Shown: piece by piece, positions 1 through 64,000 of the stretch | How the letters are laid out: each line of letters starts with the position of its first letter | Numbering within the stretch: position 1 is the stretch's first letter | Source of the DNA: a bacterium | Lineage (GTDB): Bacteria > Patescibacteriota > Minisyncoccia > Phycocordibacterales > UBA9973 | Assembly (NCBI GenBank): GCA_021824345.1 | Contig: JAKAKW010000011.1 | Coordinates: 9,074 to 73,073 of the forward strand | DNA: 64,000 bases | Direction: 5' to 3' | Program-made: the position numbers and the translations under genes | Notes under the pieces: generated by a model | What the model saw: only the letters and a program-made list of their open reading frames with translations | Databases searched by the model: none | What the model was told of the DNA's origin: nothing

Positions 1-252
1 CTCCCCTTCCTCTTTTTCCGGTTCGTCCATGCGGGCGATCGTTTCGTCCACCACTATTTTCACTTGGAAGAATTGCACTTCGCCCGTATCCGGATCAAAC
101 TTGGCTCGGACGATCTGTCCGCGCTTGCCGTAATCTTTTTTGTAGGCGGCAGCCATAGCCTGCTCGATGGCGTCCAGAATTTTTTCTTTCGGAATTTTTC
201 TTTCCGTCTCCAATTGTTCCAACGCACTCTTGAATGTCTTTATGTCCAACAT
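1..252 (-). CDS. nusA: Transcription termination/antitermination factor NusA, N-terminal part (gene runs off the window edge)
   Basis: Reverse-strand translation from ATG (250-252) gives MLDIKTFKSALEQLETERKIPKEKILDAIEQAMAAAYKKDYGKRGQIVRAKFDPDTGEVQFFQVKIVVDE..., which matches the conserved NusA N-terminal domain (B. subtilis LEKEKGISKEIIIEAIEAALISAYKRNF..VRV..DVVDEV, recalled from memory); absent from the ORF track because no stop lies within the window. The track ORFs 64..429(+) and 95..394(-) are in other frames. Confidence 0.75.
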   Translation of the reverse strand, partial: MLDIKTFKSALEQLETERKIPKEKILDAIEQAMAAAYKKDYGKRGQIVRAKFDPDTGEVQFFQVKIVVDETIARMDEPEKEEGE

Positions 253-292
253 AATATTTTATTGTGCTTACTATTAAATTGTTCAGTCTATC

Positions 293-326
293 GGGCGGCT
301 CCCCGATATGCATCGGGGAGCCGCCC
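293..326. repeat. Perfect GC-rich hairpin (15-bp stem gggcggctccccgat / atcggggagccgccc, 4-nt loop atgc) in the divergent nusA / CTD-gene spacer
   Basis: Read directly from sequence; same style as the palindrome families elsewhere but a different sequence. Confidence 0.6.
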
Positions 327-564
327 TTCCCGCCCCGGCTTTTCACTAAAAAAAGCCCCGGCAGGACAGGACTTTGATGAAAAAAGCATAGCACGGAATG
401 TATTTATTCGCAACAGGCCCATATTTTAAACGAAACGCCATAAATATCGGATATATTAGTTGTATTTCGCGAACCGGCATGTGTGGAAAAACCCTCAATT
501 TTGTATTATATGCTTATTTAGCAATACATTTTTAAAATTCTTTTCCACAGCATATCCATATTCC

Positions 565-594
565 TTGACAAACCGTTTTAAAATGTTGTACAAT
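565..594 (+). promoter_or_regulatory. Sigma70-like promoter candidate (TTGACA 565-570, 18-nt spacer, TACAAT 589-594) upstream of the 713 gene
   Basis: Consensus -35 and near-consensus -10 hexamers at canonical spacing; followed by an AAAGGAG RBS before the ATG at 713. Confidence 0.4.
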
Positions 595-712
595 ACAACA
601 AAATACGCACTTTGTCAAAAATTTATTTTGGTTAGTTAATAAAGGGCATGAGTCGAAGCTCGCGCGCTTTAGTAGCTAACTAAAAATAAATAATAAAAAG
701 AAAGGAGCTAAA

Positions 713-1540
713 ATGAAAGCTCTTATAACTATTACGTTTTTTATTTTCCTGATGGCTGAAGTATCAGCTCAGGAAAAGTGGGAAATAATCAATTATGGAA
801 TTCCCATAATTGATTATCCGAATTGTACGGTATCGTACAATTCTGACGGGTCAGTATCGTTTAAGACATATTTGACCACTCCTGATCCACCACTAGATCC
901 AAAGCTGGTGGTTTACTGGAAGTCCACTCTTACAGTTCCAACAACTGTAAGAAACTTAATCTCTGGCAACTTCTCCTTGTTGGGAGATAGTACATTATTG
1001 GGAGTCCAGATCGGGTTTGGAATATCCCATGACGGAGAAAATTGGGCGTTTGTTTTTGGAACAAGCAAAGGAGATACAATGTTCCCCGGACAAAGCACAT
1101 ACTTGACGTGGGATATGACTAATCTCACTAAATATGGCGTCTCGTTGGATAGTGTGAAGGCGATAACAATCATTATCCAGTTGTTGACATCAAAGCCCGA
1201 ATATACTTGGGCGACAGTCAAGATGTGGAATTTGGGATATTCTAGTGTGACTGGAATAAAAAATCCTCACAAGAGGGAGGATTTTCAACTGAGTCAGAAT
1301 TTTCCTAATCCATTCAATCCGACAACTACGATACAATACCAGTTGCCCAAAGCTGGTAATGTAACTATAAGGGTTTATGATATTTTGGGCAATGAAGTAG
1401 CAACACTTGTTAATGGAGAAAAGCCTGCCGGCGTTTACGAAACGAAATTCAACGCTAGCAATCTTTCTTCCGGTCTGTACATCTACCAGCTCAAGGCTGG
1501 AAATTTTATGCAGACAAAAAAGATGATGCTATTGAAATAA
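713..1540 (+). CDS. Secreted protein with a T9SS-type C-terminal sorting domain (Por_Secre_tail-like)
   Basis: N-terminal signal peptide MKALITITFFIFLMAEVSAQE. The C-terminal ~80 aa FQLSQNFPNPFNPTTTIQYQLPKAGNVTIRVYDILGNEVATLVNGEKPAGVYETKFNASNLSSGLYIYQLKAGNFMQTKKMMLLK is a near-textbook T9SS CTD (NPFNP..T.I.F.LP....V.L.VYD..GR.V..L........G.Y....D.S.L.SGVYFY.L.AG.F..TKKM.LLK). RBS aaaggag precedes the ATG. The gene and its flanks are markedly AT-richer than neighbours. Confidence 0.8.
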   Translation: MKALITITFFIFLMAEVSAQEKWEIINYGIPIIDYPNCTVSYNSDGSVSFKTYLTTPDPPLDPKLVVYWKSTLTVPTTVRNLISGNFSLLGDSTLLGVQIGFGISHDGENWAFVFGTSKGDTMFPGQSTYLTWDMTNLTKYGVSLDSVKAITIIIQLLTSKPEYTWATVKMWNLGYSSVTGIKNPHKREDFQLSQNFPNPFNPTTTIQYQLPKAGNVTIRVYDILGNEVATLVNGEKPAGVYETKFNASNLSSGLYIYQLKAGNFMQTKKMMLLK

Positions 1541-1581
1541 AAAAATAAAGAAAGGAGTTATACATTGGAACAAAATTACCC

Positions 1582-1646
1582 GGCCTTACTTTTCATTTCA
1601 ACAATATATCAATATATATTGGAAAAGTAAGGCCTTTCTCGTTTTT
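1582..1646 (+). terminator. Rho-independent terminator candidate after the CTD gene
   Basis: 13-bp stem ggccttacttttc (1582-1594) / gaaaagtaaggcc (1622-1634) with an AT-rich loop, followed by tttctcgttttt. Confidence 0.55.
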
Positions 1647-1771
1647 AACCGTTTTTTATAAATATGGGGTTTTCCACACGCAAATGGCGTATTTTTAATG
1701 CTTATAAAGGTATAATAAAGACTATTAATGGAAAAGAAAGACAAACAACCTGTCTAAATCAAACTATATTT

Positions 1772-4700
1772 ATGCGTAAAAAAATTTGGATAATTTTACT
1801 GGGAGTGCTTGCTGTGGCTATCGGTTCGTTTCTGCTGTACGGTAAAATCTTCGCGGCCCTGCCTCCCGGACCGTTAATCTCAATTACCACTTCCGTGCCG
1901 GCCAATGTGGACCAAGGTTCTACAGTTTATATAGGATATACCGTGGATCCGAGAGGGTATACCACCACCTGTCAATGGAACAATCTGGGCGGGAGTCAAT
2001 CAATTACAAGTATCGGCCCGTCTCTTGTCTACACGGACAACAAGATGCCACTTTATGGCTTTAGCTCTAGCAATTCAACGGCATCAATCACTTGTCAAAA
2101 TGCGCAGGGAACCAATACGCGCACTATGGCTTTTAGTGTATGGAATAAAGTTTCCTTTAACGTTATAAGTGGCGTGCAACAGTACGTCGTGCCTTCGGGA
2201 GTAAGCACAATTGGAATTGCGGTGAAAGGCGCCGGAGGCGGACAAGGGGGCGGTGAAGGCGGAAGCAATAGTTATCCGGGCGCAAATGGAGGCAAGGGCG
2301 GAGTGACCGTTCAGTTTGTGAATGTTACCGCGGGAAGCGCTATAAATATAGTTGCGGGAGGAAAGGGACATGGCGGAGGATACAACTCGGGTGGCGGGGG
2401 CGGAGGAGCATCTGCGGCTTACTATCCATCTGACGGTTCCAGCTTTAAGATAATAGCTGGCGGAGGCGGAGGGGGAGGGGCTGATGCATGGGACGGCAAC
2501 AAAATTTATGGCGGGGTAGGCGGTATGGGCGGTACTACAACCGGCGGTGGCGGAGGCGGAGGAGCCGGCAACGGAGCCGGAACCACGCTGGTTGACAACA
2601 ATTCTTATGCCCAAGGAGGAATAGCAGGAGGCGGAGGAGGAGGAAGCGGTTATTACCCCGGAGGTACCAGTAGCGCTACTGGCGGTTACGGGGGAGTAGC
2701 TATCGGAATCTTTTCGGCCGGGCAGAACGCAACCAGTTCTTCCGGATGCGGATTATATGGGAAGGGAGGCAATGGCGGAAGTTTGCTTGACGCAGCCGGA
2801 GGAGTTTGTAACAGAGCCTCTCCTACCGCGGGAGGAGACGGGCTTTATTCTGTTACGGGCAGTGCCATAACTACCAATCTCTCCAATGCGTTTTCATATG
2901 GCAGTGCCTCAAGCGGAGGAAGCGGGGGATTGCAGGTGGGAAATGACGGTTCCGACGGGGCAGTCTATATCTTTACACCTTCTCCCACCCCTCCACCGCC
3001 AGCGCCCATAATTGAACTTTCCGCGCAGAATGTGACGATGAATACGAATTCTACCGCTTATTCTAAAATAACTGCGTTGACTACAAATGTTTCTAGGCTT
3101 GATTGTTCAGTTATTGCTCTTCCAAGCTTCTTATCTTCTCCTTCTGCCGATTGTGCTCAAGTAGCCATTAAATCTGGTTCTACTGCTACAAGTCCGAATA
3201 GCCCAGCACAAGTGTCAATTCTCGCAAAAGGATATGATTTAAATGGTAATGCTATTACTAGTTCCTCATCTTGTTTAGGTACTGCTGTATGGAATGGTCA
3301 GCTCGGAGGTTGTCTAGCCACTTTTGACGTTACAGTCGTCTCCACTCCATCTTGCACTACAACATCCCAAGCTTCTAATCTAACTTCCACGTCTGCCACC
3401 GCAGGCGGAAATATTTCTGACACTGGCGGGGTTCCCATAATTAATCATGGGGTGTGTTACTCTACAAGCGTTGGCAGTATCCAGAGCAATTGTCCGTCTG
3501 ACACCTCTTCTGTCTCTACCGGCTCTTTCGCAGAGTCTTTATCTAACCTCTCTCCCGGTACTTCTTATTATTATCAAGCATTCGCCCAAAATTCCGTTGG
3601 TACTACATATTGTACCAATATGGGTTCGTTTACTACGCCACAGTCAACCTCTTATCTCCCAGATCTTACGCCCGACCCTAATTATCCCGGGGTTACGTTT
3701 CCCACTCCCGTAGTTGCCGGGAGTTCTACAACGTTTTCCCAAAGGATAACAAACATAGGCTCGGCGTCTTCCGGCCCGTTTTATACCCTTGTCCGCTTTG
3801 ACAATGACGCCAACCATGCCACATACAATACGTCTCTCTCAAAAGAAATTTTCTATCCAAATAATTTGGTCCCGACAGGCATAGCGACTATCTCCGCTTC
3901 TCAGACACTTCCCTCTGCCGGCACCTGGTATGTTCAAGCGTGCGCTGACATAAGCAACGAATCTACCATGACCGGTACGATTTCCGAATCAAATGAGGGT
4001 AATAATTGCGGGAATTGGACGCAGATCACGGTGACATCAGCTCCGGCCGTTCCCACTTGTACTTCTCCTGTTGTTACTAACATTACTGACACCTCGGCCA
4101 CCGTAGGTGGTACCATTACTTCAGACGGAGGCGCTACGATCACTTCCCGAGGAGTGGCTGTTAAAAGCAGTACCGGTTCTTATATATACACCGATTTGGG
4201 CGGAACAACAGGTCCGGTTACGAGAGATATTATCAATCTTACGCCCGGTGCTACATACTATTTCCAAGCATGGGCGAATAATAGCGTAGGGAGAGGATAT
4301 TGCCCAGAAACTTCTTTTACCGCGTTAAGAAATACCACGATCAACGGTGTTTGTGCCCCTGTCCACTATAACTGCGCCGCGGGAACAAGTAGCAGTAATG
4401 CGCTATCTTTTAGCGGTCTTAACAGTGTTTATTCATGGGGTTGTCTTGGTTCTAACGGAGGAGTTCCCGCATCCCCTTCATGTTCAGAAACATTGTCTAT
4501 GTCCGGCACTCTTACATCCGATGCCCCTTCCTGTGTAATTCAATCCGGCCAGAGCAGTTGTAATGTTACTTTGACATGGGGTACTACAAATCCTCAAGGA
4601 GTTTCCTCTGTTACGAGTCCGACAGACAGCACAGGAGCCTCGGTGTCTACTAGGGTGGGGACGGGGGATTCCGGTAGCCAGTTGGTTTCTATACCCTATC

Positions 4701-7399
4701 CAGGCAGGACTTTCTTCCTTTACAACAATACCAAATCACTTGTTCCGACTTCTGAATCTCCTACCGGCTCTGGATTGCGAATTACTGCGACTAATAGTGC
4801 TCCTTCCGCCCCCGATCTAATCGCTGCAACGGTTTCCCCCACGGCGGCTAATACCGGGGTCTCCACCACCTTCTCCGCCACTATCACCAACCAAGGCACG
4901 GCCGCGACCGGCACCAGCTTCTACAACTTCTTCCAGAAAGCCACCGGTTCCGGAGGAACAGGGACGGTAACTGATCTCACCGCAACCCAAATGTCTGCCC
5001 TGGCGGCGGGAGGGACCGGCACGGCATCCGTCTCCACTTCCTTCCCCCCCGCAGGCACCTACTCCATGCGCGCCTGCGCGGACAAGAGTTCTTCTTCCAA
5101 TACCGGCACCATCACCGAATCAAATGAAAACAACAACTGCGGACCCTGGACGGATATTACGGTGACGACGCCGACAACGGTAGCTCCCGACCTCGTCGCC
5201 GGAGCGGTTGCCCCGACCACAGCCATCGCGGGTGACATCCAGCCTCTTTCTTCCGTGATCTCCAACCAAGGCAGTCTCTCCACTAATTCAAGTTTCTCCG
5301 TCAAGTTCAGCGTCTCCGCTTCTCCCAGCGGTACCGGGGCTTCCACTATCAACACAACCACCATGGCGGCCTTAAACAGCGGAACCAGCGCCACCGCCAC
5401 TGTCTCATATACCTTCCCTTCGGCCGGCACCTACTATGTCCAGGCCTGCGCTGATTCAACTAACGTAATCACCGAATCAAATGAGAACAACAATTGCGGG
5501 CCGTTGACGACTATTGCTGTATCGGTGCCCCTCCCCGTCTGTTCCGCTCCCTCCGTCAGCACCGGTACCTCCGCCTCCAACATTACTTCCAGTTCCGCCA
5601 CCGGTACCGGATATATCACTTCGGACGGCGGGTGCGCGGTAATCGTGAGCGGAGGCGTATGGAGCGTGTCTCATATCCCGACTACGGCGGATCCCGCTAC
5701 TTTAAGTCATACCACCGACGGCTGGGCAAGCGGGGGACCGTACAACATCAATATGACCAGCTTGTCTCCAAGCACTCCGTATTATTATCGCGCCTATGCC
5801 ACCAACTCGGCCGGCAAGACGGGATACGGGTCTGAAACACCCTTCACTACTTTGTCCATAATTCCGCCGACCTGTTCCGCTCCCTCCGTCAGCACCACTT
5901 CTCCGGCCGCGAGTATTACCCAATCATCGGCGGTCGGCGGAGGAACCATCTCTTCGGACGGCGGGTGTGCCGTCTCTGTGAGCGGAGTGGTATGGGGAAC
6001 TTCCAACAATCCGACATTCAACCCGAATTCCGGCCCGCTCACCGGTTCTACGGGCCAGACGACCGACGGCTGGGCCTCGGGCGGACCCTGGACCGACAAT
6101 ATGACCGGTCTTTCTCCGAGCACCCCATACTACTATCGCGCCTACGCGGAGAATAGCGCCGGTATCGCCTATGGCAACAATGTGTCTTTCACTACCTTGT
6201 CCGCCGCTTGTTCCGTTCCTTCCGTTACCACCGGTTATCCTCTGAGCAATATCGGCTACAATTCCGCTACTGGATCCGGAGCCGTAACCTGGTTTGCCGG
6301 CGACTGCCCGGCGACTGTGAGCGGGGTGGTATGGAGTACCGCGAGCGATCCGACATACAATCCCAATGCGGGCGCGTTTTCCGGTTCTTCCGGCCAAACC
6401 ACGGACGGAACGACGGCTCTTGGATCTTCTTGGTATGACACCATGACCGGTTTGTCTCCCGTCGCCAATTACCATTATCGCGCCTACGCGGTGAACAGCG
6501 CCGGAGTCGGATATGGCAACGATGTGGCTTTTTCCACCACCGTGGCGCCGCCGAATGCCATGACCGGGACTCTCTCCCCGAGCGCGAATTCCTGCGTCAT
6601 CAGCCAAAACGGCAACTCTTGTTATATAAACCTTTCCTGGAACACGACCAATCCGGCGGCGACGTCGGCTGTCACCTCATCGTATCCGAGCGCCAACACT
6701 GTTTTATTCAGCGGCAATTCCGGGACGAATGAGCTGGTTTGGATTCCATACAACTCCAGAGACTTGTATCTGTACAATAACGGCACTCTTTTGGACAGCA
6801 AGAACATAACATCTTCTTGCGCTCCCGGCACGACCTGGAACAACAGCGCTTGTATTCCCTCAGGCAGTCCGGTTTCCGTTTCCATTACCGCGGATTCTAC
6901 CCAGATAGCCTTGGGCGGTTCAACCACCTTGCGCTGGACATCCGCGGGCGCTTCTTCCTGTTCCGTCACTTCCACCCCTCCGGGATTTTCTTCCAATCTC
7001 ACCGCCGGAAGCGCCACTATCCAGCCTTCCGCTACTACCACCTATACGGCGCATTGCGGCGATAACCTTGGAAATTCCGCGAGCGATTCGGTCACTGTGC
7101 GGGTTTCTCTCTCCGCTCCATCGGTTACTCTGACCGCGAATCCGGCCGCTGTCGCGCAAGGGAGCCCCTCCACTCTTTCCTGGACTTCCGCCAACGCCAG
7201 TTACTGTTACGGGTCCAACTTCAATGTTCCCGCAAGCGGCCCCAGCACTTCCGGCTCCGTATCGGTGAGCCCGGCCGCCACCACAACCTATACCATCATT
7301 TGCGTGGCGCCGGACGGCACCCAAGTGACCGGTTCGGCTACCGTTACCGTTTTGCCTCCGGGTAATGGAGGAAAAGCGCCTGTATATAAGGAAAAGTAA
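1772..7399 (+). CDS. Giant (about 1875 aa) secreted/cell-surface protein with a glycine-rich region, three CARDB-like domains and several FN3-like tandem domains (putative adhesin)
   Basis: The ORF opens at 1664, but the first plausible start is the ATG at 1772 (MRKKIWIILLGVLAVAIGSFLLYG signal/TM). Residues about 190-360 are Gly-rich (GAGGGQGGGEGG...GGGGGGGAD...GGGGGGSGYYPGG). Three domains end in the CARDB signature ESNE[GN]NNCG[NP]W (about nt 3660-4030, 4800-5160, 5180-5520). Repeated ...LSP.T.YYYRAYA.NS.G..YG FN3-like modules follow. Clean rho-independent terminator downstream. Internal minus-strand track ORFs (2084..2614, 5924..6607, 6920..7414 etc.) are GC-rich frame artefacts. Confidence 0.8.
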   Translation: MRKKIWIILLGVLAVAIGSFLLYGKIFAALPPGPLISITTSVPANVDQGSTVYIGYTVDPRGYTTTCQWNNLGGSQSITSIGPSLVYTDNKMPLYGFSSSNSTASITCQNAQGTNTRTMAFSVWNKVSFNVISGVQQYVVPSGVSTIGIAVKGAGGGQGGGEGGSNSYPGANGGKGGVTVQFVNVTAGSAINIVAGGKGHGGGYNSGGGGGGASAAYYPSDGSSFKIIAGGGGGGGADAWDGNKIYGGVGGMGGTTTGGGGGGGAGNGAGTTLVDNNSYAQGGIAGGGGGGSGYYPGGTSSATGGYGGVAIGIFSAGQNATSSSGCGLYGKGGNGGSLLDAAGGVCNRASPTAGGDGLYSVTGSAITTNLSNAFSYGSASSGGSGGLQVGNDGSDGAVYIFTPSPTPPPPAPIIELSAQNVTMNTNSTAYSKITALTTNVSRLDCSVIALPSFLSSPSADCAQVAIKSGSTATSPNSPAQVSILAKGYDLNGNAITSSSSCLGTAVWNGQLGGCLATFDVTVVSTPSCTTTSQASNLTSTSATAGGNISDTGGVPIINHGVCYSTSVGSIQSNCPSDTSSVSTGSFAESLSNLSPGTSYYYQAFAQNSVGTTYCTNMGSFTTPQSTSYLPDLTPDPNYPGVTFPTPVVAGSSTTFSQRITNIGSASSGPFYTLVRFDNDANHATYNTSLSKEIFYPNNLVPTGIATISASQTLPSAGTWYVQACADISNESTMTGTISESNEGNNCGNWTQITVTSAPAVPTCTSPVVTNITDTSATVGGTITSDGGATITSRGVAVKSSTGSYIYTDLGGTTGPVTRDIINLTPGATYYFQAWANNSVGRGYCPETSFTALRNTTINGVCAPVHYNCAAGTSSSNALSFSGLNSVYSWGCLGSNGGVPASPSCSETLSMSGTLTSDAPSCVIQSGQSSCNVTLTWGTTNPQGVSSVTSPTDSTGASVSTRVGTGDSGSQLVSIPYPGRTFFLYNNTKSLVPTSESPTGSGLRITATNSAPSAPDLIAATVSPTAANTGVSTTFSATITNQGTAATGTSFYNFFQKATGSGGTGTVTDLTATQMSALAAGGTGTASVSTSFPPAGTYSMRACADKSSSSNTGTITESNENNNCGPWTDITVTTPTTVAPDLVAGAVAPTTAIAGDIQPLSSVISNQGSLSTNSSFSVKFSVSASPSGTGASTINTTTMAALNSGTSATATVSYTFPSAGTYYVQACADSTNVITESNENNNCGPLTTIAVSVPLPVCSAPSVSTGTSASNITSSSATGTGYITSDGGCAVIVSGGVWSVSHIPTTADPATLSHTTDGWASGGPYNINMTSLSPSTPYYYRAYATNSAGKTGYGSETPFTTLSIIPPTCSAPSVSTTSPAASITQSSAVGGGTISSDGGCAVSVSGVVWGTSNNPTFNPNSGPLTGSTGQTTDGWASGGPWTDNMTGLSPSTPYYYRAYAENSAGIAYGNNVSFTTLSAACSVPSVTTGYPLSNIGYNSATGSGAVTWFAGDCPATVSGVVWSTASDPTYNPNAGAFSGSSGQTTDGTTALGSSWYDTMTGLSPVANYHYRAYAVNSAGVGYGNDVAFSTTVAPPNAMTGTLSPSANSCVISQNGNSCYINLSWNTTNPAATSAVTSSYPSANTVLFSGNSGTNELVWIPYNSRDLYLYNNGTLLDSKNITSSCAPGTTWNNSACIPSGSPVSVSITADSTQIALGGSTTLRWTSAGASSCSVTSTPPGFSSNLTAGSATIQPSATTTYTAHCGDNLGNSASDSVTVRVSLSAPSVTLTANPAAVAQGSPSTLSWTSANASYCYGSNFNVPASGPSTSGSVSVSPAATTTYTIICVAPDGTQVTGSATVTVLPPGNGGKAPVYKEK
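5527..6545 (+). repeat. Three tandem ~340-bp repeats encoding FN3-like domains inside the giant surface protein
   Basis: Protein-level repeats CSAPSVST..SDGGCAV.VSGVVW......DGWASGGP....MT.LSPSTPYYYRAYA.NSAG..YG appear three times and are visibly similar at DNA level (cctccgtcagcacc...). Confidence 0.6.
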
Positions 7400-7412
7400 T
7401 ACGGCGAAAAAC

Positions 7413-7446
7413 AAAAATCCTCCGGACTTTTCCGGAGGATTTTTGG
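7413..7446 (+). terminator. Rho-independent terminator of the giant surface-protein gene
   Basis: aaaaatcctccgga cttt tccggaggatttttgg: 10-bp GC-rich stem, 4-nt loop, T-run. Confidence 0.75.
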
Positions 7447-7458
7447 TATACTGTATTT

Positions 7459-8259
7459 ATGGCAAAAAGAACATTGATCGCCGGAAACTGGAAGATGAAT
7501 CCTCCATCCGTCCGGGAAGCGGAAAAAATTTTGAAGGGGGTAATGGCGCGAACGGCGGGACTCCGCAAGACAGAGATAGTGATATTTCCGCCCTCCGTTT
7601 TTATCGAAAGGCTGGTGAAAATTGCGGGCCGGAGCAAAATACGGCTGGGAGCGCAGGATGTATCGGTCCAATCAGGCTCGGGAGCCTTCACCGGCGAGGT
7701 TTCCGCGGATATGTTCTATGATTCCCGGGCCAGATATGCGATAGCGGGACACTCGGAACGCAGAAATCCGTCCGCAGGCAGAGGGGAAAGCAATCACGAG
7801 ATCAATTTTAAAATAAAAGCGGCGCTTGCCGCGGGCCTTTCTCCGGTGTTGTGCGTGGGGGAAAGGGAAAGAGACCGCGACCATGCGTACTTGCAGCTCA
7901 TCAAATCGCAGGTGGAGGAATGCTTGAAGGGAATATCCAAAAAATCTATGGAAAAGATGATAATCGCTTACGAGCCCGTCTGGGCCATAGGCAGGAATGC
8001 CGTCCGCGAAGCCGTGCCGGAAGAATTCCAAGAAATGAAAATCTTCATTAAAAAAATACTGGCCGACAAGTTCGGTATAGTTCCGGCGGATACCGTACGC
8101 ATATTGTATGGAGGATCCGTATCGCCGAAAAATGCTGAAGGATTTCTGCGCGAAGGCGAGGCGGACGGTTTTTTGGTCGGAAGAGACAGTCTGTCCCCGG
8201 ACAAATTCGGGCGGATAGCAAAAATCGCGGAAGACGCGGGGCAGTGGCGCCTTTCCTGA
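7459..8259 (+). CDS. tpiA: Triosephosphate isomerase
   Basis: MAKRTLIAGNWKMN...AIAGHSERR...VLCVGE...ILYGGSV: canonical TIM motifs. Confidence 0.9.
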   Translation: MAKRTLIAGNWKMNPPSVREAEKILKGVMARTAGLRKTEIVIFPPSVFIERLVKIAGRSKIRLGAQDVSVQSGSGAFTGEVSADMFYDSRARYAIAGHSERRNPSAGRGESNHEINFKIKAALAAGLSPVLCVGERERDRDHAYLQLIKSQVEECLKGISKKSMEKMIIAYEPVWAIGRNAVREAVPEEFQEMKIFIKKILADKFGIVPADTVRILYGGSVSPKNAEGFLREGEADGFLVGRDSLSPDKFGRIAKIAEDAGQWRLS

Positions 8260-8287
8260 GTAATTCACAAAAATTTTTTGAAGTTTT

Positions 8288-9424
8288 ATGAAATCAATAA
8301 TCAAATTGAAAAATCTGAAAGGAGAAACGGCGCTTTTGCGCGCCGGTTTTGACGTTCCCATCAAGAACGGCCGGGTTGCCGATTTCAGAAGAATCAAAGC
8401 CGTTTTGCCGACAATAGAATTTTTGATGAAAAGGGGATCGGTGGTGATAATGGCGCATCAGGGCCGGCCGGGCGGAAAAACAGACGCGCGCTTTTCCCAG
8501 AAACCGGTGGCGCTCGCTTTGGAAAAACTCTTGAAAAAGAAGGTTAAATTCTCGGATGATTGCGTCGGCCCGTCTGCGGAAAGAGCGGTGAAATCCCTTA
8601 AAAAAGGCGAAGTCCTGCTTTTGGAAAATCTTAGATTCCATCCCGGAGAAGAAAAGAACAGTCCGGCTTTCGCCAGGGCGCTTTCCAGGCTGGGGGATGT
8701 CTATGTGGACGATTCATTCCCGGACGCGCATCGCGAGCATGCTTCCATCGTGGGCGTCCCGAAATATTTGCCGGCTTACGCCGGCTTCCGGCTTCTGGAC
8801 GAAATAAAATATTTGTCGGCCTTGTCCAAAGATACCAAGCATCCTTTCCTGTTCATCTTGGGAGGGGCGAAGTTTGAGACCAAATTGCCGGTATTGAAGA
8901 AGTTTTTGAAAAAGGCGGACAGCGTCGCCATATGCGGAGCCTTGGCCAATCAGGTTTTCAAGGAAGAAGGATATGAGACGGGGCTTTCCCTCGTCGAGGA
9001 CAAGAAATACGGATTGTCATCCCTGGCGCGAAATGGAAGAATAATCCTTCCGGTTGACGTCGTGGCGGAGAGTTCAAAGGGGAAAAAAATTAAATCGCCC
9101 TATGAGATTTCTAAAAATGAAAATATGGTGGACACGGGTCCCCAAACGGCGGATATTTTGGAAAAGGAAATAAAAAAGGCAAAAATGATCCTATGGAACG
9201 GACCGCTCGGAAAATCATCAGCGGGTCATCCCGGAAGCACCAAAGACATAATCAAAGCAATCGCCAAAAGCGGAGCGGTTTCGGTCATCGGCGGAGGAGA
9301 TACCATTGACCTCATCGCGGGAATGAAAATGGAAAAGAAATTCACCTTCATTTCCACCGGCGGAGGAGCCATGCTGGATTTCCTGGCCAAAGGGACTCTT
9401 CCGGGCCTGGAAGCTCTCAAGTAG
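8288..9424 (+). CDS. pgk: Phosphoglycerate kinase
   Basis: 378-aa protein with PGK hallmarks (RAGFDVP N-terminus, NGPLG, GGGD/TGGGA C-terminal motifs); directly downstream of tpiA. Confidence 0.9.
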   Translation: MKSIIKLKNLKGETALLRAGFDVPIKNGRVADFRRIKAVLPTIEFLMKRGSVVIMAHQGRPGGKTDARFSQKPVALALEKLLKKKVKFSDDCVGPSAERAVKSLKKGEVLLLENLRFHPGEEKNSPAFARALSRLGDVYVDDSFPDAHREHASIVGVPKYLPAYAGFRLLDEIKYLSALSKDTKHPFLFILGGAKFETKLPVLKKFLKKADSVAICGALANQVFKEEGYETGLSLVEDKKYGLSSLARNGRIILPVDVVAESSKGKKIKSPYEISKNENMVDTGPQTADILEKEIKKAKMILWNGPLGKSSAGHPGSTKDIIKAIAKSGAVSVIGGGDTIDLIAGMKMEKKFTFISTGGGAMLDFLAKGTLPGLEALK

Positions 9425-9444
9425 CCGCCGATTTCCAGACGGGG

Positions 9445-9473
9445 GAAGGGCGGAGGGTTACCCTCCGCCCTTC
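9445..9473. repeat. Family-A palindromic repeat (gaagggcggagggtTaccctccgcccttc, perfect 29-bp palindrome) between convergent pgk and HIT genes; likely bidirectional terminator
   Basis: Read from sequence. The same element recurs at 14454-14482 and 26628-26656. Confidence 0.7.
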
Positions 9474-9493
9474 CTTGCGATGGTTTCGGCCTG

Positions 9494-9904
9494 TCAAAGC
9501 GCTTGGCTGATCTTTTTTGCCACTTCTTTCGCTTCTCCATCGGCATAGTCTCTTCGGCCGTGCCATGGGCCGAAGCCGTCGCTTGAGAGGCGCGGTATCA
9601 CGTGCACATGAGTATGAAATATGACTTGTCCAGCCGCAGAATCGTTGTTCATGGTTACGTTTATTCCGTCCGCCTTGAGCTCTTTTTTGACTGCCATGCT
9701 GATCTTCTTTGCCGCTCGTATCAGCTTGCAAGCAATTTCCTCCGGAGTTTCATATATGTTTTTGAAATGTTCTTTGGGAATGATGAGGGTGTGTCCGATA
9801 TTTACCGGCTTAATGTCCAGAAAAGCAAGAGTATGTTCATCCTCATACACCTTTTCACTGGGTATTTCTCCCTTCACTATTTTACAAAAAATGCAGTCAT
9901 CCAT
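9494..9904 (-). CDS. HIT-family (histidine triad) nucleotide hydrolase
   Basis: Protein MDDCIFCKIVKGEIPSEKVYEDEHTLAFLDIKP...IFHTHVHVIPR contains the HxHxHxx triad. Only the 3' 411 nt of track ORF 9494..10927 is real; the rest overlaps recJ on the other strand. Confidence 0.85.
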   Translation of the reverse strand: MDDCIFCKIVKGEIPSEKVYEDEHTLAFLDIKPVNIGHTLIIPKEHFKNIYETPEEIACKLIRAAKKISMAVKKELKADGINVTMNNDSAAGQVIFHTHVHVIPRLSSDGFGPWHGRRDYADGEAKEVAKKISQAL

Positions 9905-9929
9905 GGGCAAATTATAACACATATTCCAA

Positions 9930-9959
9930 CGTGGGAGGCCTTGCCTCCCACGTTTTTTT
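9930..9959. repeat. Family-B palindromic repeat (cgtgggaggccttgcctcccacg) followed by a T-run, in the divergent HIT / recJ spacer
   Basis: 9-bp stem gtgggaggc / gcctcccac with 3-nt loop, then ttttttt; copies at 25130, 31360, 31422, 37581, 37602. Confidence 0.65.
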
Positions 9960-10018
9960 ATGTGGTCAAATAAAGGCGCGTTCAACGGATTTGCCTTATT
10001 CGTGATAAAATCAACTTT

Positions 10019-11689
10019 ATGCAAAAGTACGGCGAATTGCTGAGAACCCTGCTTGAAAAAAGGGGAATTATGGATCCGGAACAGGCGGAAATATTCTTGA
10101 ATCCGGATTACGAACGGGATCTCTATGATCCCTTTCTGATGAAAGACATGGAAAAGGCGTGCCGGCGCATTTTTGATGCAATACAGAAGGGCGAAAGAAC
10201 GGTGATTTACGCCGACTATGACTGCGATGGAATGCCCGGAGCGGTCATTCTGGAAGATTTTTTTAAGAAAATCGGGTTTGGAAATTACGAGGTGTACATT
10301 CCCGAGCGAAATTCGGAAGGATACGGATTGAACAAGGAAGCCATAGAAAAATTCGCCGAAAAAGGCGCGAGCCTTCTCCTTGCGGTGGACCTCGGTATTA
10401 CTGCGGTGGAAGAAATAGCCTTTGCCAAAGAAAAAGGCATGAATACCATTATAGTGGACCACCACCTTCCGCCGGAAAAACTTCCCGAGGCTTACGCCAT
10501 TCTGAATCCGAAAATAGACGGCTATCCGGAGAAAATGCTTTGCGCCGCGGGAGTGGCTTTCAAGCTGGTGCAGGGGCTTCTTGCCGCCGCGGAAAAAATT
10601 GACACGTTTCCGAAAATCCCCGCGGGATGGGAAAAATGGCTCATGGACATGGCCGGAATCGCCACTCTTTCTGACATGGTTCCGCTTTTGGGCGAGAATC
10701 GGGCCTTGGCGCATTTCGGAATGAAAGTCTTGCGCAAATCTCCCCGGCCGGGACTGCAGAAGCTTCTGCAGAAAATGAGGGTGGAACAGCGCTTTCTTTC
10801 CCCGGACGATATCGCATTTATGGTCGTGCCGAAAATAAATGCGGCCAGCCGGATGGATGATCCGCGCAGAGCTTACGAGCTTCTTTCCACTGATGATCCG
10901 GCTGAGGCCGGAGCGCTTGCGGACCATCTGACCAAGATAAACGACGAAAGGAAAACAATCGTAACGGGCATAATGCGGGAAGTGAACCGAAATTTTGAGA
11001 AAAGGAACACGGAGGAAAGCCTTCGGGAGGTGATAGTGGTTGGCAATCCGAATTGGAAAATAGGGGTTCTGGGCCTGGTGGCCGGCCGGCTTTCGGAAGC
11101 TTATGAACGGCCGGTTTTCGTATGGGGGGCGGACGAAAACGACTGTATCCGCGGGTCCTGCCGTTCCGACGGCTCGGTGTCAGTGGTGGAACTTATGCAC
11201 GAAACAAAGGAGTATTTTACCGAATTCGGAGGACACGAGCTGGCCGGAGGGTTTGCCGCGGAAAGGACCAAGATTCATTTTTTGGAAGACGCTCTGCTTT
11301 CTTCTTTCGCCAAAGTGAAGAGAGAAAAGCCGGAAGCGGCCGCCGATTATGATTTGAAGCTCGGCTTGTCCGATGTGACTATGAAAAACTGGAAGGAACT
11401 CCAGAAAATGGAACCGTTCGGATCGGGAAATCCGAAGCCGGTGTTCTTATTTGAAAATGTGAAGACTGAAAGCGTGAAAAAATTCGGAAAGAATGGCGGA
11501 GAGCATATTGAGATAACTTTCTCGGACGCCGGCGGACGCAAAATTAAAGCCGTTTCTTTTTTTTCCGGCGAAGATTCGTTCAAGGCGCACGTCTTTCCCG
11601 GCTCGTACGCCAATCTCCTGGCCAGCTTCGACCTGTCCCGATTCCGGGGAAGGGAGGAGCTCCGTCTGCGTATTGAGGATATATATTAG
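10019..11689 (+). CDS. recJ: Single-stranded-DNA-specific exonuclease RecJ (short form)
   Basis: DHH family motifs: VIYADYDCDGM, LLAVDLG, IIVDHHLPP, plus the RecJ-type DHHA1 region. Confidence 0.85.
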   Translation: MQKYGELLRTLLEKRGIMDPEQAEIFLNPDYERDLYDPFLMKDMEKACRRIFDAIQKGERTVIYADYDCDGMPGAVILEDFFKKIGFGNYEVYIPERNSEGYGLNKEAIEKFAEKGASLLLAVDLGITAVEEIAFAKEKGMNTIIVDHHLPPEKLPEAYAILNPKIDGYPEKMLCAAGVAFKLVQGLLAAAEKIDTFPKIPAGWEKWLMDMAGIATLSDMVPLLGENRALAHFGMKVLRKSPRPGLQKLLQKMRVEQRFLSPDDIAFMVVPKINAASRMDDPRRAYELLSTDDPAEAGALADHLTKINDERKTIVTGIMREVNRNFEKRNTEESLREVIVVGNPNWKIGVLGLVAGRLSEAYERPVFVWGADENDCIRGSCRSDGSVSVVELMHETKEYFTEFGGHELAGGFAAERTKIHFLEDALLSSFAKVKREKPEAAADYDLKLGLSDVTMKNWKELQKMEPFGSGNPKPVFLFENVKTESVKKFGKNGGEHIEITFSDAGGRKIKAVSFFSGEDSFKAHVFPGSYANLLASFDLSRFRGREELRLRIEDIY

Positions 11690-11750
11690 GATTATATGAG
11701 GGATTTTACCCTTGTATTTTATATATCATATACGATATACACAGTTTTCT

Positions 11751-11780
11751 TTGACATGCTGGAAATGGGCGTAGTAAAAT
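11751..11780 (+). promoter_or_regulatory. Sigma70-like promoter candidate (TTGACA 11751-56, 18-nt spacer, TAAAAT 11775-80)
   Basis: Consensus -35 with good -10 at canonical spacing in the 230-bp recJ-rnhA spacer. Confidence 0.4.
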
Positions 11781-11851
11781 ATGTGCAGAGCCGTTCAGTT
11801 CCTTCAAAACATAATAAAATCCTATCATTATAGATAGGTACAAACTAACTG

Positions 11852-11892
11852 AATGGCCATATTTTTTAATTAATATGGTCATTTCTTTTTTT
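11852..11892 (+). terminator. Terminator/attenuator-like hairpin plus T-run about 100 nt downstream of the promoter candidate and just upstream of rnhA
   Basis: aatggccatat (11852-62) pairs with atatggtcatt (11873-83) with one mismatch, then tcttttttt. Confidence 0.35.
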
Positions 11893-11918
11893 AGTAGAGC
11901 TTTTTATTTTTTTATACT

Positions 11919-12467
11919 ATGATAGTGGATATGCCGAAAGGAAAAATGATTATATACACTGACGGAGCGGCGCGGGGAAATCCCGGACCGGCCGGCTGGG
12001 GCGCGGTGGTTTTGATACAAGAGCCGAAAGTGCTCGGCAAGGGGCCGGAGGTTCTTCATCGCGGCAACCAAAAGCCGAAGCGCGAAGTTGCGGCGGAACT
12101 GGGCGGAGGGGAAAAGCATGCCACCAACAACCAGATGGAGCTTACGGCTGCCATTGAGGCTTTGAAATACGCGAAGGCAAAAAAATCCGATATGCCCCTT
12201 GAAATATACGCGGATTCAAAATACGTGCTTTTGGGCGTGACTGAATGGATAAAGAAATGGGTGTCCAATGGGTGGAGAACGGCCAATAAAAAGCCGGTGC
12301 TGAATGAAAAGATGTGGCGCGAACTGCACGCTCTGTCGGAGGAATTGCGGCCGTCCTGGTTTTATGTGGAAGGGCACAGCGGGGATACTTATAACGAACG
12401 AGCGGATGAGATCGCCACGGCTTTTGCCGACGGAAGGGAAGGCGAGATTAATTTGAAAAAACCGTGA
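11919..12467 (+). CDS. rnhA: Ribonuclease HI
   Basis: IIYTDGAARGNPGPAGWGAVV...NNQMELTAAIEAL...IYADSKYV...EGHSGDTYNERADEIA. True start may be an internal ATG (11931 or 11946). Confidence 0.85.
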   Translation: MIVDMPKGKMIIYTDGAARGNPGPAGWGAVVLIQEPKVLGKGPEVLHRGNQKPKREVAAELGGGEKHATNNQMELTAAIEALKYAKAKKSDMPLEIYADSKYVLLGVTEWIKKWVSNGWRTANKKPVLNEKMWRELHALSEELRPSWFYVEGHSGDTYNERADEIATAFADGREGEINLKKP

Positions 12468-12471
12468 GAAA

Positions 12472-13761
12472 ATGAGAGAAAAAATATTTTATATAGTTTG
12501 CTTCGGATTTCTTTTAGGAACGCTCGCGCGTTCCTTTCTTTTTGTTCCCGCCCTCGCGCCGGATATTCCGGAAGGAACATTTGAGGGCATGGTGGAGGAA
12601 GAACCGGATGCCGGGGAGAATAATCAAAAACTGGTTGTGAAAACCGAAGGAATGAAAGTTCTGGTTACAACGGGGCTGGAGCAATATTTTCGTTATGGGG
12701 ACGAAGTGCGCTTGTCCGGCAAGCCTAAACTGCCGGAAAATTTTGTTACCGACCAGGGCAAGGTTTTTGATTATGTGAATTACCTTCGCAAGGATGGAAT
12801 CAGGTATGTCGTAAGCTATCCGAAAATTGAGATTCTCTCGCGAGGGCGCGGAAGTTTTTTGCGGAATGCGCTTTTCTTTGCCAAAGAAAAGTTCATGGAT
12901 GCTCTCAAAGTTTCCATCCCCAGTCCCGAATCAAAACTTTTGGGCGGACTCATCCTCGGAGACCGTTCTTCTTTCAGTTCGGATATGCGGCAACAATTTG
13001 TGGATACCGGCACTATTCATATCGTGGCTCTGTCCGGGTATAACGTGACTATCGTCGCGGAATGGATCATGAAAATATTTTCGTTTCTGCCTCGCCTGGC
13101 CGGGTTCGGGGCCGGCATCCTGGGCATCATACTTTTTGTAATCATGTCCGGCGGGACGTCCACGGCCGTGCGGGCCGGGATAATGGCGGTATTGGGCATT
13201 CTGGCCAGGGTGCTTGGCCGGCCGTATGAAGCAGGGCGGGGCCTTATTCTGGCCGCCGCGGCCATGTGCCTGGCGAACCCGCTGATCATTGCCTACGACG
13301 CGTCTTTTCAGCTGTCGTTTTTGGCCACGGCGGCCGTTATTTTCGTCCCGCCTCGCATAGAGAAGCATTTTTATTGGATTAAATGGAAATGGCTGCGTGA
13401 AATCACGGTCACCACTTCCTCCGCGTATGTTTGCGTCGCTCCATACATATTTTGGCAGATGGGCAATCTTTCCCTGGTCGCCATTCCGGCCAACCTCCTC
13501 GTTCTGCCGGCCATCCCCCTCACCATGCTCCTCGGGTTCGCCGCCGGTTTCACCGGGCTTCTTTCCCCGATTCTTTCCGCGCCCTTCGGGTATTTTTCAT
13601 ACGCGCTTCTTCATTACGAATTATGGATAATAGGCGCCATATCAAAAATCCCGTTCGCTTCCATAAGCGTCGGGGATTTTCCGCCGGTATCCATCGTTCT
13701 GATCTACGCTTTCCTTATTTTGTGGCTTCTACGAAGTTCTTTTCAATCTCCTCCCAGTTAA
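12472..13761 (+). CDS. comEC: ComEC/Rec2 DNA-uptake channel, N-terminal DUF4131 + competence (TM) domains only
   Basis: Periplasmic OB-like N-terminal region followed by the multi-TM competence domain (GTIHIVALSGYNVTIVAEW...); lacks the C-terminal lactamase domain, which is encoded separately at 14409..15353. Confidence 0.75.
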   Translation: MREKIFYIVCFGFLLGTLARSFLFVPALAPDIPEGTFEGMVEEEPDAGENNQKLVVKTEGMKVLVTTGLEQYFRYGDEVRLSGKPKLPENFVTDQGKVFDYVNYLRKDGIRYVVSYPKIEILSRGRGSFLRNALFFAKEKFMDALKVSIPSPESKLLGGLILGDRSSFSSDMRQQFVDTGTIHIVALSGYNVTIVAEWIMKIFSFLPRLAGFGAGILGIILFVIMSGGTSTAVRAGIMAVLGILARVLGRPYEAGRGLILAAAAMCLANPLIIAYDASFQLSFLATAAVIFVPPRIEKHFYWIKWKWLREITVTTSSAYVCVAPYIFWQMGNLSLVAIPANLLVLPAIPLTMLLGFAAGFTGLLSPILSAPFGYFSYALLHYELWIIGAISKIPFASISVGDFPPVSIVLIYAFLILWLLRSSFQSPPS

Positions 13762-14311
13762 GATTCTGAAAAAACGTGTCAATGTATTTTTTCTTTTCCG
13801 AAGAAGCATAATCGTAAATATATGAGTGTTCCCACATATCCAGGGCCAGAATCCATTTGGCGCCGTTTAATTGTCCAAGATGCTGTTCGTCTATCCAGCT
13901 CGTTACCAGCTGGCCGGTGGCCTGGTCCCAGGCCATTACAGCCCAGCCTATTCCGCGAGTGGCGGCCATTTGCTTGAACGCTTCGATAAATACATCCATG
14001 GGCACATCTTTTTCCAGCTCGGCTTTCAATTTAGAATTTGCGGGCAATGGTTTGGCTCCTCCGGAAAGGGATTGGAAATAATATTCATGATTGCGTACTC
14101 CGTTGAACTCAAAGGCGAAGCGCCGGTGCAGTTCCCCGATCAAGAAAGCGTTGCCCGCAGGATCCTCTTGATAAAGTTTGCCCAGCTTTTCCCGCACCAG
14201 GTTGGCGTTTTTTACGTATCCTGAATACAGTTTCAAATGTTCTTCAATGTTTTTGGCGGAGATCCCCGAGAGTTCTCCGATGTTGAATTTTTTTTCTTCA
14301 AATATTTTCAT
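13715..14311 (-). CDS. sodA: Fe/Mn superoxide dismutase
   Basis: ...HHRFAFEFNGVRNHEYYFQSL...ALDMWEHSYIYDY: both Fe/Mn-SOD signature regions. 3' end overlaps the comEC fragment by 47 nt on the opposite strand. Confidence 0.9.
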   Translation of the reverse strand: MKIFEEKKFNIGELSGISAKNIEEHLKLYSGYVKNANLVREKLGKLYQEDPAGNAFLIGELHRRFAFEFNGVRNHEYYFQSLSGGAKPLPANSKLKAELEKDVPMDVFIEAFKQMAATRGIGWAVMAWDQATGQLVTSWIDEQHLGQLNGAKWILALDMWEHSYIYDYASSEKKKYIDTFFQNLNWEEIEKNFVEATK

Positions 14312-14408
14312 GGTTCTTTAATAGTTATTTATAAAGCATGCATATACTGCTTGTACGGAGCAATACGGCTCCATATTTCAAGCCATTTGCATATCAGCGC
14401 ATTATACC

Positions 14409-15353
14409 ATGAATTCCAAAGCACTTATAAAAAATGAAAAGAAACCGCTTGCCGAAGGGCGGAGGGTAACCCTCCGCCCTTCGGCGCCCCAGAAACCCGT
14501 AAAAATTTTCCCCCTATATGCCGTTTTTGCGCTTCTAGCAATGGCTATTTTCCTGTTTTCGCTTGATTTGCGGAATTCTCGCCGAGGGCTAACTTTTGCC
14601 ATGCTTGACGTGGGCCAAGGAGACGCGCTTTTTATAGAATCTCCGACCGGCACTCGGATTCTGGTGGACGCCGGGCCTCCGCGGAAAATATTGGGACAAA
14701 TGGCAAGGGTAATGCCCGCCCTTGACCGCACTTTGGATGCGGTGATAATCACTCATCCGGATGCCGATCATATTTCCGGATTCGCGGACATTTTGGAAAA
14801 TTATAAAGTAAAAGAAATTTTTGATCCCGGCATCGCGGATGATTCCGCGCTGTATCAGAACATAAAAAAAATTGCGGAAGAAAAATCCGTGCAGAACATT
14901 CCCGCCAGGCGAGGCATGCGGTTAAATATTGGCGGCGGCGCGGTTATTGATATTTTGTTTCCCGACGCTGATGTTCGCGACTGGGAAACAAATGCAGGCT
15001 CCGTGGTGGCGCGCCTCTCTTATGGCGATACCTCCATACTGCTTGCCGGCGACTCTCCGATAGATACCGAAAAAATCATTTTGGCGCAAACACAGAGGAC
15101 GCTTCTCAAAAGTACGGCGCTGAAAGTGGGCCATCACGGTTCCAAAAATTCCAGTTCGGCCGAGTTCATTGAAGCGGTCGCGCCCAAGTATGCTCTCATT
15201 TCCGCGGGCAAAGAAAACAGATACGGCCATCCGGATCCCGCGGTACTGGACATCTTTGAAAAGTCCGGGATACAAGCGTTCCGCACGGACGAACACGGAA
15301 CCATTCTCATGCGCTCCGACGGCAAGACTGAAGCCTTTTCTTTTTATAAATAG
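14409..15353 (+). CDS. comEC: ComEC C-terminal metallo-beta-lactamase domain protein (separate ORF)
   Basis: TM helix then MLDVGQGDALFIESPTGTRILVDAGPP...IITHPDADHISG...GHHGSKNSSS: ComEC-type MBL domain. The start is uncertain: the family-A palindrome lies inside the first 25 codons, so the true start is probably downstream, e.g. the ATG at 14541. Confidence 0.7.
   Translation: MNSKALIKNEKKPLAEGRRVTLRPSAPQKPVKIFPLYAVFALLAMAIFLFSLDLRNSRRGLTFAMLDVGQGDALFIESPTGTRILVDAGPPRKILGQMARVMPALDRTLDAVIITHPDADHISGFADILENYKVKEIFDPGIADDSALYQNIKKIAEEKSVQNIPARRGMRLNIGGGAVIDILFPDADVRDWETNAGSVVARLSYGDTSILLAGDSPIDTEKIILAQTQRTLLKSTALKVGHHGSKNSSSAEFIEAVAPKYALISAGKENRYGHPDPAVLDIFEKSGIQAFRTDEHGTILMRSDGKTEAFSFYK
14454..14482. 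repeat. Family-A palindromic repeat copy (gaagggcggagggtAaccctccgcccttc)
   Basis: Identical to 9445-9473 apart from the central base; lies 45 nt inside the track ORF starting at 14409. Confidence 0.7.
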
Positions 15354-15361
15354 CACTATTA

Positions 15362-15479
15362 AGCAAAACTTCCGGTACTCTCTTCGGAGGGGGTTTGGCG
15401 AGCGGCGGCGAGCCAACTTCAGGGATTTTTAAGCTTCAAAAATCCCGTACCCGGAGAGGAGAGTACCGGAAGTTTTGCT
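15362..15479. repeat. Structured intergenic element: 21-bp perfect inverted repeats flanking an inner hairpin
   Basis: agcaaaacttccggtactctc (15362-82) and gagagtaccggaagttttgct (15459-79) are perfect inverted repeats about 76 nt apart. The spacer contains the hairpin gggatttttaagcttcaaaaatccc (15422-46). Located between the comEC-lactamase stop and the glyA start. Confidence 0.6.
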
Positions 15480-15497
15480 ATATGCTAGAATGGTCAT

Positions 15498-16679
15498 ATG
15501 AAAGATAAACAAGTAGAAAATCTGATCAAAGCCGAAGAAAAAAGGCAAAAAAAGGTCATCAATCTAATCCCGTCGGAGAACTACGTATCCAAAGACGTAC
15601 TCATAGCCCTCGGCTCTATTTTTGACAATAAATACGCCGAAGGATATCCGCACGCCAGATATTACGGAGGCCAGACGAATACGGACAAGCTGGAAGAGCT
15701 CTGCAAGGCAAGGGCCCTCAAGCTTTTCAAACTCTCTCCAAAAGAATGGGCGGTGAATGTCCAACCGCTTTCCGGCGCTCCGGCAAACCTGGCGGTATAT
15801 TTGGGATTGGTTTTGCCCGGAGAAAAAATAATGGGAATGACTCTCACCGCGGGAGGGCACTTGAGCCACGGGCAGAAAGTTTCCATTACCGGAAAAGTCT
15901 GGCAGCAAGTTCCCTATGGCGTAGACCCCAAAACGGAGACGCTTAATTACGACGAATTGAAAAAGCTTGCGATGGAAGAGAAGCCGGCGCTCATTGTGGC
16001 GGGTTACACCGCCTACCCTCGGGTAGTGGACTTCAAAAAATTCAGGGAAATCGCCGATGCTTGCGGAGCATATCTCATGGTGGACATGTCCCACTTCGCA
16101 GGGCTGGTGGCCGGCGGAGCGTATCCGACTCCTTTCAAATATGCCGATGTGGTAACCAGTACCACGCACAAGACCTTGCGCGGTCCGCGCGGGGCTTTGA
16201 TTTTTTCGAAAAAAGATGACAGGAAGCTGGACAAAAAAATTGACAAGGCGATCTTTCCGGGACTTCAAGGCGGTCCGCACATGGGCCAGATCGCCGGCAT
16301 TGCCGTGGCTCTGAAGGAAGACACGGCTCCGGCTTTTAAAACTTACGCAAAGCAAATAGTGAAAAATGCCCGGGCGCTTGCCGGGGAGCTGGAAAAGCTA
16401 GGTTGGCGGATTATTTCCGGAGGAACCGATTCGCACCTGATCCTGATGGACACTTGGATGGAAGGCAAGGGCCTGCCCGGCAAAGACGCCGAGGCTCTGC
16501 TTGAAAAAAACGGCATCATCTGCAACAAGAACACCATTCCCGGAGAGACCCGTTCCCCGTTTGATCCTTCCGGCATCCGCATGGGCACTCCCGCCGAAAC
16601 CACCCGCGGCCGCAAGGAAAAAGATTTTCTGGCTATCGCCCGCAAAATCGACAAGATATTGAGAGCAGGGAAAAAATAA
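15498..16679 (+). CDS. glyA: Serine hydroxymethyltransferase
   Basis: ...VTSTTHKTLRGPRGA... PLP-lysine motif and overall SHMT architecture. Confidence 0.9.
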   Translation: MKDKQVENLIKAEEKRQKKVINLIPSENYVSKDVLIALGSIFDNKYAEGYPHARYYGGQTNTDKLEELCKARALKLFKLSPKEWAVNVQPLSGAPANLAVYLGLVLPGEKIMGMTLTAGGHLSHGQKVSITGKVWQQVPYGVDPKTETLNYDELKKLAMEEKPALIVAGYTAYPRVVDFKKFREIADACGAYLMVDMSHFAGLVAGGAYPTPFKYADVVTSTTHKTLRGPRGALIFSKKDDRKLDKKIDKAIFPGLQGGPHMGQIAGIAVALKEDTAPAFKTYAKQIVKNARALAGELEKLGWRIISGGTDSHLILMDTWMEGKGLPGKDAEALLEKNGIICNKNTIPGETRSPFDPSGIRMGTPAETTRGRKEKDFLAIARKIDKILRAGKK

Positions 16680-16688
16680 GAAAAGAAC

Positions 16689-17426
16689 ATGGATCAAAAA
16701 GGCAGAACAATTTTAATCACGGGCTCTTCCTCTGGCATAGGGGAAGCAACAGCCAAACTTGCCAAAAAATACGGATGGAATCCGATTTTGCACGGAAAAG
16801 ACGAAAGCGAGAAACTCAAAAAACTTGCAAAAGAACTTGAAGCTGAATATATTTTCTGCGATGTATCTAAGAAAGAACAATGCGAAGAGGTTGTAAAGAA
16901 ACTGTTGGAGAAAACTCCCAGAATAGACGCTCTTATAAATTCTGCCGGAATTGCAGCGCAGGAATCTTTTCTGGAAAGTACTGACGACGAATGGATGAAT
17001 ATGTTTAAAGTTAATCTGCTTGGTACGGTGCATCTCTGCCAACTGATAATTCCGGTGATGCAGAAAAAAAAATATGGCAGGGTAGTGAATCTAGCTTCAA
17101 TACGCGGACATTCCTTCACTGCCAGCAAGGAAGGTCTGATTTACTCTGCAACAAAGGCAGCAGTGATGACACTGTCTGCTAGTTTGGCTAAAAGATATGC
17201 GCCAGAAATTTTGGTGAATTCAGTATCGCCCGGTTTCACACAGACACCGATAAGCAAAGAATGGTCGGAAACAGGATGGAGGAAGAGCACAGAAAATCTT
17301 CTCGGCAGGGTGCTTCAGCCCGAAGAAATAGCGGAAGTAATACTGTTTCTCGCAAGCGATAAGAATACCGCCATTACCGGCCAGGATATTCTGGTAGACG
17401 GCGGATACGGAGCGTTTGATAAATGA
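16689..17426 (+). CDS. Short-chain dehydrogenase/reductase (SDR) family oxidoreductase
   Basis: ILITGSSSGIGEATA (TGxxxGxG), NSAG, and YSATKAA (YxxxK) motifs. Confidence 0.8.
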   Translation: MDQKGRTILITGSSSGIGEATAKLAKKYGWNPILHGKDESEKLKKLAKELEAEYIFCDVSKKEQCEEVVKKLLEKTPRIDALINSAGIAAQESFLESTDDEWMNMFKVNLLGTVHLCQLIIPVMQKKKYGRVVNLASIRGHSFTASKEGLIYSATKAAVMTLSASLAKRYAPEILVNSVSPGFTQTPISKEWSETGWRKSTENLLGRVLQPEEIAEVILFLASDKNTAITGQDILVDGGYGAFDK

Positions 17427-17895
17427 AATGCCGCATATTCATGAAAAAATAGATTTTTGTGTTGAAGTATTCATCGTACACAGGGACAAAGTGCTGTTGC
17501 GAATGCACGATAAGCATCACATATGGCTATCGGTCGGCAGACATATTGAACTTGACGAAGACCCCATTCAAGCGGCGGTTCGCGAAGTAAAAGAAGAAGT
17601 CGGCCTTAATGTTAAAATATTCGGCCAAGTGTCGGATACAAAAAAAGAGGCGGATTACCAGCCTCTTCCCGCTCCGGCATTTCTAGGTTGCCATGAAGTG
17701 AATAGCACGCATAAACACGTGGTACTTGTGTATTTTGCCACCGCTAGTTCAAACAAAATATCGGAAGCGGTGATGAAACACGAACGCACTGATATAATTT
17801 GGGCGACAAAAAAGGACCTTCTGAAAATGGATCTCAGACCCAATGTGAGATTCTATGCCGAACAGGCTTTAAGGGTATTGGGAAAAAATAAATGA
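17416..17895 (+). CDS. NUDIX hydrolase
   Basis: Nudix box GGHIELDEDPIQAAVREVKEEVGL. Confidence 0.8.
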   Translation: MINEMPHIHEKIDFCVEVFIVHRDKVLLRMHDKHHIWLSVGRHIELDEDPIQAAVREVKEEVGLNVKIFGQVSDTKKEADYQPLPAPAFLGCHEVNSTHKHVVLVYFATASSNKISEAVMKHERTDIIWATKKDLLKMDLRPNVRFYAEQALRVLGKNK

Positions 17896-17959
17896 ACCTG
17901 CAAGTCGGAGCCGATGGACAAATACTTCAAGGAAGTTTTAGAAAAAATGCAACAATAAT

Positions 17960-18397
17960 ATGGAAAATGAAACGGATAATCAAAGACCGAAAATCGGCAT
18001 AGGCGTAATGATATGGAAAAACAATAAGGTGCTTATTGGCCGCAGAAAAAATCGTCACGGAGATGGAGAATATTCTTTCACCGGAGGACACCTGGAATAT
18101 TCACAGTCATTTGAGAACTGTGCCAAGCAGGAAACTCTTGAAGAAGCTGGAATACATATAAGGAACATAAAGTTTCTATGCGTAGCCAATGGTACGCAGT
18201 ACGCGCCCAGGCATGATGTCTTGGTGGGGCTCTCCGCAGAATGGGAATCCGGAGAACCAAGAACGAACCCGGAAGAACGGATTGGGGATTGGAAGTGGTA
18301 CGATCTTGATGAGTTGCCCCAGCCTCTTTTTGCCTTCGCGGGGATAATGGTAAAAGCATATAAAAGCGGCCAAAATTATTTTGATATAGAAAAATAA
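17960..18397 (+). CDS. NUDIX hydrolase (MutT-like)
   Basis: Nudix box GGHLEYSQSFENCAKQETLEEAGI. Confidence 0.8.
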   Translation: MENETDNQRPKIGIGVMIWKNNKVLIGRRKNRHGDGEYSFTGGHLEYSQSFENCAKQETLEEAGIHIRNIKFLCVANGTQYAPRHDVLVGLSAEWESGEPRTNPEERIGDWKWYDLDELPQPLFAFAGIMVKAYKSGQNYFDIEK

Positions 18398-18421
18398 GAT
18401 ATTTTCTGCTATATTTTCCCT

Positions 18422-19123
18422 ATGGCAAAAACTAAAAGGAAAGGGAAATTCATTGTGTTTGACGGAACGGACGGCAGCGGAAAGGCCACGCAAGTGGCGC
18501 TTTTGGCGAAACGCTTGAAGAGGGAAGGCAGAAAAGTGGCGGTGCTGGATTTTCCGGAATACTACAAAAATTTTTTCGGCGGGTTCATCGGCCACTGCCT
18601 CTCCGAGCAATACTACAATTGGACCAATATTCATCCGAAAATCGCCGCAATAGCATACGCGGCGGATCGCTGGGAATCTTCCGAAAAAGTGCGCAAACTT
18701 CTTGCCGAAGGGTATATCGTGCTTTCCAACCGGTACATGAGCGCCAATCAGATCCATCAGGGAGGAAAGATAAAGAATGCCGCCAAGCGGGCGGCATTTA
18801 TCAAATGGCTGGACAAGATGGAATATGGCACTTTCAAGATTCCAAGACCGGACAAGATTTTCTATCTTAGCGTGCCCATTCCGACCATCCTACGGCTGAT
18901 CAAAGAGAGGGACGGAAAAAAGCGCCGGGCATATACCGGCAAAAAGAAAGATATAGTGGAAGGGGATATCAATTATCTGACCAATTCGCAAAAGACCGCC
19001 GAATGGCTGGCCGAGCGGGAGAAGAATTGGATAAAGATAGACTGCACGGAAGGCAACAAGCTTTTTTCACAGGAATCCATTCACCAAAAAATATATGCTA
19101 AGATAAAAGGCATTATAAAGTAA
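18422..19123 (+). CDS. tmk: Thymidylate kinase
   Basis: FIVFDGTDGSGKATQ P-loop and dTMP-kinase layout. Confidence 0.85.
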   Translation: MAKTKRKGKFIVFDGTDGSGKATQVALLAKRLKREGRKVAVLDFPEYYKNFFGGFIGHCLSEQYYNWTNIHPKIAAIAYAADRWESSEKVRKLLAEGYIVLSNRYMSANQIHQGGKIKNAAKRAAFIKWLDKMEYGTFKIPRPDKIFYLSVPIPTILRLIKERDGKKRRAYTGKKKDIVEGDINYLTNSQKTAEWLAEREKNWIKIDCTEGNKLFSQESIHQKIYAKIKGIIK

Positions 19124-19155
19124 CAGAACTCCAAGAGAGCCATAAATGATTTTTT

Positions 19156-19476
19156 ATGGTTCAAATCAGGGTTCGGTATGTAAGCGATTCCATTCAAGAT
19201 TTTATTAAATCCTTAGACAAGCGTACTCGCATTGCGTGCCGCGAAGCTGTCGCCGCGCTTGCAATCTATGGCAATGAACTGACAATGCCTTTATCAAAAA
19301 ATATTGGCAATGGTCTTTTTGAGCTTAGGGTAAAAGAAATAGCAAACATTAGAATTATATATACTTTTTATCTTAATTCTGCGTGGATCCTCCATGTGTT
19401 TGAAAAGACGAGCAATAGAATTTCAAAAAACGACATGGCTATATGTTTGAAAAGAAAAAGGATGTTGCTTGCATAA
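19156..19476 (+). CDS. Type II toxin, RelE/ParE superfamily (HigB / phage Gp49-like)
   Basis: ...SKNIGNGLFELRVKEIANIRIIYTFYLNSAWILHVFEKTSN... matches the Gp49/HigB pattern (..LFELRI....YRVLYFF......LLHAF.KK.). An HTH gene follows immediately. Confidence 0.6.
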   Translation: MVQIRVRYVSDSIQDFIKSLDKRTRIACREAVAALAIYGNELTMPLSKNIGNGLFELRVKEIANIRIIYTFYLNSAWILHVFEKTSNRISKNDMAICLKRKRMLLA

Positions 19477-19504
19477 TATTACATATATGTGATATTATTA
19501 CTTT

Positions 19505-19846
19505 ATGGAAAATATGAAGAAAAAAATTAAAAAAAGAAATGGCACTTACGACGAAATAAAAGAAATAAGGCCGGTTGATTTTGAGGACGATTTGGCGGAG
19601 GAGCTGAAAGACCCCGAGTTCAAAAAAGAATTTCAAAAACTGGGCCCAAAATACGCTCTCTATGCCGCCGTCGTAGAAAGCAGGCACCAGAAAAATATTT
19701 CTCAAAAAACTCTTGCCAAGCGCCTCGGCACCGGCCAGTCGGCAATTTCCCGTCTTGAATCCGGCAAATACAACCCTACCTTTGAATTCATGCAAAAACT
19801 TGCAAAAGCCCTGGAAACCGACATTACTATAACTTTCAGCAAATGA
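19505..19846 (+). CDS. HTH XRE-family antitoxin (HigA-like)
   Basis: ...ISQKTLAKRLGTGQSAISRLESGKYNPTFEFMQKLAKAL: classic Cro/C1-type HTH. Toxin-then-antitoxin order as in higBA. Confidence 0.6.
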   Translation: MENMKKKIKKRNGTYDEIKEIRPVDFEDDLAEELKDPEFKKEFQKLGPKYALYAAVVESRHQKNISQKTLAKRLGTGQSAISRLESGKYNPTFEFMQKLAKALETDITITFSK

Positions 19847-20265
19847 AAATCAAAGTTAAAAAACTGAAGGAAGATGCGAAATTGCCGAAGTATGCCCATC
19901 CCGGAGATGTCGGCATGGATTTGTTTTCCATGGAAACAGTGACTATTGCGCCGGGAGAACATCACCGGTTCTGGCACGGATTTGCCCTGGAATTTCCCGT
20001 CGGCCACGCGGCCATCATAAAAGACAAGTCCAGCATTTCCAAGGCCGGTTTGCATACCATGGGCGGAGTTTTTGACGCCGGTTTTCGCGGGGAATATAAC
20101 ACTCATTTGGTAAATCTGTCCGACGAACCGTATTCAGTGGAGAAAGGGGACAAGGTTGCCCAGCTTTTGATTGTTCCCGTGGAAATTGTAGAATTAGAAG
20201 AGTCGGACGAGCTTGCCGATTCCTCCCGCGGCACGGGGGCCTTCGGATCTACCGGCAGGAAATAA
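19843..20265 (+). CDS. dut: dUTP diphosphatase
   Basis: AHPGDVGMDLFS...RSSISKAGL..GVFDAGFRGE...: dUTPase motifs. 4-nt overlap with the upstream gene. Confidence 0.9.
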   Translation: MKIKVKKLKEDAKLPKYAHPGDVGMDLFSMETVTIAPGEHHRFWHGFALEFPVGHAAIIKDKSSISKAGLHTMGGVFDAGFRGEYNTHLVNLSDEPYSVEKGDKVAQLLIVPVEIVELEESDELADSSRGTGAFGSTGRK

Positions 20266-21926
20266 TGAAGGAAAAGATAAAAAAATTAGTGAGCGAAGCG
20301 CTGGCCGAATTGAATTTGGGCGAGGTTTATTTTACCGTTGAACATCCGGATGATTCTGTAAACGGTGATTACTCCACGAACGTCGCGCTGGTTTTGTCCA
20401 AAAAGCTTAAACAGAATCCCAGGGAGGTGGCGGAAAAAATAATATCCGGCATCAAAAAACCGCCTGAGATTTCTGCGATAAAGCCGGCGGGCCCGGGCTT
20501 TATCAATTTCCATCTTTCACGAAAATTCTTCGCCGACACCATCGACGAAATTCTGGAGAAAAAAGAAAACTACGGCAAGAATAAAAATCTGGCGGGACAG
20601 AAGGTAATAGTGGAATACACCGATCCAAACCCGCTCAAAGAGTTTCATATCGGCCACTTAATGAGCAACACCATCGGCGAAGCCATTTCCCGGGTCGTTG
20701 AAGCCAGCGGCGCGGAAGTTAAGCGGGCCTGCTATCAAGGCGATGTCGGAATGCACGCCGCCAAGGCAGTGTGGGGATATTTGCACGAAAAAAATTGGAA
20801 GACCGCCTACGCATTCGGATCCAAGGCGTACGAAAAGGACGACAAAGTGAAGGAAGAGGTGCTTGCGGTCAACAAAAAACTGTATGAACGATCCGACCCG
20901 GAGCTAAACGCTATCTATGACCAAGGCAGAAAAGCTTCCCTGGAAAGTTTTGAAGAAATATATCGGAAGCTCGGCACCTCTTTCAATTACTATTTCTTTG
21001 AAAGCGAAACGGGCAAGCTTGGGAAGGAAATCGTGGAAGAAAACACCGGCAGCGTTTTTGAAAATGGAGATAAAGGCGCGATCGTATTTCATGCGGAAAA
21101 GTTCAATAAGAAACTGCATACCCGCGTCTTCATAAATTCCGAAGGCTTGCCCACTTATGAGGCGAAAGAACTGGGACTGGCGAAAATCAAATACGGCAAG
21201 TTTCCATACGACAAATCCATTGTTGTCACCGGCAATGAAATCAACCAGTATTTCCAAGTGCTTTTGGAGGCCATGAAGCGGGTGTTCCCGGAGCTCGCGG
21301 AGAAAACCAGACATATTTCCCACGGCATGCTCCGCCTTCCCACCGGCAAGATGTCTTCCAGGACAGGTGATGTAATCACCGGCGAATCGCTCATATCTTT
21401 GATTTCGGAAAAAGTGGTTGAAAAAGTGAAAGAAACCAATCGCGGAGAAATGACCGAAGAATTCATAAACCAAGTGGCCGTGGCGGCCCTGAAGTATTCC
21501 ATTCTGAAGCAGTCTATCGGCTCGGACATCATTTACGACTTTGATAAGTCCATTTCCTTTGAAGGAGATTCCGGTCCGTACTTGCAGTATTCATACGCCC
21601 GGGCCAAATCCGTGGCGGAAAAAGCGGAAAAAGAAGAAATTTTTATGAACGTGGAAAATCCGCCCGAGGAAATTTCCGCTCCCGAGCGTTTGCTTTATAT
21701 TTTCCCGGAAATTGTGGAAAGATCCGCCAGGGAATTCCAACCGCACCACATAGCGAATTATCTGATTGAGCTGGCCCGCGCCTTCAACGCATATTATGGG
21801 AATAATCGCATCGCGGACAAGAACGATGAAAGCTCCCCGTACAAAGTGGCCCTGGCCAGCGCCTTTGCCATTGTGATAAAAAACGGCCTGCGATTTCTCG
21901 GCATCCAGGCCCCGGAGAAGATGTAA
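20265..21926 (+). CDS. argS: Arginine--tRNA ligase
   Basis: Class I HIGH region (EFHIGHLMSNTIGEAISR) and ArgRS anticodon-binding C-terminus; TAATG overlap with dut. Confidence 0.9.
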   Translation: MKEKIKKLVSEALAELNLGEVYFTVEHPDDSVNGDYSTNVALVLSKKLKQNPREVAEKIISGIKKPPEISAIKPAGPGFINFHLSRKFFADTIDEILEKKENYGKNKNLAGQKVIVEYTDPNPLKEFHIGHLMSNTIGEAISRVVEASGAEVKRACYQGDVGMHAAKAVWGYLHEKNWKTAYAFGSKAYEKDDKVKEEVLAVNKKLYERSDPELNAIYDQGRKASLESFEEIYRKLGTSFNYYFFESETGKLGKEIVEENTGSVFENGDKGAIVFHAEKFNKKLHTRVFINSEGLPTYEAKELGLAKIKYGKFPYDKSIVVTGNEINQYFQVLLEAMKRVFPELAEKTRHISHGMLRLPTGKMSSRTGDVITGESLISLISEKVVEKVKETNRGEMTEEFINQVAVAALKYSILKQSIGSDIIYDFDKSISFEGDSGPYLQYSYARAKSVAEKAEKEEIFMNVENPPEEISAPERLLYIFPEIVERSAREFQPHHIANYLIELARAFNAYYGNNRIADKNDESSPYKVALASAFAIVIKNGLRFLGIQAPEKM

Positions 21927-22346
21927 CTAAGGAAAATAGGGATCTTTATTCTTCAGCACCAATTTTTTTGCTTCTTCAGCTAGGCGTTTGAATTTTTCTT
22001 CATCCTCATCCGTGAGCGAGTTTAATTTTTCAAATATTTCATTGAGCTTAGCTGTTCTTTTGGGATACTTTTCGATTCCGTTTTTCATTCTCTTATATTC
22101 AACAGCATCATCCCCGAACTTATTTTTTACTTCTCCCAACAATTTTTCCATTGTAGGAAAAAGATTTTCTTTTATTTCTTTATTAACCTCTGCAAATTTC
22201 CCATTCTGTTTTCTTAATTCCCTTACAAAATATGTGAGTGTAATTAAACATTCCTCAAAACCCAGGTTGTCAGGCACAGTCGTTAGATCTTCCTTCCCAG
22301 CATTCGTTTTTTCCATCTCGTTTCCATTCATATCAATATTGTACAT
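21927..22346 (-). CDS. Hypothetical K/E-rich coiled-coil protein (antisense to flanking genes)
   Basis: 139-aa ORF with no recognisable domain; AT-richer than flanks. Confidence 0.4.
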   Translation of the reverse strand: MYNIDMNGNEMEKTNAGKEDLTTVPDNLGFEECLITLTYFVRELRKQNGKFAEVNKEIKENLFPTMEKLLGEVKNKFGDDAVEYKRMKNGIEKYPKRTAKLNEIFEKLNSLTDEDEEKFKRLAEEAKKLVLKNKDPYFP

Positions 22347-22398
22347 TTTTTATATCAAGATGTAAAAACAAGGCCTTTATGATAGAATCATTTCCATA

Positions 22399-25300
22399 AT
22401 GGCTTCCGGTGAAGAATCTAAAAAATCCGAATCTGCTCGGCGCGAAGAGCGGATTTTGGAGTTCTGGAAGGAGAATAAAATTTTTGAAAAAACTCTGGGA
22501 AAGCCGTCCCCCAAGGGGGAATTCGTTTTCTACGAAGGTCCGCCTACGGCCAATGGCAAACCTCACATAGGGCACTTTGAGGCGCGTTCTTTCAAGGATG
22601 CCGTTCCCAGGTACAAGACCATGCGCGGATACCATGTGCGTCGGAAAGGCGGATGGGACACCCACGGCCTGCCTGTGGAGCTTGCGGTGGAGAAAAAACT
22701 CGGGCTTAGTTCCAAAAAGGGGATAGAGGAATACGGAATTGCCAAGTTCAACGAGCAATGCAAGGAAAGCGTATGGGAATATGTGAACCTATGGGAAAAG
22801 TTCACCGAGCGCGTGGGATACTGGGTGGATCAGAAGGATGCCTACGTCACTTACCATAACGATTACATTGAATCTCTTTGGAATATCGTAAAAAAAATAG
22901 ATGAACAAGAACTGCTTTACAAGGATTACAAAGTGGTTCCGTGGTGTCCGCGCTGCGGGACGGCCCTTTCCTCGCACGAATTGGCGCAGGGATATGAGGA
23001 TGTGAAGGATCTGTCGGTGTATGTGAAATTCCGCGTGAAATCTTCGCCTGACGCTTTTGCGAAGGTCCTCGGTTCCCCTCGCACAAAGCTTGCTCCTTCG
23101 GAGCTGGAAGCTCGGCCAGACCATTCGCAAAAGCATTCAGTCGAGGATTTCACATATATTCTGGCATGGACCACTACCCCCTGGACTTTGCCGGGCAACG
23201 TTGCTTTAGCGGTAGGAAAAGATATTGATTACACCGCTTTGCGCGTAAAAGGGGTTTCCGAATTGTATATTCTCGCAAGCGATAGGGTAAAGAGTGTCTT
23301 TGAAGGGCAGGAAATTGAAATTGTGCATGACAACATAAAAGGATCAGATCTTGTCGGCCTGGAATACGAACCCTTGTATCCGTATTTCGCGAACACTCTT
23401 CCTGAGAGCGAAAAGTCCAAACTTCCAAAAGCATACAAGGTTTACGAAGCGGATTTTGTGACAACCGTTGACGGCACGGGCGTGGTGCATACCGCCGTGA
23501 TGTACGGACAAGACGACTTCGTGCTGGGCACCGCTATCGGTTTGCCCAAGCACCATCTCGTGGGTCTGGACGGGAAATTCCTGGCCGGCACTGATTTTCT
23601 TGAAGGAAGATTCGTGCGAGACGAAGATGTGGCAGTGGACATTATCAAAGACCTTGCGCACCGGAACCTTTTGCTAAAGAAAGAAAAGTACGAACACTCA
23701 TATCCTTTCTGCTGGCGCTGCCATACCGCGCTCATATATTACGCGCGGGACTCGTGGTACATAAAAGTTTCAGATCCGCGGATTAAGGAAAAGATGATTT
23801 CTGAGAATGAGAAGATAAACTGGGAGCCGGCGCACATTCGGGACGGGCGTTTCGGAGAATGGCTGCGCGATATCAAGGACTGGGCGATTTCCCGCGAGCG
23901 GTACTGGGGAACTCCGCTTCCGGTGTGGACATGCGAGAAATGCAACCAGAGGATTACCATCGGAAGCATTGAGGAACTGAAAAAGCATACGAAGAAATCC
24001 GGCAATCGGTACTTCTTTATGCGGCATGGAGAAGCAGAGAGCAATGTTAAGGGTATGGTGGCTTGCAGAGTGGAGGATAACGATAATTTAATCGAGGCCG
24101 GGAAACAACAAGTATTGTCTTCGGCAAAACAACTAAAAGAAAAGAATATTGATCTTATTTTCTCCTCGGATATTTTGAGGACGAAAGAGACAGCTGAAAT
24201 TGTTAAAAAAGAAATTAGTACTGAAAAAGAAATAATTTTTGACAAGCGCCTGCGCGAGTGGAACGTAGGAAAATTTGACGGAAAAACATGGCACGAATAT
24301 AAAAAATTTGCGCGCCAACACGATGATTGGTACAGTTTTATCCCTGAGGGAGGCGAATCATTCAAAGATATAAAGATTAGAGTTTTTGATTTCATTTACG
24401 AATTGGAGAATAAATACCAAGGGAAAAATATCTTGATCGTCACTCACCAGGCTCCGATTGTAGTTATTCTTAAGGGTTTAGATAAACTTAATGATGAAGA
24501 TACAAAGGCAGGTGATAGCGATGTGAACTTAAGATTCAAGGGAGGAGAGTTTAAAGAGATAGATTTTACCTTACTTCCCCACAACAAAAACTACGAGCTG
24601 GATTTGCACCGGCCATACATAGACGAGGTTCCGCTGGTCTGCGATTGCGGAGGAAAACTTTCTCGTACACCGGAGGTTATGGACGTCTGGTTTGATTCCG
24701 GTTCCATGCCGTTTGCCCAGGATCATTATCCTTTTGAGAACAAAGACTGGATTGACGATCACGGATATCCGGCTGATTTCATATCGGAGGCCATAGATCA
24801 GACTCGCGGATGGTTCTATACCCTGCACGCCGTGGGAGCGCTTGTGGGGAAGGGCAGGGCATACAAAAATGTAATCTGTCTCGGACACCTGATGGATGCC
24901 GAGGGAAAGAAAATGTCAAAACATATCGGCAACGTAGTGGACCCCTGGGAGATGATAGAGAAATACGGGGCGGATACTTTGCGATTATGGATGTACTCCA
25001 TAAACCAGCCGGGCGAGTCCAAGAATTTTGATGAAAAAACGGTGGTGCTTCTCCACCGGCAAATGTTCGGTCTGCTTTACAATGTGCTTTCTTTCTACGA
25101 GCTTTACCGCGACAAAGAGCTTGAGACGATGGGAGGCAAGGCCTCCCACCGGCCTGCCTCGGAAAATATTCTGGATAAGTGGATAATTACGCGATTAAAC
25201 GAGCTGGAGATTCTGTGCACGGAAAATCTTGAGAAATATAAATTATTGGAACCCGTGCGGGCCATGCGCGATTTCATCGACGATCTGTCCACTTGGTATT

Positions 25301-26016
25301 TGCGCCGATCCAGGGAGCGCATTAAGGACGGGGACAAGGATGCCAAGCGCACTTTGTACTTTGTGTTGAAAAATCTTGCCAAGCTTCTGGCCCCGTTCGC
25401 TCCTTTTGCCACCGAGGATATATGGCAAAAGCTTAAAAGCGATGAGGACCCTGCAAGCGTTCATTTGTCCGAGTGGCCGTACAAGGACCAATCCCTTTTG
25501 CAAAAGCTTTTCGGAAAGAAAGAAAAAGTGGATTACTCAGTGCTGGAAAATATGCGCCGAGCCAGGCAGATTGTGACAATGGGCTTGGAAGCTCGGCAGA
25601 AAGCGGGCATAAAGGTGCGCCAACCGCTCGGACTTTTGAGGATAAAGGATCGGAATCTTTCATCGGAGTATGAAGAGCTCATCAAGGACGAGCTCAATGT
25701 TAAAGAAATTGCCAAAGATGCCGGCCTAGAAGGAGAAGTGTTGCTTAATACTGAAATTACTCCTGAACTTAAAGAAGAAGGCGACTATCGCGAACTGGTT
25801 CGCGCTATTCAGGATATGCGCAAAGAGGCGGGGCTCTTACCGAGCGACATGGTAACGCTTCTTTTGGATACTGATGAATCTGGCGAAAAGCTGGCCAAAA
25901 AATTTGAAGAAGATCTGAAGAAAACTGTTAGCGCCGAAAAAATTGAATTCACGGAAAGCGACGGTCCGGAAATCAAAATCGGCAATTCAGCGTTTAAGAT
26001 AAAAATTCAAAAATAG
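22399..26016 (+). CDS. ileS: Isoleucine--tRNA ligase (type 2) carrying three insertions
   Basis: HIGH (PTANGKPHIGH), CP1 editing (WTTTPWTLPGN), KMSKS (KMSKHIGN). 1205 aa is about 150-200 aa longer than typical type-2 IleS. Insertions at 23062-23128, 24001-24570 and 25130-25148 are annotated separately. Confidence 0.9.
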   Translation: MASGEESKKSESARREERILEFWKENKIFEKTLGKPSPKGEFVFYEGPPTANGKPHIGHFEARSFKDAVPRYKTMRGYHVRRKGGWDTHGLPVELAVEKKLGLSSKKGIEEYGIAKFNEQCKESVWEYVNLWEKFTERVGYWVDQKDAYVTYHNDYIESLWNIVKKIDEQELLYKDYKVVPWCPRCGTALSSHELAQGYEDVKDLSVYVKFRVKSSPDAFAKVLGSPRTKLAPSELEARPDHSQKHSVEDFTYILAWTTTPWTLPGNVALAVGKDIDYTALRVKGVSELYILASDRVKSVFEGQEIEIVHDNIKGSDLVGLEYEPLYPYFANTLPESEKSKLPKAYKVYEADFVTTVDGTGVVHTAVMYGQDDFVLGTAIGLPKHHLVGLDGKFLAGTDFLEGRFVRDEDVAVDIIKDLAHRNLLLKKEKYEHSYPFCWRCHTALIYYARDSWYIKVSDPRIKEKMISENEKINWEPAHIRDGRFGEWLRDIKDWAISRERYWGTPLPVWTCEKCNQRITIGSIEELKKHTKKSGNRYFFMRHGEAESNVKGMVACRVEDNDNLIEAGKQQVLSSAKQLKEKNIDLIFSSDILRTKETAEIVKKEISTEKEIIFDKRLREWNVGKFDGKTWHEYKKFARQHDDWYSFIPEGGESFKDIKIRVFDFIYELENKYQGKNILIVTHQAPIVVILKGLDKLNDEDTKAGDSDVNLRFKGGEFKEIDFTLLPHNKNYELDLHRPYIDEVPLVCDCGGKLSRTPEVMDVWFDSGSMPFAQDHYPFENKDWIDDHGYPADFISEAIDQTRGWFYTLHAVGALVGKGRAYKNVICLGHLMDAEGKKMSKHIGNVVDPWEMIEKYGADTLRLWMYSINQPGESKNFDEKTVVLLHRQMFGLLYNVLSFYELYRDKELETMGGKASHRPASENILDKWIITRLNELEILCTENLEKYKLLEPVRAMRDFIDDLSTWYLRRSRERIKDGDKDAKRTLYFVLKNLAKLLAPFAPFATEDIWQKLKSDEDPASVHLSEWPYKDQSLLQKLFGKKEKVDYSVLENMRRARQIVTMGLEARQKAGIKVRQPLGLLRIKDRNLSSEYEELIKDELNVKEIAKDAGLEGEVLLNTEITPELKEEGDYRELVRAIQDMRKEAGLLPSDMVTLLLDTDESGEKLAKKFEEDLKKTVSAEKIEFTESDGPEIKIGNSAFKIKIQK
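23062..23128 (+). repeat. About 66-nt repeat element inserted in-frame in ileS (encodes roughly AKVLGSPRTKLAPSELEARPDHSQ); second copy at 36154-36215
   Basis: aggtcctcggttcccctcgc...agctggaagctcggccagaccat has a 23-nt identical core and about 75-80% identity over 70 nt with the tatD-rpsF spacer copy. From a remembered T. thermophilus IleS alignment, this IleS has about 28 extra residues between VKFRVK and WTTTPWTLPGN. Confidence 0.65.
24001..24570 (+). other. Inserted histidine-phosphatase (phosphoglycerate-mutase-like) domain within ileS
   Basis: FFMRHGEAESN (RHG catalytic motif), IFSSDILRTKETAEIV, DKRLREWNVG, IPEGGES, IVTHQAPI match the PhoE/GpmB-type histidine phosphatase fold. The insert lies between the conserved PVWTCEKC...ELKKH and DLHRPYIDEV...VMDVWFDSG IleS segments and is AT-richer than the flanking ileS sequence. 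Confidence 0.7.
25130..25148. repeat. Family-B palindrome copy (tgggaggcaaggcctccca) in-frame inside ileS, encoding GGKASH
   Basis: Exact match to the intergenic family-B element (31422-31440); translates as MGGKASH within a variable IleS linker. Confidence 0.6.
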
Positions 26017-26017
26017 A

Positions 26018-26602
26018 ATGGAAATTCCTAAGCCGAAATCCAAACAGCCGATCCCGGAGAATGCGAAATGCGTGTTTCATGGAGAAATTTTTGATGTGTA
26101 TCAATGGGAGCAAAAAATGTATGACGGAAGTACTGCGACCTTTGAAAAACTGAAGCGGCCGGACACAGTAGTAATTTTCCCGATATTGCCTGACGGGAAA
26201 ATTCTTCTTGTTGAACAAGAACAACCCGGGAAAGATCCTTTCATAGGGACTCCTGGGGGCAGGGTGGACCTAGGAGAAGATATACTGGAAGCCGCCAAGC
26301 GGGAGTTACTGGAAGAGACCGGCTATGAAGCGAAAAAATTTATTTTATGGGATGCTCAACAGCCGGTAAGCAAGATTGAGTGGTCTGTGTATACCTTTGT
26401 CGCCAAGGGTTTGAAAAAAGTAGCGGATATGAATTTGGATGCGGGAGAAAAGATAGAACTGAAACCAGTGACATTCAATGAATTTATGGAAATAAGTGTA
26501 AAACGAAATTTCAGCGAGCGGGAAATTGTATTGAAAATAATGGAAGCAAGATTAATTTCCGAGAAAAGAAAGGAACTTCAAAAGTTATTCTCTCCGGAAT
26601 AG
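26018..26602 (+). CDS. NUDIX hydrolase (ADP-ribose pyrophosphatase-like)
   Basis: Nudix box GGRVDLGEDILEAAKRELLEETG. Confidence 0.8.
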   Translation: MEIPKPKSKQPIPENAKCVFHGEIFDVYQWEQKMYDGSTATFEKLKRPDTVVIFPILPDGKILLVEQEQPGKDPFIGTPGGRVDLGEDILEAAKRELLEETGYEAKKFILWDAQQPVSKIEWSVYTFVAKGLKKVADMNLDAGEKIELKPVTFNEFMEISVKRNFSEREIVLKIMEARLISEKRKELQKLFSPE

Positions 26603-26627
26603 TTCGACGTGGCAGGTCGGAATTTTT

Positions 26628-26656
26628 CCAGGGCGGAGGGTTACCCTCCGCCCTAG
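26628..26656. repeat. Family-A palindromic repeat copy (core gggcggagggttaccctccgccc)
   Basis: Same core as 9445 and 14454; outer arms slightly degenerate. Sits after the NUDIX gene and before a TATAAT-containing promoter region for the next gene. Confidence 0.65.
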
Positions 26657-26717
26657 ACAGCATTGTATATTTATAGCAGTGAAATTTTTAATATTTTCGG
26701 TGGTATAATATAGTGAT

Positions 26718-27362
26718 ATGAAAATCACAAAGCTTGGGCATTGTTGCCTCATTATTGAAGAAAACGGAAAGAGGATTATGACTGATCCGGGTTCTTTTAC
26801 CGCGGAAGAGCAGAAGAAAGAGAAAGATATCGATGTCATTCTTTTTACCCACGAGCACGGCGACCACTACCACCTTGAATCGCTGAAGGAAATTCTGAAG
26901 AACAGTCCGAATGCGAAAATAATCACAAATGCCGGCGTGGGGAAGCTTCTGGACGAAGCCGGCATAAAGTATGAAATCATGCCGGACAAAACTTCCAAGG
27001 AAGTTTTGTCCGGCATAGAACTGGAAGCGCATGACTGCAAGCATGGGGAAATTTTTGAAGAATACGGCCAGGTGCCGAACACCGGCTTCTTTATCGGCAA
27101 GCGCCTATTTTATCCTGGAGACTCATATTACAATCCCGGCAAGCCAGTGGAAATCCTTGCGCTTCCCGTGGCCGGCCCGTGGGCGAAGGTGGCGGACTTT
27201 ATGCGCTATGCATTGGATGTAAAACCGAAAGTATGTTGTCCGGTGCATGATGGCATGCTGGGAAAATATTCCGGGCTTGCGTATTGGGTGCCAGAAAAAG
27301 TGCTTCCTGAGAATGGGATTTCTTTCAAGATTCTTGAAAAAGGCAAAACGGAGGAATTTTAG
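26718..27362 (+). CDS. MBL-fold metal-dependent hydrolase
   Basis: HEHGDHYH (HxHxDH) motif and UPF0173-like layout. Confidence 0.8.
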   Translation: MKITKLGHCCLIIEENGKRIMTDPGSFTAEEQKKEKDIDVILFTHEHGDHYHLESLKEILKNSPNAKIITNAGVGKLLDEAGIKYEIMPDKTSKEVLSGIELEAHDCKHGEIFEEYGQVPNTGFFIGKRLFYPGDSYYNPGKPVEILALPVAGPWAKVADFMRYALDVKPKVCCPVHDGMLGKYSGLAYWVPEKVLPENGISFKILEKGKTEEF

Positions 27363-27370
27363 TTTCTAAA

Positions 27371-27961
27371 ATGCACCACATATACCATACTGAAGGGATT
27401 ATTTTGGGAAGCCGAAACTACGGCGAGTCCGGGAAATATTATTATCTCTTTACTCGCGATTTGGGAATGATAACGGCGGCCGCCCGCGGGGTGCGCAAGA
27501 TGCCTTCCAAATTGCGTTATATTTTAAGTGATTTTTCCTACATTAAAACAGACCTGGTGCGGGGAAAAGATTTTTGGCGGATCACCAGCGCGTCCAAAAC
27601 CAATACATTGGAAAAAATTTCCAAGCATCCCGAAACTCTGAGGATTTTTGCCGGTATTTCCCGCCTGCTTAGGAAACTGTTGGCCGGCGAAGAGCCCAAT
27701 ACTGAACTCTTTGACGACCTATTAAAAGGCCTGGAAGCGCTTGAAAAATGTTCCGATGACGGGGAGCTTCGCGACATCGAAGCGGTGGTGGTGCTTCGGG
27801 TCCTGTACAAGCTCGGATATGTGGGCGCAGACGAATCCGTGGAAAGCCTCGCGCGCTCTCCTTTTGCGGGGGACATGGCATACCGCGCGGCTTCCCAAAG
27901 AAAAAAAATTCTCTCCGAAATCAACAAGGCTCTGCGGGAAAGCATGCTATATGGCGCGTAA
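27371..27961 (+). CDS. recO: DNA repair protein RecO (short form)
   Basis: N-terminal OB-fold segment TEGIILGSRNYGESGKYYYLFTRDLGMITAAARGVRK matches RecO (EGIVL.S..YGE.D.I..LLT...G......G.R). Confidence 0.7.
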   Translation: MHHIYHTEGIILGSRNYGESGKYYYLFTRDLGMITAAARGVRKMPSKLRYILSDFSYIKTDLVRGKDFWRITSASKTNTLEKISKHPETLRIFAGISRLLRKLLAGEEPNTELFDDLLKGLEALEKCSDDGELRDIEAVVVLRVLYKLGYVGADESVESLARSPFAGDMAYRAASQRKKILSEINKALRESMLYGA

Positions 27962-28048
27962 AGCGCCTTATAACAGCCAGCAAGGGCGCCGAACAAATAC
28001 CCTTCGGGCATTTGTTTCCGTCCTCGCTTGTTGTTATAATTACAAATT

Positions 28049-29974
28049 ATGGCAGGAGACTCAGACAAATTAAATCGGCTGGAAGAATTAAAAACAAAGC
28101 TTTCCGGGAAAAATTATCGAATGAAAATCGGCAACCGAGAAGACTTTGTCCATCCATACAAAAGCGAGATATCTGATTCATGGGGAGGAAAAGAAAAAGA
28201 GAAGGAATCATTTTCGGACAAATTTTTTACCCAGACCTCCGCTTTCAAAAAATTTTTCATTTTTTCCATAATATTTTTCATACTTGCGGCCGGGTTCGCC
28301 GCTTTCACTTTTTTCTTCAAGGGCAATACCATTTCCAACAGCAATATCGGAATATCCGTGCTGGGCAATCCATTTGCGGCCGGCGGGGAGCCGCTTTCTC
28401 TGCAAATAGAAATTACGAACAAAAACAGTTCGCCTCTCGAGCTGGCCGATCTTTTGGTGGAGTATCCGAAAAGCGCTTCGGACAGCCTGGCTTCAAACGC
28501 TGAAAGGCAAAGAATAAACATCGGCACCGTTCCCGCCGGCGGGGTGCGGGATGAGAATGTAACCGTGGTGCTTTATGGCGAACAAGGAAGCGTGAAGCCG
28601 GTGAAAATAACTCTGGAATATCGAGTGGAAGGATCCAACGCCATCTTTGTGAAAGAGAAGGACTATCAAGTTTCCATCAACTCCACTCCTTTGTCTCTTT
28701 CCATTGATGTCCCTCCGAACGTCAGTCCGAATCAGAATGTTACCTTGAACATAAAAACCACATTGAATTCCACCATACCCGCAAAGAACATATTGGTCAG
28801 CGCGGACTACCCGGTGGGATTCCAGTTTGTATCGGCCAATCCCGCTCCGTCTTTCGGGAACAATGTCTGGACCCTTGGAGATCTGGCGCCCGGAGTGGAA
28901 AGGGATATTTCCGTTACCGGAAAAATAATAGGGGCGGCCAGCGGAGAGGACAAGACTTTTCACATATACAGCGGTTCGGAGAGCGATACCGATCAGTCAA
29001 AAATAGGCATAATTTTCAATTCACTTTCTCAGACGATAGCCGTGGAGAAGCCTTTCATTGCCGCCATGCTCTACCTCAACGGATCATATCAGGATCAGTA
29101 TGCGGTAGACGAAAGCACTCCTTTGGTGGGGGAGATACATTGGGCCAACAATCTTGATACCCAAGTAAACGATATGCGAATTACCGCCAAGATTTCCGGC
29201 AACGCCATGGATCCCGCTCAGATATCTTCCCAAGACGGGTTCTACGATTCCACCAAGGATTCCATCGTCTGGGATAAAAATTCGGACAGCGATCTTTCAC
29301 AGGTGGCTCCGGGCGGATCCGGGGTGGTGAAATTTACCATGTCTCCGCTGCCTCTCTACGGATCAAACGGACTCCTGTCCAATCCTTCCATCCGCATAGA
29401 TGTGTCGGTCTCGGGGAAACAGCCTCTTTCGGGCAATGCCTCCACCGATTTGCAAAATTCAGAATCAAAAACAGTTAAAATAATTTCGGATGTGGGATTG
29501 TCCGCCCAGGCCTTCTATTCTTCCGGACCATTTCAGAATTCCGGACCGGTTCCGCCGAAAGTCGGACAGAAAACCACTTACACTGTCACCTGGTCCGTGA
29601 CCAATACGGCCAACAATATATCCAAGGCGCAGGTAAAATCTTCTTTGCCTCCATGGATAGATTACGCCGGGATAGTTTCTCCCCCTTCAGAGGATTTCAG
29701 CTATAATCCTTCCACCAAGCAATTGGTTTGGAATGTCGGAAACATCGCCAAAGGGACGGGTATCACCGGCGGCAGCCGGCAAGTGAGCTTCCAAATAGAG
29801 TTCACGCCGTCGCTCTCCCAAGTCGGGGCCGCTCCCACCCTGGTGAACGACGCCGTTTTGACCGGGCATGATGATTTTGCTAATGTAGACGTGACGGTGA
29901 ACAAGACCGCCTTGAGCACCAGGCTCGGCAGTGATCCGAATTTCCCGGCCAGCGGAGAAAGGGTAGTGCAGTAG
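28049..29974 (+). CDS. Hypothetical membrane-anchored extracellular repeat protein
   Basis: Short charged N-terminus, one TM helix (FFIFSIIFFILAAGFAAFTFFF), then about 550 aa of beta-rich Ig/CARDB-like repeats; no catalytic motifs. Confidence 0.65.
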   Translation: MAGDSDKLNRLEELKTKLSGKNYRMKIGNREDFVHPYKSEISDSWGGKEKEKESFSDKFFTQTSAFKKFFIFSIIFFILAAGFAAFTFFFKGNTISNSNIGISVLGNPFAAGGEPLSLQIEITNKNSSPLELADLLVEYPKSASDSLASNAERQRINIGTVPAGGVRDENVTVVLYGEQGSVKPVKITLEYRVEGSNAIFVKEKDYQVSINSTPLSLSIDVPPNVSPNQNVTLNIKTTLNSTIPAKNILVSADYPVGFQFVSANPAPSFGNNVWTLGDLAPGVERDISVTGKIIGAASGEDKTFHIYSGSESDTDQSKIGIIFNSLSQTIAVEKPFIAAMLYLNGSYQDQYAVDESTPLVGEIHWANNLDTQVNDMRITAKISGNAMDPAQISSQDGFYDSTKDSIVWDKNSDSDLSQVAPGGSGVVKFTMSPLPLYGSNGLLSNPSIRIDVSVSGKQPLSGNASTDLQNSESKTVKIISDVGLSAQAFYSSGPFQNSGPVPPKVGQKTTYTVTWSVTNTANNISKAQVKSSLPPWIDYAGIVSPPSEDFSYNPSTKQLVWNVGNIAKGTGITGGSRQVSFQIEFTPSLSQVGAAPTLVNDAVLTGHDDFANVDVTVNKTALSTRLGSDPNFPASGERVVQ

Positions 29975-29983
29975 AAAGAAAAA

Positions 29984-31327
29984 ATGAGCAAAGAAAAAAA
30001 ATCGGAAGAGAACAATTTGATGGAAAAAATCGTGTCGCTCTCTAAGCGGCGGGGGTTCATTTTCCAAGGATCGGAAATATACGGAGGCTTGGCCGGCACC
30101 TGGGATTACGGCCCCTTGGGACTGGCCCTGAAGAAAAATATAGAAAGCCTGTGGTGGAACCGCTTTGTGGATTCGCGGGAGGATATGTACGGCATCGACT
30201 CCGCGATACTGATGAATCCGCGAGTGTGGGAGGCGAGCGGGCATGTGTCCGGTTTTTCCGATCCTCTGGTGCAGTGTGAAAAATGCAAGCGCCGTTTCCG
30301 GGCGGATCATTTGGAAAACGCTTCAAAATGCCCGGATTGCGGAGGAAAACTCGGGGAACCCAGGCAATTCAATATGATGTTCAGAACCTCCGTCGGTTCG
30401 GTGGACGGTTCGGATATGGCGGTATATTTGCGTCCGGAAACGGCGCAGGGAATGTTCGTGAATTTCAAAAATATTATTGATTCATATCATCCCAGAATGC
30501 CTTTCGGCATAGCCCAAATCGGCCGGGCTTTTCGGAACGAAATCGCTCCCCGCGATTTTATCTTCCGGGTAAGAGAGTTGGAAATCATGGAATTTGAATA
30601 TTTTGTTCGGGAAGATGAGTGGAAGGGCATTTTTGAGTATTGGCGCAAAGAAATGCTTTCCTGGTTTTTATCGCTCGGTTTTGAAGAAAGCGACATAAAG
30701 GAAGTGGAAATACCGGAGGAAGATCGAGCGCACTATTCCAAGCGCACCGTAGATTTTCATTTCAATTTCCCCCATAAATTTGATGAAATTGCCGGCCTCG
30801 CTTATCGCACCGGTTTCGATCTGGAGAACCACATCAGGGAGAGCGGATCGGATTTGTCGTATTTGGATCCGGTGTCCGGCGAAAGATTCGTCCCTCACGC
30901 GCTTGAGCCCACTTTCGGCCTCGGCCGGCATCTTTTGGCCGTTCTATCCAAGGCTTATACCGAAGACAATCTCGGCGGAGAAACAAGAGTTTTTCTAAAA
31001 TTCCCCGCAAGGCTGGCACCGATCAAAGCGGCCGTGTTTCCTTTGCTCAAAAACAAGCCGGAATTGGTAAAAAAAGCGAGAGATATATATGAGACCCTGA
31101 AGAAAGAAGTGCCTCAGACTGAATTTGACGACAACGGCAACATCGGCAAGCGCTATCGCCGGCAGGATGAAATCGGCACTCCCTGGTGCATTGTGGCGGA
31201 TTTCGACACCTTGGAAGACGACACGGTTACAGTTCGCGACAGGGATACCGGAAAACAGGAGAGGATGAAAATTGCGGAACTGTCCGGATATATTAAAGAA
31301 AAGCTGGCGGCAGGAAGTTTGCGATAG
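29984..31327 (+). CDS. glyQS: Glycine--tRNA ligase (alpha2 dimeric type)
   Basis: RRGFIFQGSEIYGGLAGTWDYGPLG..., class II motifs, insertion domain with the C..C pair. Confidence 0.9.
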   Translation: MSKEKKSEENNLMEKIVSLSKRRGFIFQGSEIYGGLAGTWDYGPLGLALKKNIESLWWNRFVDSREDMYGIDSAILMNPRVWEASGHVSGFSDPLVQCEKCKRRFRADHLENASKCPDCGGKLGEPRQFNMMFRTSVGSVDGSDMAVYLRPETAQGMFVNFKNIIDSYHPRMPFGIAQIGRAFRNEIAPRDFIFRVRELEIMEFEYFVREDEWKGIFEYWRKEMLSWFLSLGFEESDIKEVEIPEEDRAHYSKRTVDFHFNFPHKFDEIAGLAYRTGFDLENHIRESGSDLSYLDPVSGERFVPHALEPTFGLGRHLLAVLSKAYTEDNLGGETRVFLKFPARLAPIKAAVFPLLKNKPELVKKARDIYETLKKEVPQTEFDDNGNIGKRYRRQDEIGTPWCIVADFDTLEDDTVTVRDRDTGKQERMKIAELSGYIKEKLAAGSLR

Positions 31328-31352
31328 GAAAACAGCGGGTGCACGGCAGCAG

Positions 31353-31446
31353 CGGGAGAGTGGGAGGCCTTGCCTCCCACTTTTTAATATGTGTCCTGCC
31401 AGGCCACGACTTCTAGGAGTGGGAGGCAAGGCCTCCCACTCTCCCG
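31353..31446. repeat. Pair of family-B palindromes in inverted orientation with extended 28-bp arms, flanking a 37-nt spacer
   Basis: cgggagagtgggaggccttgcctcccac (31353-80) ... agtgggaggcaaggcctcccactctcccg (31418-46); MITE-like or nested-hairpin architecture between glyQS and the M16 peptidase gene. Confidence 0.65.
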
Positions 31447-31487
31447 CCGGGCTTCCTACAAGCTTTTGATTATGGTATGTTTTATGG

Positions 31488-32756
31488 ATGAAAATCTCCA
31501 AGAAAATTCTTTCCAACGGCCTTCGGGTGGTGGCCATACCGATGAAAGACAATCCGACTGTTACCGTGCTGGTGCTGGTGGAAGCGGGATCCAAGTACGA
31601 ACCCGCCCGGCAGAACGGCATCTCCCATTTTTTGGAGCATATGTGCTGGAAAGGCACCCTGAAGCGTCCGGGGTCCGTGGATATTTCCCGGGAACTGGAC
31701 GAGCTCGGCAGTTCATACAACGCTTTTACTTCCCACGAATTCACCGGATACTACGCCAAGTCCGACGGCCGGCACTTCCGGAAAATTTTTGAATTGCTGT
31801 CGGATATTTATCTGCACCCTGTTTTTCCTGAAGCGGAAATAGAGAAGGAAAAAGGAGTGATCATGGAGGAAATGAACATGTACCGCGATATTCCGCAGCG
31901 GCACATTGACGATCTGTTTATGAAGCTTCTTTACGGGCCTTCTCCGGCCGGGCGAGGCATCTTAGGCTCCCGGGAGAGCGTTTCCGGGCTCAAACAAAGA
32001 GATCTTTTGCGCTATCACTCCATGCATTATCTGCCGGAATCCACCGTAATTGCGGTGGCGGGAAAAGTTTCCGAGAGGGAAGTGATGGAAGAAGCGAGGA
32101 AGATATTCGGGAATGTGAAGCGCGGAAGAAAGGCCGGCAAGCCGAAGGTGCGGGAAAGCCAGAAAAAACCCGCCGTTTTGATTGAATACAAAAAAACCGA
32201 CCAGGCGCATTTCATGCTCGGAGTCAGAACTTACAGCATGTTTGACAAGCGGTCGCCGGCTCTTGCCCTTCTTTCCTCGGTGCTTACCGGAGGAATGAGT
32301 TCCCGCTTGTTTATAAAATTGAGAGAAGAAATGGGAGCGGGATACTACGTGCGTTCCGACAATGATACTTTTACCGACCACGGATTCTTCCAGATTTCCG
32401 CCGGAGTGGACAAGAAGAGGATAAAAGAAGCGCTTCGGGCGGTGCTGGCCGAATGCCGGAAGCTGGCGGAAAAAGAAGTTTCCAAAAGGGAACTGGACAA
32501 GGCGAAAGAGATCTTGATAAGCGGAATGAAATTCTCTCTGGAATCCAGCGACGACATCGCCGATTTTTACGGAGGACAGGAAGTGCTAAAAAGGAAGATG
32601 GTTTCTTCCGAAGAGAAAGCCAGAAGGATCAGGGCCGTCACTCCCGCCCTGCTTCGCAAAACAGCCGAGGAAATTTTCAAAGACGGGAGCCTGAATCTGG
32701 CCCTGATCGGCCCTTTCCGGCAGAAGGGAGAATTTTTGAAAATGCTCAAATTCTGA
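31488..32756 (+). CDS. M16-family zinc peptidase (pitrilysin/insulinase-like)
   Basis: HFLEHMCWKGT inverted zinc-binding HxxEH motif with the downstream E. Confidence 0.85.
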   Translation: MKISKKILSNGLRVVAIPMKDNPTVTVLVLVEAGSKYEPARQNGISHFLEHMCWKGTLKRPGSVDISRELDELGSSYNAFTSHEFTGYYAKSDGRHFRKIFELLSDIYLHPVFPEAEIEKEKGVIMEEMNMYRDIPQRHIDDLFMKLLYGPSPAGRGILGSRESVSGLKQRDLLRYHSMHYLPESTVIAVAGKVSEREVMEEARKIFGNVKRGRKAGKPKVRESQKKPAVLIEYKKTDQAHFMLGVRTYSMFDKRSPALALLSSVLTGGMSSRLFIKLREEMGAGYYVRSDNDTFTDHGFFQISAGVDKKRIKEALRAVLAECRKLAEKEVSKRELDKAKEILISGMKFSLESSDDIADFYGGQEVLKRKMVSSEEKARRIRAVTPALLRKTAEEIFKDGSLNLALIGPFRQKGEFLKMLKF

Positions 32757-32768
32757 TATTATATCAGT

Positions 32769-33851
32769 ATGTCCGACGGGAAGAACAAACTCTCCATCTC
32801 CATATCCACCGACACCATGCTTCGGGCGGTTTTGGTGGCGCTCGGGGTGTTTCTCATTTGGCGCCTGCACGATCTGGTAATGGTTATTCTGACCGCAATC
32901 GTGGTCGCTTCCTTTGTGGAATCCGCCATTCCCCACCTTCAAAAGCTGCGGCTGGGAAGGGTCGCGGGGGTTGTCATACTTTACATTATTACCCTGCTTA
33001 TTCTCGGGGGGCTGTTTTATATCTTCGTCCCTCTTCTGATCGCGGAGATCTACAATATTTCAAGCGTTCTTTCCAACTACATTCCAAATGTGGCATTTCT
33101 CGACGCCCTCAAGGCCGGCTTTTCCGGAGCTCAAAATATCGTGTCCAGCCTGCCGTCCGGCAACATCACTTTTTCTTCCTTGCTTTCCACGTCCAGCGCC
33201 TTTATCGGGAATCTTTCGGGCGGATTTTTCCAGACTTTATCTCTTGCCTTCGGCAGTATCGTGAACGTGGTGCTTATCATCCTCATTTCTTTCTATCTTT
33301 CCATTCAGAAAAACGGCATAGAGAATTTTTTGCAGATAATCTTTCCGGCCCAGTACGAAGAGTATGTGCTTGACCTATGGCGCAGAACCAGGAGAAAAAT
33401 CGCCTTTTGGATGAGGGGACAGATGCTCCTCGGAGTGATCATCGGGGTGCTGACTTATCTGGTCCTGACTCTGCTCGGAAGCGAATATTCACTGCTCTTG
33501 GCCATCATCTCCGGCATCACCGAGCTCATTCCTTACGGCATTCTTATCGCCCTCATTCCCGCCGTGTCTTTTTCATACATTTCCGGCGGAATTTCCATGG
33601 CCCTCTTGGTGGCCGGCGCGTATTTGATAATTCACCAGTTTGAAGCGTATCTCTTTACTCCGCTTATCATGCAGAAAGTGGTGGGGCTTTCGCCTTTAGT
33701 GGTAATCCTGGCCGCCTTGGTGGGACTCGAGCTCGGCGGATTCTGGGGCCTGGTGCTGGCCATCCCGGGCGCGGTGTTTATCATGGAACTGGTAGGCGAT
33801 TTGGAAAAAAGAAAAGCTTTCCGAAAAGAAAATCCCCGCTCGGAATCGTGA
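32769..33851 (+). CDS. AI-2E family (PerM/UPF0118) transporter
   Basis: 8-TM layout with a conserved C-terminal region (LIPYG...HQFEAYLFTPLIM). Confidence 0.8.
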   Translation: MSDGKNKLSISISTDTMLRAVLVALGVFLIWRLHDLVMVILTAIVVASFVESAIPHLQKLRLGRVAGVVILYIITLLILGGLFYIFVPLLIAEIYNISSVLSNYIPNVAFLDALKAGFSGAQNIVSSLPSGNITFSSLLSTSSAFIGNLSGGFFQTLSLAFGSIVNVVLIILISFYLSIQKNGIENFLQIIFPAQYEEYVLDLWRRTRRKIAFWMRGQMLLGVIIGVLTYLVLTLLGSEYSLLLAIISGITELIPYGILIALIPAVSFSYISGGISMALLVAGAYLIIHQFEAYLFTPLIMQKVVGLSPLVVILAALVGLELGGFWGLVLAIPGAVFIMELVGDLEKRKAFRKENPRSES

Positions 33852-35305
33852 AAAATTTCTATATTACAACCACTCTTCCTTATGTAAACGCGCCCCTGCA
33901 CATGGGACACGCCCTTGAGTTCGTGCGGGCGGACGCCGTAGCCAGATACAAGAAATTGATCGGCTTTGAAGTATTCTTCAATACCGGCACCGACGAGCAT
34001 GGAATGAAAATTTTCGAGCGGGCGGAGGACGAAGGCATGAGCCCCCAGAAATTCGTGGATGAGAGCTACGCCAAATTCCGCGAGTCGGTGAAAATTTTCG
34101 GCATCATGCCGGAGGCGCATTTTATCCGCACCACGGAAGAGAGGCATATAAAGGCGGCCCGGGAATTCTGGCAAAGATGCAAGGATGGCAAGGATGAAAA
34201 CGGGCAGTCGTATATATACAAGAAGAACTACAAGGCGAAATATTGCGTCGGCTGCGAAGAAGAAAAATCCGATTCGGAGCTGGAGAACGGAGAATGCCCG
34301 CTCCATCCCGGCCGCCCGCTTGAGGTCATTGAAGAGGAAAATTATTTCTTCCGATACAGCTCGCTTCAGAATAAATTGCTCAAGTTTTATGAAGACAACC
34401 CCGATTTTGTCGTTCCCGATTTTCGCTTCAATGAAGTAAAACAATTCGTCTCCGGAGGACTGCGGGACTTTTCCATTTCGCGTTTGAAAGAAAAGATGCC
34501 CTGGGGCATTCCGGTGCCCGGGGACCCTGACCATGTGATGTATGTGTGGTTTGACGCTCTAACCAACTATATTTCCACTCTCGGCTGGCCGGAGGACGAA
34601 GACGGGCTCTTTGAAAAATTCTGGGCGAACGGAACGCCCGTTCAATATTGCGGAAAGGACAATACCCGCTTCCAGGCGGCCATGTGGCAGGCCATGCTCA
34701 TGGCGGCCGGCGCGCCCAATTCGCACAAGGTAATAGTGGACGGCTTTATCACCGGCGAAGGAGGAGTGCGCATGTCCAAAACCATCGGCAATGTGGTGGA
34801 CCCGAAGGATATCGCCGAAGAATACGGCACCGATGCCCTGCGATATTTCCTTCTCGGGGAGGTATCAAGTTTTGAAGACAGCCCGTTTACCATGGAGCGA
34901 TTCAAAAACGCATACAACGCCAAACTGGCGAACGGATTGGGAAACCTTGCTTCGCGCATCCTCACTCTTTCCGAAAAATATTTGGAAAAGTGTCCGGAAA
35001 TACCGGAAAAATCCATACCGCAGGAATTTTTTGATTATTTTGAAAAGTTTGACATGCAGAAGGCGGTTGAATTCGCATGGAACAAAATCCAGGCGCTGGA
35101 TAAAAGAATCCAGGAAGAACAGCCGTTCAAAGTAGTGAAGACCGACGAGGAGAAAGGGAAGGAGATAATAAAAGAGCTGGTGCTGGAGCTCTATGCCGTT
35201 GCCCGGATGCTCAATCCTCTTCTGCCCGAGACGAACGTGAAGCTTAAAAAACTGATTCGCGAAAACAAAAAGCCCGAAACTCCGCTTTTTCCCCGCAAAG
35301 ATTAG
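33848..35305 (+). CDS. metG: Methionine--tRNA ligase (core, no C-terminal dimerisation domain)
   Basis: LPYVNAPLHMGHALE (HIGH-type), KMSKTIGNVVDP (KMSKS), CxxC...CP zinc knuckle. Confidence 0.9.
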   Translation: MKNFYITTTLPYVNAPLHMGHALEFVRADAVARYKKLIGFEVFFNTGTDEHGMKIFERAEDEGMSPQKFVDESYAKFRESVKIFGIMPEAHFIRTTEERHIKAAREFWQRCKDGKDENGQSYIYKKNYKAKYCVGCEEEKSDSELENGECPLHPGRPLEVIEEENYFFRYSSLQNKLLKFYEDNPDFVVPDFRFNEVKQFVSGGLRDFSISRLKEKMPWGIPVPGDPDHVMYVWFDALTNYISTLGWPEDEDGLFEKFWANGTPVQYCGKDNTRFQAAMWQAMLMAAGAPNSHKVIVDGFITGEGGVRMSKTIGNVVDPKDIAEEYGTDALRYFLLGEVSSFEDSPFTMERFKNAYNAKLANGLGNLASRILTLSEKYLEKCPEIPEKSIPQEFFDYFEKFDMQKAVEFAWNKIQALDKRIQEEQPFKVVKTDEEKGKEIIKELVLELYAVARMLNPLLPETNVKLKKLIRENKKPETPLFPRKD

Positions 35306-35307
35306 CC

Positions 35308-36123
35308 ATGCCGAAATACATAGATATACATTGCCATACGAACTTTCAGGTGTTCAAAGAAGATTATAAAGACGTTATAAAGCGGGCGCTCCGGGGCGAT
35401 ACCTGGCTCATAAATGTCGGCACCCAGGCGGATACTTCCCAAAGGGCCATAGAAATCGCCCGTGAATATCCGGAAGGAGTTTATGCTTCCATCGGCCTGC
35501 ATCCCATTCATACCGGCAAGTCATATCACGACGAGAAGGAGCTCGGGGAGGGAGGCGCGGAATTCACTTCCCGGGGAGAGGTTTTTGACCATGATACGTA
35601 TCTTGCCTTGGCGAAAGATCCGAAGACGGTTGCAATAGGGGAATGCGGCCTTGATTACTATCGCACCGAACCCGAATCCATTGAAAAGCAAAAGCAGGCG
35701 TTCATCGCGCAGATAGAATTGGCCAATGAAGTTGGCAAGCCTCTCATGCTTCATGTGCGCGACGCTTACGAAGATACTCTGGAAATTTTAAAAAAGTATG
35801 CCAAAGTAAAGGGAGCGGTGCATTTTTTTGTCGGCACGCCCGCGCAGGCGAAAAATTTTCTGGATTTTGGTTTTATGCTTTCCTTTACCGGAGTGCTGAC
35901 TTTCACTCATGATTATGATGAGGTTGTAAAAGCCGCTCCGCTTGATATGATTTTGAACGACACTGATTCGCCTTATGTGGCTCCCGTGCCGCACAGGGGA
36001 AAACAAAACGAGCCGGCGTACATACGGGAAGTGACAAAGAGAATCGCCGAGCTGAAAGGAATATCTGAAGAAGAAGCGGCCTCCGCCATCATGGCAAACG
36101 CCCGGCGGCTGTTCAAGATCTAG
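35308..36123 (+). CDS. tatD: TatD-family metal-dependent hydrolase
   Basis: IDIHCHTNF (HxH) start and the TatD conserved His/Glu/Asp pattern. Confidence 0.85.
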   Translation: MPKYIDIHCHTNFQVFKEDYKDVIKRALRGDTWLINVGTQADTSQRAIEIAREYPEGVYASIGLHPIHTGKSYHDEKELGEGGAEFTSRGEVFDHDTYLALAKDPKTVAIGECGLDYYRTEPESIEKQKQAFIAQIELANEVGKPLMLHVRDAYEDTLEILKKYAKVKGAVHFFVGTPAQAKNFLDFGFMLSFTGVLTFTHDYDEVVKAAPLDMILNDTDSPYVAPVPHRGKQNEPAYIREVTKRIAELKGISEEEAASAIMANARRLFKI

Positions 36124-36127
36124 AAGG

Positions 36128-36241
36128 GCCGGGGAACGCACAGGAGTTCTGCTAGGTCCTCGTTCTCCTCGCTTTAGGTCCGCTTCTACGAAGCTGGAAG
36201 CTCGGCCAGACCATCGCAGAGCTCCTGTGCGTTCCCCGGCC
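36128..36241. repeat. MITE/RPE-like element: 26-bp inverted repeats flanking a 62-nt core shared with ileS
   Basis: ggccggggaacgcacaggagttctgc (36128-53) pairs with gcagagctcctgtgcgttccccggcc (36216-41) with one mismatch. The core 36154-36215 matches ileS 23062-23128. Confidence 0.65.
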
Positions 36242-36294
36242 TATTCATATTCCTTTCGGCCTGAAATTGGACTTTTAAAGCCCTTTCTGTTAAT

Positions 36295-36849
36295 ATGCAG
36301 CATATGTCAGAGACGGAAAACGATGACAAAAAATCCGCAGAAATCGCGGAAAATAAAGACACGGCCGAATCGGCAAAATCCGCCGGGAAGCAGATATACG
36401 AGCTCGGCTATCTTTTGGTGCCCACCATTGCTGAGGAAAACGCCCCTGCGTTGTTCGGCAACCTGAAAGAATTAGTGGTTTCTTTCGGCGGAGAGATAAT
36501 TTCCAGCGAAATGCCCAGAATGATCCGCCTTGCTTATGTAATGGCCAAAACCATTGATAACGTAAAAAACAAGTTTGATACGGCATATTTCGGATGGATA
36601 AAGTTTGAGGCGGAAAAGAGCGCCGTCGCTGAAATAAAGAAGAAGCTTGACGCAAACACCGACCTTATCCGCTTCCTGATCACCAAAACCGTCCGGGAAA
36701 ACACTCTTGCTCCGAAGAAGTTCAGCGGAGGCGGTTCAAGCAGGTATCGCGGATCCGCCGAACACAAGGAGGAAAAAGAGCCCTCCGCTCCCATGGATGA
36801 AGAGAAAGTGGACAAGGAAATAGAAGCCCTGGTAACCGAGGCGGCTTAA
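36295..36849 (+). CDS. rpsF: 30S ribosomal protein S6 with N- and C-terminal extensions
   Basis: Core IYELGYLLVPTIAEENAPALFGNLKELV...RLAYVM...DLIRFLITKT matches S6; rpsF-ssb-rpsR operon context. Start could be 36295 or 36304. Long charged C-terminal tail. Confidence 0.7.
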   Translation: MQHMSETENDDKKSAEIAENKDTAESAKSAGKQIYELGYLLVPTIAEENAPALFGNLKELVVSFGGEIISSEMPRMIRLAYVMAKTIDNVKNKFDTAYFGWIKFEAEKSAVAEIKKKLDANTDLIRFLITKTVRENTLAPKKFSGGGSSRYRGSAEHKEEKEPSAPMDEEKVDKEIEALVTEAA

Positions 36850-36891
36850 TTATCATTAACCAGCCGCGGAGATGGCGCTTATAAAAATAAC

Positions 36892-37344
36892 ATGTATCTA
36901 AACAAAGTCATTCTAATAGGAAATCTTACTCGCGATCCGGAGCTGCGCTCTCTGCCTTCAGGAATAAAAGTTTGCTCTTTCTCCATAGCCACTAACAGGG
37001 TATGGAAGGACAAGAACGGTTCCCGCCAGGAAGCGGCCGATTATCATAATGTGGTTGTGTTCGGCAGGCAAGCGGAAAACGTGGCCCAGTATATGAAGAA
37101 AGGAAATTCCATGCTGGTGGAAGGCAGAATGCAAACCCGCAGCTGGGAAGACAAGCAGAGCGGAGAAAAAAAATATCGGACGGAGGTGATCGCCGATCGC
37201 ACTCAATTCGGACCGAAAGGCGGCGGCGGAGGAGGAAGCGCCGGAGCTTCTCAAGGGGCCAAAGGCAAGCAGGAAGAATCCGGAGAAGTTGATTCCATAG
37301 AATATCCGGAAGAAGACATTAACCCGGAAGACATACCATTTTAA
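36892..37344 (+). CDS. ssb: Single-stranded DNA-binding protein
   Basis: MYLNKVILIGNLTRDPELR OB-fold start, Gly-rich linker, acidic C-terminal ...EEDINPEDIPF tip. Confidence 0.9.
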   Translation: MYLNKVILIGNLTRDPELRSLPSGIKVCSFSIATNRVWKDKNGSRQEAADYHNVVVFGRQAENVAQYMKKGNSMLVEGRMQTRSWEDKQSGEKKYRTEVIADRTQFGPKGGGGGGSAGASQGAKGKQEESGEVDSIEYPEEDINPEDIPF

Positions 37345-37355
37345 TTTAAAGAAAT

Positions 37356-37556
37356 ATGAAGCAAGATTATTTTTCAGCCAACAATATCAAATACATAGAT
37401 TACAAAGACGTGGAAATCCTGAAGCGCTTTCTGAACGCCAACGGCAAAATTGTGAACCACAAGCGTTCCGGAATCACTTCCAAAAACCAGCGCAAGCTGG
37501 CGACCGCCATAAAGAATGCCCGCTTTATGGGGCTTCTGCCTTTCGTGGCGAAATAG
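37356..37556 (+). CDS. rpsR: 30S ribosomal protein S18
   Basis: 66-aa protein, ...YKDVEILKRFLNANGKIV..R.SGITSKNQRKLATAIKNARFMGLLPF. Confidence 0.9.
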   Translation: MKQDYFSANNIKYIDYKDVEILKRFLNANGKIVNHKRSGITSKNQRKLATAIKNARFMGLLPFVAK

Positions 37557-37578
37557 CGAATTTTATAAGTTTTAATGA

Positions 37579-37630
37579 AGGTGGGAGGCCTTGCCTCCCT
37601 AAAGGAGGCAAGGCCTCCCACCTTTTCTTT
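37579..37630 (+). terminator. Terminator of the rpsF-ssb-rpsR operon built from two abutting family-B palindromes
   Basis: ggtgggaggccttgcctccc taaa ggaggcaaggcctcccacc followed by ttttctttat. Confidence 0.7.
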
Positions 37631-37635
37631 ATATT

Positions 37636-38208
37636 ATGCTTGCATACAACGAAATTCGGGAAAAGAAAATAATCATTTACAACGGAGAACCATGCGAAGT
37701 GGTGGATTCCCATGTGGCCCGCACCCAGCAAAGGAAGCCCCAGAACCAGGTGAAATTAAAAAGCCTGATTTCCGGCAAGACCATAGCCGCCACTTTCCAT
37801 GTATCGGACTCCGCGGATGAGGCGGAAATAGACCGGAAGGAAGTAAAATTTTTATACCAAAACCGCGGGGAGTATTGGTTCTGCGAACCAAGCGATCCCA
37901 GCAAGCGCTTCAAGCTCGATGATTCTCTGATCGGCGCGTCGGGAAAATTCCTGAAGGCGAACGAGAATGTTTCCGTCATGGTATGGGACGACGAGGGAGA
38001 AGAAAAAACCATCAAGCTGGATCTGCCCATCAAAATGGAATTCAAGGTAAAAACGGCTCCTCCCGCGGTAAAAGGCAACACCGCCCAGGGCGGAAGCAAA
38101 GTAATCACTCTTGAAAACGGCACTACCATTAACGCTCCGATGTTCATCAGCGAAGGGGATACCATCCGGGTAAATACCGAGACGGGGGAATACGTGGAGC
38201 GAGCGTAA
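37636..38208 (+). CDS. efp: Elongation factor P
   Basis: 190 aa with three OB/KOW-like domains; ...KPQNQVKLKSL..GKT... region and overall EF-P length. Confidence 0.85.
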   Translation: MLAYNEIREKKIIIYNGEPCEVVDSHVARTQQRKPQNQVKLKSLISGKTIAATFHVSDSADEAEIDRKEVKFLYQNRGEYWFCEPSDPSKRFKLDDSLIGASGKFLKANENVSVMVWDDEGEEKTIKLDLPIKMEFKVKTAPPAVKGNTAQGGSKVITLENGTTINAPMFISEGDTIRVNTETGEYVERA

Positions 38209-38213
38209 TATTC

Positions 38214-40415
38214 TTAACCGCCCGCCTGTTCCGAGAACTTTTTTCGGATATCCTTCAAAATCTGGCCCGCGATTTTCGGATTTTCTTTCAAAAATGTCCG
38301 AGTGGAATCGTAGCCCCGTCCGAGCTTCACTTCCTCTTCGCCATCCGGCTTGCCCGCCTGCCCGGTTGGCTTGTATGAATACGAACTGCCGGACTTTTCC
38401 AAGATCTTAAACTTTTCTCCGAGGGCGATGAGTTCGCCTTCTTTGGAGATGCCTTCGTTATAAATGATGTCGAATTCCGTCTGCTTGAACGGCGCGGCTA
38501 CTTTGTTTTTTACCACTTTCACTCGTGTTCGCGATCCCACCACTTCTTCTCCTTTCTTTATTTGGGCGATGCGCCGGATGTCCATTCGAACACTTGTGTA
38601 AAACTTAAGAGCCTTGCCTCCGGGCGTTGTTTCCGGCGAGTTGCTGACCAGGCAGCCATCCGCAAAATAATTGTGGTTATCAGCGACGCTTATATCAAAT
38701 CTTTGCCGGCTTATCCTCTGGCCATCATGGTACGGCGTACGGGTTCTGATTTCTTTTATTATCATCGGGCGCAATATCTGGCTTTGCTTTGATTGTTGAG
38801 GATCCGTCTGATGATAGCGCCCGCGGTATTTTTCAGGAAGCTTGTATTCCATGGACTTAGGAACGAAAGGGGATATCAGTTCAAAGAATTTATCCGACTC
38901 TGCGGCACTAAAACCCAGCACTTGATATTCTCCGCATTTCCTCCATTTGGGCGCAATATCATAGCGGGCGAATATCCGGTTGATTCTGTCAACGCTCTCC
39001 GGCTGATTTCCGAAGGCGTTGGCGTACAGCCCGGCTCTCGGCCGCCGCGCGTACCATTTTCCTTTCCATTCTGAAAGTCCGGTCTGCATTGTTCCGTCTC
39101 CGCAGTACCATAAAGCTATCATGCGAGGAGTAATTTGCTCCACCAAAAACTCCGGCACGATCTTTTTTTGTTGCGGATAAAACAGTCCGTGTAGGTCTCC
39201 GATGCGCAGAAGATGTTTGGTTTCCACAATGGCATTTCCCCTAGAATTTTCCATTACGACATTGCTGGCGATATCGCCCAATTCCTCTGCGAGCCATGAC
39301 ACGTATTGGGATTGTTCTGCTCCATGTTCCTCCCTGAAATATGCGGTTTGTTCGTTAAATTTCTTAATGTTTCCATCTCCCAGCAAAGAGCCGATGATAA
39401 TCTCCTCTTGTTCCGGGGAGAGGTCTATATTATTTATATTCACTGATATCTCATCTCCGGCTTTCAGTTCCTTGGCCTTTTTCCAGCCAGCCGGCGTATA
39501 TATTTTGTGGTCGGGAGTGCAGGAAAATCCTCTTCGTCCGTTTCCCGTATGGTTTTGAACAAAAAACTGCAAGAATGAATCCGTTTCTCCGTTTATGTGC
39601 CAGTCAGTTATGAACTTTGCTTCTACGCATTTCTTTTCAAAATTATAAGAAAGCACCTTCACTTTTTTAGTTTGATTGACAATTTTCCCGATTTTTTCTT
39701 TCGTTCCGTCGGCCAGCAGCACTTTCGTATCGTAGGAAAAACATCCGAACATCACCCCGATCTGCATTCTGATTTGGTTTATGAAAATCACTACGGTCTT
39801 GCTTCGCGCCACGATTGCCGTGAGCTTGCGCAGAGCTTGGGACATAAGCCGGGCCTGCTTGCCCACATGATATGCTCCCATATCTCCCTCGATTTCATCT
39901 TTTGGAGTAAGGGCTGCCACCGAGTCCACCACCACCACGTCAATCTTGCCGGTGCGCACAAGCGATTCCACTATTTCCAGCGCCTGTTCTCCGGTATCCG
40001 GCTGGGAAATCAGGAGTTCGTTTATGTTGACGCCGAGACGTTTGGAATATTCCGGATCCATGGCATGCTCCGCGTCAATGTACGCGCATATTCCGCCTTT
40101 CTTTTGCGCCTCCGCCACTATATGCAGGGACAGGGTAGTCTTCCCGCTGGACTCCGGGCCGAAAATTTCGATAATCCTTCCGCGGGGAATGCCTCCGACC
40201 CCCAAGGCCATATCCAGGCCGATTGAGCCCGTGGGTATTACGTTCACATCCACCTTCGGGGTATCCCCGAATTTCATAATAGTGCCTTCGCCAAACTTGG
40301 TCTGCAGGGCTTTCAGGGTGTCTTCCAATCCTGAAGCGTTTCCGCCTTTTCCGGCGGAACCCTTTTTTTCTTCACTTATTTCCTTCTGGGGGTCGGTTTT
40401 TGTTTTTTTAGGCAT
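38214..40415 (-). CDS. recA: Recombinase RecA interrupted by a 368-aa intein
   Basis: N-extein has Walker [10 protein letters not shown] and ...[11 protein letters not shown]-extein resumes [23 protein letters not shown].... Between them is a Cys1...VSN intein with LAGLIDADG motifs. Confidence 0.9.
38640..39743 (-). mobile_element. RecA intein with LAGLIDADG homing-endonuclease domain
   Basis: Starts [14 protein letters not shown] (block A, Cys1), ends [11 protein letters not shown]|S (terminal Asn, +1 Ser). Internal [11 protein letters not shown] and [18 protein letters not shown] motifs. 1104 nt = 368 codons, in frame, at the MFG|SPETT site. Confidence 0.85.
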
Positions 40416-40420
40416 AGCTA

Positions 40421-40765
40421 TTAAAACGTTAATTTATAATACTTTTCATCCTTATGGCCGAATTTGTCTTCGGCTTGGATTACCATCATATTATACCCCG
40501 GAAGCAGGGCCACCGTATCTTCAAAATTACCCTTTTCATCTATAGGTATTTCCCGTCCGTCCAGGTACAGTTTCAAGGCATTTTCCGCGCTTCCTTTTAC
40601 TTTCATTATCCCGTCCCGGGTCTGGTCTCGTTCTGCGATGTTTACGTCTTGTATCTTCACCCCGAAGACCAAAGCCTTGGTCCGATAGAAAGCGTACAAT
40701 ACTATTAATAAAGAAAAGATAAAGAAAATGGAGATCTTCAGCAGTTTCTTCGCGTCAGTGGTCAT
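40421..40765 (-). CDS. Small hypothetical membrane-anchored protein between ftsK and recA
   Basis: 114 aa, N-terminal TM helix, 4-nt overlap with the ftsK stop; no recognisable domain. Confidence 0.5.
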
Positions 40766-43014
40766 GGCATATTCTCGCCGTTCTCATCGCGGGTGATTTT
40801 TTCAAGCACTTCCCGGGGCTTTGCGCCTTCGCCCGGTCCCACCACTCCGTGTTCCTCCAGCTGATCCATAAGGCGCGCCGCCCGAGCGTAGCCGAGCTTT
40901 AGCTTTCTCTGCAAGAATGAAGTGGAAGCCTTGCCCGCTTCTATTACGCACTGGCGAGCTTCCTCGTACATTTCATCTTCTTCCTCTCCGCCGTCCAAAG
41001 TGCTCTCAAAAATGCTCTTGTCGGGAGATATGGAACCCTCGGAGAGGGAAATTTCATCACCAAGCTCCTCTTTATACGCATCTGAGAGGAATTTAACCAC
41101 TTTCTTTACTTCGCCTTCGGAAATGAAGGCGCTCTGCAAGCGTTCTATGGAAGAAACTCCGGAAGCGTAAAGCATATCGCCTGCGCCCAAGAGCTTTTCT
41201 GCCCCGCCGGCGTCAAGAATGGTGCGAGAGTCTATTTGAGAAGAAACTTTCAGGGCGACTCTTGCCGGAATGTTTGCCTTGATAAGTCCGGTGATTACGT
41301 TCACTTCCGGCCGCTGGGTGGAAAGCACCAAATGGATGCCGACCGCCCTAGACATTTGGGCCAGACGCACTATGGCCGCTTCCAATTCGCGGGGATAGGC
41401 GCTCATAATATCCGCCAACTCATCGATGATAATCACTATGTAGGGCATGCGATCTTCCCCGGATTCTTCCATGATTTCACCTTCGTCATCCGTTTTCTGC
41501 TTTTTTTGCTTTTTGCCCCAAACATTCTGGTGGTACGACTCAATATCGCGCACTGATTCGGCCTCCAGGATATCATAACGGCGATCCATTTCCTTGGCAG
41601 CCCATTTAAGCGCCAAAATGGCTTTCTTTGCGTCGGTTATCACCGGCGTAAGCAAATGGGGAATGTTCTTATATAGAGTGAGCTCCACTCTTTTCGGATC
41701 TACCATTATGAATTTAAGGTCTTCCGGGCTATTGCGATAGAGGAGGGAAACGATCATGGCATGAATAGTGACAGATTTTCCCGCTCCCGTCGCTCCAGCC
41801 ACCAAAATATGGGGCATTTTTGCCAAATTTCCGAATACCGCCCGGCCCGCAATAGAACGGCCCAGGGCAATGGTCAGGGGCTTCGCAGATTTCTGGAATT
41901 TTTCGTCTGACAGCATATTCGCCAGTCCCACGATAGATTTCGCCTTGTTCGGTATTTCAATTCCAACCAAAGATTGTCCCGGGATGGGGGCTTCTATGCG
42001 GATGGGGTGGGCGGCCAGGGCAAGGGAAAGGTCGTTCTGCAGAGCGACAATGCGGGAAAGCTTCACTCCCTCGGCCGGTTTCAAAGCATAGCGGGTTACG
42101 GTGGGCCCGATGGTAATCTCGTCCATCTCCACTTCAATTCCGAAGTTCTGGAGCGTTCGCTTTATTATCACAGAATTCGCTTTCACATCGCCGGTGTTCG
42201 GCTTGCCCATGTCTCCCTCCAAGAGGGAAAGGGGCAGGCCGGAATACCCGACAGCCACGGCCCGGCGTTTCGGAGAAATCTTTTTGAAAAATCCGGCCTC
42301 CTCTTCCTCTTCTCCCTTCTTTGTTCCGGTTTCGCTTTTCTTTTCGTTCCTGCCGGCATTTTCCGCGGCTTCCATTTTCTTTTCTTCCGCGCTCTCGGCC
42401 AAGGGAAGAATGACCGTATCCGATTCTTCGTCGTCTCCGCTTTCGATTGATTCCAATTTTTGATCAAGAGCTCTCTTGTTGCTGGTCATCGCCTGCCAGA
42501 GCTTTTTGAAAGTCGGCGCCAGGTTGGGCTTTGCGTCAAACATGGCCAAAATGGAAACGATAACTATGGCTCCCAAAAAGACAATGCTTGCATATACATC
42601 AAACAGGGAAACAAATGGAACCCCCAGAACTTCCCCCAGCACTCCGCCCGCATGATTGCGGGAGACCGCGTCGATTATTCCGAGCCCGGCAAGTATGAAC
42701 AATACGGAAGCGAACATTTGCATAATGCCGAAGCGGGAATCTTCTTCTTTTAAAAAAGAAACTCCCAGAAGCACGAACAAAATCGGGATGATGATGTATC
42801 CCACTCCCACCAGATAATGCAAAGCGTCGTAAGCGGCCGAGCCGGCCTTCCCGGCCAGGTTAAAGAGAGACATCAGAAAAAAAACTGCCAGCGCGAAGAA
42901 GATGATTGCCGCGATGCCGTGTTTAGTTTCTGATTTCAGACGGGCTCCGCCGCCGCTTCCTTGACGATTTTTTGCGGAAGCGGACCTGTTTTTCTTCTTG
43001 CTGTTTTTTGCCAT
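40762..43014 (-). CDS. ftsK: DNA translocase FtsK/SpoIIIE
   Basis: N-terminal TM segments, linker, motor domain with Walker A GATGAGKSV, C-terminal gamma wHTH domain (LGYARAARLMDQLEEHGVVGP). Confidence 0.85.
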   Translation of the reverse strand: MAKNSKKKNRSASAKNRQGSGGGARLKSETKHGIAAIIFFALAVFFLMSLFNLAGKAGSAAYDALHYLVGVGYIIIPILFVLLGVSFLKEEDSRFGIMQMFASVLFILAGLGIIDAVSRNHAGGVLGEVLGVPFVSLFDVYASIVFLGAIVIVSILAMFDAKPNLAPTFKKLWQAMTSNKRALDQKLESIESGDDEESDTVILPLAESAEEKKMEAAENAGRNEKKSETGTKKGEEEEEAGFFKKISPKRRAVAVGYSGLPLSLLEGDMGKPNTGDVKANSVIIKRTLQNFGIEVEMDEITIGPTVTRYALKPAEGVKLSRIVALQNDLSLALAAHPIRIEAPIPGQSLVGIEIPNKAKSIVGLANMLSDEKFQKSAKPLTIALGRSIAGRAVFGNLAKMPHILVAGATGAGKSVTIHAMIVSLLYRNSPEDLKFIMVDPKRVELTLYKNIPHLLTPVITDAKKAILALKWAAKEMDRRYDILEAESVRDIESYHQNVWGKKQKKQKTDDEGEIMEESGEDRMPYIVIIIDELADIMSAYPRELEAAIVRLAQMSRAVGIHLVLSTQRPEVNVITGLIKANIPARVALKVSSQIDSRTILDAGGAEKLLGAGDMLYASGVSSIERLQSAFISEGEVKKVVKFLSDAYKEELGDEISLSEGSISPDKSIFESTLDGGEEEDEMYEEARQCVIEAGKASTSFLQRKLKLGYARAARLMDQLEEHGVVGPGEGAKPREVLEKITRDENGENMP

Positions 43015-43175
43015 GTTGATTACATTTTATCACAGTTTGAAGTTGTCATAAAGATGGAATGAATATCAGCCTGCGTCCGCCTGTCTTCCGAAAGCGAGCG
43101 AGAATTGTTTGGAAGGGGGTTGAAAATAGCTCTCCGCGAATCATTGCGCAGGAGTCTATCAGAGATACTGATTGG

Positions 43176-43195
43176 AAAGGCAAATATTTGCCTTT
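43176..43195. promoter_or_regulatory. 20-bp perfect palindrome aaaggcaaatatttgccttt (operator candidate 1)
   Basis: Exact self-complementary sequence; near-identical second copy about 125 bp downstream. Confidence 0.5.
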
Positions 43196-43303
43196 GAGCG
43201 GGTTGCAAGCCCGAGCGGGCACGGTTCGAGTCCGCTGGCAAGCGGACGAGAGAGCGAGGGCAAGACCCCTGAGCCGCCTCGCTGGGGTGGCGAGGAAAGC
43301 GAG

Positions 43304-43322
43304 AAGGCAGAATATTTGCCTT
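43304..43322. promoter_or_regulatory. Palindrome aaggcagaatatttgcctt (operator candidate 2, one base off copy 1), about 45 bp upstream of the 43367 ATG
   Basis: Read from sequence; followed by tatataat immediately before the ATG. Confidence 0.5.
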
Positions 43323-43366
43323 TCCTTACTTGTAGAGCCATTGCTTTTTTCCTTGTCCTATATATA

Positions 43367-44215
43367 ATGGACAACATGCAAGGCGAGGGAGACAACATAA
43401 AGGACACTCTCAAGGACTCCTTAAAGGACACGAATTCCGCGCCTATTTCTATTGATTTTTCTCCCATTTCAGTTGGCACATACAACAAGACTGGCAAGCT
43501 TATTGCGGCTCTCTATATGGTAACAGACATAATGGACAGGGAAGAGCCCATAAGGGGCAGATTGAGAGCCTTGGGTTCGTCCATCTTATCGGACGCGTAT
43601 TTGCTCGCCACTCCGTATAGGACAGGTTCTCTTCCCAAATCATCCGATGTCCTTGAGATAGAGAGAAAAGTAATGGAGCTTGTTTCATTCCTTGAAATTT
43701 CTTCTTCCGTCGGAATGATTTCCGAGATGAACTCAAATATCTTAAAAACCGAGTTTCTTGAATTGAAACAGTCTTTAAAGGTTTTGGATACCGATCTCGA
43801 GTGGTTGCAGAAATTCTTTGATAAGAACCATAATCATTCTTCGGAAGAAATATCCGGCACCTCTGCCAATCGCCGGTTTAGTTACCTTCCAAATCGCGCT
43901 CAATCTGAACAAAATGACTCTCAAAATGTCCAAAAGAAAAATACCGAAATTCCTGAAAAAATGTCCGATAGGAACAATGGAAATTCCGTAAAGGACATGG
44001 AGGTTCTTAAAGGACAAAGAAGGGAAGGAATTATAAAAATCGTTAAAAATATGCCGGAAGGAGCCACTATAACGGACATTCGATCAAAGGCGACAGGTTC
44101 CTTGCTTTCCTGCGGGGAGAAGACCCTCCAGAGGGAGCTCTCAGCCATGGTAAGCGACGGTGTCCTTAAGAAAGAGGGGGAGAAGAGGTGGAGCCGCTAT
44201 TATATCAATAATTGA
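43367..44215 (+). CDS. Hypothetical protein with a C-terminal winged-helix-like domain
   Basis: The ORF is open from 43172, but the upstream part covers the palindromes and hairpins; ATG at 43367 (or 43376) is the likely start. The C-terminal ~60 aa (ITDIRSKATGSLLSCGEKTLQRELSAMVSDGVLKKEGEKRWSRYYI) resembles a wHTH DNA-binding domain; the rest is unassigned. Confidence 0.5.
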   Translation: MDNMQGEGDNIKDTLKDSLKDTNSAPISIDFSPISVGTYNKTGKLIAALYMVTDIMDREEPIRGRLRALGSSILSDAYLLATPYRTGSLPKSSDVLEIERKVMELVSFLEISSSVGMISEMNSNILKTEFLELKQSLKVLDTDLEWLQKFFDKNHNHSSEEISGTSANRRFSYLPNRAQSEQNDSQNVQKKNTEIPEKMSDRNNGNSVKDMEVLKGQRREGIIKIVKNMPEGATITDIRSKATGSLLSCGEKTLQRELSAMVSDGVLKKEGEKRWSRYYINN

Positions 44216-44657
44216 CAACGTATTTTCTCGTGTTCTAAATATGGGCGAAGGTAACATTTAAAGGCCGGATTTCGTCATATATGTCAGATTGCAGATTTCC
44301 AAAAAATATGCAATCATGTGTAAGCCTTGTGGATAAGGCTTATTTATCCACATAATATATTGCCGTATAGTCGCGTGCAGTATATTATATTGTTACTGCA
44401 AATTATGGACGAAAAAAGGCGTGCGAAAGCGCGCTGATTTGGGTCCACAATTTGCGTTTAGTTTTAATCTGTCCATTGTTTCTCGGTCCGCCTAGGCGGG
44501 GAAACAATGAAAGATAGAGACATGCGCTTTTAGTTTTGTCCTCTCATATTAAAAATGTCAGGACAAGTCGAAACTAAATTAATGGCGCATAACCCCTGTG
44601 GAGGTTTCTTAAAAATTATAAGTTTAGGAAACGGCCTCGGGATTAATAATTAACATT

Positions 44658-46823
44658 ATGAGTAATTTATCAAAATCAAAAGTCCTCTTGGGATTGGCGA
44701 TCGCGGTTGCAGTTCTTGTTGTCGGAGGTACCTTCGTCAGCGCTGCTTACACCCAGACTGTCACTCTTAAGCAGGGCATGACCAGCCCTCAAGTTTTGAG
44801 CCTTCAACAGACTCTTAACGCCAATGGCTATCTGATCGCCACCACCGGCGCGGGATCTCCTGGAATGGAGACCTCTTACTTTGGTTCTAAGACCAAGTCC
44901 GCTGTTATGGCTTTCCAGACCGCTAAGGGCCTGACTGCAGACGGAGTTGTCGGTCCTCAGACCGGCGCCGCTTTGGCTGCTTTGACTGGAACCACGTCTT
45001 CCTCCGGACTTCCGGCTGGATGCACCTCTGCCACCGGTTATAGCGCCACCACGGGCCAGCCTTGCACTTCCACTTCCAGTTCTTCGACTCTTCCGGCCGG
45101 TTGTACTTCAACCTCCGGTTACAGTCCTACCACTGGCGTAAAGTGCGACAGCACCACGTCTACGACTCTTCCGGCCGGTTGTACTTCAACCTCCGGTTAC
45201 AGTTCTACGACCGGTGCGAAGTGTGATGGAACTTCAACCCCCACCACTACTTCCGGAACCAGCGGTTATCTGTCCAATATAGTCAATGATTCTGCCAATC
45301 GTGTTTCCACGGTGTACGAATCTCAGACTGATCAAGTAGTGGGCGGATTCCAGGCTACGGCCAGCTTGGCTGACCAGACGGTGACCCGCGTTCGTGTTAC
45401 TTTCAATAACACTGACACCGTGTCTTCCGCTGACCTTGCTAAGTACATTTCCAGCGCTTCTCTGTGGTACGGTTCTACCAAGATCGCGACCATGCCTGTT
45501 TCTCAGGCTGACCGCTCCAATGCCGATGTCTTTACTTTTAACTTCACCGGCTTGAGCGCGAAGATCCCTGCGGAGCAGATCGGACACTTCTACGTTTCCG
45601 TTAGCGCCAATGGTTCAATTGACACCAACGACACTTCTGCCGCTTGGACGGTTAAGTTCGTGGCTTCTGGCGTGAGCGCTACGTCTCCTGATGGAACTTA
45701 CGACACTTATCCTTCTTCTGACCTTACCGCTCAGACCAGCCTTGGATTCGGCAAATTTGCCGCTCAGGGCGTAAAGGCTACTGTCAACCTGTCTTCCAGC
45801 AATCCTGCTGCCAGTTCAGTTGCAGTATCCAGCTCGGCTTCCACCACGGATGTCCCGCTGTTGGCCTTCACCATTCAGGCGACCAACTCTGATCTGACCT
45901 TGAGAAAGGTTCCGATCCAGGTTGTGGCCAGCGCGGACGGAGTAGGAAAGATCATCAGCACCTTGAAGCTGTATAAGGATGGAACAGTAGTTGATTCCGT
46001 TGACGCCACCAGTGGCGAGTACACTGTTACCAGCGGAGCCATCACTTCCACCAATGCAGCCAGCGCTACTGCTACCACTGCGGGTTACTTCTTCAGCAAC
46101 ATTTCGTCTCCTTACAACGTAATCAAGGCCGGTACTACCGCCGAATTCGTCATTAAGGCTGACGTTAAGTCTCAGAGCAGTAACTACACCGCGGGCGATA
46201 CGCTTACCGCTTCCTTCACCAATGCTGACGCTATCACCACGAACTTCTCTGTTCTGGATGGCAGCGGCAATCAGCTTACCACCGGCTCCACCTATCGCGT
46301 AGGTTCGGCTGTGGGTAATGTTCAGACTCTTCTGATTAACGGCGTGAACGTTGTGATGGGTACGGCTACTATGAGTCAGCCTACTTACAGCGGAAGCGGT
46401 GCTACCAAGACCGCCAGCGCTTCCTGGACGATTCCGGTCACCGTGACCGCCTTCGGACAGACCTTGTATGTCGGTCAGACCGTTCAGTTGGCTTCTACCG
46501 CGACGGCTTCCAATGCCTTCGCAGTGACCTTCTTTGACGGAGCTACCCCGACTACGGCTGACACTACGTCTTCAGCTACCTTGTCTATGACCACTTCTGA
46601 TGCTACCTTGGAGAGCAATGGTTATCGTTTGGATAGCGGAACGGCTAAGCACTTCACTTTGACCGTGCTTATGACCGCTCCTGCTACCGCCGATCACCAG
46701 TATGGAGCATGGATTCAGCAGATTCGCACTTTCACCTCTTCCGATATCGGAACTGGTGCTGCGAACCAGAGCTTGGTTCCTGCAACTTCCTTCAAGACCG
46801 GCATTCAGAAAGTCCACAGCTAA
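44658..46823 (+). CDS. Thr/Ser/Ala-rich cell-surface (S-layer-like) protein with N-terminal peptidoglycan-binding domain
   Basis: Signal/TM (VLLGLAIAVAVLVVGGTF), PG_binding_1-like domain (LKQGMTSPQVLSLQQTLNANGYL...MAFQTAKGLTADGVVGPQTGAAL), three ~26-aa LPAGCTS.SGYS.TTG..C repeats, then about 520 aa beta-rich and extremely T/S/A-rich. Strong terminator downstream; biased codon usage suggests high expression. Confidence 0.8.
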   Translation: MSNLSKSKVLLGLAIAVAVLVVGGTFVSAAYTQTVTLKQGMTSPQVLSLQQTLNANGYLIATTGAGSPGMETSYFGSKTKSAVMAFQTAKGLTADGVVGPQTGAALAALTGTTSSSGLPAGCTSATGYSATTGQPCTSTSSSSTLPAGCTSTSGYSPTTGVKCDSTTSTTLPAGCTSTSGYSSTTGAKCDGTSTPTTTSGTSGYLSNIVNDSANRVSTVYESQTDQVVGGFQATASLADQTVTRVRVTFNNTDTVSSADLAKYISSASLWYGSTKIATMPVSQADRSNADVFTFNFTGLSAKIPAEQIGHFYVSVSANGSIDTNDTSAAWTVKFVASGVSATSPDGTYDTYPSSDLTAQTSLGFGKFAAQGVKATVNLSSSNPAASSVAVSSSASTTDVPLLAFTIQATNSDLTLRKVPIQVVASADGVGKIISTLKLYKDGTVVDSVDATSGEYTVTSGAITSTNAASATATTAGYFFSNISSPYNVIKAGTTAEFVIKADVKSQSSNYTAGDTLTASFTNADAITTNFSVLDGSGNQLTTGSTYRVGSAVGNVQTLLINGVNVVMGTATMSQPTYSGSGATKTASASWTIPVTVTAFGQTLYVGQTVQLASTATASNAFAVTFFDGATPTTADTTSSATLSMTTSDATLESNGYRLDSGTAKHFTLTVLMTAPATADHQYGAWIQQIRTFTSSDIGTGAANQSLVPATSFKTGIQKVHS
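45009..45236 (+). repeat. Three tandem 78-81-nt repeats (LPAGCTS[AT][ST]GYS.TTG..C units) in the surface-protein gene
   Basis: Units start at 45009, 45090, 45168 (cttccggc[ct]gg...), highly similar at DNA level. Confidence 0.7.
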
Positions 46824-46861
46824 TCTAGCTTTGGCATAGGTCCAGTACAATAAAAGTACGC

Positions 46862-46893
46862 AAAAAACCGCCTTCGGGCGGTTTTTTGTTTTT
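46862..46893 (+). terminator. Rho-independent terminator of the surface-protein gene
   Basis: aaaaaaccgcc ttcg ggcggttttttgtttttg. Confidence 0.8.
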
Positions 46894-46926
46894 GTGTTTC
46901 AACTGTTTTATTTGTATAATGTACGA

Positions 46927-48951
46927 ATGAATTTAAAAGACAAGGTTCTCAAATATGCCAGTTTCATTCTTGTACTCCTTATTCCCGTCGTATATTTCGG
47001 AGGAGCGGCATATCCGAGCATCGCGCCTAAGATTTTTTTCTTTTACGGAGCAGTTGAATTGATGGCCGCCTTTTGGATATATGCTTTACTCACCGATCCG
47101 GAGTATCGATTAACAAAGAAAACTCTCCTTTATTTTATCCCCATATTTGCCTTTGTGGCATGGATGACCGTTTCAGGCGTCATGGCGGTCAATCCGCGTT
47201 TGGCGTTCTGGGGTACCCTGGCTCGAGGAACCGGCCTTATTGTTCTTTATCACGCCTTCATTTTTTCCGTTATAATGGCGTCTCTGTTTAAGAAGTTCGG
47301 AAAGGAATATTTGTACAGGCTGATGAAATGGTTTGTGGCGGGAGGGTTTTTGCTTTCAATAACCATATGGTTTGGGGCGTCAGGTTTCAAATTGCCGTAT
47401 CAGTGGTCTCAAACCGACGGGGGAGGAGGATTGACCGGCAATTCGTCTCTTGCGGCCGCCTACCTTCTCTTTGCCATTGCTTTTGGAATAATTTTGTTGC
47501 TTTCACGCTCAGTTTCTAAGAAAGAGAAATGGCTTACTGTGGGCGCCCTTACTGTTACAATCTTTTCTCCTCTTTTTATAAACTTGGTTTTCTGGATGTT
47601 CTCCGGCCAAGGTTTGATGGGGAATGCCCGCGGAGCAACAATAGGGATGTTTTCCGGAGTGGCTGCAGCTCTTGTAATTTATGCTATTTTTTCCGGTAAA
47701 AAAACTTGGCGAGCAATTGGCATTATCCTTGTTATCGCAGGGATTGCCAGCTTTTCATATCTATGGAATCGGTTAGTTACGCCCGGCACCTCTCTTCATG
47801 AGACATTTGTCCAAGATGCTACTGGTACCCGTTTCATATTTTGGAATGTGGGAAGCGAAGTTTTACAGGATAGTCCATGGTTTGGCTACGGGCCTGAAAA
47901 TTACATGATTGCTTTCCAAAGGCATTTTGATTACCGAATGCTTGAGGCAAAATATAACCATGAGGTATGGAACGATCGGGCCCATAACATCTATTATCAG
48001 ACCGGAACGGATGGCGGATATCCTGCCATTGTTTTATACGCGCTGTTTCTGGCAGGCATTCTATTTGCATTGTATAAAGCATACAAAAAAGAACGCCTGA
48101 GTCTGAAAGAGGCGTGCATCCTTGCCGGCTTGATCGTCGGATATGTTATCCAAAATTTGGTTTATTTCGATTCCACCATATCACTCATGGCTCTTTTCCT
48201 TGTGGCAGGAACAGCATACGGATTTCAATTTGACACCGCAAAACAAAATGAGGAAGTGTGGAAACTAAAGTCTATTCCAATCCAAAAGATCACATCCGTT
48301 ATCATCTTCATATTTTTTGCCCTTGCTTTCATTGTTTTCGCCTGGAATCCTTTTATGAAAGACATAGCGTATGTAAACGCCTTTGAACATCCGTCCGAAC
48401 AATCCTTCAAAGCCCTTGAAGACGGATCTTCCATTGGGGAAGATTGGGATGTCAGCGGATTTGCCAATGATATGTATAAGTTCTATGCTTCCCATTCCTT
48501 GTCCATAAAAAGCGACAAAGCCAGAAATGAACGTGCTATTCAAAGTATTTCATACACCCTTAACTATCTTGAATGGCTGGCTCCGAGAGAGCCGTATGAT
48601 TTTCGCCTTTATGCGAGCATGGTACTTCTATACAATACCAGGACTTTCCTTTCAAATGCTTCATATGATTCCGCGCAAGCGGAACACTTGCTTGCGCTTC
48701 TGGCTCATGCGGAAAAGCTGTCTCCCGGGGACCCAGAGATGTATTGGAATGAGGCCCAGATAATGGCCTGGAAGGGCGATTTGCAAGCTGCGGCAAACGC
48801 GTATGAAAAGGCGATAGAGGTTGCGCCAAAATTGTCCGTATCGCATGAACTGCTCATTAAGTTCGCACGGGCTCTGGGCGACAAAAATCTGTATAACTTT
48901 GCGGTAGATCAGGCAAAAAAGTATGTTCCCAATTTTGTAATTCCCAATTAG
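46927..48951 (+). CDS. Wzy_C (O-antigen ligase/polymerase superfamily) membrane protein with C-terminal TPR-like domain
   Basis: Multi-TM protein with the Wzy_C signature region ...WNDRAHNIYYQTGTDGGYPAIVLY... and a periplasmic C-terminal TPR-like region. Start placed at ATG 46927 (MNLKD...) because the ATG at 46894 abuts the upstream terminator and a TATAAT lies at 46913-18. Confidence 0.8.
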   Translation: MNLKDKVLKYASFILVLLIPVVYFGGAAYPSIAPKIFFFYGAVELMAAFWIYALLTDPEYRLTKKTLLYFIPIFAFVAWMTVSGVMAVNPRLAFWGTLARGTGLIVLYHAFIFSVIMASLFKKFGKEYLYRLMKWFVAGGFLLSITIWFGASGFKLPYQWSQTDGGGGLTGNSSLAAAYLLFAIAFGIILLLSRSVSKKEKWLTVGALTVTIFSPLFINLVFWMFSGQGLMGNARGATIGMFSGVAAALVIYAIFSGKKTWRAIGIILVIAGIASFSYLWNRLVTPGTSLHETFVQDATGTRFIFWNVGSEVLQDSPWFGYGPENYMIAFQRHFDYRMLEAKYNHEVWNDRAHNIYYQTGTDGGYPAIVLYALFLAGILFALYKAYKKERLSLKEACILAGLIVGYVIQNLVYFDSTISLMALFLVAGTAYGFQFDTAKQNEEVWKLKSIPIQKITSVIIFIFFALAFIVFAWNPFMKDIAYVNAFEHPSEQSFKALEDGSSIGEDWDVSGFANDMYKFYASHSLSIKSDKARNERAIQSISYTLNYLEWLAPREPYDFRLYASMVLLYNTRTFLSNASYDSAQAEHLLALLAHAEKLSPGDPEMYWNEAQIMAWKGDLQAAANAYEKAIEVAPKLSVSHELLIKFARALGDKNLYNFAVDQAKKYVPNFVIPN

Positions 48952-48974
48952 CAGTGTTTTGACGCCATTTTCAA

Positions 48975-49880
48975 ATGAAAAAAATTGTGATAACCGGAGG
49001 GGCAGGCTTTATCGGATCCCACATTGCGGATGCGCTGATTGAGAAAGGATATGAAGTCCATGTGGTGGACAATCTTTCCGCCGGGAAGAAAGAGAATGTG
49101 AATTCCAAAGCCATTTTGCACGTCGCGGATATACGCAATGGCATGGAAATGCTTAAGATATTTGAGGGAGCGGAATATGTTTTTCACGAAGCCGCTTTTC
49201 CGAGGGTGCAATATTCCATTGAAAATCCGGTGGAAACGCATGACATAAACGTAAACGGAACTTTGAATGTGCTGGAAGCGGCGCGGCTGTCCGGAGCAAA
49301 AAAAGTGATCTTCGCTTCCTCCTGCGCGGTATATGGCAATCCGACAAAATTACCAGTGGATGAAACTGGCGAGATTTCTCCCATGTCTCCCTATGCGGTG
49401 CACAAATGGATGGGGGAAAAGTATTGCCGAATGTATTCGGATCTGTACGGCCTTAAAACTGTCTGTCTCAGGTACTTTAACGTATACGGTCCGCGTATGG
49501 ATCCGGAGGGAGCTTATCCAATGGCGATCGGTAATTTCATCAAGATGCGTAAAATAGGCAAGCCTCTTCCCATAACCGGCGACGGAACGCAGACCAGAGA
49601 TTTTGTGAATGTAAAAGATGTGGTAAAGGCCAATCTTCTTGCGTTGGAATCAGACAAGATTGAAAAAGGAGAGGTGGTGAATATAGGCAGCGGCGTAAAA
49701 ACTTCCGTCAATCGCCTCGCCGAGCTTATCGGTGGACCTGTGGAGCGCATTTCTGCGCGACATGAACCGCACGATGTGCAATCTGATGTTTCATTGGCTG
49801 AAAAACTTTTAAGCTGGAAAGCGTCGGTAGTTATCGAGGAAGGACTTGCGGAATTAAAAAAAGAAAATAGTATAGCTTGA
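48975..49880 (+). CDS. NAD-dependent sugar-nucleotide epimerase (GalE-like extended SDR)
   Basis: ITGGAGFIGSH Rossmann motif, SS.AVYG, YAVHK (YxxxK). Confidence 0.8.
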   Translation: MKKIVITGGAGFIGSHIADALIEKGYEVHVVDNLSAGKKENVNSKAILHVADIRNGMEMLKIFEGAEYVFHEAAFPRVQYSIENPVETHDINVNGTLNVLEAARLSGAKKVIFASSCAVYGNPTKLPVDETGEISPMSPYAVHKWMGEKYCRMYSDLYGLKTVCLRYFNVYGPRMDPEGAYPMAIGNFIKMRKIGKPLPITGDGTQTRDFVNVKDVVKANLLALESDKIEKGEVVNIGSGVKTSVNRLAELIGGPVERISARHEPHDVQSDVSLAEKLLSWKASVVIEEGLAELKKENSIA

Positions 49881-49884
49881 GCGA

Positions 49885-50829
49885 CTACTGGCTCACAACG
49901 CTTTTGAAATACTCAATGGTTTTCTTTAGGCCTTCTTCCAGGGGAATCTTCGGTTCCCATTTTAATTTTTCTTTTGCGAGGGTTATATCCGGCTTCCGGC
50001 GGCGGGGGTCATCTTCAGGCAAGCCCTTGAAGACTATTTTTGATTTTGATTCTGACAAGTTTAATATCTTTTCTGCGATATCAAGCACGGTTCTCTCATC
50101 CGGATTGCCCAAGTTAACTGGTCCGGTAAAATCGCTGTTCATAAGCTTAACGAGTCCTAAGACCATATCTGAAACATAACAGAAAGATCGTGTTTGCCGT
50201 CCGTCGCCGTATACCGTCAAATCTTTTCCTTCAATTGCCTGCACAATAAAATTAGAAACCACTCTTCCGTCGTCTGCATTCATGCCGGGTCCGTAAGTGT
50301 TGAAGATTCTGGCAACACGTATCTTTGTTCCATACTTTCTCTGAAAATCAAAAAAAAGAGTCTCCGCTATTCTTTTTCCTTCGTCATAGCAGGATCTTAT
50401 GCCGATAGGGTTTACGTTTCCTTTATATTTTTCATTTTGCGGACTTTCCAAAGGGTCACCATAGATTTCGGATGTTGAGGATTGGAGAATTTTTGCATTA
50501 TTTGCTCTTGCCAGTTCCAGGACATTAAGCACGCCTATGGTGTTTGTCTGAATGGTGTGCACGGGATCAAGTTGGTAGTGTACGGGAGACGCGGGACAAG
50601 CAAGATTGTATATTTCGTCTATTTTCTGTTTTGGAAATTCTGCATTAATAATGTCTTTCTTTATGAATGTAAAGCGTTTTTCTTCCAAGAGGTGCCGGAG
50701 ATTTTCCATGCTTCCAGTCAATAAATTATCAACCCCGATGATTCTATAGTTTTCATTTTCAAGAAGATAACGGGAAAGATTGCTACCGATAAATCCTGCG
50801 CAACCCGTTATCATAATTGTTTTTGTCAT
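49885..50829 (-). CDS. UDP-glucuronate decarboxylase (UDP-xylose synthase)-like extended SDR
   Basis: IMITGCAGFIGSNL...VDNLLTGS...YGDPL.SPQ.E.Y.GNVNPIGIRSCYDEGKR... is characteristic of UXS/ArnA-decarboxylase enzymes. The track ORF begins at a TTG at 50868; the ATG at 50829 (MTKTIMITG) is the likely start. Confidence 0.75.
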   Translation of the reverse strand: MTKTIMITGCAGFIGSNLSRYLLENENYRIIGVDNLLTGSMENLRHLLEEKRFTFIKKDIINAEFPKQKIDEIYNLACPASPVHYQLDPVHTIQTNTIGVLNVLELARANNAKILQSSTSEIYGDPLESPQNEKYKGNVNPIGIRSCYDEGKRIAETLFFDFQRKYGTKIRVARIFNTYGPGMNADDGRVVSNFIVQAIEGKDLTVYGDGRQTRSFCYVSDMVLGLVKLMNSDFTGPVNLGNPDERTVLDIAEKILNLSESKSKIVFKGLPEDDPRRRKPDITLAKEKLKWEPKIPLEEGLKKTIEYFKSVVSQ

Positions 50830-50983
50830 GTCGGTCTTTATACTAACACCCGTTGTATTTAGTGGCAATATGTCTTAGTATAATTAAATTAATTGGGCGG
50901 AAAATGCAGGCGCGCAGAAAATGGTATAATATGAATGATCTAAAGGCAATTTTCCGAAAGTAAAAATAATAACATAAATCAAT

Positions 50984-52072
50984 ATGACAAAAAAATTTAA
51001 TAAAAGAAATCAAAAAGTAAACAAACGAGCGCTAATAATAGGCATAACGGGCCAAGACGGCTCGTATTTGGCTGAATTCCTGCTCTCTCGCGGATACGAG
51101 GTGCACGGCCTTATACGGCGCTCTTCCAGCTTCAACACGGGCCGTTTGGACGATATTTACCAGGATCCGCATGAAAGCCACCGCAGGCTCTATTTGCACT
51201 ATGGCGACCTAATTGATTCTCACAGCCTATTAAATATCATCAGCGAAAGCCAGCCGGACGAAATTTACAATCTCGGGGCGCAGAGCCATGTGCGCGTCAG
51301 CTTTGACATTCCGGAATATACCGCCGACGTGGATGCGCTGGGAACCACCCGCCTTTTGGATGCGGTGCGGGCGAGTAAACTGCCTGCAAAAATTTATCAA
51401 GCAGGATCCAGCGAGATGTTCGGGAAAGTATTGGAAACTCCGCAAAAAGAAAACACTCCATTCAACCCTCAAAGCCCCTATGCATGCGCCAAAGTATTCT
51501 CGCACTTCATTTGTAAAAATTACCGCGATTCATACGGAATGTTCATCGCCAACGGCATACTTTTCAATCATGAATCTCCCCGGCGGGGAAAAACTTTTGT
51601 GACCAAGAAAATAACCGAAGGCCTTGCGGACATAAGACTGGGGAAGAAAGACAGAATATATCTTGGGAATCTGGACGCCAAGCGCGATTGGGGATACGCG
51701 CCGGACTACGTGGAAGCAATGTGGCAGATGCTCCAGGAGGAAAAGCCGAATGATTACGTAATATCTACAGGGGAAACTCATTCAGTGCGCGAATTTGCCG
51801 AGGAAGCGGCACGTCTCATAGACATGGATCTGCAATGGAAGGGAAGCGGGCTTGAGGAGGAAGGCATAGACGCAAAGACGGGCCAAACAATCATCAGCAT
51901 TGATCCAAAGTATTACCGCCCTAGCGAGGTGGATGCCCTTCTCGGCGATAGTTCCAAGGCAAAGAAGAATCTTGGCTGGGAACCAAAAGTTAAATTCAAG
52001 GAGTTAGTGAAAATTATGATGGTAGGAGAGTTTGAAGAGAGAAAATTGGACAGTTCCGCATATTTGTCTTGA
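50984..52072 (+). CDS. gmd: GDP-mannose 4,6-dehydratase
   Basis: [34 protein letters not shown]..., GMD family. Confidence 0.9.
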
Positions 52073-53007
52073 TCATGGAAAAGAACTCCAAAATATACGT
52101 TGCCGGACATACCGGACTTGTCGGTTCGGCGATTGTACGAGAACTTAAAAAACAGGGATATGAGAATCTAATATTTAGGACTAGCAAAGAGCTAGACTTG
52201 CGCTCGCAATCAGACACCTTAGATTTTTTTAAGAAAGAACAGCCCGAGTATGTCTTTCTTGCCGCCGCCAAAGTTGGCGGTATAGGGGCAAATGATAAAT
52301 ATTCGGCGGATTTCATTAGGGACAACCTAGAGATAGAAGACAACGTAATTGACGGCAGCCACCAAGGGGGAGCAAAGAAACTGCTTTTTTTGGGCAGTTC
52401 ATGTATATATCCAAAGCTTGCTCCCCAGCCTTTAAAAGAAGAATACTTGCTCACCGGTCCGCTTGAAGAGACAAATAAAGCGTATGCGGTAGCAAAAATA
52501 GCCGGAATCACCATGTGCCAGATGTATGATAAACAGTATGGCACGAATTTTATTAGCGCCATGCCTACTAATTTGTATGGTCCCGGGGACAATTTTGATC
52601 TTGAAACTTCGCATGTTCTGCCCGCGATGATTCGGAAGTTTCATGAAGCAAAAGAAAGCGGGGCTAAAGAAGTGACACTGTGGGGCACGGGCAATCCTAA
52701 ACGAGAATTTCTGCATGTGGATGACTTGGCAAGCGCATGCGTTTTCCTTATGGAAAAGTACGATAGTCCGGAGATAATAAACGTGGGAACAGGGGAAGAT
52801 GTTTCAATAATGGAGCTGGCAGACAAAGTAAAAAAAATAATAGGGTGTTCCGGTAAAATTGTATGGGATTCAGACAAGCCCGACGGAACGCCGCGTAAGC
52901 TGCTGGATACTTCAAAAATCAATGCTCTCGGCTGGAGACCGTTAATTTCCATGGACGAAGGTATAAAATCTACATACGAGTGGTTTTTGGATAAATATGG
53001 AAAATAA
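52069..53007 (+). CDS. fcl: GDP-L-fucose synthase (GDP-4-keto-6-deoxymannose 3,5-epimerase/4-reductase)
   Basis: [15 protein letters not shown].., [14 protein letters not shown]. 4-nt overlap with gmd. Confidence 0.9.
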
Positions 53008-55015
53008 ATATGACATTGTAATAGTCGGCGCCGGAATTTCCGGCGCTACTCTGGCAGAGCGGTACGCTTCTTTAGGAAAAAAAGTGCTGGTGATAGAATC
53101 TCGGGACCATATCGGAGGAAACTGTTACGATTTCATTAATGAAGACGGAATCTTGGTGGCAAAATACGGGCCGCACTATTTTCATACGAATTATGAAGAC
53201 GTGTGGAGATATGTGAACCGTTTTTCTGAATGGGTCCCTTTTGAGGCTCGAGCCGTCAGTCATATTGACGGGAAAAAGGTTTCTTTACCCATAAACATAA
53301 AGACAATAAATCAGGTCTTTGGCTTGGAGATTAAAGAAAAAGAAGAAATGGAGAAGTGGGTAAAAGAAAATACTGAACCAAAAAGGCACCCCAGAAATTC
53401 TGAAGATGCGGCAATAGGCCGGGTAGGCAAAATCCTATATGAAAAGGTATTCAAGGAGTACACTCGAAAACAATGGGATAAGGATCCCAAGGAGCTTGAC
53501 CCTGAAGTGACAAACAGGATACCGATTCGCCTAAACGATGACGACAGGTATTTTACCGATGTCCATCAAGCCATACCAAGGGAAGGATACGCCAAGCTTT
53601 TTAAAAATATGTTAAGCAATGAAAATATAGAAGTTCGCCTCAATACCAAGTGGGAAGATGAAAAAGACAGGATTACTTACCGGGAGAAACTTTTTTTTAC
53701 GGGGAGGATTGATTCATATTTTAAAAAGAAATTCGGCCTGTTGGAATATCGCTCGCTTAAGTTTGAGTTTGAGACTTTTAACCGCGAATATTTTCAGGAA
53801 TACGTGCAGGAGAATTACCCGTCACTTAAAGTTCCCTTTACCCGAATTGTTGAATACAAGCATATGACCGGTCAGAAACATCCAAAAACGACCGTTTCCC
53901 GCGAATATCCTACTTGGGAGGGGGAGCCGTATTATCCGGTTCCTTCGACAAAAAACAGGAAGATATACGTAAAATATCAGCATGAGGCGAAAAGGTTGGA
54001 GAAGAAAAACATTTATTTTGTCGGCCGACTGGCCAATTACAAATACTTTAATATGGATCAGGCGTTCAAGAACGCCCTGGATTTGTTCTATAGGCTGGAA
54101 GGAAAGAAAGAACGCGGATCGGGGATGACGGTAAGACTCGCCGGGGGAATGGGAAACCAGATGTTTCAATACGCACTTGGCCGGAAGCTTTCAATAAAAA
54201 ACAACGTACCCTTGTATCTTGATTTGACGTTTTTAAATCACAGAGTCAAACTACCGGAGTTTTTGCGCCCTCATTTCGTTTTTCATGATTTGAAACTTGA
54301 TGTGTTTAATATCAAGGCTGACATCGCGAATCCCGCCCAAATTGGTTTTTGGAACCGTCCCTTTTTATCTGGAAAGATCATGATATTGATTGACGCGATT
54401 TTGCGCAAGCTCGCGCTCTTCCCAGGATGGGAAAAGTCATTTTCTTTTAACAAGAAAATCCTTGATTTAGGTCCTGGCACGTACCTGGAGGGATATTGGC
54501 AAAGCGAAAAATATTTCAAGGATATAAGCGAAACGCTTCGGAAAGATTTTTCCTTGAAAGCGCCCTTGTCCGGCAAGGCAGCGGAACTTTATAAAGAAAT
54601 AAGAAACTGCGCGTCCTTATGTATATTTGTGCGCAGGAAAGACATGGCAGATAAATCTTTTCACGGCACCGTGCCCATTGAGTATTACCGTGCCGGCATA
54701 GAATACATAAAGAAGCGTCAACCTATTGAAAAAATATACGTGTTTTCAGATGACAATGAATGGTGCCGGCAGAATCTGAAGTTTGAATATCCCACCTTGA
54801 TCGCCGAAAAGGAATGTTCCGGCAAGAAATGGGAAGGGCATCTTATTTTAATGAGTGCGGGCCGGAATTTCATAATCGCCAACAGTACTTTTTCCTGGTG
54901 GTCGGCATGGCTTTCAGATAACCCGAACAAGATAGTCGTTGCCCCTAAACAATGGTTTGGGAACAATAGGCTGGACGATTCCGATTTAATACCCGAAAGC
55001 TGGGTAAGATTATAA
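52997..55015 (+). CDS. Fusion ORF: UDP-galactopyranose mutase (N-terminal ~375 aa) plus GT11 alpha-1,2-fucosyltransferase (C-terminal ~295 aa)
   Basis: N-terminal [18 protein letters not shown]...[15 protein letters not shown] (Glf FAD-binding) through ...[12 protein letters not shown]. The C-terminal part begins at the internal Met of [18 protein letters not shown] (GT11 motif I) and contains VRRKD, YVFSDD and [12 protein letters not shown] motifs. Continuous frame with no stop. 11-nt overlap with fcl. Confidence 0.75.
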
Positions 55016-55090
55016 ATCTTTCATTTTAAGGATATTTATCAATTCTGATTTGTTGTTTTTATTCTTAATATAGCTTAGTATTATTTACAT

Positions 55091-55930
55091 ATGGCAAAAA
55101 AGAAACTCCGCATAGGATTTATCGGACAAGGATATATCGGGAAGAATTATGCGGATGATTTTGAACGCAGAGGATATAAAGTTACCCGATATTCAAAAGA
55201 GCGTCCTTATATCAAAAACAAAGAAGAAATCAAAGAGTGCGACGTAATATTCATAGCGGTTCCGACCCCTACGCGCCACGGATCCTTTTATGACGGAGTA
55301 TTGAGAGAAGTTATTCCTCTGGCCGGCCGAAATAAGGTTGTGGTCATCAAGTCCACTGTGAGCCCAGGCCTCACCCGCATCTTGCAAAATAAATTCAAAG
55401 ACCGCCTCATTATTCACAGTCCTGAATTTTTGAGCGAGGATACCGCCGCCAATGATGCAAGCAATCCTTTTTTTAATATTGTCGGTATAAAAAAGAATTC
55501 CCGAAAGCATAAAAAGGCGGCCTCGCTCCTTCTAACCATACTTCCTCCTTCTCCGTTTTTCTCCATAGTTTCATACGAAGAAGCCGAGCTCATAAAATAT
55601 ATTCATAATTCTATGGCCTTTACCCAAATTGTTTTTTTTAATCTTATGTATGATTTGGCCCTAAAATTTGGCGCCGATTGGGCCAATATCAACAGAGCCA
55701 TAAAAGCGGATCCGTTAATACCCAACAGGTACTCCGAACCTGTGCATAAGAGCGGAAGGGGTGCGGGCGGGCATTGTTTCATAAAGGATTTTGCAGTCAT
55801 ATCCCAGGCCTATGAAAAAGCAGTAAAGGATCCAAAAGGAATTGATGTATTGAAAAGCCTGGAAATAAAAAACATAGATCTTCTTAGAAAGAGCAAGAAG
55901 GATCTTGAATTGCTTCGTGAGATTTATTAA
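55091..55930 (+). CDS. UDP-glucose/GDP-mannose dehydrogenase-family protein, short (279 aa; C-terminal UDP-binding domain missing)
   Basis: IGFIGQGYIG (NAD-binding), VIFIAVPTPT, VVIKSTVSPG, IIHSPEFLSED, GAGGHCFIKD (catalytic Cys), as in Ugd; the ORF ends about 50 aa after the catalytic Cys. Confidence 0.55.
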   Translation: MAKKKLRIGFIGQGYIGKNYADDFERRGYKVTRYSKERPYIKNKEEIKECDVIFIAVPTPTRHGSFYDGVLREVIPLAGRNKVVVIKSTVSPGLTRILQNKFKDRLIIHSPEFLSEDTAANDASNPFFNIVGIKKNSRKHKKAASLLLTILPPSPFFSIVSYEEAELIKYIHNSMAFTQIVFFNLMYDLALKFGADWANINRAIKADPLIPNRYSEPVHKSGRGAGGHCFIKDFAVISQAYEKAVKDPKGIDVLKSLEIKNIDLLRKSKKDLELLREIY

Positions 55931-55939
55931 ATTTCCTAT

Positions 55940-56860
55940 ATGAAAAAAAACGCGGTTTCAGAAAAAATTTCGGCGGTTGTGGTAACGCATAATAGAAAAG
56001 AACTCTTAAGGAATTGTTTGAATGGAATTTTGCGGCAAACTGTCCCTGTCAACCATATCTTTATAATTGACAACGATTCTAAAGATGGTACGGAGGATAT
56101 GATCCGGGACAAATTTGGAGATAATCAGCTTGTAGAATATAGAAATCTCGGTAAAAATACCGGAAGCGCCGGTGGCTTTCATGAGGGTGTGAAGATGGCC
56201 TACGAGCGTGGATCGGAATGGATCTGGCTTATGGATGATGACGTAACACCTCGCCCTGATTGTCTGGAAAAAATGAAAAGCTACGGGCATATATCAAAAT
56301 GTATCAATGCAAACAAAGTTGATCCATCAAACAAGGAATATGAGTTCATGTTTGAAGTTATATTTGATCCTTCAATATGCAGAATGACTTTTATGAATAA
56401 TATCTCCTTTAAAAACGGCAAAGATTTTGCTTTTGTCAATGTCGGATGTTTTGAGGGAATGCTTATTCACCGAGATATTGTTGCCCAAATAGGTTTTCCT
56501 GACAAGCGATTTTTCATTTATAGCGATGATACCACTTATGGATTTATCGCTTCTCTGTATACAAATGTTATTTTTGTGAGAGATGCGTATTTTGATAAAA
56601 AAGTTTCCTTTAAAAATACTGCCACGCCGATTTTTTCATATTACGCGATTCGAAACCAATTCTTACTTAAGGAATACCTAAAGAAATACGGCATTTATAA
56701 TGCGCGCCTGTTTTATCTTGGAATAGCATTATTCGCCGGTCTGGCTGCCACCAAGCAGGCGGTTAGAAGCAGAGACATCAAGATACCATGGTATGTTCTT
56801 CGGGGATTATTTGACGGCTTAAGGGGAAAGTTTTATCAGATTGGGACACACAGAAAATGA
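55940..56860 (+). CDS. Family 2 glycosyltransferase
   Basis: ISAVVVTHNRKELL...IFIIDNDSKDGT (DxD) ...WIWLMDDD, GT-A fold GT2 motifs. Confidence 0.8.
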   Translation: MKKNAVSEKISAVVVTHNRKELLRNCLNGILRQTVPVNHIFIIDNDSKDGTEDMIRDKFGDNQLVEYRNLGKNTGSAGGFHEGVKMAYERGSEWIWLMDDDVTPRPDCLEKMKSYGHISKCINANKVDPSNKEYEFMFEVIFDPSICRMTFMNNISFKNGKDFAFVNVGCFEGMLIHRDIVAQIGFPDKRFFIYSDDTTYGFIASLYTNVIFVRDAYFDKKVSFKNTATPIFSYYAIRNQFLLKEYLKKYGIYNARLFYLGIALFAGLAATKQAVRSRDIKIPWYVLRGLFDGLRGKFYQIGTHRK

Positions 56861-59019
56861 ATCTTTCCTGGGAAAAGATAAACAAGGGACTTTTACTTCT
56901 TGGACTTGTTGCCCTGCTATATAGGGAAGGGAACTTTGCCGGCACGTTTATACCAAAGCCCTTTGAAATAATATTTGTGATCTTGTGTGTTTCCACAGCT
57001 CTTTTCATGTTAAAGGGCTCAAAAATGAAGGATTTTTTCGCATCAATACCGAGAAAAATATTAATTGCCGTATGTGTAATGTTGGGGTCAGTATTTCTGG
57101 GATGGATTTCGGCTTCATTGTCCGGCATGAAGCCCAATTTCAATATGATTTTGGAGCTAGGAACTTTTTTAATCGGAATTGGCATTTTTCTTTTGATTCT
57201 TTTTTATGCTCAGGGGAACAAAGCGTATGCGCGATATTGCTTATATGCCATGCTGGTTCCGGCGATATATGCTTTTTTTATTTTCCTGTATCCCGGCACA
57301 TATCTTGGCATAAATTTAAAAATACATTTCCTGGGTTTTACGATAAATCCGAATACCATTTCAAAGATCTTATTGATCCCGGCAATGTTTTTTGTTTCTT
57401 ATTCATTATTCGAGCATCGGAACAAATGGATAAAGGCTCTGTATATTTTCTTGTCCGCTTCCATGGTTTCTCTAATATTCTGGACGGGGTCAAGAGGGTC
57501 TTTGGTAAGCCTTATAATAGGAATGGGTTTCATTTTAGTCGTATACATATTTCATGAATTCACCTGGAAAAAAATCTTCTTCGGTTCCGGAGTAATCTTA
57601 GCTATACTTATTTTGGGTCAGGGGATGTTGCCCATAGATCGACAGGAGGCATTCGTGCACAGAGTGGTCCTCACTTTTATTCATCAGCCGAATATAGTTT
57701 CCACCTTGCGAGAATATACTACTGGGGTAGTTATATATCAGAATAAAGAGGAAGAATTGGAAGGAACGATTGACATAAAACTCGTTGAGCCTAGGCTCAT
57801 TGCGTGGCCGTTCTATTTGAAATATGTGCTTCTTCATCCCCTTGGCATAGGTCCGGATACGCACAAAGATTTCGGACTTGTAGATAAAAAAGGCAATCCA
57901 ATAAATTCAGGTCCTCATAACACCTATCTTGAAATATGGCTGTGGGGAGGCATACTAGGCATCCTAAGTTTCATATACTTATTGTATTGCGCTTTTAAAA
58001 ACTTAACGGAAAGGATCAAATCTTCCTTCAGCCTGACAAATATTGCGCTACTGGCGATTCTTTTTGCTTTATCCGTATCTATTTTCTTTGATGACAGTCT
58101 TTCATTTTATTGGTTTTTCATAATCTTGGCGTTTGCCTTAATTGAAAAGGAGACTATTGCGGTCAGCATGCATATGGGAAAAGAAGAGCTAGATATTTTT
58201 GCAAAGCTGAGTTGGAACTTCAAAACGGTTTTTGATGTTGGTTCAAGAGACGATATTGATTATTTTAAGATAAAAAACGACTGCGAGTATCATTTGTTCG
58301 AACCTAATACGGAGGCTATTGCCTCAATAAAACGGAAAATTTCGAATTTAGGCGAGCACAATATAATTCTCAATGAATTCGGACTATCAGACGCCGACAA
58401 AGACAACTGCGTTTATTACAAGAACGTTCAGTCATTTATCCCGCATTGGAGTTTAGCCTCTTTTGACACTGGCGAACGTTTTTCTCTGCGTAAAATGGAT
58501 GATTATGTGGAAAATCACGGCATATCCTTCATTGATTTTCTGAAAATAGACGTTGAAGGAATGGATTATCAAGTAATACTCGGGGGCATAAATACTATTA
58601 AGCGGAACAACAAAGTATCTTTTATCCAGCTGGAATGTTCCGGTGGCAGCAGGCAATATATCGAGCTTCTGGATAATTTTGATTTTTACTTAATTATGGA
58701 TCCTAGTCTGCTGAAAGTGATCAATACTTTAAACAGAACAGGCATCGACTTCAACAAGCAATTGATCAAGATGGATGAGGATGTAATAATTTTTTTGGAT
58801 AAGACTATGGCTGAAACTGGCGCCGCGGCTTGTATTTTAGGAGTGAATAAAAACATTGATTTTTCTTTAATAATTCAAGAAAGAAAACTGGCATACAGCA
58901 TAGTTTCCGTGAACAAATCGTACAGTGGAATGGCTCTGGATTATTTTAAGATCTTATACGGTATCAAAAGGCGCTTGCGGAAAATAAGGAAGACGGTCAA
59001 AAATTTCCTCTTTACTTGA
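56857..59019 (+). CDS. Fusion ORF: Wzy_C (O-antigen ligase/polymerase-like) membrane domain plus C-terminal FkbM-family methyltransferase domain
   Basis: About 430 aa with 10 or more TM helices and the Wzy_C region (GSRGSLVSL...SGPHNTYLEIWLWGGILG). From about residue 440, FkbM-type MTase motifs (FDVGSRDDIDYF...FEPN......KIDVEGMDYQVILG). No stop between the two parts. Confidence 0.7.
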   Translation: MNLSWEKINKGLLLLGLVALLYREGNFAGTFIPKPFEIIFVILCVSTALFMLKGSKMKDFFASIPRKILIAVCVMLGSVFLGWISASLSGMKPNFNMILELGTFLIGIGIFLLILFYAQGNKAYARYCLYAMLVPAIYAFFIFLYPGTYLGINLKIHFLGFTINPNTISKILLIPAMFFVSYSLFEHRNKWIKALYIFLSASMVSLIFWTGSRGSLVSLIIGMGFILVVYIFHEFTWKKIFFGSGVILAILILGQGMLPIDRQEAFVHRVVLTFIHQPNIVSTLREYTTGVVIYQNKEEELEGTIDIKLVEPRLIAWPFYLKYVLLHPLGIGPDTHKDFGLVDKKGNPINSGPHNTYLEIWLWGGILGILSFIYLLYCAFKNLTERIKSSFSLTNIALLAILFALSVSIFFDDSLSFYWFFIILAFALIEKETIAVSMHMGKEELDIFAKLSWNFKTVFDVGSRDDIDYFKIKNDCEYHLFEPNTEAIASIKRKISNLGEHNIILNEFGLSDADKDNCVYYKNVQSFIPHWSLASFDTGERFSLRKMDDYVENHGISFIDFLKIDVEGMDYQVILGGINTIKRNNKVSFIQLECSGGSRQYIELLDNFDFYLIMDPSLLKVINTLNRTGIDFNKQLIKMDEDVIIFLDKTMAETGAAACILGVNKNIDFSLIIQERKLAYSIVSVNKSYSGMALDYFKILYGIKRRLRKIRKTVKNFLFT

Positions 59020-60931
59020 AAAGCTTCCGGTATTTATCCTTGTTTTTCAAAACGTAGTCCGGCAAATCTGATTCGTCGGTCCAGTATTTGAATTTTCGGC
59101 CTCGATAATCCACGTTTTTATTCACTCTATCTTCTAAAGTTTCCAGCCAGTCTGCATAGGCTGGGTGCCGCCATTCCGCCATTTTTCTTTTTGCTCCTTC
59201 CACTCCTCCCATAAATCCGAAATGCCATCCGCCATCGTTAACCTCGGCATATCTAGTCTTTTTTCTGGTACGCAGATCATTCAGGCAATTTTCTTTTATA
59301 GTTTTGTATTGAACGGCAATTGTCCCCGTCCAACCGTTTACTTCGTTACAACGATTGTTTAAATAGTAATAGTATGCAAGCTGCTTTGGGCGGATTATCT
59401 CGCTTTTTGAAAAATCGGTAAGCCCTTTTAATTTTATTGGGTTCCATATTTCATCCAAGTCGGACACAAATACCACGTCCGTGTCATTCAGATTAAGCTT
59501 CGCAAGTGCTTTTTTCGCGCTTTCTTTCTGATAGAATTCCCGTACCCAGTAATGCTCTCCGGCGCCTACGTTGCTGTTATTCTTTGCCATTTCAAACAAG
59601 GAAGTGTCTTTAGGAAAATCATTCACCACGTAATAGGTTATCTTGTCTTTCCATTTTGCGAACCGCTCCTTGTGTTTCTCGTATTGCAGTTCATGGGGCA
59701 TTCCGGAAAAAGTTTCCGTGCTCTCCACGATCACGAATTGGTCCACGTAATCGTTCAATATATTAAGCCTGATTTCCAGGAGATCAAGTTCATTGAGCAG
59801 ATAAAACAGGTCGTATACCTTGATCCTTTTCTTATATTCGTCCAGTTCTATTTTTGATACCCAGGCCTTTTGCCTGACTTTTTCTTTTTTCAGTTCAAGG
59901 GAAGTTCTTACGAAGTTTTTTGCGCTCTGCATCTTGTAAATCACCGCCCTGGCGGCCCTTCTGGCGCTTTTCGGAAGCAATTGTTTGGCTTTTGCCTTCA
60001 TGCCTTTTGGGGCCGGCATGAAAACGGGAGCCTGATTTTGATAATAATCTTTATGTCTTTCCATATACGCCTTCAGTTCCTTTAAGCATGTATCATAATC
60101 GTTGAGATTCCCTTCCCGGTCCAGGTAATTCCACCCTTTCGTAATGTTGTATCCCAGGCTCCAGTATCCGTCCGAAACGTTGTGCCTGCCCCAATATTTC
60201 GGTGCAATGCAGAATTTTAGACTCTCGCTAAGCCAGGCGGGAAACCAAGCGAAGCTGGAATTGGACATGATGAGATAATGGGCGTTTTTAACCACGACAT
60301 AATCCTTTGCAATACTGAAATGAAATACCCCGAAATCCGGGAAGAATTTTTTGGCTGTTGAAACATCTTCGGTAATTACAATGAATCGGAAATTCGGATT
60401 GATTTTTCGCATATGCCTTACGGCATCTTCCCAATATTCTTTTCTCAAAAAAAATTCCGGATGCCTGACATACTCTCCGCCCCGGAAATTTATGACGCAG
60501 GTGTTGTCATCGGCGTAGTCATAGCATTCATATTCTTCCTTCACCTGGAGCCATTTTTTTATTTCATCCTTTCGGTGAAAAATATATTGCTCGTCTTGCA
60601 TTAATCCGTCTATTTTTGTGCCATCTTTAATGTTTACCAGATTTTTGTCATATGTTCTGATGTCTGCTCCGGAAAATGGGTGGATGATTTTTCTTTCAGT
60701 GTAATAATACTGCATGCCTTCGGGCAAGGTTTTGGGCGGTCCGCCCTCCGGGCCTTTTCCGCCTGTCACCTTACATCCGAAATCAAGATTCATAAAATTT
60801 CCCGCCTTAAATTTTTCAGGGGATTTGATACCAAAATCATATCCATTATCTAAGGAAAAAACTCTCGTTGCCACATAGCAGGCAAGCTGGTTGCCCAGTC
60901 CTTGGCCGTTGTATAACTCTGTAATTATCAT
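59012..60931 (-). CDS. Two-domain glycosyltransferase: N-terminal GT11-like domain plus C-terminal GT17-like (MGAT3-type) domain
   Basis: N-terminal GQGLGNQLACYV, FRGGEYV, MSNSSFAWFPAWL mirror GT11 motifs I/II/IV. C-terminal FYLLNELDLLEIRLNILNDYVDQFVIVESTETFSG..., TDVVFVSDLDEIW, GGWHFGFMGG, PDYVLKNKDKY parallel Glyco_transf_17 blocks (NHEFDLLDVRF..VVDAFVVCESNFT, DDVFIIDDADEIP, GWHCSWCF, PKYLLKNYDRF, recalled from memory). Confidence 0.7.
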   Translation of the reverse strand: MIITELYNGQGLGNQLACYVATRVFSLDNGYDFGIKSPEKFKAGNFMNLDFGCKVTGGKGPEGGPPKTLPEGMQYYYTERKIIHPFSGADIRTYDKNLVNIKDGTKIDGLMQDEQYIFHRKDEIKKWLQVKEEYECYDYADDNTCVINFRGGEYVRHPEFFLRKEYWEDAVRHMRKINPNFRFIVITEDVSTAKKFFPDFGVFHFSIAKDYVVVKNAHYLIMSNSSFAWFPAWLSESLKFCIAPKYWGRHNVSDGYWSLGYNITKGWNYLDREGNLNDYDTCLKELKAYMERHKDYYQNQAPVFMPAPKGMKAKAKQLLPKSARRAARAVIYKMQSAKNFVRTSLELKKEKVRQKAWVSKIELDEYKKRIKVYDLFYLLNELDLLEIRLNILNDYVDQFVIVESTETFSGMPHELQYEKHKERFAKWKDKITYYVVNDFPKDTSLFEMAKNNSNVGAGEHYWVREFYQKESAKKALAKLNLNDTDVVFVSDLDEIWNPIKLKGLTDFSKSEIIRPKQLAYYYYLNNRCNEVNGWTGTIAVQYKTIKENCLNDLRTRKKTRYAEVNDGGWHFGFMGGVEGAKRKMAEWRHPAYADWLETLEDRVNKNVDYRGRKFKYWTDESDLPDYVLKNKDKYRKLFK

Positions 60932-61554
60932 AAGTAATCCTTCGGGATATAAACTCCTGCCTCTTTAACGTAATCGTCTACATTATTGGGCACCACATCC
61001 GGGCGCGTTCTTTTTGCCAACTCAAACATAGTCTTGCGGCCGGTTCCCAAATACTCCAGCGAGCTGGTTTTTCTGTCCCATTCTTTTACTCTTTTGGCCA
61101 GAAGTTCGGCAATCACATCCACATAATCTCCTTGGGTATATTGATCAATGTAAGCCATAGGGAAAGGGAAAGGATTCGGTTTGAACAACGTGCGCAAAAT
61201 AAGGTGCCGGGGATGCGCCTCTACTATCTCCTCGGCCAGCTTTTTACTTAAAGCGTATACGCTGAACGGATATTTTGCAGACTCGCTGGAAACGTATATG
61301 AAAGGCGTGTTTTTGTAGTGGCTTATCAGATTAAAAGTGCCATAAACGTTTACCATAAAACATTTTTCTTTATCTTCATGCTCGGCCCTGCGCACGTCCG
61401 TGTACGCGCCCGCATGCACAATCAGATCATATTCCGCTTCCGGTATTTTCCCGGTAAAGTCAAAGTCTTCTGTTCCGACATAGTGCCCCGCAAGATGTTT
61501 TTGCAGTTCTTTGCCCAGCCGGCCGGTTCCTCCCGTGATTAATATTTTATTCAT
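60928..61554 (-). CDS. NAD(P)-binding short epimerase/reductase-like protein (RmlD-like)
   Basis: ILITGGTGRLG Rossmann start and a YALSK (YxxxK) motif; 208 aa. Confidence 0.55.
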   Translation of the reverse strand: MNKILITGGTGRLGKELQKHLAGHYVGTEDFDFTGKIPEAEYDLIVHAGAYTDVRRAEHEDKEKCFMVNVYGTFNLISHYKNTPFIYVSSESAKYPFSVYALSKKLAEEIVEAHPRHLILRTLFKPNPFPFPMAYIDQYTQGDYVDVIAELLAKRVKEWDRKTSSLEYLGTGRKTMFELAKRTRPDVVPNNVDDYVKEAGVYIPKDYL

Positions 61555-62233
61555 GATATTTTTTCTTCATATATTTAATTTCTTTCCTTTTTTCCCAAAA
61601 GCCTAAATGTTTGGTTGTCTGGTGCTTTCCAAGCCCGATGATAACGTTTATGTTGTTTAAAACGGTCGGCTCTCCATATTTTTCATAAAGTCTTTGGTAA
61701 TAATCGCAATCCAGCACCCAGGTCAAATTTTCATTAAACCATAAAGGATTTTCATTTGTAATGGCAAGCACCGAAGGGCTCCCTATGGTATTTTCCCCCA
61801 TTTTTAACTTATTATTGAAAGATGGGAAATGCGGTTTCATTATTTTGCCATTTTTTTCACTGTGCGCGCAGGCGGTAACCAACCAATGGCCCTTGAAATT
61901 ATCCACAACCTCCTTTAAAGAATTTTCTCCGCTCAAAAAATCGTCCATATATAATATTTTTATCAATTTTCCGGAGGCGGCCCTTATTGCTTCGTTGGTG
62001 TTTGCCGATATTCCTTTTCTCGGATTCTTGGAGTATTTAATATTTAACGAAGCATATTCCGGCCTCTCGCAGAAATTCTTTATGTCATCATTATCGGAAT
62101 TATCGGAAACTACTACTTCAAAATCTTTGAATGTCTGCTTTTTAAGCATATCAAAGCTCCTGGAGAGCAATTCAATGGCTCTACCATGCGCCTCAAAAGT
62201 CGGTATGCATACGCTTACGGCCGTTGTTCCCAT
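61547..62233 (-). CDS. Family 2 glycosyltransferase
   Basis: VSVCIPTFEAHGRAIELL...FEVVVSDNSDNDD...ILYMDDF: GT2 DxD pattern. Confidence 0.8.
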   Translation of the reverse strand: MGTTAVSVCIPTFEAHGRAIELLSRSFDMLKKQTFKDFEVVVSDNSDNDDIKNFCERPEYASLNIKYSKNPRKGISANTNEAIRAASGKLIKILYMDDFLSGENSLKEVVDNFKGHWLVTACAHSEKNGKIMKPHFPSFNNKLKMGENTIGSPSVLAITNENPLWFNENLTWVLDCDYYQRLYEKYGEPTVLNNINVIIGLGKHQTTKHLGFWEKRKEIKYMKKKYHE

Positions 62234-62291
62234 GAGAAAATATTATCATGTATTTACCTTATATGCATTCGTAGGATATAATTGACGGGTT

Positions 62292-63182
62292 ATGGTCCAA
62301 AAAACTTTACGGGAAAGAATTTCCTACGGCATAAGGTTTAGACTACAGAGCATGTTTTTGAGGTGCTTCGCCATTTTTAATTATTTAAGGTCTAATGGCA
62401 ATGTGTATGATGAACCGTCGGTGTGCGCTTTCTATCAATGCTACAAGAGGCCCAAATGTGTCATTACTGTCCTTGATTCATTCAGGAAGGTATATCCCTC
62501 AGGCACAGTTCATTTGTTTTGCGATCAGGGGGACGATATGAGCCATATAGCCGCGCATTTCAATTGCAAGTATGAGTACATGACCAACAGATCCGGAAAC
62601 GGCACCACGCTTTTTTTCTTATCCAAAGAGCGGTTGATGTCTTATCTGGATAGATTGCTGTATGCCGCGCAAAATTCAAAAGAGGATTTTATGATGATTC
62701 TGGAAGACGACTCTTTGGTTCTTGGGAAAATAAGGAAGCTGAAATTCGATTGGAATTGCATCAAATCAAACCACCATTACAGCGGGGGAGGGGTAACTTC
62801 AATATTAAGGATCCGAAACAAATCCATCCCTTGGTATGTTCGGAATATGTACTTTGCCGGCTGGGGAGGAGTGATGCTCAATAGGGCTTTTTTTGTTGAG
62901 CACTTTTCTGACAAGGAAAAGCTTTCGGATGCGATTGACATATTATCTCCGCAGATACAGATGCAGTGGGAGGGAGCGTTGCCTATGGACGCCATCGTAA
63001 CCGCTCTCATTATTTATTTCGGCGGTACGGTTGGGTGGTATCCGGGTTTTGCCGAAACCCAATATTGGAGATATAAGCTCAGACCTCTCTTTGGAAAGAT
63101 TGACGTTGTGCACAATGCAAAAAGCTTTTACAATTCTCCGATGTCAATAGAAGAAGAAAAAATATTTTATGGCAATCAATGA
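62292..63182 (+). CDS. Hypothetical protein (possible nucleotide-diphospho-sugar transferase)
   Basis: 296-aa ORF in a glycosyltransferase neighbourhood with a DDS motif (ILEDDS); no confident family assignment. Confidence 0.45.
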   Translation: MVQKTLRERISYGIRFRLQSMFLRCFAIFNYLRSNGNVYDEPSVCAFYQCYKRPKCVITVLDSFRKVYPSGTVHLFCDQGDDMSHIAAHFNCKYEYMTNRSGNGTTLFFLSKERLMSYLDRLLYAAQNSKEDFMMILEDDSLVLGKIRKLKFDWNCIKSNHHYSGGGVTSILRIRNKSIPWYVRNMYFAGWGGVMLNRAFFVEHFSDKEKLSDAIDILSPQIQMQWEGALPMDAIVTALIIYFGGTVGWYPGFAETQYWRYKLRPLFGKIDVVHNAKSFYNSPMSIEEEKIFYGNQ

Positions 63183-63850
63183 TAGTCTGTGGTATATTCT
63201 CCATTATTCTTTAAGTCAATCCTTATACGTGCTGCTGCTCTTAAAATACTATATGGAATTTCCTGTTTTTTCACATCTCCTTTTTTCGAATAGTTTAGCA
63301 ATCTTTCCGCTTCTGCCACAAGACGCTTTCTCGTATCTAGATCATCCATGTCTAATGGTTCGTCAGCTGGGCAGTTTATGTATTTGATCTCCGGGTGTTG
63401 TTCTTGAAAAGTGGCCCAAGCCCTGCGCTGGTGAATAGGGCGGGAAACTATGATAATCTGCTTTGGATCTATGCCGTTTTTCCTTATGAAAGGAATAGCT
63501 TCTCTCGCCTCTACTAGAGTGTTATCCGAAATGCTTTCTGTCAAGATGGCCTCAGGAGGCACTTTCAGCTTTTCTAATACTTCTTTGTACTTCTCATTTT
63601 CAGGGACCTCCCAGTCTTTGTTGCTGAATGATCCTTTTGTGGCAATAGCGACTACATGCTCGGAATACCCCTTCTTGTATAGTTCAGCCCCCTTCTCCGC
63701 TGGACCGACGGTAGATCCGCCAAATAGGAAGATTGCATCTGATCTTTCAGGTTTATCTTCTACTTTTAAATACTCAAAGAATGTCTGCATCGCCTTTTTC
63801 AGCTCCTCTTTTTTTTCGCTTTCATTTTTGTTGCTTATTTCTTCATTCAT
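63176..63850 (-). CDS. DUF218 (YdcF/ElyC/SanA-like) protein
   Basis: ...SDAIFLFGGSTVGPAEKGAELYKKGYSEHVVAIATKG...IIIVSRPIHQRRA... matches the DUF218 pattern. Confidence 0.65.
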   Translation of the reverse strand: MNEEISNKNESEKKEELKKAMQTFFEYLKVEDKPERSDAIFLFGGSTVGPAEKGAELYKKGYSEHVVAIATKGSFSNKDWEVPENEKYKEVLEKLKVPPEAILTESISDNTLVEAREAIPFIRKNGIDPKQIIIVSRPIHQRRAWATFQEQHPEIKYINCPADEPLDMDDLDTRKRLVAEAERLLNYSKKGDVKKQEIPYSILRAAARIRIDLKNNGEYTTDYH

Positions 63851-64000
63851 ATTATTTTTGATTTATCAATATTTTTGAAGATCTTTATATTGTAATAATA
63901 ATCGTTTGAAAAATCTCCATATTCATCTATATGTTTGTATATATCCCTGACGATATCCTCTATGCCGTATCTTGGGGCATATTCAAGGACTGATTCGGCT
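63851..64000 (-). CDS. Partial CDS (C-terminal 49 aa; stop TGA overlaps the DUF218 start as ATGA), unknown function
   Basis: Reverse-strand frame ...AESVLEYAPRYGIEDIVRDIYKHIDEYGDFSNDYYYNIKIFKNIDKSKII* runs in from the window edge. Confidence 0.35.

Follow-up and report, generated by a model that had tools for sequence, protein, structure and literature searches.

The present locus raises the question of how a GC-rich hairpin that also occurs between genes came to lie, in frame, within a gene for isoleucyl-tRNA synthetase (IleS). The hairpin, the 19-mer TGGGAGGCAAGGCCTCCCA / tgggaggcaaggcctccca, is located at 25130-25148 (+) within ileS in the window, by which we mean the whole stretch of 64,000 nucleotides that was analyzed. 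The features concerned are as follows.

22399..26016, + strand: ileS, encoding a type-2-like isoleucyl-tRNA synthetase of 1205 aa with an inserted histidine-phosphatase domain (Pfam and structure matches).
25108..25167, + strand: codons of the variable linker of IleS, RDKELETMGGKASHRPASEN, between the helix that ends in FYELY and helix 1 (NILDKW...) of the anticodon-binding domain.
25129..25149, + strand: in-frame 21-nt unit of the family-B repeat, ATGGGAGGCAAGGCCTCCCAC, with its stem at 25130-25137 / 25141-25148 and its loop at 25138-25140, coding for M911-G-G-K-A-S-H917 of IleS.

The sequence and a check of the reading frame confirmed that the hairpin lies at this position and codes for GGKASH, and the linker context quoted in the original prediction, ..RDKELETMGGKASHRPASEN.., was correct. 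The codons across the hairpin are ATG GGA GGC AAG GCC TCC CAC, which are translated as M911 G G K A S H917. The hairpin had been described as a perfect hairpin and a GC-rich palindrome. The hairpin itself is perfect, with an 8-bp stem (TGGGAGGC/GCCTCCCA); however, a 3-nt loop (AAG) intervenes, and the palindrome is therefore not perfect. As RNA, its stem is entirely Watson-Crick paired and the predicted fold has an energy of -17.4 kcal/mol. The ileS stop codon is 870 nt away. A T-run was absent 3' of the hairpin, where the next bases are CCGGCCTGCC, and a terminator scan gave no flag there; an internal terminator was ruled out on these grounds. A search of the window against Rfam gave no matches at the gathering threshold, and a tRNA search of the window found none.

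The gene was assigned to ileS from its Pfam domains (tRNA-synt_1, Anticodon_1, and DUF5915) and from matches to solved IleRS structures, the best of which was 1ILE (E 8e-61). The same 1205-aa protein is present, without any difference, on 12 contigs. In an alignment of orthologs, the linker was 20 aa long in the present IleS versus a mode of 15 aa (69 of the 120 nearest orthologs listed), which agrees with the earlier view that the hairpin lies in a variable linker. The sequence GGKASH was seen in none of the other IleS orthologs in this alignment (120 nearest listed). Its retention in relatives as protein, but not as a DNA palindrome, had been named as an observation that would point to a coincidental match; since no relative conserves GGKASH, this objection fails. 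The linker aligns with the Pro-rich loop of Thermus thermophilus IleRS (1ILE). In an AlphaFold2 model, the segment MGGKASHRPASE is a coil joining two long helices, with pLDDT <50 at GKAS. According to this model, the hairpin is in a disordered loop between the catalytic core and the anticodon-binding domain. The reading frame is kept across the insert, and the protein sequence is conserved on both sides. Judged from the sequence, the ileS hairpin looks like an insertion. No target-site duplication or clean excision boundary was visible at the hairpin. Since the linker gained 5 aa, not 7, a simple 21-nt insertion requires either the loss of 6 nt or linker variation besides.

The common unit of family B has 21 nt, (G)TGGGAGGCAAGGCCTCCCAC, and thus corresponds to exactly seven codons. 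None of its six frames contains a stop codon, and the ileS copy agrees with the unit at 20 of the 21 positions. Our census of family B covered 83 kb, namely, the window and two 10-kb flanks, and gave six loci (eight units), or approximately one locus per 14 kb. Five of these six loci are intergenic. Beyond ileS, exact copies of the 19-mer are present at 9932-9950 (-), 31361-31379 (-), and 31420-31438 (+), all of them intergenic, and the claimed identity between the ileS hairpin and an intergenic repeat was thereby borne out; the position previously given for the latter, 31422-31440, was 2 nt off and is corrected here to 31420-31438. Near-copies were found at 37582-37600 (-, one mismatch) and 37602-37620 (+, two mismatches), and the left flank holds another copy (L097, 6070-6092). 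A search of the 64-kb window with the 19-mer, allowing up to three mismatches, yielded 10 strand-wise matches versus 0.04 expected, and none of 100 shuffles reached 10. The original prediction had regarded a chance origin of a 19/19 hairpin as unlikely, and these numbers support that judgement. The principal intergenic copies are listed below.

9928..9954, no strand assigned: single family-B unit, the extended stem of which has 12 bp (AACGTGGGAGGCCTTGCCTCCCACGTT) and leads into T7; it occupies the spacer separating the divergently oriented HIT gene (9494..9904, -) and recJ (10019..); DNA fold z -8.2.
31352..31447, no strand assigned: inverted family-B pair (REPIN-like) with 29-nt arms, GCGGGAGAGTGGGAGGCCTTGCCTCCCAC and its complement, and a 38-nt spacer; fold -46.1 kcal/mol, z -9.0.
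37578..37624, no strand assigned: tight inverted family-B pair that separates the S18 gene from efp; its stem measures 21 bp and leads into TTTTCTTT; z -10.2.

The pair at 31352..31447 is located between proS (29984..31327) and an M16 peptidase gene (31488..); we infer the name proS for this class II aminoacyl-tRNA synthetase gene from its domains (tRNA-synt_2b/HGTP_anticodon). Family-B units are 21 nt long, or 29 nt in extended copies, with a 3-nt loop and a stem of 8-12 bp that was perfectly Watson-Crick paired in every copy seen. The 9-mer half-site GCCTCCCAC and its complement were confined to hairpins, save one stray GTGGGAGGC at 30226. Since half-sites occur essentially only within hairpins, the whole hairpin is the repeat unit. 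A DNA uptake sequence (DUS/USS-type) was rejected because the half-sites do not stand alone. When a collection of genomes from 185,579 species, which does not include the genome of the window, was scanned with the 19-mer, only 10 singletons were obtained, in unrelated bacteria; we estimate that this is about chance level. The 19-mer had no match in viral contigs and was absent from the loci of the sister species. Family B is a lineage-specific REP-like palindromic repeat, and the ileS copy is an in-frame member of it.

Some of the intergenic copies combine the GC-rich hairpin with a T-run, namely, 9928-9954 (T7), the first unit of the proS-M16 pair at 31359-31381 (T5), and 37578-37624, the last of which was the best terminator-like site in the terminator scan. 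Several 3' ends thus make use of one and the same sequence. Three copies are not positioned as terminators: the one in ileS, the second unit at 31419-31439, and that at 9928-9954, which lies in a divergent promoter region. Paired Neisseria uptake sequences are dispersed terminator-like repeats. The intergenic family-B copies resemble such repeats in their hairpin and T-run, whereas the ileS copy does not, and half-sites were not found alone, unlike an uptake motif. SPRITE of Streptococcus pneumoniae, named in PMC10969869, is another dispersed terminator-like repeat.

The linker of IleS carries hairpins in other genomes also. Strong hairpins were found at this site in L002 (the sister species), L015, L016, L038, L045, L099, and L100. 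In five lineages beyond the sister species, the sequences of these hairpins are unrelated, and the linker is therefore a recurrent insertion site. Among linkers of at least 25 aa, five of six had a strong hairpin (codon-shuffle z <= -3.3); among shorter linkers, the number was 1 of 76, and this case (L080) was borderline (z -3.0, stem 5 bp). Basal linkers had stems of at most 6 bp and no fold excess. The hairpin in the L015 linker has two more copies in the same locus. One family of L099 has three in-frame copies, two in argS and one in ileS, for which three other genomes have empty sites, and a single element occupies two ileS sites in L100. A clade-wide core, GGCCTTGCC, was rejected; this motif joins only L016 and L099 (the AAGGCCTTGCCTT family) and represents ordinary G-K-A coding elsewhere.

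The sister species, the IleS of which is 76% identical to that of the window, has a hairpin family, GGAAGC-NTT-GCTTCC, that is one compensated pair apart from the window family, GGAGGC-CTT-GCCTCC. This family occupies the proS spacer orthologous to that of the window, the IleS linker (in a degenerate form), and recJ (in frame). The sister proS-M16 spacer is only approximately 50 nt long and has one related hairpin, GGAAGCATTGCTTCC. In the sister recJ, three in-frame units form a 16-aa insertion, GSKASLSASKRKQDFP, for which the window recJ represents the empty site. The reading frame is the same in ileS and recJ (GGA-RGC-AAG-GCY-TCC, coding for G[GS]KAS). In the IleS linker, the counterpart of the window unit in the alignment is the right-hand unit of L002, and both species have similar codons downstream (CAC..GCC TYG..AAT ATT). 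The left arm of the sister linker hairpin overlaps the native RDKEL codons. By a hand count, agreement with the window family is 15/15 positions for the window copy and 9/15 for the L002 copy; the latter agrees with the L002 family at 11/15.

The original prediction counted the hairpin, a 66-nt element, and the phosphatase domain as three independent foreign-looking insertions in ileS. The hairpin is insertion-like, and the 66-nt element has an intergenic paralog (23072-23124 vs 36162-36214, 79% over 53 nt). The claim as a whole was only partly upheld. The histidine-phosphatase domain (PF00300) occurs in the same architecture in all 120 IleS homologs listed (62-76% identical), and it is therefore an old clade-wide fusion and not a peculiar foreign insertion. 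The 66-nt element is also present in the sister species and in further orthologs; it is located at a beta-turn of which 45 of the 120 orthologs listed keep the modal short form, and most have an expanded one. Accordingly, this element is older than the hairpin and provides no independent evidence on this genome. Nor is ileS to be singled out: another gene of the same genome contains a family-A hairpin in frame, and in-frame hairpins are present in recJ, argS, and comEC of relatives. We also noted a perfect palindrome with a 17-bp stem at 26979-27016 of the window, in an MBL-fold gene, where it replaces a non-palindromic orthologous stretch. Since the net change is only +1 aa, a simple insertion does not explain it.

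We consider that the ileS hairpin is probably a young passenger, copied in frame from a REP-like repeat specific to the lineage (family B, (G)TGGGAGGC-AAG-GCCTCCCAC). In the Paceibacteria-type (CPR) host genome, this repeat would be dispersed, mostly between genes, as singles or inverted pairs, and some intergenic copies may double as intrinsic-terminator-like structures. One 21-nt, stop-free unit would have been copied into ileS at the disordered loop, either by a RAYT-like Y1 (HUH) transposase, for which single-stranded hairpins would be the substrate, or by recombination or template switching between hairpins. Translation of the insert would yield a short hydrophilic segment, GGKAS(H), tolerated by IleS. 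Since the ileS copy has no U-tract, it should not terminate transcription, and the ribosome would read through it. The recurrence of hairpins at the linker is most readily attributed to selection acting as a filter, such that essential genes keep only in-frame, stop-free insertions in permissive loops. We infer that the insert is near-neutral. Instead of mere tolerance, a function or a preference in targeting may also lie behind the recurrence at the linker.

Because both sister species have a related hairpin at the linker with similar downstream codons, the element may be ancestral there and may have been kept paralog-like by gene conversion, a history other than a recent insertion. Such an orthologous hairpin would owe its identity with the copies of its own genome to concerted evolution (gene conversion or replacement by the active variant), which we regard as unlikely, although several of the above observations are in its favor: families one compensated pair apart are found in both species at the IleS linker and again at the proS-M16 spacer, each an orthologous position, each linker copy is closer to the paralogs of its own genome than to its ortholog, and the window unit and the right-hand L002 unit share an alignment and similar downstream codons. 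However, only two genomes with this degree of IleS identity are compared, and the data fit equally well with related elements having been inserted independently at a site that permits them. No conversion tracts or intermediates were seen in these two genomes. Furthermore, the L002 copy is degenerate and the window copy is pristine, so that homogenization, if real, has not been uniform. Selection on the hairpin as a cis-acting element in ileS appears improbable to us. It may act as an mRNA structure (slowing the ribosome for co-translational folding, blocking an exonuclease, or serving as a processing site) or as a protein-bound DNA site common to family-B hairpins. Hairpins of different sequences, present in at least seven other loci at precisely the same linker, a related one in both sister species, a stable and perfectly paired stem, and a site at a domain boundary are what selection may be expected to leave. 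Nevertheless, the hairpin is missing in most orthologs, including the 69 of the 120 listed that have a 15-aa linker, and basal linkers show no fold excess. Its sequence is not specific to ileS, being that of a repeat of a generic, dispersed kind. The same families are present in other ileS loops and in recJ, argS, and comEC, which speaks for tolerance and not for a role tied to this site. The hairpin is not followed by a T-run and has no match in Rfam.

We also considered whether the hairpin arose in place, through fold-back (quasi-palindrome) template switching, with its identity to family B resulting from convergence or from templating by an ectopic copy. The MBL-fold palindrome of the same genome, with its net gain of 1 aa, and the overlap between the sister hairpin and the RDKEL codons are consistent with such a process. 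However, local fold-back by itself cannot produce a match of 20/21 to a dispersed unit, with 0.04 expected, the linker exceeds the mode by 5 aa, and switching to an ectopic template is in effect the copying mechanism of our main explanation. An origin in place is, therefore, very unlikely. The only point for a chance resemblance or an assembly artifact is the short length of the element. With 10 strand-wise matches versus 0.04 expected, an identical protein on 12 contigs, and an in-frame insert flanked by conserved protein sequence, we regard this possibility as negligible. The evidence as a whole is best accommodated by a passenger copy of family B.

REPs within genes are known, including different REPs at approximately the same recB site in two Xanthomonas species (Di Nocera et al. 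2013, PMC3733652). In the passages of that paper concerned, REPs are short GC-rich palindromes (20-40 bp), mostly intergenic and often in inverted pairs that fold into longer structures, with occasional copies that lie wholly within ORFs and are translated. Family B similarly consists of a short stem-loop unit that is dispersed, multi-copy, and mostly extragenic (83 kb), with inverted pairs at 31352-31447 and 37578-37624. In contrast to REPs with the GTAG tag, the RAYT cleavage signal, no GTAG/CTAC flanks any of the eight family-B units, which start with (G)TGGG and end with CCCAC. Family B also differs from the described REP superfamilies in having neither a GTAG nor a CGTC tag and in its shorter core (15-21 nt). 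The same passages (PMC3733652) name Proteobacteria, Cyanobacteria, Chloroflexi, and PVC, whereas the host of family B is of the CPR/Paceibacteria type. Among the papers listed in a limited literature search, none mentioned RAYT or REPIN.

Rickettsia palindromic elements (RPEs) are described as selfish elements that occur in frame in unrelated housekeeping genes at fold-compatible positions (Ogata et al. 2000, as reported in passages of PMC10969869). The ileS copy resembles them as an in-frame palindromic repeat in a housekeeping gene of a small reduced genome, with seven codons in a low-confidence coil. However, RPEs are approximately 100-150 bp long, encode a conserved peptide of 30-50 aa, have a CGTC tag (PMC3733652), and are restricted to Rickettsia, whereas the family-B unit has 21 nt (7 aa) and a separate family is found in each lineage. 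CGTC/GACG was not consistently found at the ends of family-B units; GACG precedes the ileS copy only. The coding palindromes of Nematomorpha mitochondria are likewise perfect inverted repeats translated within essential genes, but are described in PMC6649704, in the part concerned, as up to 284 bp long, mitochondrial, and coding for conserved protein with both arms, in contrast to a short dispersed unit in a loop.

Pfam scans of 30 window ORFs outside the L001 gene-table stretch, together with gene tables, revealed no transposase (Y1, DDE, or serine) in the 83 kb of the window and flanks, and no RAYT (IS200/IS605-like Y1) gene among the genes of this part of the genome. In L099, a gene fragment has a weak match to PF01797 (Y1_Tnp), and a hairpin, ACTTGGGAGCCGAGCTCCCAAGT, begins 3 nt past its stop codon. 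A tblastn search with this fragment against 1.39 Mb of DNA found nothing else, and a database search with it returned one uninformative match of 106 aa.

The message of the ileS hairpin by itself is modest; it is a tolerated passenger repeat and indicates no new function of IleS. In CPR genomes, which are very small and streamlined, short selfish hairpins colonize even those essential genes that are most highly conserved, and they provide a concrete source, at the DNA level, for some of the odd peptide insertions in CPR proteins. Alignment and annotation pipelines may misread inserts derived from such hairpins. The linker and two other loops of IleS are natural insertion-tolerant sites, which is useful for protein engineering. 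Moreover, the sister genomes represent a tractable case for the likeness of hairpins within a genome, with variants at orthologous sites and an empty site in recJ. We tentatively speculate, while regarding it as rather doubtful, that Paceibacteria-type CPR genomes harbor undescribed, untagged, very short palindromic mobile repeats that are still active, are concerted within each genome, and enter repeatedly in frame into the same few loops (three IleS sites, ArgRS, RecJ, and ComEC). The ileS linker copy would then be no one-off, but an old site periodically overwritten by the current variant, and the mobilizer might be a divergent Y1 transposase similar to that of L099 beside a family-B-like hairpin. 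If this is true, untagged palindromic repeats are a general source of lineage-specific peptide insertions in CPR proteins.

The 19-mer TGGGAGGCAAGGCCTCCCA was read at 25130-25148 (+ strand) and forms a perfect 8-bp stem with a 3-nt loop. Its host is a 1205-aa ORF (22399..26016), which was identified as IleS by Pfam (tRNA-synt_1, Anticodon_1, and DUF5915) and also matched solved IleRS structures (1ILE, E 8e-61). The codons ATG GGA GGC AAG GCC TCC CAC encode M911-GGKASH917. Sequence, stem, ORF, and codons bear out the original prediction of a hairpin within ileS that is read in frame as GGKASH. The identical IleS protein is present on 12 contigs, among which DAICBP010000002.1 (MAG GCA_027428375.1) was fetched, and the nearest homologs carry the names Paceibacterota, Nomurabacteria, or Minisyncoccia, which are CPR bacteria.

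The ileS copy agrees at 20/21 positions with the 21-nt unit (G)TGGGAGGCAAGGCCTCCCAC common to all copies of family B, and its length is exactly seven codons; stop codons occur in none of the six frames of the unit. Further exact 19-mers were located at 9932-9950, 31361-31379, and 31420-31438, with near-copies at 37582-37600 and 37602-37620. A search of the window with up to 3 mismatches gave 10 strand-wise matches vs. 0.04 expected. The predicted intergenic twin at 31422-31440 exists as an exact copy, but lies 2 nt away, at 31420-31438. The copies outside ileS, all intergenic, are as follows:

9928-9954: single hairpin followed by T7, in the divergent HIT-recJ spacer
31352-31447: inverted pair (arms 29 nt, spacer 38 nt), 3' of a class II aaRS gene, probably proS (-46.1 kcal/mol, z -9)
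37578-37624: tight inverted pair with a 21-bp stem, 3' of the S18 gene (z -10)
L097 (left flank) 6070-6092: further copy with the extended arm ...CCCACTCTCCCGC

A genome-wide census with the fraction inside CDSs had been proposed; over the 83 kb of window and flanks, it gave 6 loci (8 units), with 1 locus in a CDS. No copy lay in the right flank, which is a polysaccharide gene cluster of low GC. The half-site GCCTCCCAC is confined to hairpins, save one stray copy; therefore, the hairpin is the repeat unit, and an uptake-sequence-type motif was rejected. In a terminator scan of the window, the 37578-37624 pair ranked first, and the ileS copy, with CCGGCCTGCC 3' of it, went unflagged. Rfam and tRNA searches of the window gave no match. 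The 19-mer was not found in viral contigs or the sister species; ten singletons in unrelated bacteria within a species-representative genome collection are, by our estimate, about the chance level.

The linker, bounded by FYELY and N[IV]LDxW, was compared among the 120 nearest orthologs (62-76% identity). It measures 15 aa in 69/120, 16-18 aa in 26/120, and at least 19 aa in 24/120, the longest class comprising at least five peptide types; that of the window IleS is 20 aa. Its description as variable agrees with the alignment, and none of the other proteins contained GGKASH. After the removal of MGGKASH, the remaining RDKELE-T-RPASE-N resembles the common RDKxLE-KNN-RPKSE-N, but is 2 aa shorter, and so a clean 21-nt insertion requires an accompanying small loss. 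When a 270-aa fragment was modelled with AlphaFold2 (mean pLDDT 68.6), residues 134-145 (GGKASHRPASEN) formed a coil between helices 101-133 and 146-167, with pLDDT <50 precisely at GKAS. In T. thermophilus IleRS, the corresponding point is a Pro-rich loop.

The closest ortholog (P0002, 76% identity) belongs to a sister species represented by loci L002-L004 (GCA_027428435.1, GCA_027428395.1, and an ENA assembly). Its linker is 26 aa long, and the DNA folds as a 14-bp-stem hairpin, GAAAGCCTTTCTT...AAGAAAGGCTTTC. The sister-species family, GGAAGC-[C/A]TT-GCTTCC, is one compensated pair apart from GGAGGC-CTT-GCCTCC of the window, and occurs at these sites:

proS-M16 spacer: orthologous position to the window pair 31352-31447
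IleS-linker hairpin: both arms, in degenerate form
recJ, L002 1266-1330: three units in frame

The recJ units constitute a 16-aa insertion, GSKASLSASKRKQDFP, which is missing from the window RecJ; window recJ (10019..11689) is thus an empty site. They share the reading frame GGA-RGC-AAG-GCY-TCC (G[GS]KAS) with the window ileS. The window copy is pristine (15/15 to its own family), while the L002 linker copy is degenerate (11/15 to its own family and 9/15 to that of the window). The right-hand unit of L002 is the one to which the window unit aligns, and the codons downstream are similar; therefore, the ancestor of both species may already have had an element at this site.

We compared ileS DNA from 80 metagenomic relatives and several named orthologs. 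Strong hairpins were present in 5/6 linkers of at least 25 aa (L002, L015, L016, L038, and L045; stems 7-14 bp, codon-shuffle z -3.3 to -5.6), and the 76 shorter linkers yielded a single borderline hairpin (L080, z -3.0, stem 5 bp). Loci L099 and L100 contributed two additional linker hairpins. These sequences are mutually unrelated and, therefore, represent independent events. The L015 hairpin has two more copies (22163-22187 and 22562-22586) on either side of a small DUF559 gene, which encodes a Vsr-like endonuclease. The window has no gene between the orthologs of its neighbors, the tRNA-synt_1g synthetase and TatD, and so the L015 arrangement may be a mobile cassette. L099 has three in-frame members of the family AAAGCYGGGYTTT...AAARCCCRGCTTT, two within argS and one within a third loop of ileS; they encode KLGF..KPSF and KPGF..KPGF, and the ArgRS sites are empty in the window, L002, and L016. 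The L099 comEC contains an inverted pair, AAGGCCTTGCCTT, of the same family as the L016 IleS-linker hairpin. The L099 hairpins lie as follows:

L099 8348-8384 and 9659-9695: argS
L099 13060-13096: ileS
L099 1577-1612: comEC

In L100, two sites of ileS share one ~30-nt core. Perfect hairpins with a stem of at least 9 bp were ~16-fold denser in intergenic than intragenic DNA when 665 kb of loci were scanned, and 48 were CDS-internal.

The hairpin had been counted as one of three independent foreign-looking insertions in ileS. The hairpin and a 66-nt element hold as repeat-derived insertions, of different ages; the phosphatase domain does not. This His_Phos_1 domain (PF00300; residues 539-699, window 24013-24495) is present in 120/120 listed IleS homologs, and is therefore an ancient fusion and the clade-wide architecture of Paceibacteria-type IleS. 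Some homologs (P0052 and P0113) additionally bear an HD domain (PF01966). The 66-nt element contains a 53-nt direct repeat (23072-23124 vs. 36162-36214, 79% identity); the former copy is in frame in ileS and encodes GSPRTKLAPSELEARPDH, and the latter lies in the spacer separating the TatD and S6 genes. The element sits at the beta-turn VKFKxK-GQ-xNTYILAWTT; of the 120 listed orthologs, 45 keep the modal short form of this turn and most have an expanded one. SPDAFxxVLGS...PDHSxKH peptides occupy the turn in the sister species and also in several orthologs from outside it. Two hairpins with 12-bp stems are present at this turn in L002 (10673-10700 and 10707-10737).

Other features were noted in the window. 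A perfect palindrome, ATGCCGGACAAAACTTCCAAGGAAGTTTTGTCCGGCAT (26979-27016; 17-bp stem, 4-nt loop), lies within an MBL-fold hydrolase ORF (26718..27362) and encodes MPDKTSKEVLSG. The L015 and L018 orthologs have a same-length non-palindromic stretch (net +1 aa), and the window holds no second copy; a palindrome formed in place, or a replacement, appears to fit better than a simple insertion. Family A, GGGCGGAGGGT[T/A]ACCCTCCGCCC, has these copies, none followed by a T-run:

Window: 9444-9474, 14451-14485, and 26630-26654
L097: 6142-6164 and 8219-8241

The 14451-14485 copy is read in frame as AEGRRVTLRPSA, within the N-terminal tail encoded by a Lactamase_B/ComEC-C-like ORF (14409..15353); this peptide is missing from three orthologs. 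In the left flank, one family-A copy lies on either side of the H+-pyrophosphatase gene. An intein containing a LAGLIDADG homing endonuclease splits the recA gene (38214-40415, -), with Pfam matches to RecA, Intein_splicing, LAGLIDADG_2, and RecA_C. AT-rich perfect hairpins (785-817, 820-843, 928-952, and 1260-1285) cluster in a low-GC stretch (785-1285) of ORF 713..1540, which has a C-terminal match to the Por_Secre_tail sorting domain; at 293-326 is a GC-rich hairpin with a 15-bp stem. The low-GC (0.39-0.45) polysaccharide/O-antigen-type cluster (48000-64000 and right-flank L098 1-9900) has many epimerase, glycosyltransferase, and Wzy_C genes. It contains no family A or B copies and, thus, may be a horizontally acquired island.

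Di Nocera et al. (PMC3733652) described REPs that lie within genes and are translated, and even two Xanthomonas species with different REPs at about one recB position; PMC10969869 gives a summary of Rickettsia RPEs inserted in frame. Family B is similarly a short palindrome that forms inverted pairs and is mostly extragenic with occasional intragenic copies. It lacks the GTAG or CGTC tag and is shorter, and no description of such repeats was found for its host phylum; among the papers listed by the literature search, none mentioned RAYT or REPIN. Therefore, we did not assign it to GTAG-REPs or RPEs. In how it works, family B resembles an intragenic REP, of which it is a variant.

The ileS hairpin is best explained as a passenger, copied from a selfish or structural repeat of REP-like type. 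It probably survives because it is in frame, is stop-free, and lies in a tolerant loop. An ancestral linker site homogenised by gene conversion agrees with the alignment of the window and L002 linker units and their similar later codons, but is unlikely. Selection for an RNA or DNA structure at the boundary between domains is more doubtful still. Least probable is an in-place origin through fold-back template switching, which is suggested by the replacement by the 38-nt palindrome and the overlap of the left arm of the L002 linker hairpin with native codons.

We concluded that ileS tolerates this hairpin as an in-frame copy of a REP-like, lineage-specific repeat, at a site where insertions recur. 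Pfam scans and gene tables revealed no transposase genes in the 83 kb. In L099 (GCA_027347985.1), within 1-263, a C-terminal gene fragment weakly matches Y1_Tnp (PF01797); the hairpin ACTTGGGAGCCGAGCTCCCAAGT(AG), with a stem resembling family B, begins 3 nt past its stop codon. A tblastn query with the fragment over 1.39 Mb of loci matched nothing else, and a database search yielded one 106-aa hit of little information. This may be a REPtron-like arrangement and is a candidate pointer to the copying mechanism. The finding would be of greater interest if a mobilisation system that is active and so far undescribed were shown to underlie the clade-wide pattern and the homogenisation within genomes.

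Follow-up and report, generated by a model that had tools for sequence, protein, structure and literature searches.

In the 64-kb stretch of DNA that was analysed (the window), the gene for class II glycyl-tRNA synthetase, glyQS (29984-31327, plus strand, stop codon TAG at 31325-31327), identified from gene calls and the Pfam domains tRNA-synt_2b and HGTP_anticodon, is followed on the same strand by the gene for an M16 family peptidase (31488-32756; Pfam Peptidase_M16 and Peptidase_M16_C). The 160-nt spacer between the two genes contains an element of 96 bp in total (31352-31447), which is composed of two 30-nt arms, 31352-31381 and 31418-31447, that are 100% complementary and lie 36 nt apart, and which was the longest inverted repeat found in the window by an inverted-repeat search. 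The left arm, on the plus strand, begins 24 nt past the glyQS stop (31327) and consists of an 8-nt flank, GCGGGAGA, a palindrome at 31360-31380 with the loop CTT, and one T. The left hairpin (-23.1 kcal/mol) begins 32 nt past the same stop and is directly followed by a run of five T residues (31381-31385), and the two together are shaped like an intrinsic terminator of glyQS. The right arm, on the minus strand, is an inverted copy of the left one with the loop AAG on the plus strand; it is followed by a T-run on neither strand, and 40 nt separate its end from the start codon of the M16 gene. The 36-nt spacer (31382-31417) is predicted to fold into a small hairpin of its own (GUGU.CCU...AGG.CCAC), and its first 13 nt, comprising the T-run and ATGTG, resemble the 3' flank of a further copy of the palindrome at 9931. 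When the 121 nt from 31340 to 31460 were folded as RNA, a single 33-bp stem was obtained with a free energy of -85.9 kcal/mol (z = -9.6 compared to shuffles), and folding as DNA gave -46.1 kcal/mol (z = -9.0). The perfect 30-nt arms and the spacer hairpin agree with the nested hairpin that a preliminary description of this DNA had proposed for the glyQS-M16 pair. The inverted pair itself also stands, but its dimensions, put at 28-bp arms and a 37-nt spacer, had to be adjusted, since the perfect arms measure 30 nt and the gap 36 nt (arms of 28 nt would leave a gap of 38 nt). A consensus scan found no sigma-70 promoter in the spacer, and the number of promoter-like sites equals the shuffle expectation.

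The palindrome present in both arms belongs to a family, here named family B, of GC-rich 21-base palindromes of the form GTGGGAGGC-ctt/aag-GCCTCCCAC, which are scattered through a small Patescibacteria genome. The unit of 21 nt comprises a 9-bp stem and an asymmetric 3-nt loop, with a predicted RNA folding energy of -22 to -23 kcal/mol, and across the family-B loci the hairpin energies range from -22 to -48 kcal/mol. The pattern GTGGGAGGCNNNGCCTCCCAC matches the window exactly at 9931-9951, 31360-31380 and 31419-31439, with one mismatch at 25129-25149, and with two mismatches at 37581-37601, whereas 100 dinucleotide-preserving shuffles gave no match. Similarly, the 9-mer GTGGGAGGC occurs 10 times in the 64-kb window versus 0.41 times expected. 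For a wider view, the window was joined with both 10-kb extensions to an 81.5-kb composite, covering approximately 10% of the genome, and here the most frequent 12-mers and 16-mers were all family B (7 occurrences, against a shuffle maximum of 3), followed in rank by the k-mers of another palindrome family, family A, which has the form GGGCGGAGGG-tta-CCCTCCGCCC. The palindromes had been described as copies of one repeat, and these counts show that the family is not a product of chance; the copy coordinates proposed for it are generally right, except that the fourth copy is located at 31419-31439 and not at 31422-31442, a shift of 3 nt.

An abundant 9-mer, paired in terminator-like hairpins, in a genome that encodes ComEC (12472-13761) might be a DNA uptake sequence, i.e., a self-DNA tag for the competence machinery. 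Uptake tags are often arranged as inverted pairs in terminators, as in Neisseria, yet they are 9- to 12-mers that occur approximately once per kb, mostly solitary and with many in genes. The density found here is ~0.16 per kb, and nine of the ten half-sites are part of palindromic pairs with a fixed 3-nt loop, the lone solitary one being located at 30226, which makes this explanation extremely unlikely.

The other family-B loci differ in their surroundings. The singlet at 9928-9954 (plus strand) has a 12-bp stem followed by seven T residues on the plus strand (-22.3 kcal/mol), and is flanked by two divergent genes, HIT on the minus strand (9494-9904) and recJ on the plus strand (from 10019). 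This T-run has no co-directional gene upstream, so that the implication of the preliminary description that the 9931 copy follows a gene does not hold. The copy in ileS (25129-25149, plus strand) agrees with the pattern in 20 of the 21 bases and is read in frame as codons 911-917 (MGGKASH), confirming that the repeat is also found inside a coding sequence, as had been claimed; it lies in a variable linker, at which the window protein is 5 amino acids longer than its orthologues. Between rpsR and efp, two copies are fused head-to-head (37578-37624, plus strand) into what the inverted-repeat search returned as a perfect palindrome with 21-bp arms (37578-37598 and 37604-37624) and a 5-nt loop, followed by CTTTTCTTT (-47.9 kcal/mol). 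This fused doublet is situated 21 nt past the rpsR stop (37556) and 11 nt before the efp start (37636). One extra copy was found ~3.2 kb upstream of the window, in minus orientation after an H+-pyrophosphatase gene (5120-5140 of contig L116), and reads GCGGGAGA-GTGGGAGGC-AAG-GCCTCCCAC-TTTTTT (-35.3 kcal/mol). In total, six of the seven family-B units are intergenic and one lies in ileS, and the 81.5 kb contain just two doublets, the spacings of which are very different (36-38 nt versus ~0).

A few further observations concern the fused doublet. A public contig, L113 (ENA ERZ27237554 k141_440810), ends inside this palindrome at the position equivalent to 37595 of the window, which suggests that the rpsR doublet breaks assemblies, and family-B palindromes may do so in general. 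The adjoining efp gene (37636-38208) is encoded on the plus strand here, whereas L120, L121 and L122 (see below), the three relatives that have efp, encode it on the minus strand, and the fused doublet is positioned exactly at the rpsR|efp junction. An inversion of efp by recombination between REP-type repeats (see below) was considered and is unsupported, since the other end of efp carries no second copy and lies just 5 nt from the recA stop codon.

Similarity between the units is not restricted to the palindrome. The segment 31351-31385 aligns with the pyrophosphatase copy over 35 nt with 91% identity (E = 6e-6), sharing GCGGGAGA, the core and the T-run, the only difference being the flipped loop, and the flank, palindrome and T-run of the left arm recur together at L116 5112-5148 on the minus strand. 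Likewise, 31360-31393 aligns with 9931-9964 over 34 nt with 91% identity (E = 2e-5), and this includes the T-run and ATGTG. At the level of sequence, the identical cores and the common flanks beyond the palindrome establish that the family-B units are copies of one another. Because of these common flanks, of the copies placed in the divergent promoter region and within a coding sequence, and of the right arm lacking a T-run, we regard family B as a dispersed repeat family and not merely as a set of convergent terminators. The 9-3-9 palindromes could also be operators to which a dimeric protein binds; the glyQS-M16 spacer would then contain a pair of sites, 59 bp from one another, and the divergent promoter region of HIT and recJ a single one, and both the perfect dyad symmetry and the latter position would suit such a function. 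This is improbable, however, considering that the flanks are conserved and asymmetric, that T-runs adjoin the units, that copies are placed after stop codons and in a coding sequence, that the inner half-sites of the fused doublet are truncated, and that no regulator gene adjoins any of the copies.

Several of the copies may serve as terminators. A hairpin with a T-run is located 3' of a co-directional gene at three loci, following glyQS (U5), the pyrophosphatase gene (U6) and rpsR (CUUUUCUUU), and we consider it probable, judging from their sequence, that these three terminate transcription. As in canonical intrinsic terminators, the left arm, the rpsR doublet and the pyrophosphatase copy present a GC stem-loop and a T-run soon after the stop codon, a form that the right arm, which has no T-run, does not show. 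Canonical terminators differ in that they are normally unique sequences, as they are in the relatives, whereas family B reuses one sequence with common flanks and is also present where there is nothing to terminate. In a consensus terminator scan, the rpsR doublet was the top terminator-like site, in line with the earlier suggestion that the fused pair is a terminator, a role for which it has the predicted form. The left hairpin of glyQS was absent from the list, perhaps because G-U and A-U pairs let its stem run into the T-run and caused the scanner to miss it. Taken together, rpsR, glyQS-M16 and ileS provide the terminator-like, intergenic-structured and coding placements that had been attributed to this one repeat.

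Repetitive extragenic palindromes (REPs), known from Pseudomonas and E. coli, carry a conserved GT(A/G)G head at their 5' end, and GTGG is the 5' end of every family-B unit except the ileS copy, which begins with ATGG on the plus strand. Under the definition of Bertels & Rainey (2011; PMC3337134, PMC3116915), REPs and REPINs (REP doublets that form a hairpin) are extragenic, over-represented, imperfect palindromes of short length, arranged as inverted doublets with a hairpin-forming spacer; a central TT/AA orients each unit, and adjacent T-runs have been read as termination co-option. Family B resembles them in several respects: its units have the size of a REP (~20-40 nt) and form an imperfect, GC-rich palindrome that is asymmetric just by the central TT/AA; its k-mers rank as the most over-represented within the 81.5 kb, compared with shuffles as well as with six relatives; the units are mostly extragenic; they occur as singlets and as inverted doublets arranged TT-AA; and T-runs adjoin them. 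In the glyQS-M16 element, two REP-like units of the same group are inverted around a short spacer and are predicted to form a hairpin, which is the REPIN arrangement, and by the same measure the fused doublet is a second example. The 16-mer of the GI REPs of Pseudomonas fluorescens SBW25 is GTGGGAGGGGGCTTGC, the GI and GII 16-mers of this species begin with GTG, and the GI doublet spacings on record are 34-36 and 41-43 nt (PMC3337134). Family B (GTGGGAGGCCTTGCC...) has the same first eight bases as the P. fluorescens GI REPs, including the GTGGGAGG head, and the same CTTGC centre. It differs from the SBW25 REPs in having a stem that is 3 bp shorter per arm and in its Patescibacteria host, and from the SBW25 system as a whole in that its 81.5 kb contain no RAYT, only 7 units and 2 doublets, one copy in a coding sequence, and no evidence of excision. 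We therefore consider it likely that family B is a lineage-specific dispersed repeat of the REP type, with 31352-31447 being an inverted doublet of REPIN architecture, and that the family has in part been co-opted as terminators. Family B is in this sense genuine and of a rather ordinary type, and it is the host that is unusual.

Other searches for the identity of family B gave no hits of relevance. The family-B region had no match in Rfam 15 at the gathering score, relaxing the threshold to E <= 1 gave just spurious matches to animal miRNA hairpins, the tRNA/tmRNA scan found none, and BLAST searches of plasmid and phage collections returned nothing meaningful for family B.

The glyQS-M16 element had been called MITE-like, and its perfect 30-nt inverted termini around a short non-coding core, 96 bp in all, do fit an insertion sequence shortened by deletion, in which the palindrome would by coincidence form part of the 30-bp terminal inverted repeats and which a DDE transposase would have moved. 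The relatives also vary downstream of glyQS, and one of them carries an rve integrase fragment and a retroelement at this site. However, the flanks, ...GGCAGCA and CGGGCTT..., share no direct target-site duplication, a self-comparison of the 81.5 kb showed that the full-length 96-nt unit is single-copy with just its arms recurring, neither an insertion sequence with such termini nor a transposase was found in these 81.5 kb, and plasmid and phage collections contained no match. Moreover, the units are mostly single, which is typical of REPs. This makes a classical MITE very unlikely, and REP/REPIN the better comparison.

REPIN doublets recur across a genome at characteristic spacings and are better conserved than singlets, and REPINs have a cognate, single-copy RAYT gene (a Y1/HUH transposase) with the same REPs on its flanks. 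None of the called genes of the 81.5 kb encodes a RAYT or Y1 transposase, and tblastn, a search of low sensitivity in which an E. coli YafM sequence was used as query, found no RAYT either. The source of the window is a group of clonal Patescibacteria MAGs. Strain-level contigs, located by exact-protein look-ups, were compared from GCA_027428375.1 (DAICBP010000002.1), GCA_021842645.1, GCA_027428315.1, ENA ERZ27237554 and one Logan assembly; contigs from four assemblies were 99.99-100% identical to the window, and no insertion or excision polymorphism was seen among them. Because no RAYT, target-site duplication or strain polymorphism was found, and because all strain-level contigs are identical, the mobility of family B is something that we infer.

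In six more distant, syntenic relatives (L120-L125, ~100 kb in total, 77-80% GlyRS identity), a search that tolerated up to 4 mismatches detected neither A-like nor B-like copies, and their few strong GC hairpins are not repeated. In L123, the closest relative with the glyQS-M16 pair, the spacer between these genes is 48 nt long and AT-rich, compared to 160 nt in the window. The rpsR operon of L120 and L121 ends in ordinary, unique terminators (A-tract, GC stem and T-tract), and because the relatives clearly use intrinsic terminators, it is likely that family B has been co-opted in the form of predicted terminators. The nearest relatives are distant, so the absence of family B from them does not date a gain. 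The preliminary description had reasoned that a lack of presence/absence variation among relatives combined with strict terminator placement would favour a purely regulatory role. Neither was observed, as the six relatives are devoid of the family and some of the placements are not those of terminators. The 3' junction of glyQS is a variable spot across the clade. In L125 (8301-11437), glyQS is directly followed by an rve integrase fragment and by a pair of genes resembling a diversity-generating retroelement (bAvd and reverse transcriptase), and the M16 gene is missing from the glyQS-AI-2E interval in L121, L122, L124 and L125.

A different origin has to be weighed for the doublets, namely that template switching during replication (snap-back) produced an inverted duplicate of one terminator hairpin located after glyQS, that the rpsR pair arose likewise, and that such errors or gene conversion spread the sequence, which was kept for termination, with neither a transposase nor a mobile unit. 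The fused doublet is a contiguous perfect palindrome with a 5-nt loop, as snap-back would give, the 81.5 kb contain no recognised transposase, and the window has many unusually long perfect palindromes (I2, I3 and I6). An informative case is a third repeat family, family C, of which a 67-nt core in the long hairpin I2 (36127-36241, in the TatD|rpsF intergenic region) is 81% identical to 23063-23129 in ileS (E = 1e-7). Both copies lie in long hairpins (z = -9.0 and -6.3), the basal stems of which (~26-35 bp) are unrelated. Compared with four orthologues, the ileS site (23035-23153) is a 27-amino-acid in-frame insertion in IleRS. In the alignment, its 3' arm corresponds to ancestral coding sequence, of which the other arm resembles an inverted copy, and therefore arms can be generated locally, in the case of family C probably by template switching. 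The ileS insertion, an inverted copy of the adjoining coding sequence joined to an I2-like core, thus suggests a local formation of arms, which could also be behind the contiguous rpsR doublet. This fits the glyQS element less well, since its arms are 36 nt apart and separated by mostly non-complementary sequence, which a simple fold-back does not give, and it leaves the dispersal between distant loci unexplained, i.e., identical units with common flanks at loci 3-35 kb apart, as well as the copy in ileS. A purely local origin of the family is therefore a rather unlikely explanation.

Assuming that family B is a REP-type dispersed family, its units would spread in a copy-and-paste manner acting on the hairpin form of single-stranded DNA, like REPs and REPINs with their Y1/HUH transposase (RAYT), or, with the same outcome, replication could switch templates at the hairpins. 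Several of the copies would have been co-opted, the left unit and its U5 stopping the transcription of glyQS, and the copies after the H+-pyrophosphatase gene and rpsR acting likewise. Any transcript reading through the glyQS terminator would fold into a perfect duplex of 30-33 bp, which would form a strong 3' barrier and likely be a substrate for a double-strand RNase.

Sequences related to family B were also found elsewhere. Among the matches listed, the exact 21-mer is present in a P. fluorescens genome, where this singlet is flanked by two coding regions that appear to be convergent. A metagenome scan for the exact 21-mer gave 1 match, the flanks of which are those of Serratia loci from the genome scan. 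In JBAYJV01, a distant Paceibacterota MAG that is rich in AT, the same 9-bp stem was found in at least 16 exact copies within ten 8-kb blocks, with a different loop and ATAT flanks, and those that were checked are all located between ORFs. In this MAG (L026, L063 and L087), some of the GTGGGAGGC hairpins have a partner of a second type, ATCGGAGGC-tna-GCCTCCGAT, at a distance of 50-70 nt, which is a BIME-like two-type arrangement.

Patescibacteria/CPR genomes are ~1 Mb in size, densely packed and believed to contain little mobile DNA, and, to our knowledge, studies of REP/REPIN systems have been confined almost entirely to Proteobacteria. A full-text literature search found no description of REPs, REPINs or RAYTs in Patescibacteria/CPR. 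It is conceivable, but we hold it to be a doubtful extension of the REP reading, that family B is a REPIN-like replicator population in an ultra-small Patescibacteria genome, which has the head GTGGGAGG in common with the Pseudomonas GI REPs and with a distant Paceibacterota, which supplies many terminator hairpins and settles in frame in essential genes (ileS), and which has as partner either an unrecognised HUH enzyme or none, with hairpin-driven template switching. If it were a true REPIN population, these episymbionts would carry long-lived intragenomic replicators that shape operon boundaries and even protein loops, and if the genome has no RAYT, family B would be a test case for the transposase-independent spread of palindromes.

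Comparable palindromic elements are known from other bacteria. The REPs and BIMEs of E. coli reportedly act as transcription attenuators and as stabilisers of mRNA 3' ends (Higgins; Gilson; Ton-Hoang 2012). They resemble family B in being extragenic palindromes that are found alone or as inverted pairs after genes, and differ from it in their GTAG head outside the stem, their bulged stems and their sequence. BIMEs, moreover, have defined linker motifs and IHF or gyrase sites. Correia elements of Neisseria are transcribed into long hairpins that are cut by RNase III, and can provide terminators or promoters. These ~100-bp intergenic elements have inverted ends of ~26-30 bp, which is similar to the glyQS-M16 element. 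They also duplicate a TA target and exist in hundreds of full-length copies, and neither was seen for family B. Rickettsia palindromic elements can reportedly (Ogata 2000) be located in frame inside essential genes, as families B and C are in ileS, but are 100-150 bp long, compared to 21 nt for the ileS copy of family B, a candidate insertion.

A separate arrangement was noticed in ~23 of the listed matches, from gut Clostridia, Desulfovibrio, Roseomonas and Hyphomicrobiales (e.g., L013, L021, L023, L037, L041, L048, L057, L067, L095 and L106), which share a composite of ~75 nt. Its order is GGGGGAGAcG, GTGGGAGGC-nnn-GCCTCCCAC, (A/G)CCC(A/T)CCGCC, a second hairpin (AAAGGG..CCCTTTGG) and AATCCC. 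The composite directly follows a stop codon in several loci, and in several others a second inverted hairpin pair is located 110-300 nt away. Its 5' flank resembles the GCGGGAGA flank of the window, and the reverse complement of its linker, GGCGGAGGGT, is identical to the arm of family A. In Rfam, the composite loci had no match.

Family A itself, GGGCGGAGGG-tta/taa-CCCTCCGCCC, is present in the window at 9444-9474, 14451-14485 and 26627-26657, in each case with no T-run, and outside the window at L116 7267-7291, with an imperfect copy at approximately L116 5190-5212. One copy is located between the convergent genes pgk and HIT and another within the part of a Lactamase_B gene that encodes the N-terminal region (LAEGRRVTLRPSA), whereas the imperfect copy lies after the pyrophosphatase gene, 45 nt upstream of the family-B copy. 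Of the long palindromes, I3 (15362-15479; z = -8.9 when folded as RNA) lies upstream of SHMT, its 24-nt arms enclosing a structured core of 70 nt, and I6 (26979-27016) is a 38-nt perfect palindrome inside a gene with a metallo-beta-lactamase fold; neither has a match in Rfam. The idea that I3 was inserted into a CCGG-centred palindrome with target duplication was dropped, as the I6 palindrome does not contain CAAAACTTCCGG. Features of several proteins of the window were noted as well. IleRS (22399-26016) carries a histidine-phosphatase domain (PF00300), inserted at residues 539-699 in its catalytic domain, and this insertion is kept in all five relatives whose ileS was compared. RecA (38214-40415, minus strand) is 733 amino acids long and includes an intein that has a LAGLIDADG endonuclease domain, and the one complete copy in a relative, that of L121, has 320 amino acids and no intein. 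Finally, 1664-7399 encodes a 1911-amino-acid protein with internal DNA repeats of ~330-350 nt and faint fn3/CARDB Pfam matches, which adjoins a gene with a Por secretion tail.

Follow-up and report, generated by a model that had tools for sequence, protein, structure and literature searches.

Short palindromic elements that lie within bacterial genes are known from Rickettsia, where the RPEs insert in-frame in genes (Ogata et al. 2000, 2002, as summarised in PMC10969869). They are hairpins of about 100-150 bp, dispersed through a reduced genome both between genes and in-frame within unrelated housekeeping genes, where translation of the element adds a loop that carries a recurring peptide, and they have no known transposase (PMC10969869). 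Other hairpin-forming repeats follow different rules. The MITEs, among them Correia/CREE, ERIC, BOX and Nezha, are short, non-autonomous elements with inverted repeats that leave filled and empty sites and are at times intragenic, and they are defined by terminal inverted repeats (TIRs) conserved family-wide and by target-site duplications. The REP, REPIN and BIME repeats that go with RAYT are palindromic, often found just past stop codons and extragenic, the arms being the conserved unit and the loop the variable one. Coding palindromes are also known from the mitochondria of Nematomorpha, where long near-perfect inverted repeats run through translated genes with hairpin and reading frame both preserved, the arms encoding conserved native protein without any shared mobile core (PMC6649704). 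Finally, template switching, which is a mutational process and not an element family, can create and maintain perfect hairpins, one event being enough to copy one arm from the other; it thus explains perfect long stems, multi-nucleotide 'compensatory' changes acquired at once, and the outward growth of palindromes from the sequence that flanks them (PMC8794818).

The hairpin element considered here lies between tatD and rpsF in the window, by which we mean the whole 64-kb stretch of DNA that was analysed. It has the size, the dispersal between and within genes, the translated loop insertions with a recurring peptide and the lack of a known transposase that mark RPEs, a likeness of architecture; it belongs to another phylum, its copy number is apparently low, and conservation, which in RPE families extends from end to end, is here confined to the inner module, each copy having an outer stem of its own. 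To our knowledge there is no reason to expect CPR elements to be homologous to RPE-1 to RPE-10, given the phylum and the base composition. The 26-bp arms of the element have neither of the two properties that define MITEs, and membership of the REP/REPIN class fails because it is the loop, and not the arm, that is conserved. What sets it apart from the Nematomorpha palindromes is a dispersed module that has been inserted, and template switching, which may have acted here, would leave the shared module of about 80 nt unexplained. We consider it probable, though well short of certain, that the tatD-rpsF hairpin is a copy of a small, non-autonomous, RPE-like palindromic family, tolerated within ORFs, of Paceibacteria/Nomurabacteria-type CPR, and not a TIR-bounded MITE. 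Full-text literature searches returned no description of such elements in CPR/Patescibacteria.

The spacer copy (copy A) occupies positions 36127-36241. Upstream is tatD (35308-36123, plus strand), encoding a TatD-family hydrolase of 271 aa whose C-terminus matches that of its homologs and for which a 100% identical protein (P0121) carries PF01026; downstream is rpsF (36295-36849, plus strand), encoding ribosomal protein S6, with PF01250 found on the identical gene of contig L145. Between the end of the tatD stop codon (36123) and the first base of the rpsF ORF (36295) lie 171 nt of spacer, in which copy A begins 4 nt past the stop. Its left arm GGCCGGGGAACGCACAGGAGTTCTGC (36127-36152) and right arm GCAGAGCTCCTGTGCGTTCCCCGGCC (36216-36241) are complementary at 25 of 26 positions, and a repeat finder returned them as a 26-nt pair with 96% complementarity. 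They are the sole matches to the arm 26-mer in the 64 kb at up to 3 mismatches, and 100 shuffles gave none. At 36147/36221 alone the pairing is imperfect, being T-G (U-G) on the plus strand. Folded as RNA, copy A forms one long hairpin of -78.2 kcal/mol (z -8.98); as ssDNA it also forms a hairpin (z -8.8), and the minus strand reaches z -7.6. The earlier note had placed this inverted repeat at 36128-36241, with 114 nt in all and a core of 62 nt; the repeat is real and so are the 25/26 arms and the 171-bp spacer, while the start moves to 36127, the length to 115 nt and the distance between the arms to 63 nt. Its description of a repeated element without coding capacity also holds for this hairpin-forming insertion, which carries TAG stops. 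Copy A is not an assembly artefact, since the element recurs in the independent Logan contig L145, which comes from a very closely related strain (24 SNPs in 4327 nt); within the element the two differ by one SNP, G to A, in the left arm.

Within copy A, outer arms can be distinguished from an inner module. The left outer arm GGCCGGGGAACGCACAG (36127-36143) is private to this copy, being unlike the arms of all others, and the right outer arm (36225-36241) is its complement. Between them lies the shared inner module (36144-36224, plus strand; nhmmer 36144-36223, E 5e-23; repeat family D15), which holds a 22-mer found unchanged in ileS and comprises an inner stem TTCTGC/GCAGA(G), an AGGTCC box (36154-36159), a small apical hairpin GCTTC-TAC-GAAGC (36182-36194) and the invariant block AGCTGGAAGCTCGGCCAGACCAT (36192-36214).

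Comparison with relatives gives the site a history. TatD homologs all end at the same residue, which provides a basis for aligning the spacer, and in contig L149, whose TatD is 74% identical, the site is empty: its spacer of 37 nt runs from the stop codon straight into TTGGAC-18 nt-TAATAT and the start of rpsF. This promoter-like sequence recurs in the window (36267-36296, plus strand), 25 nt downstream of copy A, so that 4 + 115 + 25 nt are extra ahead of it; this putative promoter rests on its conservation in L149 and on its match to the consensus, and a promoter scan of the window gave no call there. The comparison of the tatD-rpsF spacer proposed in the earlier note thus yielded an empty site with the same rpsF promoter. 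The element would have entered the spacer after the split from relatives with the 37-nt spacer. In other relatives the tatD-rpsF spacers are unrelated, with lengths of 127 or 221 nt, the latter holding a different, AT-rich repeat. Repeats of other kinds are found nearby in related genomes: in L150 the rpsF-ssb and ssb-rpsR spacers (11533-11743 and 12185-12395) share an AT-rich repeat, some 200 nt long, with one copy in each, and two Logan contigs of another relative (L146 and L147) both end 114 nt past tatD in a repeat of the CCGCCTTCGCC type, which suggests assembly breaks induced by the repeat. The predicted -10 box of rpsF ends 7 nt ahead of an alternative ATG at 36304, an arrangement conserved in L149, and this suggests that an rpsF mRNA starting translation at that ATG would be leaderless.

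With the tatD stop on one side of it and the rpsF promoter on the other, copy A would form the 3' tail of the tatD transcript. A hairpin that arose on the spot as a terminator or 3' end of tatD, its similarity to ileS owing to chance or convergence, would account for a very stable hairpin that starts 4 nt past a stop codon and upstream of the next promoter. We regard this as very unlikely. No intrinsic terminator was called at 36127-36250, where there is no U-tract and the tail reads CCTATTCATATTCC, relatives do without the hairpin, and homology over some 60-80 nt to copies within ORFs means that the similarity cannot be chance.

A second copy (copy B) is found in ileS. The host gene (22399-26016, plus strand) encodes an IleRS of 1205 aa, and the hairpin lies in-frame within it at 23035-23153 on the same strand, as delimited by its fold, with an nhmmer match at 23054-23133 (E 3.5e-24). 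Positions 36162-36214 of copy A match 23072-23124 of copy B at 79%, and the 22-mer GCTGGAAGCTCGGCCAGACCAT is identical at 36193 and 23103, which bears out the earlier report of a core repeat shared with ileS. That report had the ileS copy without arms. The 26-nt arm sequence of copy A is indeed absent there, but copy B has arms of its own of about 29 nt, GTGAAATCTTCGCCTGACGCTTTTGCGAA (23035-23063) and TTCGCAAAAGCATTCAGTCGAGGATTTCAC (23125-23153), whose sequence is unrelated to those of copy A, and its fold is a hairpin about as long as that of copy A (-57.3 kcal/mol, z -6.93). Of these arms, 23035-23052 and 23135-23153 are private, flanking a shared module at approximately 23053-23134.

Copy B is itself an insertion in ileS. 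It appears as a clean insertion of 33 aa, residues 217-249 of the IleRS (nt 23047-23145), between residues that are adjacent (214/215) in the solved IleRS 8c8u_A. Among 120 Paceibacteria-type IleRS homologs most have the empty site, as does L152; where these homologs read GQEN, the protein of the window carries the 37 residues SSPDAFAKVLGSPRTKLAPSELEARPDHSQKHSVEDF. The suggestion that the spacer TIRs had captured an ileS fragment falls with this, as the ileS copy is an insertion relative to both orthologs and the solved structure. The core of about 62 nt has no stop codon in any of six frames, as read from the sequence, while the full 119-nt hairpin has stops in all four unused frames. The segment from K-F to W measures 135, 105, 114, 108, 99 and 36 nt in six ileS orthologs, every length a multiple of 3, and from the open frame and these lengths we conclude that the ileS element is, on sequence grounds, translated and not excised. 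The surrounding loop, between VKF and WTTTPW, is an insertion hot spot with at least four unrelated types of insert across CPR lineages, for example ISSRFTxKG, SEVEGKGPSTDSGRA and PPAGGQ (homologs P0002, P0006, P0053, P0096 and P0108). The same IleRS (22399-26016) contains an internal histidine-phosphatase domain (PF00300 in homologs; ...GNRYFFMRHGEAESN...), which seems to be common to this CPR clade.

Further copies came from a scan of GTDB, taken as one genome per species, with the 19-mer CTGGAAGCTCGGCCAGACC. It returned 39 loci, 37 of which are chance matches in high-GC coding DNA; the two real ones (L002 and L003) are both on contig JAKALJ010000005.1 of the MAG WY5.bin123 (JAKALJ01), which is also CPR. 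The host of the L002 copy is a uvrC-like ORF that stays open throughout the element and reads it in the frame used in ileS (...PRPKFAPSELEARPDHSGKH...). At L003 an intergenic copy (L003a) lies 10 nt upstream of uvrB, and a profile built from the four copies found a decayed one (L003b; nhmmer E 3.7e-6) at 4395-4460, in-frame in uvrB and without the long stem. Residues 474-512 of this UvrB, which correspond to the decayed copy, form a clean 39-aa insertion between residues adjacent in 9gy7_E. The perfect stem around the conserved interior measures 18 bp in L002 and 28 bp in L003. In total there are four full copies and one decayed, at five unrelated loci in two genomes, the elements being 115-132 nt long, with two copies in 64 kb of the window and three in 16 kb of WY5.bin123. 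Homologs of the window proteins that are 64-72% identical carry the source names Nomurabacteria, Paceibacterota and Patescibacteria, and these names are the basis of the host assignment. As with RPEs, the copies are thus both intergenic (copy A and L003a) and in-frame in unrelated housekeeping ORFs whose flanking protein is intact (ileS with 33 aa and uvrB with 39 aa added, uvrC open), and the peptide APSELEARPDHS recurs in the ileS and uvrC copies in the same reading frame.

Locus L003 has other features. A clean insertion of 44 aa in UvrB (residues 333-376, flanks adjacent in 9gy7_E) is encoded by a different, very stable in-frame hairpin (L003 3957-4076, -91 kcal/mol) with a stem some 30 bp long and the apex ...SAPPAGGD..., and a PPAGG-like peptide is also present at the ileS insertion hot spot in homolog P0096. 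On the minus strand, ARAGORN reports a tRNA at L003 422-495 with anticodon UUA, labelled 'tRNA-Stop', which is possibly an ochre suppressor or recoding tRNA.

Alignment of the copies shows what is shared. Family-wide, this is the inner module of about 80 nt, whereas the outer 11-20 bp of stem are private to each copy, and the outer arms of copies A, B, L002 and L003a have no sequence in common. The inner stem of the module is 8-10 bp, of the type TTYTGCGA / TCGCARAA or CTTTYCC / GGRAAAG, and is alike between copies. Next come the boxes AGGTCC(TCGG) and CCAGACCAT, in which GGTC pairs with GACC, and, in modules of the window type, an apex with CCTCGC, a 5-bp hairpin GCTYC-N3-GRAGC in which copies differ by a compensatory change of T-A to C-G, and the invariant block, 23 nt unchanged in four copies. 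The closest pair of modules is ileS versus uvrC (89.5% identity); copy A and L003a are 79.7% identical, copy B and L003a about 80%, and copies A and B 68%.

This anatomy bears directly on the classical MITE proposed in the earlier note, that is, a deletion derivative of an IS whose 26-bp TIRs would be recognised by a transposase in trans with duplication of the target site. The element is small, non-coding in the spacer and AT/GC-neutral, has a long inverted repeat and is repeated as a short multicopy element (115-132 nt, five copies) with filled and empty sites (empty in L149 for the spacer and in L152 for ileS), so that repeated insertion, as the note had it, stands. What is conserved is the reverse of a MITE: the arms are wholly different between copies, similar only over the inner 8-10 bp, and it is the interior that is kept. 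The search for target-site duplications that the note called for found no consistent flanking direct repeats at the hairpin feet of any copies; L003a has TTAA on both sides of the module, which cannot be distinguished from the symmetry of the palindrome. The arm sequence is unique, the 19-mer of the inner arm of copy A being absent from the viral contigs and from all loci examined except the strain variant L145. No transposase domain was detected by a Pfam scan of ten otherwise unrecognised ORFs within the 64 kb of genome covered by the window, and no RAYT-like gene was seen there. A MITE in this strict sense is therefore quite unlikely.

The ileS orthologs permit a closer look at how the hairpin is maintained. 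Five of them, from the window, L142, L143, L144 and L153, have a related hairpin at the same site, in host IleRS proteins 63-71% identical to that of the window. The boxes AGGTCCTCGG...CCAGACCAT are conserved among them, the arm sequences and apices differ, and unrelated short hairpins have been substituted at the apex. RNAalifold on their alignment (A2) gave 24 pairs with 85% of cells paired and 10 of the 24 pairs changed on both sides; 0 of 500 shuffles reached either figure, and structures slid by 1-3 columns dropped to 26-49% paired. A per-column table drawn from individual folds of the orthologs shows the same pairing pattern. The ileS stem is thus kept through many double changes inside coding sequence. 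It may be kept by selection for the hairpin, by intrastrand template switching, or by both.

Covariation of this strength, across orthologs of 63-75% protein identity, raises the alternative of a functional structured RNA (or DNA hairpin) under purifying selection, its apical box serving as a handle for a protein or nuclease and its private stem as substrate, for example for RNase III-type processing, mRNA stabilisation or ribosome pausing, with dispersal only secondary. All five independent copies are sense to their host or downstream gene, the 23-nt block is invariant in four of them, and the lone imperfection of the copy A arms is a U-G pair on the sense strand. Orientation by transcription and orientation by replication are indistinguishable here, because the plus strand of the window also has positive GC skew. 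Less easily reconciled with such an RNA are the lack of any Rfam family at gathering score, the replacement of the apex by unrelated short hairpins in ileS orthologs, the absence of the element from the same sites in close relatives, the loss of the stem in L003b and the want of a functional theme among the loci, which comprise a 3' UTR, a 5' region and three ORFs. Taken together, these points make the alternative unlikely, although the sense orientation and the stem covariation fit an RNA-level function at least as well as they fit selfish DNA.

How the module came to be at its various sites may be read from the inner arms. Those of the window ileS copy, TTTTGCGAA/TTCGCAAAA, match the intergenic L003a copy and not its own orthologs, while the inner arms of the ileS orthologs, TTTTCCTCA/ATTCAGAAAA, match the uvrC copy. 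From this mismatch between inner-arm type and locus the module looks to have been exchanged between copies, the outer ileS arms still being orthologous. For L003a, the outer arms (GGCCGAAGGGAGGAC) are similar to a distinct family of short palindromes, GCCGAAGGGCGGAGGG, which has three members in the window, a hint that the L003a module may be seated, as it were, in the loop of a GCCGAAGGGCGGAGGG-type palindrome. Identity of 89.5% in even the closest module pair gives no sign of recent transposition.

These observations are consistent with the RPE-like family favoured above, for which one may envisage the following course. The module would spread without a transposase, by copying or gene conversion into sites where a palindrome or related hairpin is already present. 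Intrastrand template switching during replication, selection for the hairpin, or the two together would account for the origin and growth of its arms and for their lasting complementarity. In ileS, uvrC and uvrB the element is read through as an in-frame loop insertion of 33-44 aa. For the host it would be mostly a tolerated passenger, which at tatD-rpsF may provide the tatD transcript with a stable hairpin at its 3' end. Against this reading, there are only five independent copies, and neither machinery nor target-site duplications nor defined element ends were found. It is also conceivable, if rather unlikely, that the copies represent a CPR-specific hairpin class with a conserved apical 'handle', AGGUCCUCGG...CCAGACCAU, and a stem of 20-30 bp that is free to vary, long maintained in essential genes either through an RNA- or DNA-level function (a processing, pausing or replication signal) or through transposase-free homing into hairpin loops, with arms made by template switching from flanking DNA.

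One further origin was considered, namely a remnant of the 3' part of a tRNA gene, of att-site or SINE-like derivation. AGGTC-CTCGG-TTC resembles the variable loop, T-stem and start of the T-loop, CCAGACCA resembles an acceptor end with ACCA, and both boxes are found, in this order, in a phage tRNA-Pro(CGG) (L157). In the element, however, CTCGG is followed by a second CTCGG in direct and not inverted orientation, so no T-arm forms. ARAGORN and the Rfam tRNA model are negative for all copies, and a two-box scan of viral sequences gave 16 matches, none with arms, against some 14 expected by chance on a rough estimate made without the exact size of the collection, so that the number is not clearly above chance. 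Because tRNA detectors find nothing in the elements, the likeness to the phage tRNA is treated as coincidence, and a tRNA origin seems highly improbable.

Searches farther afield added no copies. An nhmmer profile run with --max across the window recovered only the two known ones, and an 18-mer core searched in the 241 million records of JGI metagenomes gave 92 loci, all of them chance matches in high-GC coding DNA. Viral contigs scanned for the core, the two-box motif and the arm yielded chance matches or nothing, and the encoded peptide had no match among 1.84 billion representatives, either by word-index search or by exhaustive HMMER. Rfam 15 has no match in the whole window at gathering score; for three copies searched at E<=10 only generic miRNA-precursor models appear, with 19-41 bits against thresholds of 62-99, and the ileS copy has none. 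Threaded by eye, no ribozyme fits (HDV-like with L3 'UCCUCGC', twister, pistol or hammerhead), and the apex is replaced in orthologs. An inverted repeat in glyS (30278-30457) was set aside as a further insertion, since it covers native coding sequence for a zinc knuckle.

If the RPE-like reading holds, ultra-small CPR genomes, like those of Rickettsia, would host palindromic DNA that lasts in-frame in the essential genes ileS, uvrB and uvrC, the hairpin surviving through paired changes in both coding arms. This would supply a second, phylogenetically remote system in which to study the transposase-free spread of selfish palindromes and their tolerance by proteins, and a natural test of template switching versus selection as the keeper of perfect long hairpins. 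On a practical level, such elements inflate protein lengths and break short-read assemblies, and in CPR annotation they can be mistaken for MITEs, terminators or small RNAs.

Palindromes of other families are found in the same window. One, GTGGGAGGCCTTGCCTCCCAC, lies after several genes, sometimes with a T-run (9931-9951, 31360-31381, 31419-31439 and 37578-37624), and occurs once in-frame inside ileS (25130-25149), where it encodes ...MGGKASHRP...; at 31352-31447 two GTGGGAGGCCTTGCCTCCCAC units make up a perfect inverted repeat of 30 bp with -89 kcal/mol. Another, GAAGGGCGGAGGGT(T/A)ACCCTCCGCCCTTC, at 9445-9473, 14451-14485 and 26628-26656, has no T-run after it; it is the family that the outer arms of L003a resemble, and its copy at 14451 falls within the predicted 5' end of the ORF at 14409-15353 (...PLAEGRRVTLRPSAP...). 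An intergenic hairpin at 15362-15479, just upstream of the ORF at 15498, has 24-bp arms of 96% complementarity, an interior of 70 nt with two sub-hairpins and a folding energy of -74 kcal/mol; it has no Rfam match and its sequence is unrelated to copy A. Finally, RecA (38214-40415, minus strand) has 733 aa versus 341-346 aa in relatives, and contains an intein-like insertion.

Follow-up and report, generated by a model that had tools for sequence, protein, structure and literature searches.

A LAGLIDADG endonuclease-containing intein in the RecA of a Patescibacteria bacterium, predicted to splice and to home

An intact intein in recA

The 64-kb stretch of DNA analysed here (the window) comes from an ultra-small Paceibacteria/Nomurabacteria-like bacterium (Patescibacteria, CPR), and its recA gene very probably carries, in frame and at the RecA-b insertion site, an intact class-1 intein with an I-SceI-like, two-motif LAGLIDADG endonuclease, which we infer to splice and home. 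Comparison with related alleles indicates that this is a genuine mobile intein, sporadic in its distribution and probably active.

The recA open reading frame encodes 733 amino acids with no internal stop codon (Table 1), and 12 independently assembled contigs encode the identical protein, which excludes an assembly or frameshift artefact as the source of the insert. The Pfam RecA (1e-128) and TIGR02012 (8e-144) profiles each match the ORF in two stretches around the insert. Removal of the intein leaves the junction DNA ATCAGAATGCAGATCGGGGTGATGTTCGGA|TCGCCGGAAACAACGCCCGGAGGCAAGGCT (vertical bars mark insertion points) and gives a RecA that aligns collinearly with the E. coli protein, without a gap across the junction; this spliced form also aligns gap-free with intein-free relatives through ...IRMxIGVMFG-(N/S)-PETT.... 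The GC content of the intein is 0.457, compared with 0.50 to 0.53 in the recA exteins and a window mean of 0.467; base composition gives no indication for or against recent transfer. Scans of the 64-kb window detected neither a second recA nor a further intein.

A full-length LAGLIDADG intein in RecA had been reported in a preliminary description of this DNA, and it is now backed by profile HMMs, structure prediction, and allele comparison. The ORF length and the intein boundaries given there are exact, and the LLGDGNI and WYCGDGT motifs, Cys1, and the ...LVSN terminus followed by Ser at +1 were all located as described. Comparison with intein HMMs, also suggested there, placed both TIGR01445 (intein_Nterm; 41.4 bits, cutoff 24.5) and TIGR01443 (intein_Cterm; 24.9 bits, cutoff 15.6) above cutoff, and PF03161 (LAGLIDADG_2) scores 76-78 bits (cutoff 25). 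The sole intein profile under its gathering cutoff is PF14890 (Intein_splicing; 29.8 vs 35.8). NF007072 ("intein-containing recombinase RecA"), which describes the M. tuberculosis type, scores 382 bits against a whole-protein cutoff of 1024, its intein part being barely matched (18.5 bits). The intein signal is far beyond chance.

In structural comparisons with Foldseek, the whole intein (AF2 model with pLDDT 91.9 and pTM 0.84) matched the endonuclease-containing inteins PhoVMA, PI-PfuI, and PI-SceI (E 1e-11 to 1e-9), and its Hint domain matched the M. tuberculosis RecA, Ssp DnaB, and Npu DnaB mini-inteins (probability 1.00, rmsd 1.6-2.3 A). The Hint lobe superposes on PI-MtuI and the Mtu RecA mini-intein with a TMt of 0.63 and an rmsd of 1.7 A at 25% identity. 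The endonuclease domain resembles I-SceI/I-WcaI both by fold (Foldseek TMt 0.71-0.72) and by sequence (phmmer matches to 6x1j/I-WcaI and I-SceI, E 1e-6 to 1e-3). These monomeric enzymes likewise have a pair of LAGLIDADG helices, and the catalytic Asp residues take equivalent positions, but they are encoded by ORFs in mitochondrial group I introns, whereas the endonuclease described here lies within a Hint domain, is made as part of a larger protein, and has recA as its predicted target.

Table 1 Features of the intein-bearing recA gene, in window coordinates
Feature	Position	Strand	Evidence or placement
recA precursor ORF, 733 aa + stop: N-extein, intein, C-extein	38214..40415	-	ORF translation, HMMs
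N-extein, RecA residues 1-224, N-terminal part of loop L2	39744..40415	-	E. coli RecA alignment
Intein, 368 aa, precursor residues 225-592	38640..39743	-	HMMs, AF2 model, Foldseek
Hint N-lobe, intein residues 1-107	39423..39743	-	TIGR01445; PI-MtuI match by sequence and fold
Block A Cys1 codon, precursor residue 225	39741-39743	-	Within Hint N-lobe
Block B T76-P-D-H79	39507-39518	-	Within Hint N-lobe
LAGLIDADG homing-endonuclease domain, I-SceI-like, intein residues 108-305	38829..39422	-	PF03161, phmmer, Foldseek
LAGLIDADG motif 1 LLGDGNI, Asp123, precursor residues 344-350	39366-39386	-	
LAGLIDADG motif 2 WYCGDGT, Asp216, precursor residues 436-442	39090-39110	-	
Hint C-lobe, intein residues 306-368, block F (D350, H357) and block G ...CLVSN	38640..38828	-	TIGR01443
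Terminal Asn368, precursor residue 592; penultimate Ser367 before it	38640-38642 (Asn368)	-	
+1 Ser codon TCG, precursor residue 593, predicted transesterification nucleophile	38637..38639	-	Allele comparison
C-extein, RecA residues 593-733 + stop: rest of loop L2, core, C-terminal domain	38214..38639	-	RecA_C PF21096, E. coli alignment

Catalytic residues and the predicted splicing pathway

Catalytic residues were compared with a consensus built from 139 members of the intein family. Cys1 is Cys in 138 of these, the TxxH motif of block B (T76-P-D-H79) has Thr in 135 and His in all 139, and the block F residues D350 (F:4) and H357 (F:13) are present as in the family consensus. The terminal Asn368, conserved in 139/139 members, is followed by Ser at +1, and the C-terminal junction reads ...CLVSN|SPETT. 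Both LAGLIDADG aspartates (Asp123 and Asp216) are kept in 132-135 of the 139 members. A class-2 or class-3 intein is ruled out by the presence of Cys1 and the absence of the WCT motif, and a BIL/Hedgehog-type domain by the terminal Asn, the +1 Ser, and the exact restoration of the host protein.

Protein splicing, as predicted from these residues and from the structural model, would start from translation of recA as a 733-aa precursor in which loop L2 is disrupted. Cys1, aided by Thr76 and His79 of block B, would undergo an N-S acyl shift, and the thioester would be attacked by Ser+1; Asn368 would then cyclise, with His357 of block F probably substituting for the absent penultimate His. An O-N shift would yield a 365-aa RecA collinear with E. 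coli RecA and a free 368-aa intein.

The penultimate position (G:6) is occupied by Ser367, and the canonical His is absent. This had been correctly noted in the preliminary description, but the substitution is not exceptional, as Ser is found at this position in 21/139 family members (15%), phage-borne ones included. Penultimate His is present in 49 of the 53 RecA-hosted members, and penultimate Ser is constant throughout the Paceibacteria intein clade, where it appears to be a lineage trait rather than a defect. Loss of the penultimate His does not preclude splicing, and inteins of this sort are frequent in phages (PMC5050341); splicing without this residue is also credited to Chen et al. 2000, as cited in PMC4031507, and the block F His can stand in for it (PMC5050341; PMC4031507). 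The penultimate His is assisting, not obligatory.

The missing His and the PF14890 score under cutoff would both be in keeping with an insert that does not splice, either inactivating recA in a pseudogene-like manner or arising as an assembly chimera. We consider this extremely improbable, given the intact ORF in the window, on the 12 identical-protein contigs, and in 13 diverged full-length alleles, the conservation of all remaining catalytic residues, the exact restoration of RecA on removal of the insert, and dN/dS values far below 1 in exteins and intein alike. The gene order FtsK, recA, EF-P, S18, SSB, S6 is, in addition, preserved in one intein-bearing relative. A stop or frameshift had been named beforehand as the sign of a degenerate recA; neither was found in the window allele or in the 13 full-length relatives checked (the 12 alleles L095-L106, and L081).

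A different proposal is that the intein acts as a conditional switch, in which splicing is slowed, or made redox/metal-sensitive, by Ser367 together with Cys364, a mostly conserved residue close to Cys1, so that RecA is gated after translation and host selection keeps the intein. The insert lies in the critical L2 loop, and the precursor should therefore be inactive. Penultimate-residue changes tune the splicing rate in phage inteins (PMC5050341), and a review reports no splicing of the M. leprae RecA intein in E. coli (PMC5874633), which suggests that splicing of such inteins may depend on host or conditions. The clade-specific motif ...DGCLVSN is kept in 14/16 related alleles; L095, however, has Ser in place of Cys364, and the preceding Gly is replaced by Asp in P0138/L081 and P0001. 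Nearly all close relatives lack the intein, a distribution hard to square with a required regulatory role, and mobility explains the purifying selection on the endonuclease better. A switch maintained by the host is thus improbable.

Insertion site and the exchange of Asn for Ser

The insertion point lies between Gly and the next residue of IGVMFG-x-PETT, in the DNA-binding loop L2 of RecA. This is the actinobacterial "RecA-b" site and not the RecA-a site of M. tuberculosis; the latter (VVKNK|C), which double-intein fragments P0016/P0017 place 46 residues downstream, is uninterrupted here. Flanks identical to those of the window (GVMFG|SPETT) occur in P0005-P0009 and in 53/138 family representatives. 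The M. leprae RecA intein, which we take to be residues 206-570 of UniProt P35901, presumably occupies the RecA-b site as well. The RecA intein sites of M. leprae and M. tuberculosis are known to differ (PMC5874633).

MFG|SPETT had been described as the conserved site, but the native motif of this lineage is MFG-N-PETT, with Asn in place of Ser. Asn is found in 120/120 of the closest intein-free RecAs and, among the 80 intein-free genome loci, in all 77 that yielded the motif; its codon in intein-free alleles is AAY, and the native junction DNA reads …TTTGGC|AATCCAGAAACAACT…. Ser at this position is limited, in this lineage, to intein-bearing alleles, and its codon is TCN in all 16 Paceibacteria intein alleles checked. 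The +1 Ser is tied to the intein in these alleles and takes the place of the native Asn. Since the native +1 residue in the host is Asn, the Ser had to arrive with the intein. An actinobacterial donor signature in the +1 codon finds no support, the single actinobacterial allele fetched (P0005) having AGT, not TCN.

Distribution among relatives and other hosts

Intein-free recA alleles in related genomes, which the preliminary description had proposed looking for, predominate: the best 120 RecA clusters (83-89% identity) and 80/80 genome loci are intein-free, and 119 of these 120 clusters are closer to the window's extein than any intein-bearing allele. At least 16 related Paceibacteria metagenome alleles contain the intein, and the 16 relatives checked, fragments P0001 and P0002 included, all end in ...LVSN|S. 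Just one 50%-identity cluster besides its own was found among 1.84 billion representatives, and the Paceibacteria intein clade appears, on this comparison, to be deep and isolated.

More than 1,172 actinobacterial clusters carry a homologous intein at the same RecA site, and clusters named "intein-containing recombinase RecA" include Mycobacterium, Mycolicibacterium, Nocardioides, and others. Matches to these actinobacterial RecAs have 34-40% identity (E down to 1e-61), with 100% coverage of the intein. RecA inteins have been listed for Actinobacteria, Cyanobacteria, and Proteobacteria in a 2016 survey (PMC4760082). RecA inteins, described beforehand as classically known from mycobacteria, are thus not limited to that group. 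Full-text literature searches turned up no RecA intein described from CPR/Patescibacteria and nothing relevant on "RecA-b" or "PI-MleI".

The actinobacterial RecA-b inteins (PI-MleI type) share with the intein described here the IGVMFG|SPETT site in L2, Cys1, Ser+1, and the combination of a Hint domain with PF03161 LAGLIDADG_2, at a similar length (362-364 aa vs 368 aa). Homology extends over the full length at 34-40% identity, although a crude NJ tree of 139 inteins groups the Paceibacteria clade beside a ligase/other-host group and outside the RecA-hosted group; unlike the tree, identity ranking places the actinobacterial RecA inteins nearest to the Paceibacteria clade. The two differ in host (Actinobacteria vs Patescibacteria), in the penultimate residue (His vs Ser), and in the second endonuclease motif (WYMDDG vs WYCGDG).

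PI-MtuI of M. tuberculosis (RecA-a), an intein of 440 aa, is also a class-1 intein with Cys1 in RecA and has a superposable Hint domain, but it is inserted at KNK|C, has Cys at +1 and a penultimate His, and shows sequence similarity to the intein described here only in the Hint N-lobe. Phage-borne class-1 inteins (Kelley et al. 2016, PMC5050341) resemble it in having non-canonical penultimate residues (Ser/Gly/Lys) and DNA-metabolism hosts. Related Ser-penultimate inteins ending in ...YFADGxLVSN are found on viral contigs, in helicase motif II (DE|CH). The phage-borne inteins occupy other host genes and have 27-38% identity, whereas the one reported here is chromosomal and lies in a cellular recA.

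Selection on the endonuclease and predicted homing

Most allele pairs are saturated at synonymous sites, and for the window this holds against all of the related alleles examined (pS 0.75-0.93). Usable pairs for dN/dS were limited to L095/L096 and P0138/P0001. Between L095 and L096, dN/dS is 0.042 in the endonuclease and 0.061 in the Hint domain, which indicates strong purifying selection on the endonuclease. Synonymous divergence in the same pair is about 1.0 in the intein vs about 2.3 in the extein, which hints that the intein may have coalesced more recently than the host gene. The case for horizontal transfer thus consists of one well-behaved pair (L095/L096) and identity rankings, not of a full reconciliation.

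Site-specific DNA cleavage is predicted from the conserved catalytic residues together with the endonuclease dN/dS. Cleavage by the endonuclease would fall at the junction sequence of recA alleles that lack the intein, and repair would copy the intein plus the adjoining Ser codon, that is, homing with co-conversion. Such homing would account for the sporadic distribution, the intein-tied change from Asn to Ser, and the purifying selection acting on the endonuclease.

Alternatively, the intein may splice but be immobile, its endonuclease inactive or co-opted, and persist since its exact removal seldom occurs and an inexact one in L2 would be harmful. The rare and patchy distribution is compatible with this, as is the broad correlation between intein and extein identity among intein-bearing alleles (r=0.88), a pattern in line with prolonged vertical descent and loss elsewhere; decay of the endonuclease after fixation is, moreover, a prediction of the homing-cycle model. 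However, none of the 13 full-length related alleles shows deletion or decay of the endonuclease, both catalytic Asp residues are retained, and dN/dS in the endonuclease is no higher than in the Hint domain. The interspersion of intein-bearing alleles with intein-free ones and the lower dS of the intein than of the extein in L095/L096 also speak against immobility, which we regard as unlikely, and a homing intein is the preferred reading.

A more elaborate combination of these ideas is that the intein is actively homing among Paceibacteria, possibly carried by phages, as a member of a penultimate-Ser subgroup in which the others lie in genes on viral contigs, that the native Asn is overwritten by a TCN Ser at each invasion, and that the block containing Ser367 and usually Cys364 tunes or gates the splicing of RecA. 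Taken as a whole, this scenario is speculative and rather doubtful.

Implications

This intein adds Patescibacteria (CPR) to the known hosts of RecA inteins. The element is of a familiar selfish kind in a host new to it rather than a new type of system, and the general understanding of inteins is unchanged by it. A very small, streamlined genome keeps a 1.1-kb selfish element within its only visible recombinase gene, and the replacement of Asn by Ser in loop L2 of RecA provides a clean natural case of an intein imposing a change on its extein. The roughly 16 diverged but intact alleles, all with a penultimate Ser, offer material for studies of splicing without the G:6 His, as well as a source for mining new I-SceI-like endonuclease specificity. 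If phage-carried homing and gated splicing were both true, the RecA of minimal, host-dependent cells would be under the post-translational control of a selfish element.

Identification of the insert

The recA gene in the window is interrupted by a 368-aa insert, and the ORF listing and residue mapping place it at exactly the coordinates assigned in the preliminary description. SPETT directly follows the terminal LVSN. The two LAGLIDADG motifs named there were located (see table), and a stop or frameshift, which would have indicated a degenerate recA, was found neither in the window nor in any of the 13 full-length related alleles (12 of L095-L106, plus L081). Because 12 independently assembled contigs (e.g., GCA_027428375.1 DAICBP010000002.1) encode the same 733-aa protein, the insert is not a product of sequencing or assembly error.

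Coordinates of the recA intein and of other features in the window
Feature	Position	Strand	Details
recA precursor, single ORF, 733 aa	38214..40415	minus	ORF listing of the window
Intein insert, 368 aa	38640-39743	minus	starts CFSYDTK at residue 225, ends LVSN at residue 592
Dodecapeptide motif LLGDGNI	precursor residues 344-350
Dodecapeptide motif WYCGDGT	precursor residues 436-442
Class-I aminoacyl-tRNA synthetase, 1205 aa	22399-26016	plus	tRNA-synt_1 in two stretches, Anticodon_1, DUF5915; His_Phos_1 (PF00300, 3e-34) at residues 539-699
UDP-galactopyranose mutase-GT11 glycosyltransferase fusion and nearby GT17/GT11 two-domain glycosyltransferase	52997-55015 and 59012-60931	plus and minus	clustered with two O-antigen-ligase-like (Wzy_C) proteins
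Probable large surface protein, 1911 aa	1664-7399	plus	CARDB and fibronectin-III-like repeats

Elsewhere in the window, the histidine-phosphatase domain of the synthetase, apparently located between the stretches of the catalytic domain, is an unusual domain insertion; it was ruled out as an intein, having no Hint (protein-splicing domain) signal. The glycosyltransferase cluster is a cell-surface glycan locus.

Splicing and endonuclease domains

The Pfam RecA profile matches the precursor (1e-128) in two stretches on either side of residues 225-592. Within the insert, NCBIfam profiles for the N-terminal splicing region (TIGR01445, 41.4 vs a cutoff of 24.5, residues 225-307) and the C-terminal region (TIGR01443, 24.9 vs 15.6, residues 573-593) score above their cutoffs, as does Pfam LAGLIDADG_2 (PF03161, 76 bits vs 25, residues 338-510). 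Only Intein_splicing (PF14890) falls slightly under its threshold (29.8 vs 35.8). AlphaFold2, given an alignment of 13 sequences, models the intein with confidence (pLDDT 91.9, pTM 0.84), and Foldseek relates the whole model to the endonuclease-containing inteins PhoVMA, PI-PfuI, and PI-SceI. The search of PDB sequences likens the N-terminal lobe to the Mycobacterium tuberculosis RecA mini-intein and the central domain to the intron-encoded endonucleases I-SceI and I-WcaI (6x1j). The predicted fold gives the same matches, the Hint lobe aligning over 102 columns (rmsd 1.7 A, TMt 0.63) and the central domain over about 210 (TMt 0.71-0.72).

Aligned within a set of 139 family members, the window's intein departs from the consensus at just one catalytic position, the penultimate; Cys1, Thr76 and His79 in block B, Asp350 and His357 in block F, Asn368, and the two LAGLIDADG aspartates (123 and 216) all match. 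Judged by its residues, this set is a class-1 signature; class 3 was ruled out by the lack of a WCT motif, and class 2 by Cys1 in the place of Ala1. The preliminary description had singled out Ser instead of His at the penultimate position as unusual. The Ser is indeed present, but it is a recurrent variant, found in 21 of the 139 members and fixed throughout the Paceibacteria intein clade. Inteins without a penultimate His can splice, the block F His being able to stand in for it, and Gly, Lys, or Ser is frequent at this position in phage inteins, with an effect on splicing rate (PMC5050341; PMC4031507). His357 (F:13) is present in the window's intein. Related inteins (27-38% identity) on viral and metagenome contigs (L086-L091, L110, L113, and L115; ORFs of 922-3548 aa) all end in YFAD(G/N)xLVSN and split helicase motif II between DE and (C/S)H, those on viral contigs ending YFADGxLVSN at DE↓CH. 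The penultimate-Ser subgroup seems to be concentrated in viral-contig genes.

Insertion site in RecA

Removing the insert, reported earlier at MFG↓SPETT, leaves a 365-aa product collinear with E. coli RecA and gap-free across the junction, including the aligned 29-residue stretches of the two proteins. In RecA this segment forms loop L2, which binds DNA (E. coli residues 195-209), so the precursor should be inactive until spliced. Two metagenomic RecA fragments (P0016 and P0017) combine the window-type intein with another that is PI-MtuI-like and lies at VVKNK↓C, 46 residues further downstream, which places the window's intein at the RecA-b site rather than at the RecA-a site of M. tuberculosis. 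These two, along with P0141 and P0148, are actinobacterial-type RecAs with two inteins each, the RecA-b intein ending VMVHN↓SPETT; P0158, P0182, and P0183 have another large insert besides the RecA-b intein, located close to the N-terminal ATPase region. The M. leprae RecA intein presumably also occupies RecA-b (UniProt P35901, intein 206-570). Between M. leprae and M. tuberculosis, the RecA intein differs in where it sits as well as in size and sequence (PMC5874633).

Intein family and its hosts

Sensitive searches place the window's intein in a large family that pairs a Hint domain with a PF03161 endonuclease; 4,276 representatives were recovered at E<=1e-3, of which 140 also pass E<=1e-30. 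Among 138 full-length representatives, 53 lie in RecA at exactly G(V/I)MFG↓SPETT, 16 in divergent RecA-like proteins at or adjoining the equivalent loop position, 39 in ligases at the KxDG motif, and 30 in other hosts. The ligase group (e.g., P0139, P0165, and P0192) recurrently interrupts nucleotidyl-transferase motif I of ATP-dependent ligase-like proteins (xEKxxG↓C...HN↓SN), a second major homing site of the family; one ligase-type host, P0014, carries PF09414 (RNA ligase). In contig L130, a divergent RecA-like protein (P0010) is interrupted by a homologous intein in the loop that corresponds to the window's site, one residue off it (KIGP↓C...VHN↓SFGDP). Around it are about 20 small ORFs, none with a Pfam match, a context that looks phage-like.

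The view of RecA inteins as classically mycobacterial holds only in part. Mycobacterium is among the hosts, but the NCBI name "intein-containing recombinase RecA" also covers Mycolicibacterium, Nocardioides, Rhodococcus, and Streptosporangiaceae, and at 90% identity the actinobacterial group divides into more than 1,172 clusters. These inteins share the MFG↓SPETT site and are 34-40% identical to that of the window, which forms a separate deep clade whose sole other 50%-identity cluster among 1.84 billion representatives is P0138 (73% identity).

Distribution among Paceibacteria

The closest RecAs (83-89% identity) are annotated as Candidatus Paceibacterota, Nomurabacteria, or Patescibacteria. 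Intein-free alleles, sought since the preliminary description, are the rule among them: all 120 closest RecAs listed have 330-427 aa, and at all 80 genome loci retrieved recA is uninterrupted and spans about 1 kb. Intein scans identified 16 related alleles (P0001-P0004, P0138/L081, and L095-L106; 58-81% identity to the window); each of them interrupts recA at the window's insertion point and ends LVSN↓SPE. The gene order FtsK, small ORF, recA, EF-P, S18, SSB, S6 is kept in L081. Since 119 of 120 intein-free clusters are nearer to the window's extein core than every intein-bearing allele, the intein is sporadic within its host group, as expected of a homing element.

Selection, mobility, and the +1 residue

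The residue after MFG is Asn in 120 of 120 intein-free neighbours listed, encoded by AAT or AAC in the 77 genome loci (of 80) with a locatable motif. Every Paceibacteria intein allele instead has Ser at +1, always as TCN (TCG, TCA, TCT, or TCC); the codon is AGT in the single actinobacterial allele inspected. A change from AAY to TCN takes at least two substitutions, whereas AGY Ser codons are one away. Because the Ser is tied to the intein and its codons are this distant, the nucleophile appears to travel with the intein, as co-conversion of the flanks during homing predicts. Mature RecA of intein-bearing alleles thereby has an Asn-to-Ser change in loop L2.

In the single pair whose synonymous sites were not saturated, L095 (Ga0209211_10000616) and L096 (Ga0075959_104), dN/dS is 0.042 for the endonuclease, 0.061 for the Hint domain, and 0.029 for the extein core; the intein of P0138 vs P0001 gives 0.063. 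Constraint on an endonuclease useless to the host is expected only if it is still in use. In the L095/L096 pair, synonymous divergence is less than half as great in the intein (dS about 1.0) as in the exteins on either side (about 2.3). This hints that the shared ancestry of the intein is more recent than that of the host gene, and may reflect a transfer of the intein that postdates the split of the hosts. Between L100 and L101, the Hint domain is 86% identical and the RecA core 78%. These few comparisons, short of a formal reconciliation, suggest that horizontal homing is ongoing or was recent and, with the sporadic distribution, support the earlier view of the intein as a mobile element.

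The insert is a genuine, intact class-1 intein with an I-SceI-like LAGLIDADG endonuclease, placed in a Patescibacteria recA at its RecA-b (loop L2) site. Splicing and DNA cleavage are both inferred: the intein is probably splicing-competent, and its mobility probably persists or was lost only recently. Its mechanism, architecture, and insertion site are all already established. A 2016 survey gave Actinobacteria, Cyanobacteria, and Proteobacteria as the only groups with RecA inteins (PMC4760082), and since full-text literature searches found no report of RecA inteins in the CPR either, Patescibacteria appear to be a new host phylum for these elements.
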